From positions 1-48,991 of the forward strand of contig JBHGAY010000035.1 in assembly GCA_041946735.1 (NCBI GenBank): a DNA stretch of 48,991 nucleotides, written 5' to 3'. This stretch comes from Candidatus Eiseniibacteriota bacterium (GTDB taxonomy: Bacteria > Eisenbacteria > RBG-16-71-46 > CAIMUX01 > VGJL01). Positions 1 to 48,991 of this stretch are shown piece by piece. Positions within the stretch are counted from its first letter, which is position 1, and every line of letters begins with the position of its first letter. Made by a program: the position numbers and the translations under genes. A model generated the notes under the pieces. It worked only from the letters and a program-made list of their open reading frames with translations. It ran no database searches and was not told the DNA's origin.

Positions 1-382
1 TGAGAACGCGGCGCATCTCCCGGCTTGCGGCGGAACGATCCGGGAAGAAGGAGAGCGCGTGCTGGCAGAGCACGAGGTCGAAGGAGCCGTCGGCAAAGGG
101 AAGATGCTCGGCGTCGCCTTCCTGCCAGAGGATCGCCGCTCCCTCGGGAGGCGCGAGCGCGCGAGCGAGGTCGAGCATCGGGGCGTTCATGTCGAGCCCG
201 ACGACGCGGCCGGTCGTCCCGACCAGCGGCGCCACCTCGCGGGCCACGACTCCGGTGCCACACGCGACATCGAGCACGCTCTCACCGGCGCCCGGTCGGG
301 CGTGGCGCAGCAGAGCCGCCGCCCAGGGGCGGAACATCGCCGGGACGAAGTACTCCTGGTACGTCTCGGCCGGCCTCTTCAT
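1..382 (-). CDS. Class I SAM-dependent methyltransferase (UbiE-like), 3' end runs off the window
   Basis: Not in the ORF track. Manual translation from ATG at 382 (overlapping the upstream stop as ATGA) gives MKRPAETYQEYFVPAMFRPWA...VLDVACGTGVVAR...VVGLDMN...WQEGDAEHLPFADGSFDLVLCQ, with motif I DxACGTG and the post-II motif LPFxDxSFD. Confidence 0.9.
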   Translation of the reverse strand, partial: MKRPAETYQEYFVPAMFRPWAAALLRHARPGAGESVLDVACGTGVVAREVAPLVGTTGRVVGLDMNAPMLDLARALAPPEGAAILWQEGDAEHLPFADGSFDLVLCQHALSFFPDRSAASREMRRVL

Positions 383-906
383 CGGGTCGTTTGCGGCGTC
401 TTCCGGGAGCCCCAGGTCAGGTACGGCTTGAACGCATCGGGAGCATCGGGCGGCGAAATCGCGAACCCCCCCTTCAGCTCGCCGGTATCGTCGAGCGCGT
501 AGCTCAGGCGGAAGCGAGGTTGTCCCGGAGCCGCTTCGCTCAGGAAGATCGCCTGCCCAGCGGCCGGCGACTGGACGAGGTAGCGGATGACATGCCCTTC
601 GCTGTCGTAGTAGTCGGCGCGCGCGCCGCCCGGAGCGGCGTAGATCGCCATCAGGTCGTCGTGGCGCGAGGCGGCCCGGCCTTCGGCCTCCGGATACTCC
701 GCATAGCTGTTCCGAAGGATGACGCGATCCTGCAGGCCGGTGGTGAAGGTGGCGGTCCCCGTGCCGAGTCCGGGCGCTCCGGAGCCTTCCGCCTGCCATT
801 CGCCGAGAAGGAACGCGAGCGGCTGAAGATCCGCGGGGACCGCTGCGAAGACGGTGGAGAGGGTCAGCGACAGAGCCGCCGCCGCGATCACGATCCTTGC
901 GACCAT
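379..906 (-). CDS. Secreted hypothetical protein, probable lipocalin/nitrobindin-like beta-barrel
   Basis: ATG at 906 preceded by GAGGAGG. Signal peptide MVARIVIAAAALSLTLSTVFA, then LxxLxFLLGEW and YYDSEGHVIRY motifs, rich in beta-strands. Confidence 0.7.
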   Translation of the reverse strand: MVARIVIAAAALSLTLSTVFAAVPADLQPLAFLLGEWQAEGSGAPGLGTGTATFTTGLQDRVILRNSYAEYPEAEGRAASRHDDLMAIYAAPGGARADYYDSEGHVIRYLVQSPAAGQAIFLSEAAPGQPRFRLSYALDDTGELKGGFAISPPDAPDAFKPYLTWGSRKTPQTTR

Positions 907-968
907 CGGCACCTCCTCGTGCGCTCCCAGTCGGTCATCCGTAGCTGAGGAAACACCCGCTGCTCCAT
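888..968 (-). pseudogene. Truncated VOC/glyoxalase (bleomycin-resistance-like) gene remnant
   Basis: GGGAGG RBS and ATG at 968 give MEQRVFPQLRMTDWERTRR, resembling the N-terminus of glyoxalase-superfamily proteins. The frame then runs into the next gene's RBS and stops after 26 aa. Confidence 0.5.
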
Positions 969-1176
969 GCGATCCTCCCGTGGATTCCTCCAGGCTCCGC
1001 CGATTTCTCCGCGGATTCCTTCGGCTGCGTGACCGAGGAGGATACGGACGCGGATGCGGCACGGGCAAGGGGCTTGCGAGGACCATCGCACCCGGCAACC
1101 CCCGCCGCGCACCCGCGCGCACACGCACACACGACCCGGCCTGGCCCGCCGCGCTCCGCGCACCTCCGCACCGGTT

Positions 1177-2364
1177 CTACAACCCCCCGTCGTAGATCCA
1201 GCGGCCGTACTCGTTGTCGTTGCGCAACGCCAGGTTCCTCTTCACGACGGTCCCGCTGGCGCCGTCGTATCGCACCTCGTACGGCACGTAAACGCCCGGG
1301 TAGCCCTCGGTGCGGAACGGCTCCCCGATCCGGATCAGCTCGAAGGGCCGGGCGCTCGCGAGCCAGTCGATCGTTCCCGCGCTCGCCCCGAAGATCCGCA
1401 AGGTCTCCACGTCCCCCGCGATCGCGGCTCGCCAGAAGCGCTCCGCGACCTCGCGCGGGCTGAGCGCGTCGATCTCCTTCGAGGCGGCTGCAAGCTGGTT
1501 CAGCCTCACTTCCGCGGGTAGATCGACCGTGAACCATGTCTCGTCGATCCCATCGAGGTACTCGACCTTCTCGAGCTGCGAATACAGCTTCCGCTCCCCC
1601 CCGGCGAAGACCCAGCGCGTGAATCCGGTGAGGCGATCGGTCGCGAGATCCCATCGGATCTCCGCCTCGCGCTCGTAGTCCTCGAAGAACGCGGGCGGGA
1701 GTCCCTTTCGCTCTGGAGCCGCCCAGTGCAGGAGCAGGATGCCGGATCCCTCCTTCTCCTCGCGGCGCACGATCCGCGCCGTCTGGTCCATCTCGACGAT
1801 CTTCTGCAGCCATGCCGCCGGCCAGAGGTACTCGTACTTCGGTTGTCCTCCCGCCGCGCGCCATGCATCGCGGGACTGCCGGAGCCAGTGCAGCGTCGTC
1901 TTGCCGTCGAAGGAGTAGAGGCGGTCGCGCGTCTCGACCCGCATCGCGCCGCGGTCCCCCTCGCCGCGCGGCCAGCGGATCCATGCTTCGACCTTCTCCG
2001 GCTCGCGGCTCAGGTCGACGAAGCTGAACTCCTCCCGCGGATCGGTGCGCGACGCCAGGACCAGATGCACCGCGGCGCTCTGTGAGGCTTGGACGATCGG
2101 GGCGAGTATGCCGGCGACACTCTCCTCGACGGCGGGCGGCGCGAGCAGCAGCGCGGCAAGCACGACGCACGCGACGGCGGCCACCGAGGCCGCGGCGAGC
2201 CAGAGTCTCGGCCTCCGACTGAAGCGGCCCTCTGCGGCGCTCCCCGCCGCGCTCTCCGCCCCACCCCCCGGGGGAGCGGCGCGCAGGATCCTCCGCTCCA
2301 GATCCGGCCCGGGGCTCGGGTCAGCGAGTTTTCGCAGCCGCTTCTCGACATCGTTCCCGAACAT
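1177..2364 (-). CDS. Putative anti-sigma factor: single TM helix with a large extracytoplasmic domain
   Basis: Overlaps the 3' end of the ECF sigma gene. Short N-terminal domain (PSPGPDLERRIL), TM segment LWLAAASVAAVACVVLAALLLA, then a beta-rich periplasmic region. Confidence 0.7.
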   Translation of the reverse strand: MFGNDVEKRLRKLADPSPGPDLERRILRAAPPGGGAESAAGSAAEGRFSRRPRLWLAAASVAAVACVVLAALLLAPPAVEESVAGILAPIVQASQSAAVHLVLASRTDPREEFSFVDLSREPEKVEAWIRWPRGEGDRGAMRVETRDRLYSFDGKTTLHWLRQSRDAWRAAGGQPKYEYLWPAAWLQKIVEMDQTARIVRREEKEGSGILLLHWAAPERKGLPPAFFEDYEREAEIRWDLATDRLTGFTRWVFAGGERKLYSQLEKVEYLDGIDETWFTVDLPAEVRLNQLAAASKEIDALSPREVAERFWRAAIAGDVETLRIFGASAGTIDWLASARPFELIRIGEPFRTEGYPGVYVPYEVRYDGASGTVVKRNLALRNDNEYGRWIYDGGL

Positions 2365-2908
2365 GATCCTCCTCCTTCCCCAGGGAGGCCCGCAGGCGCT
2401 CGAGGGCTCGATTCATGCGCGACTTCACCGTCCCGGCGGGGATCTCCAGCAGCGTCGCGATCTCGCGGAGCTTCAGATCCTGGAAGTAATGGAGCACGAC
2501 GATCTCGATCAGTTCCCGCTCCAGGGTGAGGACCGCGGCACGCAGCCGCTGATCCCGATCCGAGTCCTCGATCTGCTTGAGGAGATCGACGCCGGGGGAA
2601 GGGAGGGTGTCCAGCGTGCCGGGATCGGTCGCGATCGGATGGTTGCGGCGCCGGTGCTGCAGATGCTCGTTCCTTGCGATGCGGATCAGCCACGCCCGGG
2701 CGGAAGACGCATGTCGCAGCCTGTCGATCGATCGCCAGGCGCGCGTGTAGGTGTCGTGCGTGAGGTCTTCGGCCGTCGGACGGTCCGCGCCCATCCAGAT
2801 CAGGTAGGCATAGACCTTCACGTAGTGATCCCGGATGAGAGCGGCCGCACCCGCGGCCGGATCGTCCCGGTGCAGCACCCAGGCTCTCCAAGGCTCACGA
2901 AGCGGCAT
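2321..2908 (-). CDS. ECF-type RNA polymerase sigma-70 factor
   Basis: Region 2 (AEDLTHDTYTRAW...AWLIRIARN) and region 4 (LHYFQDLKLREIATLLEIPAGTVKSRMNRALERL). Confidence 0.95.
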   Translation of the reverse strand: MPLREPWRAWVLHRDDPAAGAAALIRDHYVKVYAYLIWMGADRPTAEDLTHDTYTRAWRSIDRLRHASSARAWLIRIARNEHLQHRRRNHPIATDPGTLDTLPSPGVDLLKQIEDSDRDQRLRAAVLTLERELIEIVVLHYFQDLKLREIATLLEIPAGTVKSRMNRALERLRASLGKEEDHVRERCREAAAKTR

Positions 2909-2914
2909 GTGGCA

Positions 2915-2943
2915 CCCTCCCGCGCTACGGATGCGCGGGAGGG
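2915..2943 (-). promoter_or_regulatory. 11-bp inverted repeat covering the ECF sigma RBS
   Basis: CCCTCCCGCGC-N7-GCGCGGGAGGG. On the minus strand the 3' arm contains the GGGAGG Shine-Dalgarno just before the ATG at 2908. Confidence 0.5.
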
Positions 2944-3019
2944 GGATCCGGTTCGCGCCTTTCTCCGGGTCCAGAGTGCAAGACGGCCGCGCGGCGCGGC
3001 TCTCCGTCCGCCACCTGCC

Positions 3020-4870
3020 TCATCTCGCCGGCGAGATCGGGCGACCCAGGGAGGTCGGCGCCGGCTCCTCGAACACGAGGTAGCCGAAGCGGGTCGGATC
3101 ATAGCCGATCGGGACCTGCCAGTCGGCGTTCGCGCCCCTCGACGGCTCCTTCCGGCGGAAGTTGACGCGCCAGCTCGTCCCGCTGCGCGGTGTCGCCGTC
3201 CCGAGCGTCTCGAACGGGATCCGGATCTCGGCCGACCATCCCTCGTCGTAGCGGATCGCCGCCGCCTGCAGATCGCCGTTCCACGCCATCCCCTGCCCCT
3301 CGTAGCTTGCGTCCGCCTCCCGCCATACGATCTCCGAGTCCATCACCGTCCCGGCGGGATTGACGTAGACCTGCAGGATCCGGCTCTTCTCGCCCTCCTC
3401 CGGGCACAGGAAGAAGCCGACGCAGTCGTCCTGGTGGACGGCGCCGTCGCGCTCCCTCGCGGCCGCTCGGATCGATCGCAGCTCGGCCTGCGTGCAGCGC
3501 GCCGCGAGATAGAGCGCATCGTCGTCGTAGCCGAAGCGGAAGCAGACCGGCTCGGCTGCCGACTCGACGCCGCCCTCTGATCCGAACGCCACCGCCTTGC
3601 CTGCGTGATCCCAGACCCGCTCGCGCGGGTCACCGTCGATCACCGGGCGGCCGTCCAGCCGCCCCGCCGTCTGCACGCGCAGCGCCGGCAGCGGGCGCTC
3701 GTAGTGATAGGTCCGTCCGGCGCGATACGGATACTCGAAGCGGACCTTCGGAAGCGGATAGAAGCTGCCGGTGCGCTGCACCGCGAACGCCACTCGCGCA
3801 TCCCCGCCCGGCGGGACGTCGATCTCCCGGCGATCGGGACTGAGCGTCCAGCCGGACGCCGGCTCCCACGCGATGGCCGCGCGCAGCGGCAAGCCGCTCG
3901 CCGCGACGTTGTGCACCTGCAGGATGCAGCGTCCCGCGGCCGCGTCGGTCTCACCGATCACGACCGGATCGAGAAGGACGATCCGCCTGTCGAGGTTCTC
4001 GCGGAACTTCAGGTCCTCGACGCGAATGTCTCCCGCCTGCCGCACACCGTCCCGACCGACGACGGTCCACGAGAGAGCATTCCCGTGCACCGTCCCCCAG
4101 ACCCACCCGTAGAAGGCGCCCCATTCGGGGTCGGGATCGATCGCCCCCCCGCTGCTGGGAACGATCGTGTAGTCGATCCCGTCGTAGCGGGCGCTGCCGT
4201 GCAGGTGGAAGTGACCGCTCCAGACAGCGTCGACGCCGTTGCCGCGGAAGATCTCGTGCAGCGGATCGGGCTTGCCCTCCGCGAGCGTCTCGTACCAGAA
4301 CGGCTTGTGAAGGACGACGACCGTGAGCCGGCTGCGCTGGCTGCCGCTCAGATCGCGCTCCAGCCATTCACGATGGCCGGGCGCCACCAGCCACTCCTCG
4401 CTCGACTCCCAGCGGCCGGTGTCGAGGAAGGTGAAGTGGACTCCGTCGTAGTCGAAGGAGTAGTTCGCCGCGTGGCCCTGGCGCTCCATCCAGACACGTT
4501 CCTGGACGTCGTTGCCGATGTCATTGTTGCCGGCGCAGGCGCGCACCGGTGGGGCGACCGCGGCGAGCGGGGCGAGGATCGAGTCGTAGGCGTCCCACCG
4601 CGTCTCGAGGACGGCGCGATCGTCGGTGTAGCCCTCGATCGCGTCGCCGACCGTCAGGATCACGTCGGGAGCGAAGGAGGCGACTTCGGCGACGATCGCC
4701 TCGTAGACGCCCGGCGTTGCGGAGCCGGTCCGGTCCCCGAGGATCGCGAAGCGGAAGTCGGGCGAGCCCCGCTCGGAAGGTGCCGCCGCGCCGCCCGCGG
4801 CAAAGGAAGCCGATGGCAGCAGGAGCGCCAGCAAGCTCGAGGGAACGAGAACGCGGGTTCTGACGGACAT
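3020..4870 (-). CDS. Secreted calcineurin-like metallophosphoesterase with a C-terminal CBM9/DOMON-like sugar-binding domain
   Basis: AAGGAGG RBS and ATG at 4870; signal peptide. Motifs GD, VGD, GNND, H, GHFH. The C-terminus PVIDG...W...YDDDALYLA...DDCV.FF...WSAEIRIPF..L...WRVNF.R is typical of CBM9_1-like domains. Confidence 0.85.
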   Translation of the reverse strand: MSVRTRVLVPSSLLALLLPSASFAAGGAAAPSERGSPDFRFAILGDRTGSATPGVYEAIVAEVASFAPDVILTVGDAIEGYTDDRAVLETRWDAYDSILAPLAAVAPPVRACAGNNDIGNDVQERVWMERQGHAANYSFDYDGVHFTFLDTGRWESSEEWLVAPGHREWLERDLSGSQRSRLTVVVLHKPFWYETLAEGKPDPLHEIFRGNGVDAVWSGHFHLHGSARYDGIDYTIVPSSGGAIDPDPEWGAFYGWVWGTVHGNALSWTVVGRDGVRQAGDIRVEDLKFRENLDRRIVLLDPVVIGETDAAAGRCILQVHNVAASGLPLRAAIAWEPASGWTLSPDRREIDVPPGGDARVAFAVQRTGSFYPLPKVRFEYPYRAGRTYHYERPLPALRVQTAGRLDGRPVIDGDPRERVWDHAGKAVAFGSEGGVESAAEPVCFRFGYDDDALYLAARCTQAELRSIRAAARERDGAVHQDDCVGFFLCPEEGEKSRILQVYVNPAGTVMDSEIVWREADASYEGQGMAWNGDLQAAAIRYDEGWSAEIRIPFETLGTATPRSGTSWRVNFRRKEPSRGANADWQVPIGYDPTRFGYLVFEEPAPTSLGRPISPAR

Positions 4871-5024
4871 GCGCGGCCTCCTTCCTTGCGGAGCGGCTGA
4901 AAGGTCCCTCCGCCGCGTGCCCGATTCACTGTGCGCTGCGCGACGATACGCCGGTCCGGCGGCTCGCTCAACCTCGGAGTCGGCTCCGGGGATGCGGCCC
5001 GCCGCTTCGTTGTGGATCCGCGTG

Positions 5025-5395
5025 CTTTTTCTCCATGGCGCATGCTGACGCGGGAGTGAGGGCCTCTTCGATTCGAGGGAGGGGATGTCCCGGCCGGGCT
5101 GGACGGCAACTCGATTCGAGGTGGCCCATGTTCCCGCAGGTCGAGGCGGCCCATGTTCCCGCAGGACTGAATGCTTCCTCGATTCGAAGCGTCGCATGTC
5201 CCCGCGGGAGCGGACGCTTCCTCGAATGGGCAGGGAGCTTTCCGCCGCGGGAAGATCACCCAGCCGAATGGGCGGGACCGGCTCTTCCGTGGGAAAGGGA
5301 CTCCTGCCTGGTCGGCAGCGCGGGCGTTCCCGAAGAACGCCCCCGGCGCCGAACCGGCGGCGCCGGCATTTCCCGCGCGGATGCCGCTCCCCGAT
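5025..5395. repeat. Degenerate non-coding tandem array, period 42-43 bp, with an internal 25-bp duplication
   Basis: Units start near 5025, 5068, 5111, 5179, 5222, 5264, 5307 and 5349. TCGATTCGA recurs at 5068, 5111 and 5179. 5116-5140 is duplicated at 5141-5165 with one mismatch. Confidence 0.65.
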
Positions 5396-5403
5396 CCGCC
5401 GGA

Positions 5404-6345
5404 CTAGCCGACGCGGGCGGCAGAGCCGTCGGCGAGCATCGCGTCGAGCTTCTTCAGCTCCTCGGAGCAGAAGGCGCGGAAGCCCTCATCTTCCACACGC
5501 GGGAGCGCGGCCGCCGCCGCGTCTCGCTCCTCGCGGGCCGCGCGCGGGTCGCCGAGCGCCAGCTGAGCGCGGGCCATCGCCTCCCGGGCGAAGAACAGCT
5601 CCCCCGGGTCGCTCCCGTTCGCCTCGACGATCCGCAGGCACTCCTGGGCGTGGCGGAGTCCCTCGCTCGCCAGGCCCGCGCGCAGATGACTCAACGCGAG
5701 GCGATACTCCGCGCGCTCGACCTGCATCCAGCCACCCGCGATCTCCCAGAAGCGGCGGCCGGTCTCGGCCGCGCGGAGCATGAGCGCGGTGCGCGCGTCG
5801 TCGAGCGAGGGAAGCTCCTCGAGCGCGCAGGAGAGATTGTTGCCGGTGACGGCGAGATCGCGCGCGGCGGGATCGTCGGCGCCCGGGCCGTATCCGTCCG
5901 CCAGCGCGAGCGCCTCGTCGAATGCGGCGGCAGCCTCGGCGACCCGTCCGTGCTGCGCCAGGGCCGACGCGGCGACGGCGAGCATCCGGATGCGGGTGGA
6001 CTCGGGCCGGATGCTGCCGCCCGGCTGGGCCACTGCAAGCCGCGCCTCCGCCGACTCCTTGCGATCGGCGCAGTAGTCGAGGACGGCTTGGAGCCGGCGC
6101 AGCCCCTTGCCTTCGAGCGTCCCGCCGGCGATCGCATCGAGCGCGGCGAGGCGATCGAGGAAGGCGATGCCATCGTCCCACAGTCCGAGATGCTCGCCGG
6201 AGACGTGGGTCGCGAGATTCGCGAGGGCGAAGATGCGCTGCGGCGTGTCGGCGAGGGCGATGCCCTGCGGCAGGCTCTGCCAGACGCCGGCCGCGTCGTC
6301 TCCATGGTCCTTCCAGCCTTGCGCGACGAACTCCTCGAGGGTCAT
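5404..6345 (-). CDS. TPR-like all-alpha hypothetical protein
   Basis: GGAGGAG RBS and ATG at 6345. Ala/Leu-rich helical repeats (ALAQHGRVAEAAAAFDEALALA; ERAEYRLALSHLRAG). Confidence 0.75.
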   Translation of the reverse strand: MTLEEFVAQGWKDHGDDAAGVWQSLPQGIALADTPQRIFALANLATHVSGEHLGLWDDGIAFLDRLAALDAIAGGTLEGKGLRRLQAVLDYCADRKESAEARLAVAQPGGSIRPESTRIRMLAVAASALAQHGRVAEAAAAFDEALALADGYGPGADDPAARDLAVTGNNLSCALEELPSLDDARTALMLRAAETGRRFWEIAGGWMQVERAEYRLALSHLRAGLASEGLRHAQECLRIVEANGSDPGELFFAREAMARAQLALGDPRAAREERDAAAAALPRVEDEGFRAFCSEELKKLDAMLADGSAARVG

Positions 6346-6514
6346 GCGCTCCTCCGTAGTGTGATTGCGAGAGATCCGGGCGCGGGCCCGGCGGGACCGG
6401 GGAGGATAGCAGATAGCGGACGGGCCGGCGGTTCCCATGCGGAACCGCCGGCCCGGGCAGCCGGAGAGCCATATCGCCGGCCGGCGTGTCTCGTCGTTTC
6501 GCCGGCCTGCGCGT

Positions 6515-8167
6515 CTATCGGATCTTGACGAGCCTGGTCACGTGTACGACATCCCCGTCCGAGGCGCCCGGCGCCTCGACCGTCATGCTGGTCCGCACCA
6601 TGTACGTGCCGGCCGGAGCGTCGTGTCCCGACGCGTCGCGGCCGTCCCATTCCAGTGGGGCATCGCCGTCGGCGCGCGCTAGCGTCCGCACGAGCCGCCC
6701 GGCGAGGTCGTAGATGTCGGCGCGGGCCGGGCCGGCGGCCGGCGCCACCAGCCGCACCGTCCCATGGAACGGAACCGGACCGGCGGACCATCCGGCGAGG
6801 GGCGGGTCCCAGCGCGCCTCGATCGGACCGAGGAAACCCCCGCCCGTCACATCGGTCTCGAGGAAGTACCGGACGAGCGCGTTGCGAGGCGCCTCCGAGT
6901 CGAACGTCTCCACGATCCCTTCGCTCGATGCGCTCACCCAGCCCGGCGCAACGGCAACGGCGTCTGCGCTCGGCACGAGGTCGCCAGGTCGCGCGGCCAC
7001 GTCACGCCACGCCCGATAGGAGGCTCCGCCCGCGCCGAGCGGGATCTCCCACCGGATTTGCAGCCCCTGCCGGAGCGAGGCGACGCTCCACGATTCGAGG
7101 AGAACGGCGACAGGCCCGCAGGGATTCGGCATGCAGGCTGTGCCCGGCCCCTCCCAGACGGCCGGCGCCGCGCATCCCATCTCGAGCGTCACGATGCAGG
7201 TTCCGTCGGGATGGCAGCAGGCGCCCGTGTTCACCGATCCGGCGTGGAGGCCGACGCTGTGCATGTGCCCGCCGCTCACTGCGGCGAAGCCCGTGTTGGG
7301 GGCAGGCGCGTCGCATTGCCCGTAGATGTTCCATCCCCATCCCACGATCGATCCGTCCGACTTGATCGCAAGCGAGTGGACGTCTCCCCCGTCCATCGAC
7401 ACGAAATCCCCGTTGGGCGGAGGGACGTCGCACTGGCCGAAGTCGTTCAGTCCCCAGACTGCCAGACCGCCGTCCGCCCGGAGGCCGAGACTGTGGTCTC
7501 GACCCGAGGCGAGCGCGACGAAGGCGTTTGGCTCAGGCGGGTCGCACTGTCCGTACGGATTCCATCCCCATCCGACGATCGTCCCGTCGGACTTCAGGCC
7601 GAGGCTGTGGTCCCCGCCCGCGGCGAGCGCGACGAAGTCTGCGTTGGGATCGGGCACGTCGCACTGCCCATAGGGATTCCAGCCCCACGTCGCGATGGAC
7701 CCGTCGGGCCGGAGCGCGAGGCCGTGCATCGCGCCGACCGACATGGCGACGAAGCCCGATTCCTCCGGCACGTCGCACTGTCCCTGCGCGTTGTATCCCC
7801 AGGCGACGATCGAGCCATCCGACTTCATTCCGGCGGTGAACGTATCGCCGGCGCCGACCGCCACGAAGTCGGCGTTCGGCTCCGGCACGTCGCACTGGCC
7901 GGCGACGTTCCATCCCCAGCAGACGATCGTGCCGTCGGATCTCAACGCGGCGTTGTGAAAGCCCCCGGCCGCGATCGCAGCGTAGTTCTCGTTCGGCAGC
8001 GGCACGTCGAGCTGGCCATGATCGTTCAATCCCCACGCGACGATCGAGCCGTCCTGCGCCCAGGCGGCGGCCGGGGTGAGGAAGACGACGGCAGCGAGCG
8101 GGAGCAGAAGCACGAGCAGAAGCGGAAGCGGGAGCGGGCAAGCAGAGGCGAGAATCGACGTCCTCAC
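6515..8167 (-). CDS. Secreted RCC1-repeat beta-propeller protein with a Cys-rich GACC module and a FlgD-Ig-like C-terminal domain
   Basis: AAGGAGG RBS and GTG at 8167; signal peptide. About seven repeats of H-S-x-x-L-x-x-DG-x-x-x-x-WG-x-N-x-x-GQCDVP. C-terminus IYDLAGRLVRTL...WDGRDASG...AGTYMVR. Confidence 0.9.
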   Translation of the reverse strand: MRTSILASACPLPLPLLLVLLLPLAAVVFLTPAAAWAQDGSIVAWGLNDHGQLDVPLPNENYAAIAAGGFHNAALRSDGTIVCWGWNVAGQCDVPEPNADFVAVGAGDTFTAGMKSDGSIVAWGYNAQGQCDVPEESGFVAMSVGAMHGLALRPDGSIATWGWNPYGQCDVPDPNADFVALAAGGDHSLGLKSDGTIVGWGWNPYGQCDPPEPNAFVALASGRDHSLGLRADGGLAVWGLNDFGQCDVPPPNGDFVSMDGGDVHSLAIKSDGSIVGWGWNIYGQCDAPAPNTGFAAVSGGHMHSVGLHAGSVNTGACCHPDGTCIVTLEMGCAAPAVWEGPGTACMPNPCGPVAVLLESWSVASLRQGLQIRWEIPLGAGGASYRAWRDVAARPGDLVPSADAVAVAPGWVSASSEGIVETFDSEAPRNALVRYFLETDVTGGGFLGPIEARWDPPLAGWSAGPVPFHGTVRLVAPAAGPARADIYDLAGRLVRTLARADGDAPLEWDGRDASGHDAPAGTYMVRTSMTVEAPGASDGDVVHVTRLVKIR

Positions 8168-8265
8168 GGCGGCCTCCTTCGATGCGTTCTCATTCGCCCC
8201 GATCGCAGGACGCGAGGCGACCGGGCCATCCGATCGCACGGGAGCAGGGGCGAGAAGCGCCTGCT

Positions 8266-8274
8266 ATTGTATCA
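8266..8274 (-). promoter_or_regulatory. Extended -10 sigma70-type promoter candidate for the RCC1 gene
   Basis: Minus-strand TGATACAAT (TGnTAnAAT) about 100 bp upstream of the start. Confidence 0.4.
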
Positions 8275-8328
8275 GAGCGCTTCCCGCCCCCGCCTCCTGC
8301 TTGTCAGGGCTTCCGCGAATCCGGCCGG

Positions 8329-11160
8329 TCAGCGGCCGAGGATCGTCAGCTTCCGGGCGTCGACCTGCCGGCCCCCGACCATGAGCCGGACGAAGTAGGT
8401 CCCGGACGGAATGTCTCGCGGAGCCGACCAGGAGAGCTCCTGCCGTCCCGCTCCATAGGAGCCGCCCGCGAGCGGGCCGACCACGCGACCGGAGGGATCG
8501 ATCAGGTCGAACGCCACATCCGGCGCGGCGATCGGGAGCGAGAAGGCCAAACGGCCACTGCCCGGCGAAGGGACCGGCGCGATCCCCGTGATCCGGGGCG
8601 CCGCATCGAGCGGGAGGGTCGATGTCTCCACGTGCCCGGGCTCCATCCAGCGCACGACGGTCGCATAGTCGGGGCCGGGGGAGACGACGACCGCGGTCCG
8701 CGTCGCAACGCAGTAGTCGAAGAAGACGCCCTGCGCAGGCAGCGGCACCGACTCGCCGTCGCGCACCAGCGATCCCAGCCCGCTCTCCGGGGCCGCGAGG
8801 ACGATCGACTCGCCCGCCTCGTCAGCGCGCACCTGGACGACCTTCCCGTAGGCGGCGTAGTTCTCCGTGCCGAGCAGGTCGCCGGTCGCGGGGTCGACGC
8901 GAACCACGGTCATGCCATCGAAGTGGCCGACGGCCATCTCGTCGTGAACCGCGTCGTAGTCGAGACGAAGGGGCCCGTCGCCGCGTCCCCAGGTGTCGAT
9001 CCGGGTCGAATTGGCGCCGTCGATCCGCATCGTCGTCACGGTCTCGCCGAGGTAGTTCGTGCAGGTCGCGTAGTCGCCCGTCGCCTCGAACGCGAGGCGG
9101 ATCGGGAAGTCGCCCACCCAGACCTCCGCCACGACGGCGTGCGTCGCCGTGTCGATCACCCGCACCTTGTCCTCGAAGCTGACCGCCACGAGAACCTCGT
9201 TGCCGTCGGGGCTGACGGCGATCCCGCTGCCGACCATGCTCGCGATCAGGAGCAGGCCGATCTCCCCCACCGGCGTCTGGGCGACCACGTGGCTCGCCGG
9301 CCCGTCGAGCGCAACCGCGAAGACGTAGTTCCCGGCGACGTCGGCCACGTAGGCGGTCTCGTCACCCGGGGCGATCACGACGTCAATCGGGTAGTTGCCG
9401 CAGGGGACGTTCGCAACGACCTGATCGGTCTGCAGATCGAGGACGGAGAGCTTCCCCGGTGTGACGCTGGTCACGAGCGCCCATCGAGAATCGGAGGTGA
9501 TCGCCACCTCCTGGGGGTGCGACCCGACCGGCACGATCGCCTCGATCGAGAGCGAGCCGAGATCGAGAATCGTGAGGTTGCCGGAGAGGACGTTGGTGAC
9601 GACCGCCTTCGAGCCGTCGGGCGTGATCGCTACGCGGCGCGGTGCGTCCCCCTCCGGCGGCTCGCCGCTCTCGGTCGAGCCGAGCCAAGCCGGAGCGCTG
9701 GGGACGGTGAAGTCGTAGAAGAAGAGGCTCTCGCTCCTGTGGGGATCGAACGCGACCGCGCGGCGGGCGACCGGTGAGACCGCCCCGCTCTGCTCGGGGT
9801 TCCCCGACCACTGGCCGACCACCGACTCCGTGGCGAAGGAGACGATCGAGAGCGTGTTCTGCCCCCCGACCGCGTAGGCGTGGTCGCCGGTGACGCCGAT
9901 CCAGAACGGGCTCAGCGTCTGGTTGAAGAGGACGTAGTCATGCGTCGGGAAGCGCACGATCGCGCTACGGTTGTTGCCCTCGCTGACGAAGACCTTCGAG
10001 CCGTCCTGGTTGACCGCCATCTCGATCGTAGGTCCCCACGTGATCCCCGCCGGGGTGACGGTCGTCAACTTCGTGAACGTGGCAAGGTCGATCTGATGGA
10101 GCTGAAAGGTGCCGATTCCCATCGCGATCGCTCGCGCTCCGTCTCCGGATAGGGCGACGCTGCACACGTTCGGGACGCCGGAGATCGTGTGATCGTTCAC
10201 CCCGGTCGTCGTGTCGTAGAACCGGATGCTGTTCTGCCAGTCCCCGGTGAAGACGTGCGTCCCGTCCGGAGTGACCTCGAACGTGAGGAAGGTCGCCCAG
10301 AACCGGCCGTTCTCGCTGTTGTAGCTGTAGCTCGCCAGCTCCATCGGGAAGTTGGGAATCACGAGAACCCGCGTCATCGTCGCCAGGTCGATCTTCTCGC
10401 AGGTGTCTCCCAGCTCGGTGGACGTGTAGGCGTAGCGCCCGTCCGGGCTCAGGCGCACGATCCACGGGCGAGACCCCGCGATCGGGACGATCCCGGCGAC
10501 GGTGTAGTCAGAGAGGTCGATCACGTAGACGGCGTTCGAGAACGGGCAGGCGACGACGGCGAGATCGTTCGTCGCCGCGACCCCGTAGGGAAGATCGCCG
10601 ACGGCGACGTTGGCGAGCACCTGCTTCGTCGACGCGTCGAAGACCGTGACGTTGTCGGTCATCATGTTCGTGAGCACGACGCGCGAGCCGTCGGGTGTGT
10701 AAGCGACGCGGCCGAGGTCGTCCCCCTCGACCGGCACGCCCGGGTCGATGCTCCAGGCGGCATGCGATCGTGTGCCGCGGTCACAAGACCCAAGGTTCTG
10801 AGCAACTCCCGCAAAACTCGGATCGAACACCGTGCCGCGCTCGACCGGAACGACGGTGATCGAGGGGCCGGCGGAATGCCCAGGATCGACCGGCGCGGCG
10901 GCGGCGAGCGCCGGAGCCTGCAACCCGGCCGGAATGGTGAGCAGGAAAGTGAGCGCGAGCGCGAGCGCCGGAGCGGGAGGGACAGTGAGGGCGCGAGTGA
11001 GAGTGAGCGGGCGGCCAGAAAGAGTGAAGACGCGACTGCGAGCGTGAGTGCGAGCGTGTGTGCGAGCGTGACTGCGGGTGAGAGTGCGAGCAAGCGACGA
11101 GGCAACGAACGGCGCGATCGGGACGATCCCCCTGCCCGGACGAACCCAGCGGCATTCCAT
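8329..11160 (-). CDS. Secreted YVTN/YncE-type double beta-propeller protein with a FlgD-Ig-like C-terminal domain (start uncertain)
   Basis: Repeated P-x-x-V-A-x-[TS]PDG-x-x-x-x-V-x-N...V-x-V-[IF]D motifs. C-terminus LIDPSGRVV..L...WSAPRDIPSGTYFVRL...RKLTIL. Confidence 0.88.
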   Translation of the reverse strand: MECRWVRPGRGIVPIAPFVASSLARTLTRSHARTHARTHARSRVFTLSGRPLTLTRALTVPPAPALALALTFLLTIPAGLQAPALAAAAPVDPGHSAGPSITVVPVERGTVFDPSFAGVAQNLGSCDRGTRSHAAWSIDPGVPVEGDDLGRVAYTPDGSRVVLTNMMTDNVTVFDASTKQVLANVAVGDLPYGVAATNDLAVVACPFSNAVYVIDLSDYTVAGIVPIAGSRPWIVRLSPDGRYAYTSTELGDTCEKIDLATMTRVLVIPNFPMELASYSYNSENGRFWATFLTFEVTPDGTHVFTGDWQNSIRFYDTTTGVNDHTISGVPNVCSVALSGDGARAIAMGIGTFQLHQIDLATFTKLTTVTPAGITWGPTIEMAVNQDGSKVFVSEGNNRSAIVRFPTHDYVLFNQTLSPFWIGVTGDHAYAVGGQNTLSIVSFATESVVGQWSGNPEQSGAVSPVARRAVAFDPHRSESLFFYDFTVPSAPAWLGSTESGEPPEGDAPRRVAITPDGSKAVVTNVLSGNLTILDLGSLSIEAIVPVGSHPQEVAITSDSRWALVTSVTPGKLSVLDLQTDQVVANVPCGNYPIDVVIAPGDETAYVADVAGNYVFAVALDGPASHVVAQTPVGEIGLLLIASMVGSGIAVSPDGNEVLVAVSFEDKVRVIDTATHAVVAEVWVGDFPIRLAFEATGDYATCTNYLGETVTTMRIDGANSTRIDTWGRGDGPLRLDYDAVHDEMAVGHFDGMTVVRVDPATGDLLGTENYAAYGKVVQVRADEAGESIVLAAPESGLGSLVRDGESVPLPAQGVFFDYCVATRTAVVVSPGPDYATVVRWMEPGHVETSTLPLDAAPRITGIAPVPSPGSGRLAFSLPIAAPDVAFDLIDPSGRVVGPLAGGSYGAGRQELSWSAPRDIPSGTYFVRLMVGGRQVDARKLTILGR
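11032..11091. repeat. 12-bp tandem repeat (x5) in the 5' part of the YVTN gene
   Basis: Units resembling GTGAGTGCGAGC, encoding ARTH/ARSR. Confidence 0.7.
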
Positions 11161-11679
11161 GGCGCTTTCCCCCCTGCCCCGAGCGCGGGAGAGTCACTTC
11201 TCCCGCGGCGATTCGAGGCGGGCGGAGTCTACCACCGGCACTCGGGCGCTTCGAGGCCTTGCGCGCGACCAGCGGAGCCTCCTTGTCCGGGCGAAATGTG
11301 TCTTGGAATGACGACACCCGGGGAGCGAGCGAACGACGTAATCCTTTTCGCAGGGCGAGCTTGCGGCCCCGCAGTCAACGGCGCTTCCCATCCGACCAAG
11401 TGACAGGAGTCGCCCACGATCGGGCGTAGGGTCGCCGGGCCCTCCACGCAAGGACGAGCGAAGGCGGCGCCGCCGCCTCGACCGGCCTCCGGACACGCCG
11501 GCAATGCGTTACGAGACAGGGGCGGGACCGAAGCAGTTTTCGACTCCCGCCGGGTGCCCCGATCCCAACGGGTCCTCCCCCGCGTCTCCGACGGGGAAGC
11601 CTGTCAGTGCCGCAGCGCATCCGCTCTCCCGGCTTACGGATGTCTATCGGCGCCAAGCGCTTGGCCGTGTCGACGAGGA

Positions 11680-11695
11680 TAGGCATGAAAGCTGC
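11680..11695 (+). promoter_or_regulatory. Sigma54 (-24/-12) promoter upstream of the PEP-CTERM gene
   Basis: TAGGCATGAAAGCTGC has GG-N10-GC spacing and lies about 86 bp before the ATG. Confidence 0.6.
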
Positions 11696-11781
11696 GGTAA
11701 AGAGTCGACAGCGTGGCCGCTGGCCAGCGGAGGCAGGATGTGCCGCTGGCCGCAGCTGCTTTTTTGCACCGGAGGTCAGAC

Positions 11782-12468
11782 ATGAAGAAACGCCTGCTCT
11801 TCGCGAACGTGCTTCTTGCGCTCGTTCTCGCTGCGCTTCTAATCCCGTCCACTGCCGCCGCGTTCACCGGCTCGCTGACTAGCCCGATCGGCATCACCGG
11901 GACAGGCGCCTGGATCTTGACGGGACCGACCACGATCGAGTGGACCGTCACGCCAGTCGGATACTACTGGCACTACCACTACGAGCTCACCCATCCGCTC
12001 GGCAATACCAGCCACTTCATCTTCGAGGTTTCTCCGACCTTCGTGCTGACCGACATGTGGGGCTGGTCGGGCGATATCAAGACCGTCGACGGCGGTCCCT
12101 TTCTACAGGACTGGACGAGTCAGCAGGGGAATCCGGGCATGCCTGGGACCCTGCATGGAGTGAAGTTCAACGCGAGCGGCACTACGACAAACTCGATCTA
12201 CGACTTCTATAGTAGCCGGATGCCCGTCTGGGGCGACTTCTACGCGAAAGACGGAGATTCCGGGCAGCAGGGCACGGACACTGCCTGGAACGCGGGCTTC
12301 ACTGACGACGACGCGGATCCCGACGCTCCCGCCGCGGATGGATCGATCGACTATCACATCCTGGTCCCTGACACGCTCACTTCTGTCCCCGAGCCGGGCA
12401 CGGTTCTGCTGCTCGGCGTCGGCTTGCTTGGCGGCGAGCTGGTGAGGAGGCGCAGGAAGCGCGGCTGA
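11782..12468 (+). CDS. PEP-CTERM sorting domain-containing surface protein
   Basis: GGAGG RBS; signal peptide MKKRLLFANVLLALVLAALLIPSTAAA; C-terminal VPEPGTVLLLGVGLLGGELVRRRRKRG (PEP motif, TM helix, basic tail). Confidence 0.93.
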   Translation: MKKRLLFANVLLALVLAALLIPSTAAAFTGSLTSPIGITGTGAWILTGPTTIEWTVTPVGYYWHYHYELTHPLGNTSHFIFEVSPTFVLTDMWGWSGDIKTVDGGPFLQDWTSQQGNPGMPGTLHGVKFNASGTTTNSIYDFYSSRMPVWGDFYAKDGDSGQQGTDTAWNAGFTDDDADPDAPAADGSIDYHILVPDTLTSVPEPGTVLLLGVGLLGGELVRRRRKRG

Positions 12469-12499
12469 GAAGCGGCACGAGCCTCTGGTTCTGGTACGC

Positions 12500-12533
12500 G
12501 GCGGGCCTCCTTCGGGAAGTCCGCCTTCGTATC
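12500..12533 (+). terminator. Possible intrinsic terminator after the PEP-CTERM gene
   Basis: Hairpin GGCGGGCCTCC-TTCG-GGAAGTCCGCC with a C(UUCG)G loop and a weak T-rich tail. Confidence 0.45.
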
Positions 12534-12571
12534 TCGTCCCGCAGGCCCGGGGCGGCGAGCGGCGGCGCGAA

Positions 12572-13774
12572 TTACGGCCGCTGGCCCGCGTGCTTGCCCA
12601 TCGGCAGGTGTGCGCCCTCGCCCTCCGCGTGCACAGGGGCGGCCTCGTCCTCCAGCTCCATCCGAATAGCGAGGAAGCGCAGGAGGTCCTTGAGCGTCAA
12701 GAGTCCGACGAGGCGATCCCCTTCGGTCACGAGCAGGCGGCCACGGTGCGTGCGGTGCATGACCGCGAGCGCGCGCGTCGCATCCTCGCCGGGCCCGATG
12801 CGCTCTTCGGGCGCCACGGCGCGCGCCACCATGCCGACTCGTCGCATCGGCCAGTCCTCGCGAGCGACGGCCCGTAGCTCGTCGGTGCTGATCGAGCCGA
12901 GGAGCTGACCGTCCTCCGACAGCACCGGGTAGAGCTTGTACGGATGGCGGTAGAGATACTCGTCGACGAACCGATCGAGCGGCAGCTCGGGCCGGACGGT
13001 CACCGGCCGCCGCTCCATGAAGCGCTCGACCGGCTCCCCTTCCAGCGCGCGTCGCACGAGGAGCTGGCGGTAGGAGACCTCCGAAGCATTCCGGAGGAAG
13101 ATACCGATCATGAACCACCAGAGCCCGCCGACGAAGTTGCCCATCAGCACCTGGAACACGCCGAGGACGATCAGGGCGATCGCGAAGCCGGATCCCAGTC
13201 GCGAGGCGACTCGCGTCGCCCAGCGCAGGTTCTTCTTCCATCCCCACAGGGCCGCCCGGAGCACGCGGCCCCCGTCGAGCGGGAAGGCGGGGATCAGGTT
13301 GAACGCGGCGAGGACGAGGTTGATGACCGCGAGGTAGGCGGTGACTCCGAAGAACGGCAGGCCCCAACCGGCCGAACCGCCGAGTTGGTGCAGGCCGTAG
13401 AAGCCACCCGCCAGCAGGACGCTCGACAGCGGGCCGGCAATCGCCATCAGGAACTCGGCTCGGGCGTTCGGCGGCTCGTCCCCCATCTCGGCGACGCCCC
13501 CGAAGATGAAGAGAGTGATGCCGCCCATGTGCATCCCCTGCCGCCTGGCGACGAGCGAATGGCACAGCTCGTGGAAAATGATCGAGCCGAACATTCCGAC
13601 CATCGCCGCGATCCCCATCCAGAAGTAGGTGTGTCGTGGCAGGTACCGGTAATAGGCCGGGAAGAGGCCTCCGGCCAGCGACCAGACGATCAGGGCCGCG
13701 AGGACGATCCAGCTCAGGTCGATCCGGACGTCGAACCCGAGCAGCCGGAACAGGCGGATCCTCTTGCCGAACAT
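12572..13774 (-). CDS. Site-2 protease (M50) with a C-terminal CBS pair
   Basis: HELCH zinc motif, NLIPAFPLDGGR motif, multiple TM helices, two CBS domains. Confidence 0.95.
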   Translation of the reverse strand: MFGKRIRLFRLLGFDVRIDLSWIVLAALIVWSLAGGLFPAYYRYLPRHTYFWMGIAAMVGMFGSIIFHELCHSLVARRQGMHMGGITLFIFGGVAEMGDEPPNARAEFLMAIAGPLSSVLLAGGFYGLHQLGGSAGWGLPFFGVTAYLAVINLVLAAFNLIPAFPLDGGRVLRAALWGWKKNLRWATRVASRLGSGFAIALIVLGVFQVLMGNFVGGLWWFMIGIFLRNASEVSYRQLLVRRALEGEPVERFMERRPVTVRPELPLDRFVDEYLYRHPYKLYPVLSEDGQLLGSISTDELRAVAREDWPMRRVGMVARAVAPEERIGPGEDATRALAVMHRTHRGRLLVTEGDRLVGLLTLKDLLRFLAIRMELEDEAAPVHAEGEGAHLPMGKHAGQRP

Positions 13775-13963
13775 CGTCCCCCTCCTCTGCCGGCTGTCCT
13801 TCCTCTACTTTGCCTACTTTCGCCGGGCGCCGGGCGCCGGGAGCCGGGTGCCGGTGCCTTCTTTCATCTTGCCGCGCGGCGCGGCCGTTTGGGATACCTT
13901 TCCGGGATCCTGGATCCGGCGTTTCCTGCGGAATGAGCGCCGGAAGGAATCGGAAGGCGGAAC

Positions 13964-14545
13964 GTGTCCATCCTCTTGATCATCGTCACGGTCGCGACGA
14001 GCCTGATCGGCTTCTCCTCCCGATCGCTCTTTCGCCAGTTCGCGCTGTCCCCGTATGAGGTCCTGCATCAGGGACGCTGGTATCAGATGCTCACCTCCGG
14101 CTTCCTCCACGCCGACCTGGGGCATCTGCTGATGAACCTGATCTCGTTCTTCTTCTTCGCAATTCCGATGGAGAGGATGATCGGCGGGGAGAGATTGCTG
14201 CTGCTCTACCTTGGCAGCCTGCTGGCGGGAAGCGTGATGACGCTCCTGTTGCACGGGAAGGATCCGCGCTACCACGCCGTCGGGGCATCGGGAGCGGTGA
14301 GCGGCGTGGTCTTCGGATTCGTGCTGTTCCGCCCCTTCGCGCCGATCTATATCTTTTTCATCCCGATCGGCATTCCCGCCCTGCTCTTCGCCGTCGGCTA
14401 CGTGCTCCTCTCGATCTACGGAGCGAGACGCGCCCGGAGCGCGACCGGGCACGCGGCGCATCTCGGCGGAGCGATCGGCGGCGTCCTGCTCACCGTCCTT
14501 CTGTATCCCGCCGTGGTCTCGATCTTCCTGTCGCACTTCCGCTGA
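13964..14545 (+). CDS. Rhomboid family intramembrane serine protease
   Basis: TSGFLHAD..HL.MN, GASG (catalytic Ser) and AHLGGA (catalytic His). Confidence 0.95.
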   Translation: MSILLIIVTVATSLIGFSSRSLFRQFALSPYEVLHQGRWYQMLTSGFLHADLGHLLMNLISFFFFAIPMERMIGGERLLLLYLGSLLAGSVMTLLLHGKDPRYHAVGASGAVSGVVFGFVLFRPFAPIYIFFIPIGIPALLFAVGYVLLSIYGARRARSATGHAAHLGGAIGGVLLTVLLYPAVVSIFLSHFR

Positions 14546-14709
14546 CCGCGTGCGCGCCGGGAGCGAACCGCTCGGTCCACCGCTCAGCCCATCGCCGCGC
14601 CCGCGCCCGCGCCGGCGCGCGCGGGGGCGAAGCGAACCCGGAACGTATGGCATCCGCACACCCCAACGCAGCGCCCCCGCCCGCCCGCCTGCGCGCGGCG
14701 AGGCGCAGG

Positions 14710-14727
14710 GTCGAAAGTCCTTTCGAC
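14710..14727. promoter_or_regulatory. Perfect palindrome, candidate operator upstream of the glgC pair
   Basis: GTCGAAAG-TC-CTTTCGAC, with a TAGGAT -10-like hexamer about 17 bp downstream. Confidence 0.4.
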
Positions 14728-14803
14728 GTTTGCATGCCGCGGCTAGGATCGGGCCAGGTGATCATCCGGGGCCGAGCAGCCCCGGCGCGACGGAGCGCTT
14801 CTC

Positions 14804-16045
14804 TTGGTGATCGAGACAAGCCCTACGCAGTCGAGAATCGTAGCCATGATGCTGGCCGGCGGCCGCGTCGGGGAGCTTTCCGTCCTGACCCTTGCCCGCC
14901 CCAAGTCCGCCATGCCGTTCGCCGGCCATTACCGGATCATCGACTTCCCCCTCTCGAACCTGATGCACGCGGGGATCAACCACGTCGGCATCTTGTCGCA
15001 GTACCGGCCAGGAAGCTTGATCGACCACGTCCGCGTCGGCGAGAGCTGGGACTTCGTCGGCCTCGAGCGCGGCGCGAAGATCCTGCCGCCGTTCCGGGGG
15101 GCCGAGGCGTCCGACTGGTACCGCGGCAACGCGGATGCCGTCTACCGGAACCTCGACTACGTCCGTGATCTGGGGGCCGAGCAGGTGCTGATCCTCTCCG
15201 GGGACCACATCTATTCGATGGACTTCGGAGAGCTGATCCGCTTTCACAACGAGCACGAGGCGGACTTCACGATCGCCTTCAAGCGGATGGGGAGCCAATC
15301 GAGCCACCGGTTCGGCTACGGCTCGCTCGAGGAAGACGGCCGCGTCAGCTTCTACGAGGAGAAGCCGCCGCGCCCGCGCACGGACCTGGCCTCCCTGACG
15401 ATCTACGTCGCGAACGTCGAGCCGCTCGCCCAGGCGCTCGAGCAGTGCGTAGGCCTCGACTCCTTCGAGTTCGGCCGCGACGTCATCCCGAGGATGCTGA
15501 CCCGCCACCGGGTCTACGGCTTCGAGTTCGGCGGCTACTGGGCCTACGCGCGGACGATCGATGCCTACTACCAGGCGACGCAGGATCTCATCCTCGGCCG
15601 GATCGACCTGGAGGCGTGGGGGATCCGGACGAACCTGGTCGACTCCGGCGTTGCGGAGAGCCCCGCGACGCGGGTCGAGGCGGGGGCCGAGGTGCGCAAC
15701 TCGCTCATCTCCCCCGGCTGCGTCATCGAAGGGACCGTCCGCGGGTCGGTCCTCTCCCCCGGCGTGCGCGTCGGCAAGGGCGCAATCGTCGAGGGATCGA
15801 TCGTCTTCCAGCGCACCAGCATCGAGGAAGGCGCCCATCTCGAGCGCGCGATCCTCGACAAGGACGTCACGGTCCACCGGGATGCGAAGATCGGCGGCCC
15901 TGCGATGATCGGCGCGGAAATCCGGCCGGACTCGCCGACCGACCTCGGGATCACGGTGATCGGCAAGGGAGCGCACGTCCTCTCGGGGACCACGCTGCCG
16001 GTGGGCCAGGTCGTCCCACCCGGGATGGAGTGGGACAGGCCATGA
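14804..16045 (+). CDS. Glucose-1-phosphate adenylyltransferase family protein with a divergent active-site loop (GlgD-like subunit?)
   Basis: LAGGRVGELSVLT..RPKSAMPFAG.YRIIDF.LSN, WYRGNADAV, LILSGDH, YEEKP and C-terminal hexapeptide repeats. Confidence 0.88.
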   Translation: MVIETSPTQSRIVAMMLAGGRVGELSVLTLARPKSAMPFAGHYRIIDFPLSNLMHAGINHVGILSQYRPGSLIDHVRVGESWDFVGLERGAKILPPFRGAEASDWYRGNADAVYRNLDYVRDLGAEQVLILSGDHIYSMDFGELIRFHNEHEADFTIAFKRMGSQSSHRFGYGSLEEDGRVSFYEEKPPRPRTDLASLTIYVANVEPLAQALEQCVGLDSFEFGRDVIPRMLTRHRVYGFEFGGYWAYARTIDAYYQATQDLILGRIDLEAWGIRTNLVDSGVAESPATRVEAGAEVRNSLISPGCVIEGTVRGSVLSPGVRVGKGAIVEGSIVFQRTSIEEGAHLERAILDKDVTVHRDAKIGGPAMIGAEIRPDSPTDLGITVIGKGAHVLSGTTLPVGQVVPPGMEWDRP

Positions 16046-17337
16046 CTCCGCCGCGCGTCGACATGCGCCGGACCCTGGCGCTCCTGCTCGCCGGCGGCGA
16101 GGGAAGCCGCCTGAACTGCCTCGTCCACCGGCGCGCCAAGCCGGCCGTTCCCTTCGGAGCGATCTACCGGATCATCGACTTCGCGCTCTCCAACGTGATG
16201 CACTCCGGCCTCGAGCGCGTCGGGATCCTGACCCAGTACATGCCCTACAGCCTGTCCGATCACATCGGGACGGGCGAGTCGTGGGGGATGATCGGGCGCA
16301 ATCGCGAGGCACGGATCCTTCCGCCGCATCTCGGCCAGCGCGCCTCCGATTGGTATCGCGGCACGGCCGACGCGATCTATCGCAACCTCTCCTACATCGA
16401 CCGGTACAATTCCGACCTCTGCCTGATCCTCTCCGGCGACCACGTCTATCAGATGGACTATGCCCCGATGGTCGCCGAGCACATCCGCGCCGGCGCGGAC
16501 GCGACGATCGCGGTGCGCGAGATCCCGATCGAGGAGGCCTCGAGCTTCGGGACCGTCCTGGTCGATTCGACCGACCGGATCACCGGATTCGAGGAGAAGC
16601 CGGAGAAGCCTCGTAGCGGCTTGATCTCGATGGGGATCTATGTCTTCTCGCGCAAGGTGCTCGTGCGCGAGCTGGAAGAGATCGTCGGGCATCAAGGGCT
16701 GACCGACTTCGGCAAGCACATCTTTCCCGCGATGCTCGAGGAGGGCTGCCATCTCCAGGCGTTCCGCTTCCGCGGCTACTGGCAGGACGTCGGGACGATC
16801 CGCGCCTACTTCGAGAGCCACATGGAAATGCTCGCCCCGGACTCGCCGATCGACCTCGAACGCTGGCGCGTCCGGACGAACCGCAACGAGGAGACGCCGG
16901 GCGACCGGCAGCCGGCGCGCTTCGATCCCTCCGCGCACGTGGAGCGTTCGATCATCGCCGCCGGGACGCGGATCGCCGGCGACGTACGCAACAGCATCCT
17001 CTCCCCCGGCGTCGTCGTGGAGGCCGGCGCGGTCGTCGAGCGATCGGTCCTCATGCACGACACGCGCATCGGAGCGCGCGCCCACCTGCGCGATGCGATC
17101 CTGGACAAGCAGGTCGAGATCGGGCCCGAGGCGGTCGTGGGGGGCATCGGCGATATGGTCCCGAATCGCCGGTTCCCGACGCATCTCGACAGCGGCCAGG
17201 TGCTGATCGGCAAGGGGGCGCGGGTGCCGGCGGGCGCCGTCATCGAGCGCAACACGATCCTCTTCCCGGACGTCTCCATTCCGCGGACGGCCGGGACCGT
17301 CCATTCCGGAGAGACGATCGGCGATCTCGATCCCTGA
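16042..17337 (+). CDS. glgC: Glucose-1-phosphate adenylyltransferase (ADP-glucose pyrophosphorylase)
   Basis: ATGA overlap with the upstream gene. LAGGEGSRL...RAKPAVPFG.IYRIIDFALSN, WYRGTADAI, LILSGDH, FEEKP, DFGKHI.P and YWQDVGT. Confidence 0.95.
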   Translation: MTPPRVDMRRTLALLLAGGEGSRLNCLVHRRAKPAVPFGAIYRIIDFALSNVMHSGLERVGILTQYMPYSLSDHIGTGESWGMIGRNREARILPPHLGQRASDWYRGTADAIYRNLSYIDRYNSDLCLILSGDHVYQMDYAPMVAEHIRAGADATIAVREIPIEEASSFGTVLVDSTDRITGFEEKPEKPRSGLISMGIYVFSRKVLVRELEEIVGHQGLTDFGKHIFPAMLEEGCHLQAFRFRGYWQDVGTIRAYFESHMEMLAPDSPIDLERWRVRTNRNEETPGDRQPARFDPSAHVERSIIAAGTRIAGDVRNSILSPGVVVEAGAVVERSVLMHDTRIGARAHLRDAILDKQVEIGPEAVVGGIGDMVPNRRFPTHLDSGQVLIGKGARVPAGAVIERNTILFPDVSIPRTAGTVHSGETIGDLDP

Positions 17338-17375
17338 TCGCCGGTCGATCGTCCTTCCCTTCTTCATCCGGACGG

Positions 17376-17412
17376 AAAAAAGTTCAGGCGGCCCGAAGCC
17401 GGGCCGCCTGAA
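17376..17412 (-). terminator. Rho-independent terminator for the M14 peptidase gene (possibly bidirectional)
   Basis: 12-bp stem TTCAGGCGGCCC-GAAGCC-GGGCCGCCTGAA with an A6 run on its left, which is a U-tract on the minus strand. Confidence 0.85.
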
Positions 17413-17458
17413 TCGCGTATCGCCGCCGGACATGGATTGCGGCGGAGCGCGTCGAGGA

Positions 17459-20170
17459 TCAGTCGATGCGCACGACGCGGATCGTCCGCGTCTGACCGGG
17501 CGTCCAGAGGCGAACCCAGTAGCTACCGCTCGCGACCGCGCGGCCTTGATCGTCCTTGCCGTCCCACGCGACCTCGTGCCACCCCGCCGCGCTCGGCGCG
17601 TTCGGCAGTTCGCGCACGAGCCTGCCTTGCGAGTCGTAGACGGCGAGGCGGCTCGTCGTCGTCGAAGGAACGAGGTAGCGGATCTTCACCCCGGACGTCG
17701 TCGGGTTGGGCTCCACGCGCATGCCGGAAGCGGAGAGGCCCAGGTCTCCGGCCGACTGGACGTCGGTAGCGACGAAGCGGGCGGGAGCGGTGCAGATCCC
17801 GCGCTGATTCGGATCGGAGGCGTAGGCCCGCCACCAGTAGGTGCCCGGGTTCAGCGCGGCGGGAACCGTCCAGCTCGTCGAGCCGTCGGGATCCTGCGGG
17901 ACCCCGTCGGTCCCCGTCACATACTGCGTCAGATCCGCGTCGCTGAAGACCTGGAAGCCGTAGGTGATCGTGTCCCCTTCCGGATCGGTCGCATTGCCGA
18001 CGACGAAGGTGACGACGGTGGGCACGTTCTCCGTGCCGTCGAGCGGGTACTGCGGGGTAGGAATCGAAGGCGGGTCGTTGGCTACGCCGCCTTCGGTGAT
18101 CAGGAGATCGTCGATCCCCGCCTCCACGATGTCGTTCGCGGGAAGGGCGTCGGAGGCCTGGACACGCAGCCGCACCTGGCTCGTCATCGGGATGAAGTCG
18201 TTCAGGTCGACCCGCAGGTTCCTCCACTCCGGCAGCATGGCGACGTCGCCGAGCTGGAGCAGGTTCACCCAGGTGGCTCCGGCATCCGGGGAGACGTCGA
18301 TACGGAAGAAGTCCCCGTTGGGATCGTCGCCGTTGTCGCGCTGTCCCATGAAGTAGTTCAGCGAGAGGCGCACCCGGCCGTGGCCGGCCAGGTTGAAGTC
18401 CGGGGAGCGGCTGGCGGAGATGCCGCTGTCGACGTCGTCGGTGCCGTCGTCCCCGGTGGGGTTCTGTGCGGTGATCCAGGCGTTCACGCCAGGCGCGGGG
18501 GTCGTGTCGTCCCCCGGCTGGTGCGGCGTCTGCACCGGATCGACCCGGACCCAGGCGCCGGTCGTCGCCGTGTGGGTGACGTCCTGCTGCCAGGCGCCCC
18601 CGGTGGTCTCGAAGTCGTTCGACACGATCACCGGCAGGGAGCCGATCTCGAACTCGAAGGGGACTTCGATGCGCACGCCGCCGTCGGCGTTCGCGACGAC
18701 GGTGAAGGTCACCATGCGCCCCTGCGGGCAGATCGTCTCGGCGTGGACTTGGAACGGGTCGATCGCGTTGGTGACCGTCTCGCCCGCCCCCAGAGTCCCG
18801 AGCGGGTTGGTCGCGTCGATCAGCGTGATGTAGGGATCGTCGCAGCGGAGCTGGATCGAGAGGTTCGTGAGGTCGCTGAAGATCCCGTCGTTCACGATGG
18901 TCGCGACCATGTCGACCGTCTCCCCCGGCTCGATCTTCCCGTTGCCTCCGCTCACGACCAGGCTCTGGACCCCGATCGAAGGACCCGCGACCTGGGTCAG
19001 GTAGAGGATGGAGTGAAGGTTCTCGGCCAGGAGGCCTTCACGCTCCGATTGGTTCGGCCAGAATCCGGAGCCGCCGAACTCGGTCGTGTAGGAGAAGATG
19101 TGGTGCGCGCCGTAGGCGTAGTCGTTCATTCCGCCGTTGACCGAGTAGAGCACCTCGGGGGGCTGGCCGACGACGTAGCCGTTGTCCCGCGACCGCTCCT
19201 GGCCGACCGCGCGGAGGAGCGCGTCGTCAGGCGTGTGCTGCAGCGTGTATCCCCAGGAGAAAAGAATCAGGCCGGCGACCGAGTGCCAGGAGTCCTGAAC
19301 GACGAAGTGCCGGTCGTTCATCAGGTTGATCATCGCCTGATTCTCCGGCTCGCTCGCCGCGGACGGCCCCCAATAGGTCTCGTCGCACGGGTAGCCGGAG
19401 CCGCCGCCGTACCCCCACTCGTAGGGGTAGTTGCGGTTGACGTCCACGCCGTAGCAGCCGCCGCCGTTGTTCCTGCGGTTCTTGCGCCACATCCCGCCGC
19501 CGTTGGGGTTCGTCAGCTCGTTGTAGACGAACCCGTCGACGTTGAAGATGGGGACGAACCAGATCTCCCGGTTGTCGACGAGGAAGGTGGCGAGCGGATC
19601 GGTGCCATAGTTCTCGCAGAGGTACCGCGGGAAGTAGAGGCACATCTCGACCGTCATGATCTCGCGGGCGTGGTGGACGCCGTCGTAGAGCACTTCGGGC
19701 TCGTCCTCGTCGGCGTTCGGATTGTCGGAGACCTTGATCGCCCAGATCTGGCGGCCTTCGCCGGTCGTGCCGATCGAGAAGGGGGCGGTCGTCAGGTTCG
19801 GGTACTGGCTATGCAGGAGGTTGAGCTCGTCGATCGTCTCCTGGTAGGTGTGCCAGACGCCGTAATCGAGCACGGGAGGATTCCTCTGGACGTAGAAGCT
19901 CTCGAGATCCGGATGGACGATCTCGACGCTCCATCCCTGCTGCTCGATCTTCTCCGTGAGGGAGGGGCGGGAGAGCAGACGGACGTCGCCGTCCCCCAGG
20001 TTCATCACCTCGAGGTCGGGATGGATCTGCAGGAGCTGCTGGAGCGAGGAGCCGGCCGGCAGCCGCACGTCGATCTCCTGGTACGGCTCTTCGGCGGCCG
20101 CCCAGAGAAGCGAGGTTGTGAGCAAGAGCAGGATCGAAGCGAACAGCAGGGACCGCCCGATGCGAAGCAT
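17459..20170 (-). CDS. Secreted M14 zinc carboxypeptidase (carboxypeptidase T-like) with accessory domains and a FlgD-Ig-like C-terminal domain
   Basis: AGGAGG RBS and ATG at 20170. HARE, WRKNR, GVDVNRN, SEPE, HS and TTEFG motifs. C-terminus PNP...VYDSQGRLVREL...WDGKDDQGRAVASGSYWVRL. Confidence 0.93.
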   Translation of the reverse strand: MLRIGRSLLFASILLLLTTSLLWAAAEEPYQEIDVRLPAGSSLQQLLQIHPDLEVMNLGDGDVRLLSRPSLTEKIEQQGWSVEIVHPDLESFYVQRNPPVLDYGVWHTYQETIDELNLLHSQYPNLTTAPFSIGTTGEGRQIWAIKVSDNPNADEDEPEVLYDGVHHAREIMTVEMCLYFPRYLCENYGTDPLATFLVDNREIWFVPIFNVDGFVYNELTNPNGGGMWRKNRRNNGGGCYGVDVNRNYPYEWGYGGGSGYPCDETYWGPSAASEPENQAMINLMNDRHFVVQDSWHSVAGLILFSWGYTLQHTPDDALLRAVGQERSRDNGYVVGQPPEVLYSVNGGMNDYAYGAHHIFSYTTEFGGSGFWPNQSEREGLLAENLHSILYLTQVAGPSIGVQSLVVSGGNGKIEPGETVDMVATIVNDGIFSDLTNLSIQLRCDDPYITLIDATNPLGTLGAGETVTNAIDPFQVHAETICPQGRMVTFTVVANADGGVRIEVPFEFEIGSLPVIVSNDFETTGGAWQQDVTHTATTGAWVRVDPVQTPHQPGDDTTPAPGVNAWITAQNPTGDDGTDDVDSGISASRSPDFNLAGHGRVRLSLNYFMGQRDNGDDPNGDFFRIDVSPDAGATWVNLLQLGDVAMLPEWRNLRVDLNDFIPMTSQVRLRVQASDALPANDIVEAGIDDLLITEGGVANDPPSIPTPQYPLDGTENVPTVVTFVVGNATDPEGDTITYGFQVFSDADLTQYVTGTDGVPQDPDGSTSWTVPAALNPGTYWWRAYASDPNQRGICTAPARFVATDVQSAGDLGLSASGMRVEPNPTTSGVKIRYLVPSTTTSRLAVYDSQGRLVRELPNAPSAAGWHEVAWDGKDDQGRAVASGSYWVRLWTPGQTRTIRVVRID

Positions 20171-20353
20171 CGCCACCTCCTGAAGGGAACCCGACCTCAC
20201 CTGGAATCGAAGGGCCCGGATGGGCCCCCGAAAGATCGTGGTCAATTCTAGGCTGCCTGGGGTGGGATCACAACGGCCGTCCGGTCCGGCGCGGCGAAGT
20301 AGGACGCGGTCGCGCGGCGCGGGACGGAGACATTGCCGCCCGAAGAGGACCTC

Positions 20354-21325
20354 TCACCAGGCGTAGGCTTCGGGCGCCTCGCCTCCCGGGCCCGGCCAGA
20401 TCTCCTCCAAGCGCTTCGCAATCGGGTCTTCGATCCGGATTTCCAGCGCCCGCATCGCGTCTTCTAGCTGCGCCAGCGTGCGAGGGCCGACGATGGGCGC
20501 AGTGACTCCGGGTCGCGCGAGGACCCAGGCGAGGGCGAGGTTTGCCGGAGACTCCCCCATCTCGCGACAGAGGTTCTCGTACTGCTCGAGCTGCTCGAGA
20601 TGCTTCTCGATCCCCTTCTGGATGCCGGTCGAAGCGCGGCGCCCGGTTTCGGGACGGTCGAGGACGCCGGCGAGCAGGCCGCCGGCGAGCGGGCTCCAGG
20701 GGAGGAGCGCGATGCCGAGGGCGCGGCATGCGGGAATCACTTCCAGCTCGATGGTGCGGGCGCGGAGGTTGTAGAGGCTCTGCTCCGACACCAGGCCGAG
20801 GAGGTGGCGCTTCTGTGCGACCGCCTGGCCTCGGACGATCTGCCAGGCGGCGAAGTTGCTCGTTCCGACGTAGAGCACCTTCCCGTCTCGGATCAGGACC
20901 TCCATCGCCTGCCAGATCTCCTCCCACGGCGTCTCCCGATCGACGTGATGCATCTGGTAGAGGTCGATGCGATCGGTGCGCATCCGGCGAAGGCTCTCTT
21001 CGCACGCTCGCCGGATGTGATAGGCGGAAAGGCGTCGTTCGTTGGGGCCTTCCCCCATCCGGCCGTACACCTTCGTCGCGAGGACGACCTTCTCGCGCCG
21101 GCCCGCCCCCTGGGCGAACCAGCGCCCGAGGATCTGCTCCGTGATCCCTTCGCCGACCTGTCGGCCGTAGACGTTCGCGGTGTCGAGGAAGTTGATCCCT
21201 TCGTCGAGCGCGCGGTCGAGGATCCGATGCGCGTCGGGCTCGGGAGTCTCGGGGCCGAAGTTCATCGTGCCGAGACACAGGCGGCTGACGAGAAGACCGG
21301 TGCGGCCGAGATGCAAGTACTCCAA
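20354..21325 (-). CDS. Aldo/keto reductase
   Basis: LGRTGL.VSRLCLGTM, DTANVYG, ATK, SLRRM.TDRIDLYQ.H, WSPLAGG.L. Confidence 0.96.
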   Translation of the reverse strand: MEYLHLGRTGLLVSRLCLGTMNFGPETPEPDAHRILDRALDEGINFLDTANVYGRQVGEGITEQILGRWFAQGAGRREKVVLATKVYGRMGEGPNERRLSAYHIRRACEESLRRMRTDRIDLYQMHHVDRETPWEEIWQAMEVLIRDGKVLYVGTSNFAAWQIVRGQAVAQKRHLLGLVSEQSLYNLRARTIELEVIPACRALGIALLPWSPLAGGLLAGVLDRPETGRRASTGIQKGIEKHLEQLEQYENLCREMGESPANLALAWVLARPGVTAPIVGPRTLAQLEDAMRALEIRIEDPIAKRLEEIWPGPGGEAPEAYAW

Positions 21326-21462
21326 GGCATCCTCCCCCCTCGCGGAAAGCAGGCGGGATGCGAGGGCTTCCGTGAGTGTAGGCGACCCGTGGGAAGGACG
21401 AGCGCCGGAGGAGCCGGTAGTGGCAAATACCGGACGGGCGAGGGGTGAAGGACCCTCAGTAG

Positions 21463-21549
21463 GATCCGGTGAGAGGGAGCCGGCGAGAGGTCCGGTCAGA
21501 GATCCGGTCAGAGATCAGGGTGATAGATCCGGTGATAGAACCGGAGAGA
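21463..21549. repeat. ~12-bp tandem repeat (about x7) immediately 3' of tRNA-Asp
   Basis: GATCCGGTCAGA / GATCCGGTGATA-like units. Confidence 0.7.
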
Positions 21550-21559
21550 GGACAAAGTA

Positions 21560-21637
21560 TGGCGGGGTCGACGGGGCTCGAACCCGCGACCTCCGGCTTG
21601 ACAGGCCGGCGTTCTAACCAAACTGAACTACGACCCC
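21560..21637 (-). tRNA. tRNA-Asp (GTC)
   Basis: GGGGTCG/CGACCCC acceptor stem, anticodon arm CCGGC-CTGTCAA-GCCGG, T-loop GGTTCGAG, G discriminator and encoded CCA. Confidence 0.97.
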
Positions 21638-21675
21638 GCAGAAACCGACCGCCCCGGGTGGGGCGGACCTGCCGA

Positions 21676-21705
21676 AACCTATCCGACCCGACGGGCGACT
21701 GTCAA
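21676..21705 (-). promoter_or_regulatory. Sigma70 promoter of tRNA-Asp
   Basis: TTGACA-N18-TAGGTT on the minus strand, about 40 bp upstream of the tRNA. Confidence 0.6.
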
Positions 21706-21753
21706 TCCGCATCTTGGAGCGCGCCGCCGCCCGCCCCCCTGCGGCCCGCCGCT

Positions 21754-23229
21754 CTAGGCGGTTTCCCATGCGGCGATGAGCGCGGCCATCTCCGCCTCGC
21801 CGAATCCGCACGTCTCGGCCGTCCAAAGCGGCGAGAGCTTGCCGCGCTCGTCCGGGCCGTCCAGCAGATGAGCCACCGCCGCGATCGGCCGGCCGCCGGC
21901 GTGCGCCTCGACGAGCGCGCGCGTGGCCTGGTCCTCCGGCCCGCGGTGCACCCACCCGAATAGCACCGGCCGGCCGCCGACACCGCCGGCACCGCCGGCG
22001 CTGCCAGTGTCGACCATGGCGGCGAGCATTGCGGCGGGCGCCGCAGGGTCGCCGGCATCGTAGCGCCGGACGGTGCGGATCGAGCGCCGGACGGGCGATC
22101 CGGCGGCGGAGCCGGCGATTCGACGCGGCTCGGCGACGGGGCCGTACGGTCCCACTCGTTCCGGAAGAAGCCAGTCCCATTCCCCTCGCGGAATCTCCCC
22201 GTCCGCTCGAGCGGAGATGGCCAGCGCGCGCCCCGCGACCTCCTCCATCGCGGCAAGGGGCCAAGGGTCCGGGATCGCGCGAGCCGGCATCGAGTCGAGG
22301 AGGGCGATCGTGCGGGGATTTTGCGCGCGGTCGAGAGAGGCGGCCAGGGAGAGCCCCCCCTCCAGGTCCGCTCCGACGACGAGCAGATCGGAGCCGGCGG
22401 CGAGCGCGAGGGAACCACGCTCGGCCATGGAGCCGAAGGCGGCGAGCGCTCCCATGTCCAGAGAGTCGGTCCAGACGGGACCGAGCAGGGCAGGGATCCG
22501 CGCGAGCGCCGCGCGATCGAGCGAGACCGGTCGCGCCCCGCGTGGCGGGAGCAAATGCGCGGACAGGACGCCGGGCGCCGGTCCGTCGGCCCCGGGGTTC
22601 CACTCGCGCGCGATGCGCTCGAAGGGGCGGAGGTGGCGCTGATCGTCCTCCGACTCGTCGATCCGCGGCAGATCGAGGTGCGAGTCGAGGCGGGTGCGAC
22701 CATGGCCGGGATAGTGCTTCAGGCAGCCGTGGATGCCGGCGCTCGCCAGTCCCCGCAGCCAGGCCAGCGCGAGATCCGCGACCGCCTCGGGGTCGGAGCC
22801 GAAGCAGCGCGTCCCGAGGACGCCGCTCTCGCCACCCGGGTCGAGGTCGACGACCGGTGCGAGATCGACGTCGAGGCCGAGCAGGCGAAGCCGCCTTCCG
22901 GTCTCGCGTCCGTGCGCGAACGCGAAGGACGCATCGCCCGCGCGCCCGAGCGACCGCGCGGACGGAAGACGCGGCCACGTTTGCCCGGAGTCGTCTCGCA
23001 GGCCGTCCAGCTGCTGGATCAGCCCGCCCTCCTCGTCGATCGAGAAGATCGCGCGGGAACCCGAAGGCCAGAGCGAGCGAGCCCGCGAGATTCTCTCGCG
23101 CGCCTGCGCGACGGTCGAGCCGAGCGCGCTGCGAAACCAAAGGAGCCCGGCGACGCGCCCCTGCGCGATCGCTCGATCGAGCGGCCGCGGAAGCTCCGCC
23201 TCGCGGGCGGGAAGGATCACACGGGCCAT
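21754..23229 (-). CDS. nagZ: GH3 beta-N-acetylhexosaminidase (NagZ-like) with a C-terminal extension
   Basis: IDEEGG, APVVD, KHYPGHG, DSHLDLP (Asp-His dyad), TDSLDMGA. Confidence 0.85.
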   Translation of the reverse strand: MARVILPAREAELPRPLDRAIAQGRVAGLLWFRSALGSTVAQARERISRARSLWPSGSRAIFSIDEEGGLIQQLDGLRDDSGQTWPRLPSARSLGRAGDASFAFAHGRETGRRLRLLGLDVDLAPVVDLDPGGESGVLGTRCFGSDPEAVADLALAWLRGLASAGIHGCLKHYPGHGRTRLDSHLDLPRIDESEDDQRHLRPFERIAREWNPGADGPAPGVLSAHLLPPRGARPVSLDRAALARIPALLGPVWTDSLDMGALAAFGSMAERGSLALAAGSDLLVVGADLEGGLSLAASLDRAQNPRTIALLDSMPARAIPDPWPLAAMEEVAGRALAISARADGEIPRGEWDWLLPERVGPYGPVAEPRRIAGSAAGSPVRRSIRTVRRYDAGDPAAPAAMLAAMVDTGSAGGAGGVGGRPVLFGWVHRGPEDQATRALVEAHAGGRPIAAVAHLLDGPDERGKLSPLWTAETCGFGEAEMAALIAAWETA

Positions 23230-23236
23230 CGGACGA

Positions 23237-24613
23237 TCAGCTCTCGGGGACGCCGTACGCGCGGACGAGATCGATCCCGGGATAGTAGAAGCGGACGATC
23301 TGATCGAACGTGTAGCCCGCCTTGGACATGCCGATCGCTCCCATCTGGCACAGACCGACGCCGTGGCCGTAGCCGGCCCCCTCGATCGCCACGCTGCGCA
23401 CGCGTCCCCGCCTCCGCGACACGCTCATGTCGAGGATCCGCGCGCTCCAGAGGCCACCGCCGCCGTTGGGTCGCTTGAGGATCCATCGGACCTTGTCCCC
23501 TCCGATGCGGAAGGTCTTGTGGTCGAAGACGATCTTCATCTCCTCGACCCGGCCGGATCCGCTGCGCGAGACGACCGACAGGTCGGAGAGCCTTCCCCAT
23601 CCCGACGGATTCTTCGCGCCGGTCACCTTCGGCAGCGTGCTCTTCAGGATCTTCTCGAGCGACGAGCCGTCCCAGCGGACCTTCCATCGATGGTAGGAGG
23701 AGGCGGCGCAGAAGCTCTCCTCACCTTCGCTCGGACGGTCGGCGTGGATGCGCAGGTAGGGCCGCGCCGGCCGGTCCCAAACCTCCTCCGGCGCCGCCAT
23801 CGTCCCTCCGCAGGTCGAGCTGTAGAACGCCTCGATCGGCCGCCCGCCGGAGAGCGCCACGACGCCGCAGGTCTCGAAGACCGCGCGGTCGATCTCCGGG
23901 CGCTCCCCTTCCATTCCTTCGTAGACCTGGTCTTCGACGGTGGGGAGCAGGTCGAAGCCCCGGCCGCTCCATCGCGCAAGGCAGGCGAGCGTGTAGGAGC
24001 GCGCAGCGACCGCCTGCGCCTTGATCGCCTCGAGCTTCTCCGGTCCCCCGCCTCCGATTTCGGCGCGGACGACCCCGCGGACGTACGACTCGAGGTCGAG
24101 GACGTCGACAGCGGTCACCTTGCCGCCGCCCGAGGCAAAGACGAGAATTTCGCCGCGGTACGGCTTGCCAGCCACCCGCATCGGCATCGGCATGTCGCAG
24201 TCCGGATCGGGGAACAGGTAGAGCGTGTCGCGAGCGCCGCCCCGCGCCGTGCCACGCCCATCGGTCGTGCGAAGCAACTCCCCGTCGGCGCGGAAGGTCC
24301 AGCGCTCCCCGGCTCGCACCTTCTCGGTCTCGGCGTTCGATCCGACGATCCCAACACGCCAGTCGCCGTCGGAACCGATCTCCACCTCGGACGCATCCGG
24401 GACGATCCCGATCCGGACGATCGGCACCGGCGCAGAGACGCCGCCCGCCTCACCCCACTCGGGGATCGTCTCCATCTTCGGGGGCGGCGGGACGACCTGC
24501 GCCTTGCGCTCAGGCGGGATGGAAGGCGGGTGGGCGCGCGAGCCAGGTCCGTGGGCGCATCCCGCCGCGAACAGGAGGACGGCGAGAATGGCGGCGGCGA
24601 GACCGGCCCTCAT
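23237..24613 (-). CDS. SpoIID/LytB-domain lytic transglycosylase lipoprotein
   Basis: Lipobox AAGC; YRG, LESYVRGVV.AE, EAIKAQAVAARSY, DQVYEG and GYGHGVGLCQ.GA motifs. Confidence 0.93.
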   Translation of the reverse strand: MRAGLAAAILAVLLFAAGCAHGPGSRAHPPSIPPERKAQVVPPPPKMETIPEWGEAGGVSAPVPIVRIGIVPDASEVEIGSDGDWRVGIVGSNAETEKVRAGERWTFRADGELLRTTDGRGTARGGARDTLYLFPDPDCDMPMPMRVAGKPYRGEILVFASGGGKVTAVDVLDLESYVRGVVRAEIGGGGPEKLEAIKAQAVAARSYTLACLARWSGRGFDLLPTVEDQVYEGMEGERPEIDRAVFETCGVVALSGGRPIEAFYSSTCGGTMAAPEEVWDRPARPYLRIHADRPSEGEESFCAASSYHRWKVRWDGSSLEKILKSTLPKVTGAKNPSGWGRLSDLSVVSRSGSGRVEEMKIVFDHKTFRIGGDKVRWILKRPNGGGGLWSARILDMSVSRRRGRVRSVAIEGAGYGHGVGLCQMGAIGMSKAGYTFDQIVRFYYPGIDLVRAYGVPES

Positions 24614-24620
24614 CGTCCTC

Positions 24621-25289
24621 TCATGGGCCGGTCTGGTAGCCGAGAACGAAGCCGATGTCGTAGGCCTCGGTCGTCTCATCGGGGGTGTCGATCAGGCGGA
24701 AAATCCCCTCGAGACCGACAAACAGCCCCGAGGTGCGATAGAACTTCACGCCGGCGAGCGCCTGAAAGCCCAGGTCCCACCCGCTCCGATCGATCGTTCC
24801 CCGCTCGACCGCGTCCCCTTCGATCGGGACGCCGATCGCGTAGGAATCGCGGCGCTCGTAGCCGCCGAAGCCGGCTCCGATGTACGGCAGCCCGAAGGTG
24901 CCGATCGCCAGCGACTCGAGCTTGTAGACGAGGTCGGCCTCGATCGCGGTGCGGCGATGGGAGTCGGCGAGGCCACCAAGCGGCGCAGCGGCGCTGGCCT
25001 GCTTCGATCGCGGCGGTTCGTCTGACCCGTCGTTCCAGAGCATCGAGCCGGCGAGGCGGCCACGGAAGTCGTAGCCGAGCGGCGCCTCGAGGAAGAGCAT
25101 CGCCCCCGGACCGGCCTGCCAATCGTGCCGGGAATCATCGAAGTAGCCGCCGACGATGAAGGCGCCTCCGATTTCCAGCGGCGGGACGGTGCCCTCGACA
25201 GCTGCCGCCGCGGCGGCGGCAGAAAAGAGACCGCAGGAAGCGATTCCGCAGAGGATCAGGGCGATTCCGACGAGATCGCGGCGACGCAT
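24621..25289 (-). CDS. Outer-membrane beta-barrel protein (OmpA-like 8-stranded)
   Basis: AAGGAGG RBS; signal peptide; PYIGAGFG, GFQALAGVKF and a terminal strand GFVLGY. Confidence 0.75.
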   Translation of the reverse strand: MRRRDLVGIALILCGIASCGLFSAAAAAAAVEGTVPPLEIGGAFIVGGYFDDSRHDWQAGPGAMLFLEAPLGYDFRGRLAGSMLWNDGSDEPPRSKQASAAAPLGGLADSHRRTAIEADLVYKLESLAIGTFGLPYIGAGFGGYERRDSYAIGVPIEGDAVERGTIDRSGWDLGFQALAGVKFYRTSGLFVGLEGIFRLIDTPDETTEAYDIGFVLGYQTGP

Positions 25290-25513
25290 CGAACCTCCTT
25301 GCCCGCGCCCTCGGGCCCCGGCGGAGCGGGACGGGTTCGTCCCGGCGCGCGGCCTGCGCGAGACCCGGGCGGACGCTAGCACGGGCCTGCGACCCTCGCA
25401 AGGAATGGGCGGCGGAATGGGCATCGGGCGGCGCGGGCACGGTCCGGAGATCGGCCTTCGCCCAAACGGGCGGGCGAACCGCCCCTCGCTCACTCGCTCG
25501 TCAACTCGCTCGC

Positions 25514-25568
25514 TTGACACCTCCGCTTCCCCGGCGTTACCTTCCGTTGTTACTGAAACTGAGTCTCA
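25514..25568 (+). promoter_or_regulatory. Sigma70 promoter plus Fur box of the fur-feo operon
   Basis: TTGACA (25514)-N18-TACCTT (25538), followed by the 7-1-7 inverted repeat TGAAACT-G-AGTCTCA (25554-25568). Confidence 0.75.
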
Positions 25569-25607
25569 ACAGACACCGCCGGATTTCCCAGGGGACCAAC
25601 CCACCGG

Positions 25608-26159
25608 ATGACAAAGAGACCCGTACGGATCGCAACGGCGAGGCGGACCCTCGTCGCAGCAGGCTCGAGGTCCGGCATCGCCGCTGCGCCGGTTCTCGAC
25701 GAAGCAGCGGTGTTGTTCCGCGGATATTTGCGAAAGCAGAAACTCCGCCTGACACGCGAGAGGATGGACCTCCTCCGAGCGGCACTGGGGGCGCCGAGCC
25801 ATTTCGACGCCGACGGCCTGGCCTCGTCCCTCCGCAAGCAGGGACGGAAGGTCAGCCGGGCGACCACCTACCGCACGCTGACCCTGCTCGAGCAATGCGG
25901 AATCCTCCGCAAGTCGCTCCAGCGCGAGGGGCGCAGCCTCTACGAGACGGCGCTCGACCGCGGCCATCACGACCACATCCTGTGTCTGTCGTGCGGCCGG
26001 ATCGAGGAGTTCTTCGACGAGCGCGTGGAGAAGCTGCAGGACGAGATCGCCTCCGGCCTCGGATTCCGCGTGGTCAACCACCTCCACGAGCTTCTCGGGT
26101 TCTGCGGCCAGTGCGCGCGGCGGGACAAGGCCGACGGCAAGGGGAAGGAGAAGAGTTGA
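25608..26159 (+). CDS. fur: Fur family transcriptional repressor
   Basis: LRLTRER, HFDAD, VSRATTYRTL, HHDHILCLSCG.IEEF, CGQC. Confidence 0.93.
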   Translation: MTKRPVRIATARRTLVAAGSRSGIAAAPVLDEAAVLFRGYLRKQKLRLTRERMDLLRAALGAPSHFDADGLASSLRKQGRKVSRATTYRTLTLLEQCGILRKSLQREGRSLYETALDRGHHDHILCLSCGRIEEFFDERVEKLQDEIASGLGFRVVNHLHELLGFCGQCARRDKADGKGKEKS

Positions 26160-28300
26160 GCTTGCGCCCGGATACGATTCCCGCTCTCGAGACCGGCCGC
26201 AAGTCTTCGCCCTCGCTCCTGCTCGTCGGAAACCCGAACGTCGGCAAGAGCGTGCTCTTCGGCGCGCTCACCGGGCGCTACGTGCAGGTATCGAACTATC
26301 CCGGGACAACCGTCGAGGTGACGCGCGGCACGATGACGGGCTCGCCCGAGCGGGTCGACGTGATCGACACGCCGGGCACGAACCACCTGATCCCGATGTC
26401 GGAGGACGAGCGGGTCACGCGCGACATCCTGCTCCGCGAGCCGGACGGCACGGTCGTCCAGGTCGGCGACGCGAAGAACCTGAGGCGGGTGCTGGCGCTG
26501 ACCATCGAGATCGCGCTGCTCGGGCGTCCCGCCGTCCTCGCGTTGAACATGATGGACGAGGCGCGCTCGCTCGGAGTGAGGATCGACCGGGAGCGTCTGT
26601 CGGCGCGTCTCGGGATTCCGGTCGTCGAAACGGTTGCGATCCGGGGCACCGGGCTTCGAGCGTTGCGGCAGGCGCCCGCTTCGGCGGCCGTCCCCCGCAT
26701 CGCTGCCCGCTATCCGGGCACCATCGAGCGGGCGATCGCGAGGATCGAGAAGGTCCTGCCGCCGACCGAAGTGCCCTCGCGCTTCCTCGCGATCCTCTTC
26801 CTGGCCGGCGACCCGACGATCCTGCCGTGGCTCCGGGAGCGCGCCGGGGCGGAACCTCTGAACGAGTGCGAGCGGATCCGGCTGGAGACGGCGCGGGCGA
26901 TCCCGGAACCGCTCTCACAAGCGATCCAGAAGGCGCACCTCGAAGCTGTCGACGAGGCGCTCGCCGAGTGCTACGTCGGCGCAACGCGCAAGCGCGGCGG
27001 CTGGACGCACCGCGTCGCCCGCTGGTCGGTCCATCCGATTCGGGGCCTCGGCATGCTCGCCGCTGTCCTCGCGCTCACCTTCTGGTTCGTCGGCCTGCTT
27101 GGCGCCGGGACGTTCGTCGATCTGATGGAGTCGGGCCTCTTCGGCCAGGTCCTGAGCCCGCTCGCGATCGAGGCGACCGACGCGGTGATGCCGTTTCCAC
27201 ACTCCCATCCGAAGGAAGAGGTTTCGGTCTCCCTCGAAGTCCCGCTCACGCCGGCCCATGGGCTCCCGACCGGACTCGCGTGGGGACGGCGGGTCGTGAC
27301 GCCCGCCTACGAGGTGACGGCGCCGCTCGGCGGCGCCCAGAAGGCGGCCCGCTTCGTCCACGACCTCGTCGTCGGGCCCTACGGCATCTTCACGATGGCG
27401 CTTGCGTACGGCTTCGCGATCGTGCTCCCGATCGTCTTTACCTTCTTCCTGCTCTTCTCCCTGCTGGAGGATTCGGGCTACCTTCCGCGCCTCGCGGTGA
27501 TGGTGAACGATCTATTCCGGGCGATGGGCTTGAACGGGCGCGCGGTCCTCCCGATGGTTCTCGGCCTGGGCTGCGATACGATGGCGACCCTGACGACGAG
27601 GATCCTCGACACGCGCAAGCAGCGCCTGATCGTGACGCTGCTGCTGGCGCTCGGCGTCCCCTGCTCCGCGCAGCTCGGGGTGCTGCTCGCCATGATGTCG
27701 GTCGTCTCTCCGGCCGGGACGATCGTCTGGCTCCTCGTGATGACCGGCGTGATGATCGCGGTCGGCTGGCTGGCGTCCAAGGTGATTCGTGGGCCCTCGT
27801 CGGACTTCCTCCTCGAGCTGCCGCCGATCCGCAAACCGGTCGTCTCGAACATCGCGATCAAGACGCTCGCGCGAATCGAGTGGTACCTCAAGGAAGTGAT
27901 CCCGCTCTTCGTGCTCGGGACCCTGGTGCTCTTTCTCCTCGACCGGACCGGCGCGCTGCCGCAGATCCGGAATCTGGGGGCGCCGATCGTGCAAGGATGG
28001 CTGCGGTTGCCGGCCGAAACGACCGATGCATTCCTGATCGGGTTCCTCCGGCGAGACTACGGCGCGGTGTTCCTGCTGCAGGCGGCGACCGGGGCGCATC
28101 CGATCCTGAACAACATCCAGGTGGTGACGAGCATGGTCGTGATCACGCTCTTCGTGCCGTGCATCGCCAACGTCTTCATCATCCTGAAGGAGCACGGGCT
28201 GAAGATCGCGCTGGCGATGGTGGCCTTCATCTTCCCGTTCGCCTTCCTGGTGGGAGGGATCTTGACCCGGCTGCTGGCCTTGCTGAAGGTTCCCGTATGA
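26156..28300 (+). CDS. feoB: Ferrous iron transporter FeoB
   Basis: GNPNVGKS, NYPGTTVE, DTPG, NMMD, LEDSGY.PR, GLGC, PCSAQ and LELP motifs. TTG start overlaps the fur stop. Confidence 0.96.
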   Translation: MSLRPDTIPALETGRKSSPSLLLVGNPNVGKSVLFGALTGRYVQVSNYPGTTVEVTRGTMTGSPERVDVIDTPGTNHLIPMSEDERVTRDILLREPDGTVVQVGDAKNLRRVLALTIEIALLGRPAVLALNMMDEARSLGVRIDRERLSARLGIPVVETVAIRGTGLRALRQAPASAAVPRIAARYPGTIERAIARIEKVLPPTEVPSRFLAILFLAGDPTILPWLRERAGAEPLNECERIRLETARAIPEPLSQAIQKAHLEAVDEALAECYVGATRKRGGWTHRVARWSVHPIRGLGMLAAVLALTFWFVGLLGAGTFVDLMESGLFGQVLSPLAIEATDAVMPFPHSHPKEEVSVSLEVPLTPAHGLPTGLAWGRRVVTPAYEVTAPLGGAQKAARFVHDLVVGPYGIFTMALAYGFAIVLPIVFTFFLLFSLLEDSGYLPRLAVMVNDLFRAMGLNGRAVLPMVLGLGCDTMATLTTRILDTRKQRLIVTLLLALGVPCSAQLGVLLAMMSVVSPAGTIVWLLVMTGVMIAVGWLASKVIRGPSSDFLLELPPIRKPVVSNIAIKTLARIEWYLKEVIPLFVLGTLVLFLLDRTGALPQIRNLGAPIVQGWLRLPAETTDAFLIGFLRRDYGAVFLLQAATGAHPILNNIQVVTSMVVITLFVPCIANVFIILKEHGLKIALAMVAFIFPFAFLVGGILTRLLALLKVPV

Positions 28301-28521
28301 CGCCGCCGGCCGGAGACCCTGCGACGGGCCGCGCCACTACGCTTTGCCCGCTTTGCGGCAAGGAGTTCCCGTCCGACCGGAGCGACTGCCACTCGGGATG
28401 CCCGATCGCCGGCCATTGCCGCGTTCTCTGCTGTCCCGGCTGTGGCTACGAGTTCGTCGAACACTCGGCGGTCGCGAGCGGTGTCGGAAAGGTCGTGCGA
28501 TGGATCCGGAGCCGGAAGTGA
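28297..28521 (+). CDS. Small cysteine-rich protein associated with feoB (74 aa)
   Basis: ATGA coupling to the feoB stop. CPLCG...DCHSGCPIAGHCRVLCCPGCGYEF, eight Cys in total. Confidence 0.8.
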   Translation: MTPPAGDPATGRATTLCPLCGKEFPSDRSDCHSGCPIAGHCRVLCCPGCGYEFVEHSAVASGVGKVVRWIRSRK

Positions 28522-28731
28522 GGCGGGGTCCGGAGCCGGAAGCGGGCCGGAGTCGAAGCTGGGGTCCGGGTCTGAGTCGAGGGTAGAGTCCGGGGCAGAG
28601 TCGAGGGCGAAGGGGGAGGTCGTCGGAATGCCGGAGAGGAACGCCGCCGAGAGGAACGCTGAGATGAATGCCGCCGAGAGGAATGCCGAGAGGAACGCCG
28701 AGATGAACGCTGAGATGAGGGCCGAGATGAT
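28500..28731. repeat. Degenerate ~12-bp tandem repeats across the intergenic region and the DtxR N-terminus (AERN/AEMN)
   Basis: TCCGGAGCCGGAAG twice, GAGTCGAGGG twice, then GCCGAGAGGAAC-like units about eight times. Confidence 0.7.
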
Positions 28732-29395
28732 GGCGCGCACCCGGGCGAAGGAACGCCTCGAAGAGGGGCTCGAGACGCTGTGGGTGCTGGTCGAGGAGGG
28801 ACGTCAAACCGTCGAGCAGTTCCGGACGGACTGCCCGGTCCCCGACTCCGCGTCGCTGGTCGAGGAGTTGCGGGAGGCCGGCCTGGTGGCGGTCGACGGC
28901 GGCAACCTCGCATTCACCGATGCGGGCTCCGCCCGCGCCGAAGGGGTCGTACGGCGCCATCGGCTCGCCGAGGTGCTCTTCCTCAAGGTGATGGAGTTGA
29001 GCGAGCAGGAGACGGAGGAGACCGCCTGCCTGATGGAGCACGTGCTGAGCGAGGAAGCGGCTGAGAAGGTTTGCTCCTTCCTGGGGCACCCGGTCCGTTG
29101 CCCGCACGGCCGCGCGATTCCGCCGGGGCGCTGCTGCGCCCTGCAGGACGGCGAGGAGAAAGTCCATCCGCTGTCCGAGATGCAGGTCGGCGACCTTTGC
29201 GAGGTCGTGCACATCCGACCGCGGCACCGCAACCGGCTCGACCGGCTGGGCGCTTACGGACTGCTGCCCCGTTCCCGCATCCGGCTGCACCAGAAGAAGC
29301 CGGCGTTCGTCATCCAGATCGACGAGACCGATCTGGCGCTCGACAGCGAGATCGCGCAGGACATCTACGTGCGCCGCTGCGAGCCGGCGGCCTGA
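28628..29395 (+). CDS. DtxR/MntR-family metal-dependent regulator with a C-terminal FeoA domain
   Basis: GGGGAGG RBS. RRHRLAE, ACLMEH and CPHG.AIPPG motifs. FeoA SH3-like domain PLSEM.VG...RL...GLLP...IDETDLALD.EIA..IYV. Confidence 0.9.
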   Translation: MPERNAAERNAEMNAAERNAERNAEMNAEMRAEMMARTRAKERLEEGLETLWVLVEEGRQTVEQFRTDCPVPDSASLVEELREAGLVAVDGGNLAFTDAGSARAEGVVRRHRLAEVLFLKVMELSEQETEETACLMEHVLSEEAAEKVCSFLGHPVRCPHGRAIPPGRCCALQDGEEKVHPLSEMQVGDLCEVVHIRPRHRNRLDRLGAYGLLPRSRIRLHQKKPAFVIQIDETDLALDSEIAQDIYVRRCEPAA

Positions 29396-29502
29396 GAGAG
29401 CCGCCCGCAGCCGCCGTCGCAGCAGCCGCGGTCGCCTGGGGCGGCCCTCCGGCGATCGCAGGCCGCGGCCATTGCAGGCGGCCCTGCCGCCCGCCCAAGA
29501 CC

Positions 29503-30657
29503 TCAGTCGGCCGCCTCGATCGTCATGTCGTAATCGAGCCCCTCGCCCAGCCAGTATAGGCAGCCAACCTTCGCCGTCCCGTCGGCGGTGACCGCGAGAG
29601 TATCGCTCGTCACTTGCTCGTCGTGCGCCGTGACGCTCGATCGCTGCCCGCCCGGCTCGAGCAGGTAGATCCGCCGCGTCCCCTTGTAGACCTCCCCCGG
29701 ATCGATGCGGAAGATCAGGCTCTGACCCGCGACGACCGGCACCGCGTACCAGTCGGTGTCGAGATAGCAGCCGCGCAGTCCCGTGTGCTCCCCGAGCGAG
29801 ATCGGCGTGGCCATGTCCTCGAAGTCGTTGTCCTCGTACTCGTCGTCGGGACACGGCTCGCTCGTCTCGAGGATCAGGTCGTAGAGGACCAGGGGCTCCT
29901 CGTCGTAGCCCCAGATGTCGACCTCGTAGGTCCCCGGCAGGAACGTGTACGAGAAGCTCTCCGTCTCGCCCGTGTTCGCGGACGTCCCTAGAGTCGCGTA
30001 GTAGTCGTGCCCGTTCCCCCGCGACCAGTAGATCATCCAACTTTCGTCGTTCGCGTAGGCGATTGGAGTGCGGACCGTCACCCTCGCCGCGCTCTCGAGA
30101 GTGAAGCGGTAGGTGTCGACGTCGCCGAGGCAGGTGGCAAGGCCGAGATAGAGGGTATCGGGCTCGAGGACCGTCGCCGCCGAGGAGTCCTCGTTCGGCT
30201 CGAAGCGGTCCGCCAGGTGGTCGCAATCGTAGGGACCGGTCGTGACGATCAGGTCGAATGGGGCGGCGGCGTTTCCGGCCGAATCGGTCACGCCGGCCAC
30301 GTGCAGGGTCAAGCTCCGATCGGCGGGCAGGAGGCTGTCCGGCCAGACGGTGAGCATCCGGCCGGAAACGGACAGGACCCGCCGCGTCGGGACGATGGGA
30401 TCCCCGAGCGTGACGCTCTCCGCGCCCACGCTCGCAGGATCGAGCCCTTCGGAGAAGACCAGCGTGAAGCTCTGGAGCAGCGACACGCCGGAAGCGCCCT
30501 GAGCGGGATCGAAGGAGAGGAGCGCGGGGGGCGTCGTGTCGGCTGGAGGCGGTTCGGTCGACTTGCTGTCGTCTTCCGAGCAGGCGAGGAACACCAAGGC
30601 GGCTGCGATCCAGATCGCCGGCAGAACGGCGCGGGTGGAAACGAGAGATCGAGACAT
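29503..30657 (-). CDS. Lipoprotein with an Ig-like (Big_5) domain and two PPC-like, putatively Ca-binding modules
   Basis: Lipobox FLAC; DTTPP...F.E.LD..SV...VTD.AGN; repeated DRFEPNE / DEYEDND ... DxDxY motifs. Confidence 0.8.
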   Translation of the reverse strand: MSRSLVSTRAVLPAIWIAAALVFLACSEDDSKSTEPPPADTTPPALLSFDPAQGASGVSLLQSFTLVFSEGLDPASVGAESVTLGDPIVPTRRVLSVSGRMLTVWPDSLLPADRSLTLHVAGVTDSAGNAAAPFDLIVTTGPYDCDHLADRFEPNEDSSAATVLEPDTLYLGLATCLGDVDTYRFTLESAARVTVRTPIAYANDESWMIYWSRGNGHDYYATLGTSANTGETESFSYTFLPGTYEVDIWGYDEEPLVLYDLILETSEPCPDDEYEDNDFEDMATPISLGEHTGLRGCYLDTDWYAVPVVAGQSLIFRIDPGEVYKGTRRIYLLEPGGQRSSVTAHDEQVTSDTLAVTADGTAKVGCLYWLGEGLDYDMTIEAAD

Positions 30658-30857
30658 GCGGCCCTCCTGATTCGGGAAGGCGCAGCGGACCGGAGAGACC
30701 GGCCCCGGATCGGGTCGCGGCTCATGCGGCGAACGGACCTCCGCCGCCTTCCGCAGCGAGGCATCGCATCGCGGGGCCCGGCCGTCAAGGGGATCCGCGC
30801 GCGGGGCAGGATCCAGTGGCGCCGCGCCGTCTCGATCCGGTAGAGTCGAGAGCCGTG

Positions 30858-32162
30858 ATGCTGGGAAGCGGCGGGGAAAGACCGGACCGGAACGGCGCCC
30901 GACCACGGCGGGTCCGCGCGCGGCGCGCGATCGACTTGGCGCTGGCGGTCGGCCTTCTGCTCCTACTGTTCCTCCTGGTCCTCCCGGCCCTCCTCTCCCC
31001 GGGCGCAAGCGCGCAGCCGGCGGGTGAGGTCCGAGCCCCATCCGTGCAGCCCGTGTCCGATCTGTCGGTGGAGGACCGCCCTCTCGACGCGGGCCAGGTG
31101 CTGCGGGTCCGCTTCGGCCGGTCCCCGAGCGACACGGCGGGGCGGGTCGTCCGTTACGAGCTGCTGAGGCAGGGCCCGGGCGAGCCGGAGCCGGCCACGA
31201 TTCGGCACTTCTCCGCCCGCGTCCGCGAGAAGAGCTTCCGCTTCGACGACAGCGGGCTTTCCCCCGGCCGGTCCTACCTCTACGCGGTCCGGACGGTGGG
31301 CGCCGACAGCAGCGCGGCGACGACGCCGCTGCTCGGCCCGTTCGTCCCGACGCGCCAGTGGTTCTTCACGAACAAAGTGAACACGTTGATCGCGACGATC
31401 CTCTTCGTCGCCGCCATCCTGTACTTCATCCGCGCGGCGCGCGGTGGAAAGCCGCTCTTCATCCGGCGGATCGGCGGTCTCGACGCGATCGACGAGGCGG
31501 TGGGCCGCTGCACCGAAATGGGCAAGCCGACGCTCTACATTCCCGGTATCAGCACGATCGCCGACGTGGCGACAATCGCCTCGCTGAACATCCTGGGCCA
31601 GGTGGCGAAGCGGATCGCCACCTACCAGAGCCGCATCGTCGTCCCCAACCGCGACCCGATCGTCTACCCCGTCACCCAGGACGTCGTGAAGCTGGCCTTC
31701 CAGGAGGCAGGTTACGCAGACAACTACCGCCCGGAAGACGTCTACTTCGTCACGAACGATCAGTTCAGTTACGCCGCCGCCGTCTGCGGAACGATGGTGC
31801 GCGAGAAGCCGGGCGCGAACCTCCTCCTCGGGATGTTCTACGCCGAGTCGCTCGTCCTCGCGGAGACGGGCGCGTCGGTGGGCGCGATCCAGATCGCCGG
31901 GACGGACGCGATCTCGCAGCTGCCGTTCTTCGTGACCGCCTGCGACTACACAATCATCGGCGAAGAGCTGTACGCGGCGAGCGCATACATCAGCCGGGAG
32001 CCGACGCTGCTCGGGAGCTTGAAAGGGCAGGACGCCTACAAGGCGATCTCGATCGGCCTGATCGTGATCGGCGCGCTGCTGGCCACGATCGGCGTCATCG
32101 CGCGCGGCGCCCCCTACGACTGGATCGCGCAGATCCTCAAGGTCCGGGGAGTCGGCTCCTGA
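30858..32162 (+). CDS. Membrane protein with an N-terminal FN3-like domain and a DUF6754-like domain
   Basis: Signal peptide, FN3-like D.GL.PG.SY.Y.V, a TM helix, then IRRIGGLDAIDEAVGR.TEMG.P...G.FYAESL...ETG...GAIQIAGT...QLPFF...CDY.IIGEELYAASAY and a C-terminal TM. Family name is from recollection. Confidence 0.8.
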   Translation: MLGSGGERPDRNGARPRRVRARRAIDLALAVGLLLLLFLLVLPALLSPGASAQPAGEVRAPSVQPVSDLSVEDRPLDAGQVLRVRFGRSPSDTAGRVVRYELLRQGPGEPEPATIRHFSARVREKSFRFDDSGLSPGRSYLYAVRTVGADSSAATTPLLGPFVPTRQWFFTNKVNTLIATILFVAAILYFIRAARGGKPLFIRRIGGLDAIDEAVGRCTEMGKPTLYIPGISTIADVATIASLNILGQVAKRIATYQSRIVVPNRDPIVYPVTQDVVKLAFQEAGYADNYRPEDVYFVTNDQFSYAAAVCGTMVREKPGANLLLGMFYAESLVLAETGASVGAIQIAGTDAISQLPFFVTACDYTIIGEELYAASAYISREPTLLGSLKGQDAYKAISIGLIVIGALLATIGVIARGAPYDWIAQILKVRGVGS

Positions 32163-32180
32163 TGCGGGCGCGGCAGGATC

Positions 32181-32243
32181 GCGGAGCGGTGCGGCAAGCA
32201 CGCGGAGCGCCACGGCAAGCACGCGGAGCGGCACTGCAGGCGG
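32181..32243. repeat. 21-bp tandem repeat (x3) between the first two genes of the membrane operon
   Basis: GCGGAGCGGTGCGGCAAGCAC / GCGGAGCGCCACGGCAAGCAC / GCGGAGCGGCACTGCAGGCGG. Confidence 0.75.
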
Positions 32244-32280
32244 GACGAGGGTCGCGGCGGGCCTGCGGAGGGATCGCGAC

Positions 32281-32892
32281 ATGATGCGGCTGCAGGTGCC
32301 GCTCTTCATCTGCGCGGTCGCCGGGATCTTCATGGCGGTGCAGTATTTCGTTCCCGCGCTGCTGCCCGCCTACGACCGGATGAACGACTACCTGCAGATC
32401 GTCTACGCCTTCTCCATCGTCCTCGGCGTCGCCAGCGTTCTGCAGCGGCATGGGGGAAAGCTGCGCAAGCGCGCGAAGGACTGGCCGTACAGCGCAGCGG
32501 CGCTCGCCGCGATGGCGCTCATGATGGCCGCGCCGATCGCGGGCGGCCGCGGACCCGACTCGCTCTTCCAAAAGCTGTTCGACTCGATCCTCCTGCCGGT
32601 GCAGGCGACGATGTTCTCGCTTCTCGCCTTCTACCTCGCCTCGGCGGCGTTCCGGTCCTTCCGAACCCGGAGCCTCGACGCCACGGTCCTGCTCGTCTCG
32701 GCCGTGATCGTGATGATCGGGCGCCTCGACGCGGGCCAGGCGATCCACCTGCCCGACACGGCGCAGTGGATCTTGAACGTCCCGAACTTGGTCTCCAAGC
32801 GGGCGATCCTCCTCGGCGTCGGGCTCGGCATGGCCTCGACCGCGCTCAAGGTCGTTCTCGGGATCGAGCGATCCTATCTGGGGAGGGGATGA
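32281..32892 (+). CDS. Uncharacterised integral membrane protein (about 5-6 TM)
   Basis: Hydrophobic 203 aa. P.QATMFSLLAFY.ASAAFRSFR.R..DAT.LL and KRAI.LG.GLG motifs. Confidence 0.85.
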   Translation: MMRLQVPLFICAVAGIFMAVQYFVPALLPAYDRMNDYLQIVYAFSIVLGVASVLQRHGGKLRKRAKDWPYSAAALAAMALMMAAPIAGGRGPDSLFQKLFDSILLPVQATMFSLLAFYLASAAFRSFRTRSLDATVLLVSAVIVMIGRLDAGQAIHLPDTAQWILNVPNLVSKRAILLGVGLGMASTALKVVLGIERSYLGRG

Positions 32893-33740
32893 TGGGGCGC
32901 CTGCTCTCGATCCTCGAACGGCTCCAGAAGGTCGATCGCCGCTTGCTGTACACGCTGGTCTTCGTCGGCGTGACCCTGCCGTTCTACGTCGGCTGGCCTT
33001 CCGTCGACATCCAGGTTTCCCCGGAGGTCGAAGCGGCGTTCCAGACGATCGACGCGATTCCGCCACACTCCTATCCGCTTCTGATCTCCTTCGACTACGA
33101 TCCGGCGTCCGCGGCCGAGCTGACGCCGATGGCCGAGGCGGTGCTGCGCCATGCGTTCTCCCGGGGAATCCGTGTGCTCGCGATCAGCTTGCAGTACACC
33201 GGCCAGGGGGCCGGCATCGCGAGCCAGGTCCTCCCGAAGATCGCCGCGGAGTTCGGCGCGCAGAAGGACGTCGACTGGGCCTTCCTCGGCTTCCAGCCCA
33301 ACGCCCTCGTCGCGATGCTCCAGATGGGGGAGGACTTCCGGCGGACCTTCCCGGTCGACTACTACGGGACGCCGGTGGAGCAAATCCCGCTGATGCGCCC
33401 GATCCAGAACTACGATCAGATCCCGGCGGTCTTCTCGCTCGCCTCGACGGCGGTCGGCGAGTCCTGGGCGATCTATCCGGGATCGCGCTACAACCTGACC
33501 GTCCTGCTCGGTGTGACCGCCGTCTACACGGCCGACATCCAGCCGTTCTACCAGAGCGGCCAGGTGAGCGGGGTGCTCGGCGGATTGAAGGGGGCGGCCG
33601 AATACGAGAAGAGGATCGACCGGATCGCGGATGGCACGAACGGGATGCGCTCGCAGAAGCTCGTTCACTACATGATCATCGTGTTCATCGTGATCGGAAA
33701 CATCGGCTACTTCGCGATGCGAAGGGGGAAGCGCGCGTGA
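32889..33740 (+). CDS. Uncharacterised membrane protein: TM, globular domain, TM
   Basis: GGGAGG RBS and ATGA coupling. DRR + TM, ISFDYDP...ELTPMA...LRH, SGQ..GVLGGLKGAAEYE, C-terminal TM followed by RRGKRA. Confidence 0.85.
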   Translation: MMGRLLSILERLQKVDRRLLYTLVFVGVTLPFYVGWPSVDIQVSPEVEAAFQTIDAIPPHSYPLLISFDYDPASAAELTPMAEAVLRHAFSRGIRVLAISLQYTGQGAGIASQVLPKIAAEFGAQKDVDWAFLGFQPNALVAMLQMGEDFRRTFPVDYYGTPVEQIPLMRPIQNYDQIPAVFSLASTAVGESWAIYPGSRYNLTVLLGVTAVYTADIQPFYQSGQVSGVLGGLKGAAEYEKRIDRIADGTNGMRSQKLVHYMIIVFIVIGNIGYFAMRRGKRA

Positions 33741-34387
33741 GCACCGACGTCCTCTGGACGCTCCTCGCGGGGGCGATGACGCTCGCGATCTTCTCCTTCC
33801 TCTACCGGGACAACGCGCTCTACAAGCTGGCGGAGCACCTGTCGGTCGGCCTCTCGGTCGGCTTCCTCGTCGTCACCTACTTCAACAACGTCTTCCGTCC
33901 CAAGGTGTGGGACAACATCCTGGTCCGCGGCCAGCTCGACTACCTGATCCCGCTCTTCCTCGGGCTGATCCTCTTCACGCGGTTCATCCCGAAGGTCGGC
34001 TGGCTGTCGCGATGGGCGATCGCGTTCTACATCGGCGGTTTCTCGGGAGTCAGCATCCCTTCGACGATCGAAGGACGCGTGATCACGCAGACGGAGGCGA
34101 CGGTGCGCCCGCTTCTCACCGTTGCCGACTCGACGGCCGCCACGATCTGGGGATCGTTCAACGCGACCTTCCTCGTGGTCGGCACGCTCGCCTGCCTCGT
34201 CTTCTTCTTCTTCTCGATCGAGCACAAAGGGGCGGTCGGGCGCTTCGCCTACTTCGGGCGGCTCTGCATCATGGCGGGATTCGGCGCTTCGTTCGGCTAC
34301 ACGGTCATGGCTCGCGTCTCGCTCTTGATCGGCCGTGTGCAGTACCTGACGAGGGACGTTGTGGAGGCGATCGGCAGGGTTCTCTAG
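33737..34387 (+). CDS. Uncharacterised integral membrane protein (about 6 TM)
   Basis: GTGA coupling. TLAIFSFLYRDN.LYKLAEHL.VG and GR...M.GFGA.FGYTVMAR.SLLIGR motifs. Confidence 0.85.
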   Translation: MSTDVLWTLLAGAMTLAIFSFLYRDNALYKLAEHLSVGLSVGFLVVTYFNNVFRPKVWDNILVRGQLDYLIPLFLGLILFTRFIPKVGWLSRWAIAFYIGGFSGVSIPSTIEGRVITQTEATVRPLLTVADSTAATIWGSFNATFLVVGTLACLVFFFFSIEHKGAVGRFAYFGRLCIMAGFGASFGYTVMARVSLLIGRVQYLTRDVVEAIGRVL

Positions 34388-34403
34388 GTACCGCCGTGCA
34401 CCA

Positions 34404-35897
34404 TCACGGGATCGCTTCGCGCCGCCGGCCGGTCCGCCGCCGCTTCTTCTTTCCGGCGCCCATGCCGAGCCGCTCCATCCGGTACCGGAACTGCCCGCGA
34501 CCCATGCCGAGCGAGGCGGCCGCGGCGCTGACGTTGCCGTGCGCGCGCTCCAGCGCCTGCTCGAGCGCCGCCTTCTCGATCGCATCGAAGCTGACGCCGT
34601 CGGGAACCTCGATCCGGATCTTCCCGCGGTCATGCGCGACCCGGACGACCGGCGCCGCCGCTCCGACGGAATCCGGAAGCGCCGCCGCGTCGATCGTCTC
34701 CGCGTCGCCCGAGAGGAGGATCAGGCGCTCGCACAGATTGACGACCTCCCGCACGTTGCCCGGCCAGGAGTGGCGCTCGAGCCTCTCGCGCGCGGCGGGC
34801 GTGAGGCGCGGGGCCGGACGCCCGCGACGCGCGGCAAACCGGTCGAGGTAGCGCTGCATCAGGAGCAGAGCATCCCCCGGTCTCTCGCGAAGCGAAGGGA
34901 TCCGCACCCGGATCACGTGCAGACGATGGAACAGGTCGCTGCGGAACCGGCCGGCGGCCGCCTCCTGCTCGAGGTCCTTCTGCGTGGCGGCGAGGATCCG
35001 GACGTCCACCTCCCGTTGCTCGATCCCCCCGACCCGCCGGAATTCCCCCGAGTCGAGGAACTTCAGGATCTTCGCCTGCACGGTCGCGTCGGTCTCTCCC
35101 ACCTCGTCGAGGAAGAAGCTCCCGGAGTCCGCCAGCTCGAGAAGTCCCGGCTTCGCGGACTGCGCGTGCGTGAACGCCCCCTTCTCGTGCCCGAAAAGCT
35201 CCGACTCGAGAAGACCGCCGGGAAGCGAGGCGCAGTTCACCTCGACGAACGGGCCGCCGGAGCGGGGGCTCTCTCGATGGATCGCCCGCGCGAAAATCCC
35301 TTTGCCGGTTCCGGTCTCCCCTTCGATCAAGACGACCGTGCTGGGACTCTGGGCGGCACGGCGAGCGAGATCGCAAGCCTCGCGGAACACCGGCGCCTGC
35401 CCGATCAGGTCGTCGAAGCTCGGGATCTCGTGGACGCGGCGGCGCTGGCGCTCGATCTCGGAGCGGCGCGTGCGGACCGCGCTGCGGAAGACGCGGCGCA
35501 GTTCGGGAATCGCGAGCGGGCGGAGAAACCAGTGGCGGACGCCGAGCCGGGCGAGCGCCGCCGGAACGGGCGCGTCGGGAGCGCTGGCGACGAGGAAGAG
35601 CTGGCACGAAGGGACCTGGCGTTTGAACGACTCGAGCCGTTCGGGAAGGATGGAGCGCAGGGTGAGATCGGCCAGCAGCCAGTCGGGACGGATCGTCGAG
35701 GAGTCGGCCTCGCTTGCCCTCGATCCCGCCGCCTCGCCTCCACTCGCCTCGGAAAGCTCCGTCAGGGTTCGGATCTGCACCCCGAGCCCCTCGACGCTCG
35801 TCGCGACCGTCGTGATCAGATAGGGATCGTCGCTGAGGATCCAGAGACCGGGGACGTCGAGTCCGGAGGACCCGGGCGCTCGGGGCGGATCAGCCAA
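34404..35897 (-). CDS. Sigma54-dependent transcriptional activator with an atypical receiver domain
   Basis: GETGTGK, ESELFGHEKGAFTHA, FLDEVGE, FRSDLFHRL, WPGNVRE and a Fis-type HTH. The N-terminus is REC-like (LSDD, WLLAD, FLRP). Confidence 0.93.
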   Translation of the reverse strand: MADPPRAPGSSGLDVPGLWILSDDPYLITTVATSVEGLGVQIRTLTELSEASGGEAAGSRASEADSSTIRPDWLLADLTLRSILPERLESFKRQVPSCQLFLVASAPDAPVPAALARLGVRHWFLRPLAIPELRRVFRSAVRTRRSEIERQRRRVHEIPSFDDLIGQAPVFREACDLARRAAQSPSTVVLIEGETGTGKGIFARAIHRESPRSGGPFVEVNCASLPGGLLESELFGHEKGAFTHAQSAKPGLLELADSGSFFLDEVGETDATVQAKILKFLDSGEFRRVGGIEQREVDVRILAATQKDLEQEAAAGRFRSDLFHRLHVIRVRIPSLRERPGDALLLMQRYLDRFAARRGRPAPRLTPAARERLERHSWPGNVREVVNLCERLILLSGDAETIDAAALPDSVGAAAPVVRVAHDRGKIRIEVPDGVSFDAIEKAALEQALERAHGNVSAAAASLGMGRGQFRYRMERLGMGAGKKKRRRTGRRREAIP

Positions 35898-36621
35898 CGT
35901 CCGGACCTCGCGACACGCGCACGCGCGCGCGCCGGAGGATCTGATCCTTGTAGAGGTAGCCCCGCTGCAGCGTCTCGAGGATCCTCCCTTCCGGTTGCTC
36001 GTCGGACGGGCTGGTCAAGAGCGCCTCGTGCTCGTGCGGATCGAAGACCGTCCCCGGGCCGCTCGGCTGCTCTCGCAGCCCGACCGCCCGAAGATAGTCC
36101 GCCAGCCGCGCGAGAATCAGCAGGAAACCTTCGCTGTGCGGATCGGGGGAGCGTTCCGCCTCGACCGCGGCCCGCGCCCGATCGAGATCATCGAGCACGG
36201 GAAGCATTCCGGCGAGCAGGTCGCCCTTTGCGCGGGTCTCCCATTCCGCGCGCTCCTTCTGGATCCTCTTGCGGAAGTTGGCGAACTCGGCCTGCAGGCG
36301 GCGGAGCTGGTCGAGCAGCTCGGCGGCTTCGTCCTTCGATGTGGTCTCCGCGCCCGGCTCCTCGGTCACCACTCGCTCCCCCTTGCTCCCGGCTTCCTCG
36401 ATCCCCTGCCCTCTCTCGGCCTCCGACTCCGTCGGCGGCGAATCCGGCTGCGGCGGCCGATCCTCATCGCCCCGGGACGATCCTCCCTCGCCGGCCCTGC
36501 CCGATGAAGGATCGTCGGGCTGGAGGTGGCCATTCGGCTTCCGCGGCTCCTCGAACGAGCCGCTCTCTCGGGAGCCGGGACGGTTCGACCGGTCGCGCTC
36601 GCCGCCGTCACCCTTTCGCAT
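35890..36621 (-). CDS. grpE: Nucleotide exchange factor GrpE
   Basis: RLQAEFANFRKR, LPVLDDLDRA, FDPHEHEAL, LQRGY...ILRRARVRVS. Confidence 0.96.
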   Translation of the reverse strand: MRKGDGGERDRSNRPGSRESGSFEEPRKPNGHLQPDDPSSGRAGEGGSSRGDEDRPPQPDSPPTESEAERGQGIEEAGSKGERVVTEEPGAETTSKDEAAELLDQLRRLQAEFANFRKRIQKERAEWETRAKGDLLAGMLPVLDDLDRARAAVEAERSPDPHSEGFLLILARLADYLRAVGLREQPSGPGTVFDPHEHEALLTSPSDEQPEGRILETLQRGYLYKDQILRRARVRVSRGPDVG

Positions 36622-37036
36622 CGGGTTCTCCGGGCGGCGGCTCCGTCGGGGTGGTCCCGGGGGGCGATTCGGATCCCGCCGGTTTCGTCGCCGATGCTGC
36701 GCTCGCGTCCTTCTCGCCCTCCGAGGCGCGATCCGGGGACGACTCGGCCGCGCCTTCGTCGGGACGGCCCGCCTCGTCGACGAAGTTCAACCGGAGGTTC
36801 GTCAGCACGTGCGCGAGGTAGCGGTTCTCATCCTCGCTCAGATTGCCCCGGGTCTTCTCTTCCAGCATCCCGAGGATGTCGATCACGAACCGCGCGGCAT
36901 CCAGATTGCGCTCGTTCTTCCCGCTCTCCGGGTGCGCGATCTTCCCCATGTAGATCATCGCGGTGAATTGCTGCTGCGCGACGAAGTAGTGGAACAGCTC
37001 CGAGGAGCTCGCCGCGGTCTCGTCCCGGTCTGCCAT
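36608..37036 (-). CDS. DUF1844 domain protein
   Basis: AMIYMGKI.HP.SG...NLDAARFVID.LGMLEEKTRGNLS.DE...L...LT.LRLNFV. Confidence 0.88.
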   Translation of the reverse strand: MADRDETAASSSELFHYFVAQQQFTAMIYMGKIAHPESGKNERNLDAARFVIDILGMLEEKTRGNLSEDENRYLAHVLTNLRLNFVDEAGRPDEGAAESSPDRASEGEKDASAASATKPAGSESPPGTTPTEPPPGEPDAKG

Positions 37037-37049
37037 CCCAGCCCCCCTC

Positions 37050-39029
37050 TCAGCTCGTCTTGTCGTCGTCCACTACCTCGTAGTCCGCCTCCACGGGGCC
37101 TTCGCCCCCGCCGCCGCCGGCCGCGCCGCCGCCCGAAGCTCCGCCGCCCTGCGGTCCTCCGCCCGGGCCGCCCGCTCCGCCGGCGCCGCCGCCGGGGCCA
37201 GATCCCGGGCCCGCGCCCGACGTCGCTCCCGCCTTCTTGTACATCGCGGTGGCCAGCTCGTGCATCTCCTTCTGCAGCGCGTCGGTGGCCGACCGGATCG
37301 CTCCGATCTCGTCCGCCTTGGCAGCGTCACGGAGCCGGCCGATCGCCGACTCGATGCGGCCCCTCTGATCGGAGTCGACCTTGTCGCCCCACTCCTTCAG
37401 ATTCTTCTCCGTCTCGTAGGCGAGGTTCTCGGCCTGGTTGCGGGCGTCGATCAGCTCGCGGCGCTTCTTGTCCTCCGCCGCATGCTGCTCGGCCTCCCTC
37501 ACCATCCGCTGCACCTCGCTCTCGTTGAGGCCCGAGCGCGCCTCGATGCGGATCGACTGCTCGCGGCCGGTCGCCATGTCCTTCGCCGAGACCTTCAAGA
37601 TCCCGTTCGCGTCGATGTCGAACGTGACCTCGATCTGCGGCAGGCCGCGCGGCGCCGGTGGGAGCCCGGTCAGCTGAAAACGGCCGAGAGACTTGTTGTC
37701 CGACGCCATTTCCCGCTCTCCCTGCAGCACGTGGATCTCGACCATCGTCTGGTTGTCGGCTGCGGTCGAGAACACCTGGCTCTTGCGGGTGGGGATCGTC
37801 GTGTTGCGCTCGATCAGCTTCGTGCTGACCCCGCCGAGAGTCTCGATCCCGAGCGAGAGGGGGGTGACGTCGAGGAGCAGCACGTCCTTGACCTCGCCGG
37901 CCAGGACGCCTCCCTGGATCGCCGCGCCCATCGCCACGACCTCGTCCGGGTTGACCCCCTTGTGCGGATCCCGCTTGAAGAGCTGCTTCACGAGCTCCTG
38001 AACCTTCGGGATGCGCGTCGAGCCGCCGACCAGGATCACCTCGTCGATGTCGGTCGCCGAGAGGCCGGCGTCGCGCAGCGCTTGCTCGCACGGCCCCACG
38101 GTCCGCTGGATCAGATCATCGATCAGCTGCTCGAGCTTCGAGCGGGTCAGGCTGACGGTCAGGTGCTTCGGCCCCGACTGGTCGGCGGTGATGTAGGGGA
38201 GGTTGATCTCGGTCTGCAGGGTCGTCGACAGCTCGATCTTCGCCTTCTCCGCAGCCTCGCGCAGGCGCTGGAGCGCCATCGGATCGCTCCGCAGGTCGAA
38301 CCCGTTGCTCTTCTTGAACTCGTCGGCGAGCCAATCGATGATCCGCTGGTCGAAGTCGTCGCCGCCCAGGTGGGTGTCACCGTTCGTCGACTTGACTTCG
38401 AAGACCCCTTCGCCAAGCTCGAGGATCGAGATATCGAACGTGCCGCCCCCCAGGTCGTAGACGGCGACCTTCTCGTCCTTCTTCGACTTGTCGAGGCCGT
38501 AGGCAAGCGCCGCCGCCGTCGGCTCGTTGATGATGCGCTTCACGTCGAGGCCGGCGATCTTCCCCGCGTCTTTCGTCGCCTGGCGCTGCGAATCGTTGAA
38601 GTATGCCGGGACGGTCACGACCGCCTCGGTCACCTTTTCGCCGAGATAGTCCTCCGCGGTCTGGCGCATCTTCTGGAGGATCATCGCGGAGATCTCCGGC
38701 GGCGAATAGACGCGGTCATCGATCTTCACGCGCGCATCGCCATTGTCGCCCCGGACCACCTCGTAGGGGACCTCTCGCATCTCGGTGGCCACCTCGTCGT
38801 ACTTGCGGCCCATGAACCGCTTGATCGAGTAGACGGTATTCTTCGGATTCGTGACCGCCTGGCGCTTCGCCGCCGCGCCCACGATCTTCTCTCCGTCCTT
38901 CTTGAAGGCGACGACCGAGGGGGTCGTCCGCGCGCCCTCCGAGTTCGGGATGACGGTGGGCTCGTTGCCCTCCATGACCGCGACGCAGGAGTTCGTCGTC
39001 CCCAGGTCGATCCCGATGATCTTGCCCAT
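37050..39029 (-). CDS. dnaK: Molecular chaperone DnaK
   Basis: [41 protein letters not shown], Gly-rich tail and EADYEVV. Confidence 0.99.
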
Positions 39030-39193
39030 CCTCTTCTCCTTTCCGGGAGCCGCTTCCTCTGTCTTCCTCGTCTCTTGCTTTCTTCTCTTTTTCTTCTCTT
39101 CTATCGCTCGACCGCTTCTGTCGCCTGTCTCTTCCTTCACCCTCTCTGTTCTCTTCTTTGCAGGGTAGTCCTATGGCGTTGCGAGGGAGACGG

Positions 39194-39208
39194 GCAAAAT
39201 CCACGCCA
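39194..39208 (-). promoter_or_regulatory. Sigma54 (-24/-12) promoter of the dnaK operon
   Basis: Minus-strand TGGCGTGGATTTTGC, matching TGGCRnn-N4-TTGC, 165 bp upstream of the dnaK ATG. Confidence 0.75.
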
Positions 39209-39331
39209 GAAGGCGAGCCGCAGCGCAATTCCGTTCGTGCTGGTTAGTCTTTGCGCAAGATCGTGTTACGGCTTCCTGGCCTCGACGTCGGCGCACAGCC
39301 GGCAGGATCCGTTGCGCGACGGAACCCGAGC

Positions 39332-39352
39332 GCCGTTTCAGTCTGAAACGGC
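39332..39352. promoter_or_regulatory. Candidate bEBP enhancer (UAS) palindrome
   Basis: Perfect 10-bp inverted repeat GCCGTTTCAG-T-CTGAAACGGC, about 125-145 bp upstream of the -24 element. Confidence 0.6.
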
Positions 39353-40324
39353 AGTGATCCCGTATCGGCGCATCTTGCGCCACAAGGTCGTGCGCGAGAC
39401 GCCAAGCGTGCGGGCGGTCTTGGTCAGGCTGCCGCCTTCGTGGCGCAAGGTCCGCCGGATGTAGCGCGCCTCGACCTCCTGCAGGCTCAGCCCATCGGGG
39501 ATCGACTCCTCCTCGCCCGAGCCGAGCCGCGGAAGCCCACGCTCGACGATCTCCGGAGGCAGGTCGCGAGGCAGAATCATCGGGCCGTCGGTGACGATCA
39601 CAGCGTGCTCGACCGCATTCTCCAGCTCGCGGACGTTTCCCGGCCAATCGTAGTTCGTCAGATAGCCCCACGTTTGATCGCTGAAGCCGGCCACCTCGGA
39701 CTCGTAGCGCTCGGTGAAATTGCGGAGGAAGTAGCGGGCGAGGAAGGGGATCTCCTCCTTCCGCTCCCGGAGCGGCGGCAGGTGGATGCGGAAGACGTTG
39801 AGCCGATAGAAGAGGTCTTCGCGAAAGCGGCCGGCACGCATCGCCTCGCGCAAGTCCGCGTTGGTCGCCGCAAGCACCCGAACGTCGACGCGCAGCGGGC
39901 TGTCCGATCCCACCGGGCGGATCTCCCGGTCCTGCAGGACGCGCAGGAGCTTCACCTGCACGCTCGGCGCCATCTCCCCGATCTCGTCGAGGAAGATGGT
40001 CCCCTTGTCGGCCATCTCGAAGAGACCGCGCCGCCGGTCGCGCGCATCGGTGAAGGCGCCACGCACGTGGCCGAACAGCTCGCTCTCGATCAGCGTCTCG
40101 GGGATCGCGGAGGCGTTCACCGCGACGAACGCCTGTCCCGCGCGACGGCTCTGGAGGTGGATGACGCGGGCGATCTTCTCCTTGCCCGTCCCGCTCTCCC
40201 CGGTGATGAGGACGGTCGACTCGGTGGGCGCGATCCGGTCGACCAGGTGCAGCACGCGCTTCATCGAGTCGGAAACGCTGATGATCTGCTCGCGCTGGCT
40301 CCCGCGGCCGCGGACCGACGTCAC
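39338..40324 (-). CDS. Sigma54-dependent activator lacking an N-terminal sensor domain (AAA+ and HTH only)
   Basis: GESGTGKE about 40 aa from the start, ESELFGHVRGAFTDA, FLDEIGE, FREDLFYRL, WPGNVRELEN and HTH LGVSRTTLWRK. GTGA-coupled to lysS. Confidence 0.93.
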   Translation of the reverse strand: MTSVRGRGSQREQIISVSDSMKRVLHLVDRIAPTESTVLITGESGTGKEKIARVIHLQSRRAGQAFVAVNASAIPETLIESELFGHVRGAFTDARDRRRGLFEMADKGTIFLDEIGEMAPSVQVKLLRVLQDREIRPVGSDSPLRVDVRVLAATNADLREAMRAGRFREDLFYRLNVFRIHLPPLRERKEEIPFLARYFLRNFTERYESEVAGFSDQTWGYLTNYDWPGNVRELENAVEHAVIVTDGPMILPRDLPPEIVERGLPRLGSGEEESIPDGLSLQEVEARYIRRTLRHEGGSLTKTARTLGVSRTTLWRKMRRYGITAVSD

Positions 40325-41877
40325 CGGCGGTTCTCCCCCTTCGGCGGCCCCGACGCTTGCTCCTCGTCCTCCTCGTCCTCCTCCCGTTCCTCACCCTCGT
40401 CCGGTCGCATCAACGGGAAGAAGAGGACGTCTCGGATATTGGACTCGCCGCTGAGAAGCATGACGAGCCGGTCGACGCCGATCCCGACGCCTGCCGCGGG
40501 AGGCATGCCGTGCTCGATCGCGGTGAGGAACTCCTCGTCGACCTGCTGCGCCTCCTCGTCGCCGGCGGCGCGCATGCGCGCCTGCTCCTCCAGCCTCTCG
40601 CGCTGGTCGACCGGATCGTTCAGCTCGGTGAACGCGTTGGCGTACTCGTGTCCGAGAATGAACAGTTCGAATCGCTCCACCAGATCCTGCGGCTTCCCGC
40701 GGTGCGCCTTCGCGAGCGGACTGATGCTCCGCGGATGGTCCATCACGAAGGTCGGATCGTGCAGCCCGGGAACGACCGCGGCGTCGAAGATCGCCTCGAT
40801 CAGGTAGCCGCGGCCGAGCACGGGGGGCAGCTCCTCCCCGCGAGCCCGCAGCCATCCCGCCATCTCCTCCTCGGAGGCCGAGAGAACCTCGAGCCCTGTC
40901 GCCTCGCGGATCAGGTCGGTCATCGCCACCCGCCGGAACGGAGGGCCGACGTCGACCTGTTCCCCTCCGAGCGCGAGCCGGGTCGCGCCGGTCGTTGCGA
41001 CCGCCACCGAGCGGATCATCTCCTCCACCAGATCCATGGCGTCGACATAGTCGGCGTACGCCCAGTAGAACTCGAGCATCGTGAACTCGGGGGAGTGCTC
41101 GCGGTCCATCCCCTCGTTGCGGAAGACGTGGCCGATTTCGTAGACGCGTTCGATCCCGCCAGCCAGGATCCGCTTCAGATGCAGCTCGAGCGCGATCCGC
41201 AGATAGAGATCGAAATCGAGCGCGTTGTGATGCGTCGTGAACGGGCGCGCCATCGCCCCGCCGTAGAGGACCTGCAGGACCGGCGTCTCCACCTCGAGGA
41301 ATCCGCGCTGCTCGAGGAACGAGCGAAGGGCGGTGATGGCGCGACTCCGAAGCTCGAGCGAGCGCCGCGTCTGCGGATTCAGCAGCAAATCGACGTGCCG
41401 GTGCCGGTAGCGGTACTCCTTGTCCGTCACCGAATCGAAGACCTGGTCCCCCTTCTCCTTCACGATCGGCAGCGGACGGATCGACTTGCAGAGGACCTGC
41501 AAAGCGCTCGCGCGGACCGAGATCTCGCCGGTCCGGGTCCGGAAGGGCATTCCCTCCACCCCGAGAATGTCTCCGAGATCGAGTAGCTTCAGAAGCTCGT
41601 AGCGGCCGGCGGGAAGCTCCTGCGAGCGGAAGTAGACCTGGATGCGCCCGCTGCCGTCCTGCAGGTGCGCGAAGGAGGCCTTCCCCATCTCACGAAGGCT
41701 CATCAACCGGCCGGCGATCGCCACCGGCTGCTTCTCCTCCAGCTCCTCGAACCGGTCGAGGATCTCGCGCGCCGTGTGGGTGCGGTGGAAACGATGCGGG
41801 TACGGATCTTCGCCGCGCTCGCGGAGACGGGCCAGCTTCTCCAAGCGAACGCGCCGCAGCTGCTCGAGACGATCCAA
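40321..41877 (-). CDS. lysS: Lysine--tRNA ligase (class II)
   Basis: OB fold, FLEVETP, GGA.ARPF.THHNAL, FRNEG...HSPEFTMLEFY, GMPP.AG.GIG.DRLVM. Confidence 0.98.
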   Translation of the reverse strand: MDRLEQLRRVRLEKLARLRERGEDPYPHRFHRTHTAREILDRFEELEEKQPVAIAGRLMSLREMGKASFAHLQDGSGRIQVYFRSQELPAGRYELLKLLDLGDILGVEGMPFRTRTGEISVRASALQVLCKSIRPLPIVKEKGDQVFDSVTDKEYRYRHRHVDLLLNPQTRRSLELRSRAITALRSFLEQRGFLEVETPVLQVLYGGAMARPFTTHHNALDFDLYLRIALELHLKRILAGGIERVYEIGHVFRNEGMDREHSPEFTMLEFYWAYADYVDAMDLVEEMIRSVAVATTGATRLALGGEQVDVGPPFRRVAMTDLIREATGLEVLSASEEEMAGWLRARGEELPPVLGRGYLIEAIFDAAVVPGLHDPTFVMDHPRSISPLAKAHRGKPQDLVERFELFILGHEYANAFTELNDPVDQRERLEEQARMRAAGDEEAQQVDEEFLTAIEHGMPPAAGVGIGVDRLVMLLSGESNIRDVLFFPLMRPDEGEEREEDEEDEEQASGPPKGENRR

Positions 41878-41936
41878 GTCACCTCCTCGGGATGGGATGC
41901 GTGCGGGCGCCGGGGCTTCCAGCGACGCGGGTCAGT

Positions 41937-42779
41937 CTAGTCATGGCCCCGCCGGCGTTCAAGGCGGCGCCCGGTCGGGCAGACGGCGAGGAGCGGGCAG
42001 GCGCGGCAATGCTCCGCCCGCAGCTTCGGCGGGCAGGCGCCGCGGATACCGAGGTGACAGAGAGGGAAGTCGTAGCGAACGGGATCGTCCGGTGCGATCT
42101 GGCGCAGGCAGGCGGTGATCTCCTCCGCCATCCGCCAGTCGGGGGTGGCCCGCCGGGTCAGTCCGAGCCGGCGCCCGACGCGGATCAGGTGCGTGTCGAG
42201 CGGAACGAGAAGCTCCGCCGCGCGGACCGGATGCTCGCGCCAGACTCCCGGATCGATGTCGTCGGCGCGCACCATCCAGCGGAGGAAGAGAAGCCATCGC
42301 TTGCACGCACCTCCGCGCGCCGGGTCCGCGAGCAGGAAGCGCAGTCCGTATCCCCCGCCCGGAACCGCCCCCTCACGAAGCTCGGCGACGAACCGTTCGA
42401 GGGCGGGACGGACGGAGCCCGTCTCTTCCCAGTGCGCCGCGAACGCGCCACCGAGCGAGCCGCGCCGGCGAAGGATCGAGCGGATGCCGGACAGAAGGGC
42501 GCTCAGGTCGGCGGTGGTATGGAAGCGATAGCGAAGCGGCGGGAGATCGGGCACCGCTCGCACGAGGCCCGCTGCGGGGCGAGCGCCGAGACAGCGGAGG
42601 AGCGAGCGGACGTGAGCTTGCAGGAGGTCGACGCGGCCATACGCGAGAAGCGCGGCGAGAAGCGCGACGACCTCCTGATCCAGTGGATCGACATAGTCCA
42701 GGACAATGCGAAGCGGATCGCGCTCGACTCTCGCATCGCGGATCGCCTGGCCGCGGAGCCGTTCCAGAGCCTCCCGCAT
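41937..42779 (-). CDS. TIGR02757/DUF2400 family protein (HhH-GPD related) with a C-terminal EndoIII-type Cys cluster
   Basis: DP...D.E....AA.LAYG, ACKR..LFLRWMVR...D.G.W, PLDTH, DP.RYDF.LCH.G, C-x8-C-x2-C-x5-C. Confidence 0.9.
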   Translation of the reverse strand: MREALERLRGQAIRDARVERDPLRIVLDYVDPLDQEVVALLAALLAYGRVDLLQAHVRSLLRCLGARPAAGLVRAVPDLPPLRYRFHTTADLSALLSGIRSILRRRGSLGGAFAAHWEETGSVRPALERFVAELREGAVPGGGYGLRFLLADPARGGACKRWLLFLRWMVRADDIDPGVWREHPVRAAELLVPLDTHLIRVGRRLGLTRRATPDWRMAEEITACLRQIAPDDPVRYDFPLCHLGIRGACPPKLRAEHCRACPLLAVCPTGRRLERRRGHD

Positions 42780-42843
42780 CTCCCCGATCCTCGCGGCGGG
42801 GATGGTTGCGGGCCGCCGCCGGGCGGGCCTACGATTCGTTCCC

Positions 42844-43548
42844 GTGGAAGACGATCGCGACGGCATCGGATCCCTGGCTTCCCGCTACCGGGATGTCCGC
42901 AGGCGCGTCGAGGAGGCGGCGTCGCGCGCCGGGCGCGATCCGGCGGAGATCACCCTCATCGCCGTGACGAAGACCTTCCCCTCCAGCGCGGCCCGCGAAG
43001 CGTTCGCGCTCGGGATCGCCGACGTGGGAGAGAACCGGGTCCAGGAGCTGCTGCGCAAGCGCGAGGAGTGCGCCGACCTTCCGCTCCGCTGGCACCTGAT
43101 CGGACATCTGCAATCGAACAAGGCGGCGAAGATCCTCCCGGCCGTCTCGATGGTCCATTCGGTCGACTCGATTCCCCTCGCGGAGCGGCTGAGCGAGTTG
43201 AGCGCGGCCGACCGTCCGCTCGACATCCTCTTGCAGGTGAACACCTCCGGAGAGGAGTCGAAGTTCGGCGTCGCGCCGGGAGAGGCCAGGCGGACCGCCG
43301 AAGCGATCGCCTCTCTACCGTCCCTGCGGCTGCGCGGACTGATGACGCTCGGTCCGCTCACCGATGACCAAGGGGCCATCCGCTCCTCCTTCGCGACGCT
43401 GCGCCGCATCCGGGACGAGGAGGTGCGGCCCCGCGTCCCGCTCGCGTCGTTCCTCTCGATGGGAATGTCCGGGGACTTCGAGATCGCGATCGAGGAGGGC
43501 GCGACGCACATCCGGCTCGGCACGATCCTCTTCGGCCAGCGCGGGTAG
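42844..43548 (+). CDS. yggS: YggS family pyridoxal-phosphate homeostasis protein
   Basis: LIAVTK, GENRVQE, WHLIGHLQSNK, HSVDS, SKFG, GLMT, LSMGMSGDF..AIEEGAT.IRLGT.LFG.R. Confidence 0.96.
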   Translation: MEDDRDGIGSLASRYRDVRRRVEEAASRAGRDPAEITLIAVTKTFPSSAAREAFALGIADVGENRVQELLRKREECADLPLRWHLIGHLQSNKAAKILPAVSMVHSVDSIPLAERLSELSAADRPLDILLQVNTSGEESKFGVAPGEARRTAEAIASLPSLRLRGLMTLGPLTDDQGAIRSSFATLRRIRDEEVRPRVPLASFLSMGMSGDFEIAIEEGATHIRLGTILFGQRG

Positions 43549-43652
43549 CATCGGTCCGCAGGAGCGCGGCCGCATAGGCACAGCCCAAGGGGCCCGCTCG
43601 GCCGCTCCGGCTCCGCCGCTCCCGCTCGGCCGCTCGCGCTCCGCCCGCTCGA

Positions 43653-44252
43653 TCAGCTCTCCTGGAGCAGTCCCTCCACCGCCTTCGCGAGCGACTCCTT
43701 CGACCGCAGTCCTTCGACCTTGACGGCGGTCCGGCCTCCCCGGTCGATCAGGAAGAAGGTCGGGATCGCGGGAACGCCGCCGAAGCGGTTCGCCACCTCG
43801 CCGGAAGGATCGAGAACGATCGGATAGTTGATCCCCATCTGGCGGGCGAAGGCGGCCACGGTCGCGTCCATCCCCGGATTGTCGAGAGAGATTCCCACCA
43901 CCTCGAGACCTTGCGATCCGTACTGCTTCTGCAGATCGATCAGATGCGGGATCGAGGCGCGGCACGGTCCGCACCAGGTCGCCCAGAAATCGACGAGGAC
44001 CACCTTTCCCTTGCGATCCGCGAGCTGGAACGCCTCCCCCGCGAGGGTCGGAAGGCTGAAGTCCGGCGACGGCGATCGGCGGTCCGCCGCGACGACGGGC
44101 AATCCGGAGCCGGAGCCGGCTTCCCCGGCGGGCGTGGCTCGCTCCGCTTCCCGGTCCGTCTTGCGATCGCCGCCGCTGCCTTGGCATGCGGCAAGCAGAA
44201 GGAATGCGAACAGAGGGAGCAGGATCGGAATAGAATGGGCTCTGCGGGTCAA
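43653..44252 (-). CDS. TlpA/ResA-like thiol-disulfide oxidoreductase lipoprotein
   Basis: GAGGAGG RBS and TTG start; lipobox LAAC; DFWATWCGPC; IPTFFLID. Confidence 0.93.
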   Translation of the reverse strand: MTRRAHSIPILLPLFAFLLLAACQGSGGDRKTDREAERATPAGEAGSGSGLPVVAADRRSPSPDFSLPTLAGEAFQLADRKGKVVLVDFWATWCGPCRASIPHLIDLQKQYGSQGLEVVGISLDNPGMDATVAAFARQMGINYPIVLDPSGEVANRFGGVPAIPTFFLIDRGGRTAVKVEGLRSKESLAKAVEGLLQES

Positions 44253-44338
44253 GGTTCCTCCTCTCGGCGGTCGCGCCCCGGCTCTCCGGCGGCGAGAAGC
44301 GCGGCAAGGGCGGCGACCCGACCAGGGTATCACAGGGG

Positions 44339-44902
44339 GTGACGATGGATGGGCGGCACCGGCGGACGGCGGTCGTGGTGGTGAGCGATCGCGCCTCGCG
44401 CGGCGAGTACGAGGACCGCACGGGCCCCGAGATCCATCGCATCCTCTCCGCGTGGGGATGGCCGCCCGAGATCCTCGAGATCGTGCCGGACGAGGAGAGC
44501 CGGATCGCCGACCTTCTCGCCTCCCTGGCCGATCGCGGCGTCGAGCTCATCCTGACGGCGGGCGGCACCGGCCTCTCGCTCCGCGACGTGACGCCGGAGG
44601 CGACGCTCCGTGTCGCCGATCGCCTCGTCCCCGGACTGAGCGAAGCGGTTCGCTCGCGAACGGCCGCCGGCTCTCCGCGAAGCTATCTCTCGCGAGGCGT
44701 CGCGGTCCTTCGCGGCCGCGCGCTCATCCTGAACCTCCCCGGTTCCCCTCGCGGCGCGGCGGAGTCGCTCGAGGCGGTGGCCGACCTCCTTCCCCACGCG
44801 CTGGAAATCCTCCGCGGAGATTCCCCGGCCGGGTCTTCGCATATCGAGGAGCCCCCGCGCTCGCAGACAATGGATTCCGGCCCTCGACCGGCCGATGGCT
44901 GA
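44339..44902 (+). CDS. MogA/MoaB family molybdopterin adenylyltransferase
   Basis: VSDR...G.YED.TG, VPDE, TAGGTG...RDVTPEA, LSRG, NLPGSP. Confidence 0.93.
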   Translation: MTMDGRHRRTAVVVVSDRASRGEYEDRTGPEIHRILSAWGWPPEILEIVPDEESRIADLLASLADRGVELILTAGGTGLSLRDVTPEATLRVADRLVPGLSEAVRSRTAAGSPRSYLSRGVAVLRGRALILNLPGSPRGAAESLEAVADLLPHALEILRGDSPAGSSHIEEPPRSQTMDSGPRPADG

Positions 44903-44951
44903 TTCAGGATCCCGTGGCTCGATCGTCCGCCCGGCACTCTCGGAGGAAGCG

Positions 44952-47573
44952 ATGTTCCGTCCCATCCTGCGCGCTTTCACCCGCGCTCTCACTCGCGCTT
45001 TCACCGGCGCCTTCACCAGCGCCTTCACCAGCGCTTTCACCCGCGTTTCCGAAGACGGTCGTGCGCCCCGCTGCGCGGCTCGCTGCGCGACCAGCTCCGC
45101 GACCCGCGTTCCGCTCGCCTGGCTGCTGCTTCCGCTGCTGGCGGCCCTTCCGGCTTCCGGGGGCGCAGCCGATCTCAGAGCGGGGGTGCATCCGCTGCTT
45201 CGCCGCGCGCTGACCGTCCCTTCGGAGGGAATCCCGGTGGCGTTGCGGTCCCAGGACGCGCCGTCCTCGATCGTCCCGAGCGTCGCCGGGGATCGAGAGA
45301 AGATCCACGCGTGGGTGCGGACCTCGGACGGCGGCCTCTCGCTCCAGACCGCCGGCCTGCTTCCGGCCGGCCGGCCCGCAGCCGTGCGCGGCGCCCGTTG
45401 GACCATCGAGCAGCTCGCGCGCGCCGTGCAGGATCCGACCGTGGTGCGGGTCACTCCGTCGGTCCGTTGCATCCCCAGTCTCGATCTGAGCCTGCCGGAC
45501 GTCGACGCGCCTCACGTCCACGACGGCCCTCCGCCGAACTGGCGGGGCCTCACCGGCAAGAACGTCCTCGTCGGAATCGTCGACACCGGAATCGACCTGC
45601 ACCATTCGGACTTCCTCCGCACGGATGGGAAGACGCGTGTCCTCGCGCTCTGGGACCAGACGGCAACCGGATCGAGCGACCCGCCCCGCGGATTCGACTA
45701 CGGCAAGGAATGGACGGCGGAGCAGATCGATGCGGGGATCGTGAATTCGTTCGACGAGGTCGGGCACGGCACGCACGTCGCAGGGATCGCCGCCGGCAAC
45801 GGCGCCGCGACCGGCAACGGCCAGGCGCCGTACCGCTACGTCGGCATGGCACCGGAAGCCACGATCGCCGTGGTCAAGACCGACTTCTGGGATCAGAGCA
45901 TCGCCGACGGGGTCGCCTACGTCTTCCAGAAGGCCGACTCGCTTGGGATCCCGGCAGTCGTGAACCTGAGCCTGGGCACCCAGTTCGGCCCGCACGACGG
46001 GTCGGACGACTTCAGCTACAACCTGCTCCTCGCCGGCGTCGGCGGCGCGGGGCACCTGCTCGTCGCCGCGGCCGGCAACGAGAACGGGGATGGGATCCAT
46101 GCGTCCCGCTCGCTGGAGCCCGGCGCGACCTCCGCGATGACCTTCCACATTCCCCCATACACGCCGCAGAACGGGAACAGCAACGACGAGGTCGATCTGG
46201 ACGGATGGTACGACGCGAGCGCCGGCCTCTCGCTCGAGATGGTGAGCCCCGGCGGCCACCACGTCGGCCCGGTCGCGCGCGGCGACGAGACGGCGGTCGA
46301 TACGCCGGACGGCCGCGTGGAGATCTCCAACGGAGTGTTCGATCCCTCCAACGGGGACGAGAACTTCTCGATCCGCATCGTGGACCAGATCGTCAACATG
46401 CCTCCGCGCGAGGGGACGTGGCAGATCCGCCTGCAATCGAGCGATCCCGACACCGTGCGCATCGACGTCTGGAACTGGTACTACTCGATGAGCGGGCCGG
46501 TCCGATTCGTCGACGGGCTCGACGAATCGATGACGGTCGGATCTCCGGCGACCGCGGACTCGGCGATCGGCGTCGGCGCCTATACGACGAAGGCGAGCTG
46601 GGTCGACGTGGACGGGATCACTCGCCTCTATGATCCCCCTCCGCAGATCGGAGAGATCGCCTACTTCTCCTCGATCGGTCCGCGGCGGGATGGCGTCGTC
46701 AAACCGGAGGTCGCGGCTCCCGGGCGCGGCGTCGCCTCGGCGCTTTCGGAAGTCGCACGCTATGCGAATCCTTCCATCACGAACTCGGCCATCACCGAGG
46801 ACGGCGTCCACGTCGTCTTCCAGGGGACGAGCATGGCGAGCCCGCACGTGGCCGGACTCTGCGCTCTCATGATGCAGACGTTCGGTCCCTTGACGATTCG
46901 AGACGCGCTCGCCCGTCTGACCGCGAGCGCGCGCTCCGATCCGTTCACCGGTATCGTCCCGAATCCCACCTGGGGCTGGGGGAAGATCGACGCGTTCCAG
47001 GCGACCGCCTACTACACGCCGGTCGTGGTGATCGAGGCTGCGGCCGCGCAGAACGGCGATCGCGTCGAGGTTCGATTCCTTCTCACGGAGGACGTGGCCG
47101 CCGGAGCGCTCGAAGTGTGGCGCGAAGATCCCGGCGCTCCGCGCCATCCGGTGGGCATGAGCGGGTCGGAAGGAGAGCGCCGCTTCGTCGACTCGACGCT
47201 CGTCGAGGAAGGGACCTACCGGTACTGGCTCCGCGTCCCGCAGAGTGACGGCGCCGGCGACCTGTGGCTCGGTCCCGCGGCCGTCACGTTCCGGGCGTCT
47301 CGCCTTTGCCGGATGACGATCTCGCCGAACCCGTTCCTGTCGGAAACGCGAATCGCCTGGCGGGCTCCCGTGCCGGGAGCGGTCGTCTCGATCCACGATC
47401 CGAGCGGGAGGAGGGTCCGAGTCTTCGAGGTGGGCGCGGCGCAACGCAGCGGCACGCGAGTCTGGGACGGGAAGGACGACAGCGGCCATCCGGTCGCGGC
47501 CGGCATCTATTTCGTGACGTTGCAGGCACCCGGCGCGGAGGAGTCGGTCCGAAAGCTGATCCGCATTCGTTAG
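44952..47573 (+). CDS. Secreted S8 subtilisin-like serine protease with an inserted beta domain and a FlgD-Ig-like C-terminal domain
   Basis: Catalytic triad DTG / HGTHVAG / GTSMASP, AAGN oxyanion motif. C-terminus SPNPF...IHDPSGRRVR...WDGKDDSG..VAAGIYFV.L...RKLIRIR. Confidence 0.94.
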   Translation: MFRPILRAFTRALTRAFTGAFTSAFTSAFTRVSEDGRAPRCAARCATSSATRVPLAWLLLPLLAALPASGGAADLRAGVHPLLRRALTVPSEGIPVALRSQDAPSSIVPSVAGDREKIHAWVRTSDGGLSLQTAGLLPAGRPAAVRGARWTIEQLARAVQDPTVVRVTPSVRCIPSLDLSLPDVDAPHVHDGPPPNWRGLTGKNVLVGIVDTGIDLHHSDFLRTDGKTRVLALWDQTATGSSDPPRGFDYGKEWTAEQIDAGIVNSFDEVGHGTHVAGIAAGNGAATGNGQAPYRYVGMAPEATIAVVKTDFWDQSIADGVAYVFQKADSLGIPAVVNLSLGTQFGPHDGSDDFSYNLLLAGVGGAGHLLVAAAGNENGDGIHASRSLEPGATSAMTFHIPPYTPQNGNSNDEVDLDGWYDASAGLSLEMVSPGGHHVGPVARGDETAVDTPDGRVEISNGVFDPSNGDENFSIRIVDQIVNMPPREGTWQIRLQSSDPDTVRIDVWNWYYSMSGPVRFVDGLDESMTVGSPATADSAIGVGAYTTKASWVDVDGITRLYDPPPQIGEIAYFSSIGPRRDGVVKPEVAAPGRGVASALSEVARYANPSITNSAITEDGVHVVFQGTSMASPHVAGLCALMMQTFGPLTIRDALARLTASARSDPFTGIVPNPTWGWGKIDAFQATAYYTPVVVIEAAAAQNGDRVEVRFLLTEDVAAGALEVWREDPGAPRHPVGMSGSEGERRFVDSTLVEEGTYRYWLRVPQSDGAGDLWLGPAAVTFRASRLCRMTISPNPFLSETRIAWRAPVPGAVVSIHDPSGRRVRVFEVGAAQRSGTRVWDGKDDSGHPVAAGIYFVTLQAPGAEESVRKLIRIR
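44970..45048. repeat. 12-bp tandem repeat (x6) at the 5' end of the S8 gene
   Basis: CGCGCTTTCACC-like units encoding RAFT/SAFT. Confidence 0.8.
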
Positions 47574-47615
47574 GTCGGACTTCGGCGGCGCCGGCCGACG
47601 CCTTTCCCGCTCGCC

Positions 47616-48671
47616 TCAGGGATCGCTCTCCGAGGCCGCCGCCCGGCTACGCGCAGAATGCTGGAAGTACTCGATCGTCCCCTGCGCAATGCACTCCGCC
47701 AGCTTCTGGCGATGCGCGGGATCCTGTAGCCGCTTCGCCTCCCCGGGATTGGAGAGGAAGCCGGTTTCGACGAGGATCGACGGGACCTGGAACGACTTCA
47801 GCACGGCGAAGCCCGCCTGCTTCACCCCGCGACTCGCGGCGAGGTTGCTCCGGTCGAGACGATCGAGCACCGCCTCGGCGAGGCGGCTGGACCGCAGGAT
47901 CGTGTCGGACTGACGGAGGTCGAAGCCGAACGGAAGATCCTGAAGCTGCGAATCCTCCTCCACGACCCAGTCGGGATCCGCCTCGTTCTCGAGGCGCGCC
48001 AGTTCCGAAGAAGCCTGGTCCGACGCGCCGCGCAGCGAGAGGAAGAAGACTTCCACGCCGATCGCCTTCGACGCCTTCGCCGCATTGACGTGGATGCTTA
48101 TGAAAGCGTCCGCCTGGTAGGTCTCCGCCTCTTTGCGCCGCTGGACCAGCCCGACGAAACGGTCGTCCGCCCGGGTGAGCTTCGCCTCGAAGTCCGGCGT
48201 CCCGTCGAGAATCTTCTCGAGGCGGCGCGCGACGTCGAGAACCACCTCCTTTTCTCGGATCCCCTTCCTCTGGGCGCCCGGGTCGTGCCCCCCATGTCCG
48301 GGATCGATCAGGATGCGCCAAGGGCCGGTCTTGCGCGGCAGAGGCTCTGCGACCACCGGCGCGGCAGGCACGGCCGGCTGCGGGGACGAAGGAGGCGATG
48401 CGGCCCCGTGCGCGCCTGCTTCCGCGGATCCCGCCTGCCCCTGCCCGGGCTCGCCGCTCGGGTACAGGTCGACGACGCATCGCAGCGGTTTGCCGTCCCG
48501 CGGCGGGACGATCTGCATCTGCGCCTCGCAATCGGCCCTCGTTCGGATCTCCACACGCAGCAGCGAGCCGTCGCATCCCGTCGCGACCGAAGCGAGATCG
48601 GGCTGCGGGGGATACAGCAGCCGCGATGAAGTCTCGGGGCAGAAGCCGGGAAGCAGAACCGCCCAGCCGTT
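47616..48671 (-). CDS. N-acetylmuramoyl-L-alanine amidase (Amidase_3, AmiC-like); native N-terminus absent
   Basis: IDPGHGGHDPGA, EKEV.L, LTR..D.FV.L..R, FISIHVNA, LA.LEN, GVKQAGFAVLK...PSILVETGFLSN. Confidence 0.92.
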   Translation of the reverse strand, partial: NGWAVLLPGFCPETSSRLLYPPQPDLASVATGCDGSLLRVEIRTRADCEAQMQIVPPRDGKPLRCVVDLYPSGEPGQGQAGSAEAGAHGAASPPSSPQPAVPAAPVVAEPLPRKTGPWRILIDPGHGGHDPGAQRKGIREKEVVLDVARRLEKILDGTPDFEAKLTRADDRFVGLVQRRKEAETYQADAFISIHVNAAKASKAIGVEVFFLSLRGASDQASSELARLENEADPDWVVEEDSQLQDLPFGFDLRQSDTILRSSRLAEAVLDRLDRSNLAASRGVKQAGFAVLKSFQVPSILVETGFLSNPGEAKRLQDPAHRQKLAECIAQGTIEYFQHSARSRAAASESDP

Positions 48672-48991
48672 GCCCGAGGCCAGTCGCTCGCGGATCATGC
48701 TGGAAGAAATGGCCAGGGCCGGCACTTCCATGACTCGTATGCGCGGATCCGGGCCAACGAGCGAGAAGTCCGGCCCCAGTTGATCCACAACCTCGGCAAG
48801 CCGCTCCAGATCGTAGCCGGGACGGGTAGCCGCGATGAGCGTGCAGAGCGAAAGCACCCGCCGGGGATCCTTCCAGGAGAGAATATCCAGCACAGCGTCC
48901 GCACCGGTGATGAAGAACAGTTCCGTGTCCGGCGCAAGCGACTCAGCCAGGAATTCAAGGGTGTCGGCGGTGTAGGTGACGCCGTCGGTGT
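48672..48991 (-). CDS. nadD: C-terminal part of nicotinate-nucleotide adenylyltransferase, in frame with the amidase; 5' end outside the window
   Basis: Reading upstream of 48893 gives TYTADTLEFL...TELFFITGADAVLDILSWKDP..VLSLC.LIAATRPGY...EVPALAISSSMIRERLASG, matching the NadD motifs YT.DTL, FI.GAD, W and ISSx.IR. Confidence 0.85.

Follow-up and report, generated by a model that had tools for sequence, protein, structure and literature searches.

The question raised by this locus is what a run of four membrane-protein genes, g1 to g4, encodes, and whether their products act on their own. The genes lie in a 48,991-nucleotide stretch of DNA from a Candidatus Eiseniibacteriota bacterium (the whole stretch is called the window here), where positions 30858-34387 hold four plus-strand open reading frames that were confirmed in the sequence. 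The features of the cassette are as follows.

30858-32162, + strand: g1, 434 aa, DUF6754 (PF20539, 376.6 bits), structural model with pLDDT 88.4
31107..31307, + strand: FN3-like outer domain of g1 (fn3 E 0.077, below the cut-off)
31350..32096, + strand: DUF6754 match (PF20539), which includes a juxtamembrane helix (g1 residues ~203-222)
32163..32280, no strand: g1-g2 spacer with imperfect repeats of ~21 bp, lying between two copies of an 8-bp word
32281-32892, + strand: g2, 203 aa, six predicted transmembrane helices (TMs), N-in/C-in, without a named family
32889-33740, + strand: g3, 283 aa, one TM on either side of an outer Rossmann-like alpha/beta domain, model with pLDDT 96.8, without a named family
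33737-34387, + strand: g4, 216 aa, six predicted TMs, N-out/C-out, without a named family

A sequence-only reading had described four co-oriented genes of which the last three are coupled, and both overlaps (ATGA between g2 and g3, GTGA between g3 and g4) are present in the sequence. That the genes form one conserved unit is likewise borne out: the genome (G000) carries six complete paralogous copies and the g1-g2-g3-g4 order is fixed in 109 of 113 scorable loci, which together place the cassette far beyond chance. The start codon of g1 is uncertain, with alternatives at 30816 and 30936. The gap between g1 and g2 measures 118 bp (32163-32280) and only a few to ~50 bp in close relatives, and the spacer is probably a lineage-specific insertion; the duplicated 8-bp word at its edges spans the g1 stop and the g2 start, and a 40-codon frame running from one to the other scored as non-coding. 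No match to a sigma-70 promoter or terminator was found, and the six cassette loci contain no Rfam elements, riboswitches included (the window has a tRNA elsewhere).

Relatives are named from Bacillota and Chloroflexota, and g2 relatives are present in cultured Planctomycetes. Membership of g1 in DUF6754, which had already been suggested, is unambiguous (376.6 bits against a cut-off of 27, profile positions 2-250 of 257); g1 has no plasmid match. For g2-g4, no Pfam or NCBIfam family reaches its cut-off and PDB sequence searches returned nothing significant, while ESM Atlas linked g2 to unnamed clusters only and g4 to no usable named match. None of the cassette subunits matches a known transporter by sequence. 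Six long open frames over DUF6754, three of them 982-1031 codons long and in GC-rich genomes, were considered as fusions and rejected, as they read as ordinary g1 behind non-coding open stretches. Co-evolution of g1-g4 was also considered on the basis of correlated identity matrices (rho 0.35-0.57) and set aside, since kinship accounts for the correlation; the same nearest neighbour recurs across the four matrices in 56 of 107 cassettes.

The earlier reading cast the four proteins as two inverted-topology pairs. Family-averaged hydropathy and K/R bias, with which natural insertions agree, predict that the g1 domain is inside and the g3 domain outside, and K/R bias together with insertion sites predicts opposite orientations for g2 (N-in) and g4 (N-out), although one fusion (P0355) is at odds with this. 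Both g1 and g3 are predicted as TM-(beta/alpha)6-TM and their models show the same element order, which upholds the proposed common layout. From sequence and models, we infer an inner g1 and an outer g3 Rossmann-like domain accompanied by oppositely oriented g2 and g4. The predicted opposite orientation in both pairs is supported. Homology within the pairs gains no support from sequence: profile-profile comparison yielded a probability of 8.9% at best for g1 and g3 and of 6.8% and 0.7% for g2 and g4, and BLASTP detected nothing within either pair. The g1 and g3 models share many generic fold matches but have no Foldseek match at E 0.001, and a wide structural search with their soluble domains gave generic Rossmann-like matches only (best Z 9.4 and 10.2), with no known transporter domain prominent. 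A complex prediction for g1-g4 with the g3 partner scored 0.66; two partner-swap controls scored 0.00 but a g1-replaced control 0.63, and we give the prediction no weight for or against a complex.

Within g1, a signal-like N-terminus is followed by the FN3-like outer arm, a TM, an alpha/beta domain (Rossmann-like and predicted to be cytoplasmic) and a final TM. An essential role of FN3 as a substrate-capture arm is not supported: the match exceeds the cut-off in the relative P0100, but a 258-aa g1 paralog on another contig of the genome (C71) lacks FN3 altogether, and the arm ranges across relatives from 0 to ~700 aa, with FN3 repeats in the longer ones. The inner part of g1 is rich in invariant acidic and amide residues; across 107 cassettes, conservation reaches 90% or more in 69 of its 254 columns, as compared with 31 of 282 columns for outer g3 in the same set. 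Relatives of g3 form 3140 clusters at 50% identity, the six g3 paralogs share a mean identity of 38%, and one relative (P0154) has a CARDB domain inserted; g3 is the most variable subunit and likely faces the ligand. Among the matches listed, long forms of g2 carry an insert in the TM3-TM4 loop in 120 of 120 cases, with FG-GAP and WD40 among the inserted domains, and long forms of g4 carry TM4-TM5 loop inserts (45 of 76) or N-terminal extensions (22 of 76). Natural g3-g4 fusions occur, and conserved charged residues of the cassette sit at the ends of helices and not in mid-membrane. Very large inserts on the outer side are tolerated by each of the four subunits, an arrangement that would also suit receptors and that counts against an importer.

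The cassette itself contains no ATPase gene, as had been noted, but the conclusion that no ATPase is involved fails, because the cassette is almost always accompanied by an ATPase pair encoded elsewhere. One cassette copy in the genome follows the genes for an actin-fold ATPase that resembles GlmL/MutL and for its partner X (373 aa), on a different contig (C11) from the window; next to its six complete cassettes, the genome has single copies of the ATPase, X, Y and Z. DUF6754 and g4 were each identified in 91 of 101 genomes of the phylum, and the ATPase and X each occur in 90 of these 91 and in none of the 10 cassette-free genomes, a count made within one phylum, whose kin genomes are not independent. 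Cassettes number up to nine per genome, whereas the ATPase and X are nearly always present as one strong copy. Family f5 has both the cassette and the pair in 78 of 89 genomes, neither in 6, and discordant contents in 5, of which four are only 65-88% complete. In 15 of 16 single-cassette genomes fetched, X lies inside the 10-16 kb cassette locus, and natural ATPase-X fusions were confirmed in 4 of 4 loci examined.

The C11 ATPase matches PF13941 with 397 bits, and the phosphate-loop and ATP-site motifs of the actin fold are invariant in 28 ATPase sequences. Its scores are below the cut-offs of NF040745 (GlmL; 204 against 475 bits), NF040744 (Or-4; 193 against 600) and TIGR01319 (159 against 204), and it carries about 160 extra C-terminal residues. 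The ATPase-X search also gave weak matches to Hydantoinase_A (E 3e-4) and BcrAD_BadFG (E 0.013). X has weak RnfC_N/NQRA_N matches below the cut-off and no invariant His or Lys; PDB sequence searches with the ATPase and X gave nothing significant, the best rows for X (E 0.15-0.44) being biotin carboxylase, RraA and Spt5 KOW.

A natural loss indicates where the pair may attach. The ATPase, X and Y are missing from genome G084, which is 98% complete and retains Z-g1-g2-g3-g4. In this g1, 7 of 50 near-invariant sites are altered (other genomes: median 0, maximum 4), with five of the seven lost residues in positions 205-222, and there are 61 lineage-specific changes against 9 in a congener (p 1.3e-10). 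The two genomes show balanced numbers of changes in gcvPA, gcvPB, LplA and the binding protein. This acceleration of g1, with flanking genes unaffected, points in this one genome to the cytoplasmic domain of g1 as the docking site of the ATPase pair. We consider g1 the likely coupling subunit and propose its juxtamembrane helix (residues ~203-222) as the docking element. In the same genome g4 is also faster (22 against 7 changes, p 0.008), while g2-g4 are nearly intact (1 of 71 conserved sites changed). This near-intactness tells against an ATP-driven module, in that the core could function independently of ATP, unless the pair was lost only recently.

The explanation that we favour, with a little less than even confidence, is that g1-g4 together form one of several interchangeable inner-membrane modules of an ATP-driven importer energised by a common GlmL-like ATPase and X. 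In such a system, g3 with the variable outer arms is predicted to bind solute outside and g2/g4 to form the membrane path; sequence and models suggest that the ATPase and X dock on g1 through its conserved inner domain, and the transport cycle would be reset as the bound pair turns over ATP. A single pair would power all six cassettes, and each paralog would have its own cargo, most plausibly amino-acid or peptide-derived nutrients.

In the genomic neighbourhood, the core operon has gcvT-H-PA-PB (the gcvP cluster, 22 loci) on one side and a gene resembling lipoate ligase (19 loci) on the other. In favour of an importer, a peptide ABC binding-protein gene occurs in 16 loci, a permease gene in 15 and an OPT gene in 4, though these peptide-transporter and gcv neighbours mostly reflect one phylum's common gene order and are not independent. 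Satellite cassette copies have unrelated neighbours. The recurring neighbour clusters that were scanned include neither an EcfA/T cluster nor genes for flavin or Fe-S subunits. A link to Fur/FeoB iron genes upstream was rejected, as it holds in the loci of only 2-3 close relatives and other orthologous loci differ. The many secreted peptidases said to lie nearby were an overstatement: the window has two, both more than 10 kb from the cassette, as well as intramembrane M50 and rhomboid proteases.

17.5-20.2 kb of the window: secreted M14 peptidase
45.2-47.6 kb of the window: secreted S8 peptidase

Several other explanations deserve consideration. The reading closest to the original proposal, that g1+g2 and g3+g4 are halves of a self-sufficient pseudo-symmetric secondary transporter or channel with the ATPase pair only as regulator or gate, draws on the opposite orientation within both pairs, the shared element order of the g1 and g3 models, the g3-g4 fusions, the conservation of g2-g4 in G084 without the ATPase, and the presence of RCK/KTN gating domains among the generic fold matches of both soluble domains. 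We nevertheless regard it as unlikely, given the lack of detectable homology within the pairs, the conserved charges at helix ends and none mid-membrane, and the pair's presence in 90 of 91 cassette genomes; this presence, and the decay of g1 where the pair was lost, speak against a self-contained, ATP-independent transporter. A family of receptors, in which g3 and the variable arms sense an outside ligand and g1 signals to one cytoplasmic ATPase switch, seems rather improbable: many modules per single pair, diverse outer inserts (FG-GAP, WD40, CARDB, FN3 repeats) and a variable outer but conserved inner face would fit, but no DNA-binding, kinase or cyclase gene is conserved as a neighbour, PAS kinase and sigma-54 regulator clusters occur in just 5-6 loci each, and 16 predicted TMs would exceed the needs of a simple receptor.

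Uptake could instead be coupled to chemistry, with the GlmL-like protein and X phosphorylating or hydrolysing the solute as it enters, by group translocation or in a reaction like that of hydantoinase/oxoprolinase, and no mechanical drive. The actin fold includes sugar kinases, and the weak Hydantoinase_A and BcrAD_BadFG matches and the abundant invariant acidic and amide residues of inner g1 speak for this reading; yet as many as nine divergent modules would all depend on a single enzyme and X has no invariant His or Lys as a possible carrier, so we hold this to be improbable. Slightly less probable still is an envelope machine that would export material, insert proteins or generate force and whose periplasmic stalk would be the FN3 arm. 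PilM and FtsA are actin-fold ATPases of pilus and division assemblies, the arm spans 0 to ~700 aa and 4 loci contain a PorV-like gene cluster, but the cassette has no constant outer-membrane neighbour gene, is dispensable (absent from 10 of 101 genomes) and has relatives named from Bacillota and Chloroflexota. Least credible, and very improbable in our judgement, is the handling of a cofactor (cobalamin or lipoate) on behalf of B12 mutases or of the glycine cleavage system encoded alongside. Its appeal lies in the gcvT-H-PA-PB and lipoate-ligase-like flanks and in true MutL/GlmL, described as a reactivating chaperone of glutamate mutase (PMC4682846). Against it, none of the 101 genomes has glutamate mutase E (PF06368) above the cut-off (there are 5 weak matches, and the control gave only a weak match in 1 of 14), the genome's sole B12-binding match looks by eye like the small subunit of a mutase, next to a MeaB-like GTPase, and G084 retains gcv and the ligase despite its loss of the ATPase; the sub-cut-off ATPase scores, the lack of an invariant Lys in X and the lack of riboswitches at the six loci argue in the same direction.

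Returning to the ATP-driven importer, we tentatively suggest, somewhat short of an even chance, that it represents a new class of primary active transporter, in which an actin/Hsp70-fold ATPase and a barrel-sandwich partner, unlike ABC, P-type, rotary or AAA motors, drive exchangeable four-subunit pseudo-symmetric modules by docking on DUF6754; many uncultured lineages would then rely on it as one of their main routes of uptake. To our knowledge, no solute transporter is energised by an actin-fold ATPase. A search of mostly open-access literature found no paper on the cassette and none naming DUF6754. Some 90% of the sampled phylum has the cassette, with as many as nine modules in one genome. 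Annotation misses the system, with the ATPase labelled as a glutamate-mutase helper and the rest as hypothetical, and metabolic reconstructions of carrier lineages would miss an uptake or sensing route. With g2 relatives in cultured Planctomycetes and a candidate docking surface from the comparison of G084 with its congener, the idea is directly testable.

A comparison with known systems places the cassette as follows. DUF6754, of which g1 is a full member, is a Pfam family without a function and covers g1 alone, not g2-g4 or the link to the ATPase. RnfA/RnfE and NqrD/NqrE resemble g2/g4 in being two ~200-aa six-TM proteins of opposite orientation, and g2 has a weak Rnf-Nqr match (E 4e-4, 20.9 against a cut-off of 23.8 bits); at E 0.05, 2 of 53 g2 members and no g4 member match. 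RnfA/E and NqrD/E have conserved intramembrane cysteines for an Fe-S centre, whereas g2 and g4 differ in having no conserved Cys (no Cys column at 50% in 90 g2 and 100 g4 sequences).

GlmL/MutL and Or-4 share with the C11 ATPase the PF13941 domain and intact ATP-site motifs. The C11 ATPase differs from GlmL/MutL in its sub-cut-off scores, its ~160 extra C-terminal residues, its fixed and sometimes fused partner X, its travel with a membrane cassette and the absence of glutamate mutase E over the cut-off from the 101 phylum genomes. For ornithine/lysine aminomutase (PF09043), neither the 101 genomes nor the controls gave a match. The S-component fold of ECF transporters is described as having AXXXA in helix 1 (PMC11109136). 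At E 0.05 no S-component Pfam family matches any of 53 g2 and 53 g4 members, and one relative (P0451) carries the automatic label 'ECF transporter S component'. ECF transporters have a common energising module, EcfAA'T, with exchangeable S-components (PMC7755397, PMC4820897). As an analogy in mode of operation only, one ATP-using module serving several membrane modules recalls the cassette, except that the constant partner is a PF13941 ATPase with X, of actin rather than ABC fold, and the exchangeable unit consists of four proteins.

The four genes, the last three overlapping at ATGA and GTGA junctions as the sequence-only reading had described, are arranged as follows:

30858-32162 (+), g1, open reading frame
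32281-32892 (+), g2, open reading frame
32889-33740 (+), g3, open reading frame
33737-34387 (+), g4, open reading frame

All four are coding by a codon model that was partly trained on these same genes. The likeness of g1 to DUF6754 noted in the sequence-only reading is borne out by a profile match of 376.6 bits, and g2-g4 match no Pfam or NCBIfam family above cut-off. The closest titled relatives are from Candidatus Eisenbacteria. The source genome encodes six complete g1-g2-g3-g4 cassettes, in identical order on six contigs. Among 152 g1 matches in fetched loci, 39 with <2.7 kb of downstream sequence were left out, and g2-g3-g4 come after g1 in 109 of the 113 scored. Lone g1 genes account for 4/113 and could swap outer arms, the FN3-like outer part of g1, into other modules. 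Lone genes that lack g2-g4 and keep the conserved juxtamembrane helix lie at L066 138-917, L072 6589-7368, L120 8986-9744 and L055 7235-8023. In metagenome loci, cassettes often stand two or three in tandem. DUF6754 and g4 are found in the same 91 of 101 sampled phylum genomes (1-9 copies), and protein records name single-protein relatives from WOR-3, TA06, Bacillota, Xenobia, Cloacimonetes, Zixibacteria, Chloroflexota and Planctomycetota, the last including cultured Thalassoglobus and Planctomicrobium.

The lack of an ATPase among the four genes had been read as pointing to a secondary transporter or channel. That step fails: an ATPase pair is encoded elsewhere in the genome, on contig C11, where a cassette is preceded by gcvT-H-PA-PB and then by four genes, each single-copy in the genome:

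Y, two-TM gene
Z, gene for ~110 aa
ATPase, 635 aa, GlmL/MutL-like (PF13941, 397 bits)
X, 373-aa partner with weak barrel-sandwich-hybrid matches

The ATP-site motifs of the ATPase are invariant. The ATPase and X are each present in 90/101 genomes: 90 of the 91 with a cassette (the exception being G084) and 0/10 without one. In an overlapping sample of one family (f5, n=89), DUF6754 and PF13941 occur together in 78 genomes, neither occurs in 6 and 5 are discordant, 4 of these being assemblies only 65-88% complete. X lies inside the locus in 15/16 single-cassette genomes fetched, with the cassette on the opposite strand in one of the 15. The window's copy falls within a 10-member clade (support 1.0), and ATPase genes adjoin none of its members (0/10). 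A link between cassette and ATPase pair seems highly probable. The anatomy drawn from the sequence mostly holds, and the cassette appears to be a satellite of an ATPase-linked machine rather than a standalone system.

Y and Z, neither of which matches a Pfam family, repeatedly precede the ATPase (Y in 18 loci and Z in 27; for example L058 7948-8879, minus strand), and Z goes with the ATPase in 27/31 loci. All four loci examined were confirmed to carry a second ATPase-X fusion, diverged and 865-898 aa long:

L140, 5144-7783, standalone fusion
L141, 4200-6806, standalone fusion
L142, 3151-5748, standalone fusion
L143, 1322-4018, standalone fusion

No cassette genes lie within the 7-13 kb fetched around these four. 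Their genomes retain the split pair too, and similar signals occur in 7/101 genomes; the fusion is possibly a second engine.

G084 (98% complete) provides a natural loss. Its locus (L155), within a 1.16-Mb contig, reads gcvP-Z-g1-g2-g3-g4-ligase; Y, the ATPase and X are missing, and neither ATPase nor X was found elsewhere in the genome. This is the sole near-complete genome seen with a cassette and without these three genes, and it keeps Z. Its g1 is changed at 7/50 near-invariant sites (median 0, maximum 4 in the other 107 cassettes), 5 of them within residues 205-222 (window numbering), and its g2-g4 at 1/71 conserved sites. Relative to its congener G047, which retains the pair, lineage-specific changes number 61 vs 9 in g1 (p 1.3e-10), scattered across the first 225 residues of the domain, 22 vs 7 in g4 (p 0.008), and 22 vs 12 in g3; for g2 the figures are 24 vs 18, and those for gcvPA, gcvPB, the ligase and the binding protein are balanced. 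From this single genome, we infer that the ATPase pair constrains the g1 inner domain.

The g1 and g3 models (pLDDT 88.4 and 96.8) have the same element order, in which a TM and a helix lead into six beta-alpha units and a long TM helix follows. Structural searches returned only generic Rossmann-like matches (best Z 10.2, rmsd 3.3 over 146 residues for g1; Z 9.4, rmsd 3.7 over 140 for g3), among the many common to both being 1kjn, RCK/KTN domains and transhydrogenase domain III. For the proposed pairing of g1 with g3 and g2 with g4, profile comparisons detected homology in neither pair; g1 and g3 may plausibly descend from one ancestor.

Family-averaged K/R counts place the g1 domain and both g3 termini inside, and natural inserts agree. 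In P0154 a CARDB-bearing insert lies in the g3 domain. Long g2 forms have a TM3-TM4 insert in all 120 listed of 333 found, and because these inserts (some with FG-GAP or WD40 domains) occupy that loop, g2 is probably N-in. The 76 long g4 forms have a TM4-TM5 insert in 45 and an N-terminal extension in 22; both extensions read start with an extra TM, so g4 is probably N-out. Seven of the 76 are g3-g4 fusions. Among six read, two have an extra linking TM, consistent with g4 N-out, three resemble frameshift joins, and P0355 lacks the extra TM and conflicts with the proposed orientation unless a stop was lost. Opposite orientation within both pairs is thus supported, P0355 excepted. The outer arm of g1 is optional across relatives, which does not support the FN3 capture arm as an essential part. 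Five Planctomycete g2 forms (P0431, P0445, P0451, P0464, P0499) bear an outer insert of ~400 aa; the two scanned match nothing in Pfam, and one of the five is auto-labelled ECF S component.

Around the cassette, a single run (25710-29395, +), also found in 2-3 close relatives' loci, encodes Fur, FeoB and a FeoA-domain DtxR-like repressor that has short N-terminal AERNAEMN-type repeats. A lipoprotein-like gene with Big_5 and PPC domains (29503-30657, -), no recurring cassette neighbour, diverges from g1 across ~200 bp. Downstream (34404-40324, -), dnaK, DUF1844 and grpE lie between two sigma-54-type activators, the downstream one convergent with g4 across a 16-bp gap containing no terminator-like site. 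Farther off are a PEP-CTERM protein (11782-12468, +), a tandem pair of GlgC-like nucleotidyltransferase genes (14846-17337, +) and a tRNA gene (21563-21637, -; Rfam, 72.6 bits). The genome encodes FlgD_ig-tailed secreted proteins as well as the PEP-CTERM protein, two sorting signals in one genome. GlgC-like sequence also lies immediately 5' of arm-less g1 in L149 and L150.

We tentatively favor a modular importer driven by a shared ATPase-X engine, a reading held at a little under even because the ATPase link is strong and import itself is close to a coin toss. A single engine would serve several modules, with g1 as coupler, g2/g4 as path and a variable outer face; g3 is less conserved than g1 (mean identity among six paralogs 38% vs 51%; conserved columns 31/282 vs 69/254). 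The cargo can only be guessed from neighboring genes (peptide ABC, OPT, peptidase and glycine cleavage), which mostly reflect one phylum's gene order. The "many secreted peptidases nearby" reduce to two in the window, and because each is >10 kb from the cassette this context is weak.

The persistence of g2-g4 in G084 without an ATPase favors either recent loss or a self-contained secondary transporter, which is unlikely given the pair's presence in 90/91 cassette genomes. A receptor family is slightly less likely again; uptake with chemical activation seems improbable, an envelope machine marginally more so, and cofactor handling very improbable.

The cassette is a real, conserved and apparently undescribed membrane system, with a function that we infer. 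No paper on it was found in a search of largely open-access literature. MutL/GlmL proper is described as a glutamate-mutase reactivating chaperone (PMC4682846). A mutase accessory identity was rejected: the ATPase scores below curated cut-offs, and glutamate mutase E is above cut-off in 0/101 genomes. DUF6754 is the only known family with cassette membership. RnfA/E are set apart, the cassette having no conserved Cys. ECF transporters (PMC7755397, PMC4820897, PMC11109136) offer in their shared energiser a works-like parallel at best, and their ABC parts are absent from the cassette system.
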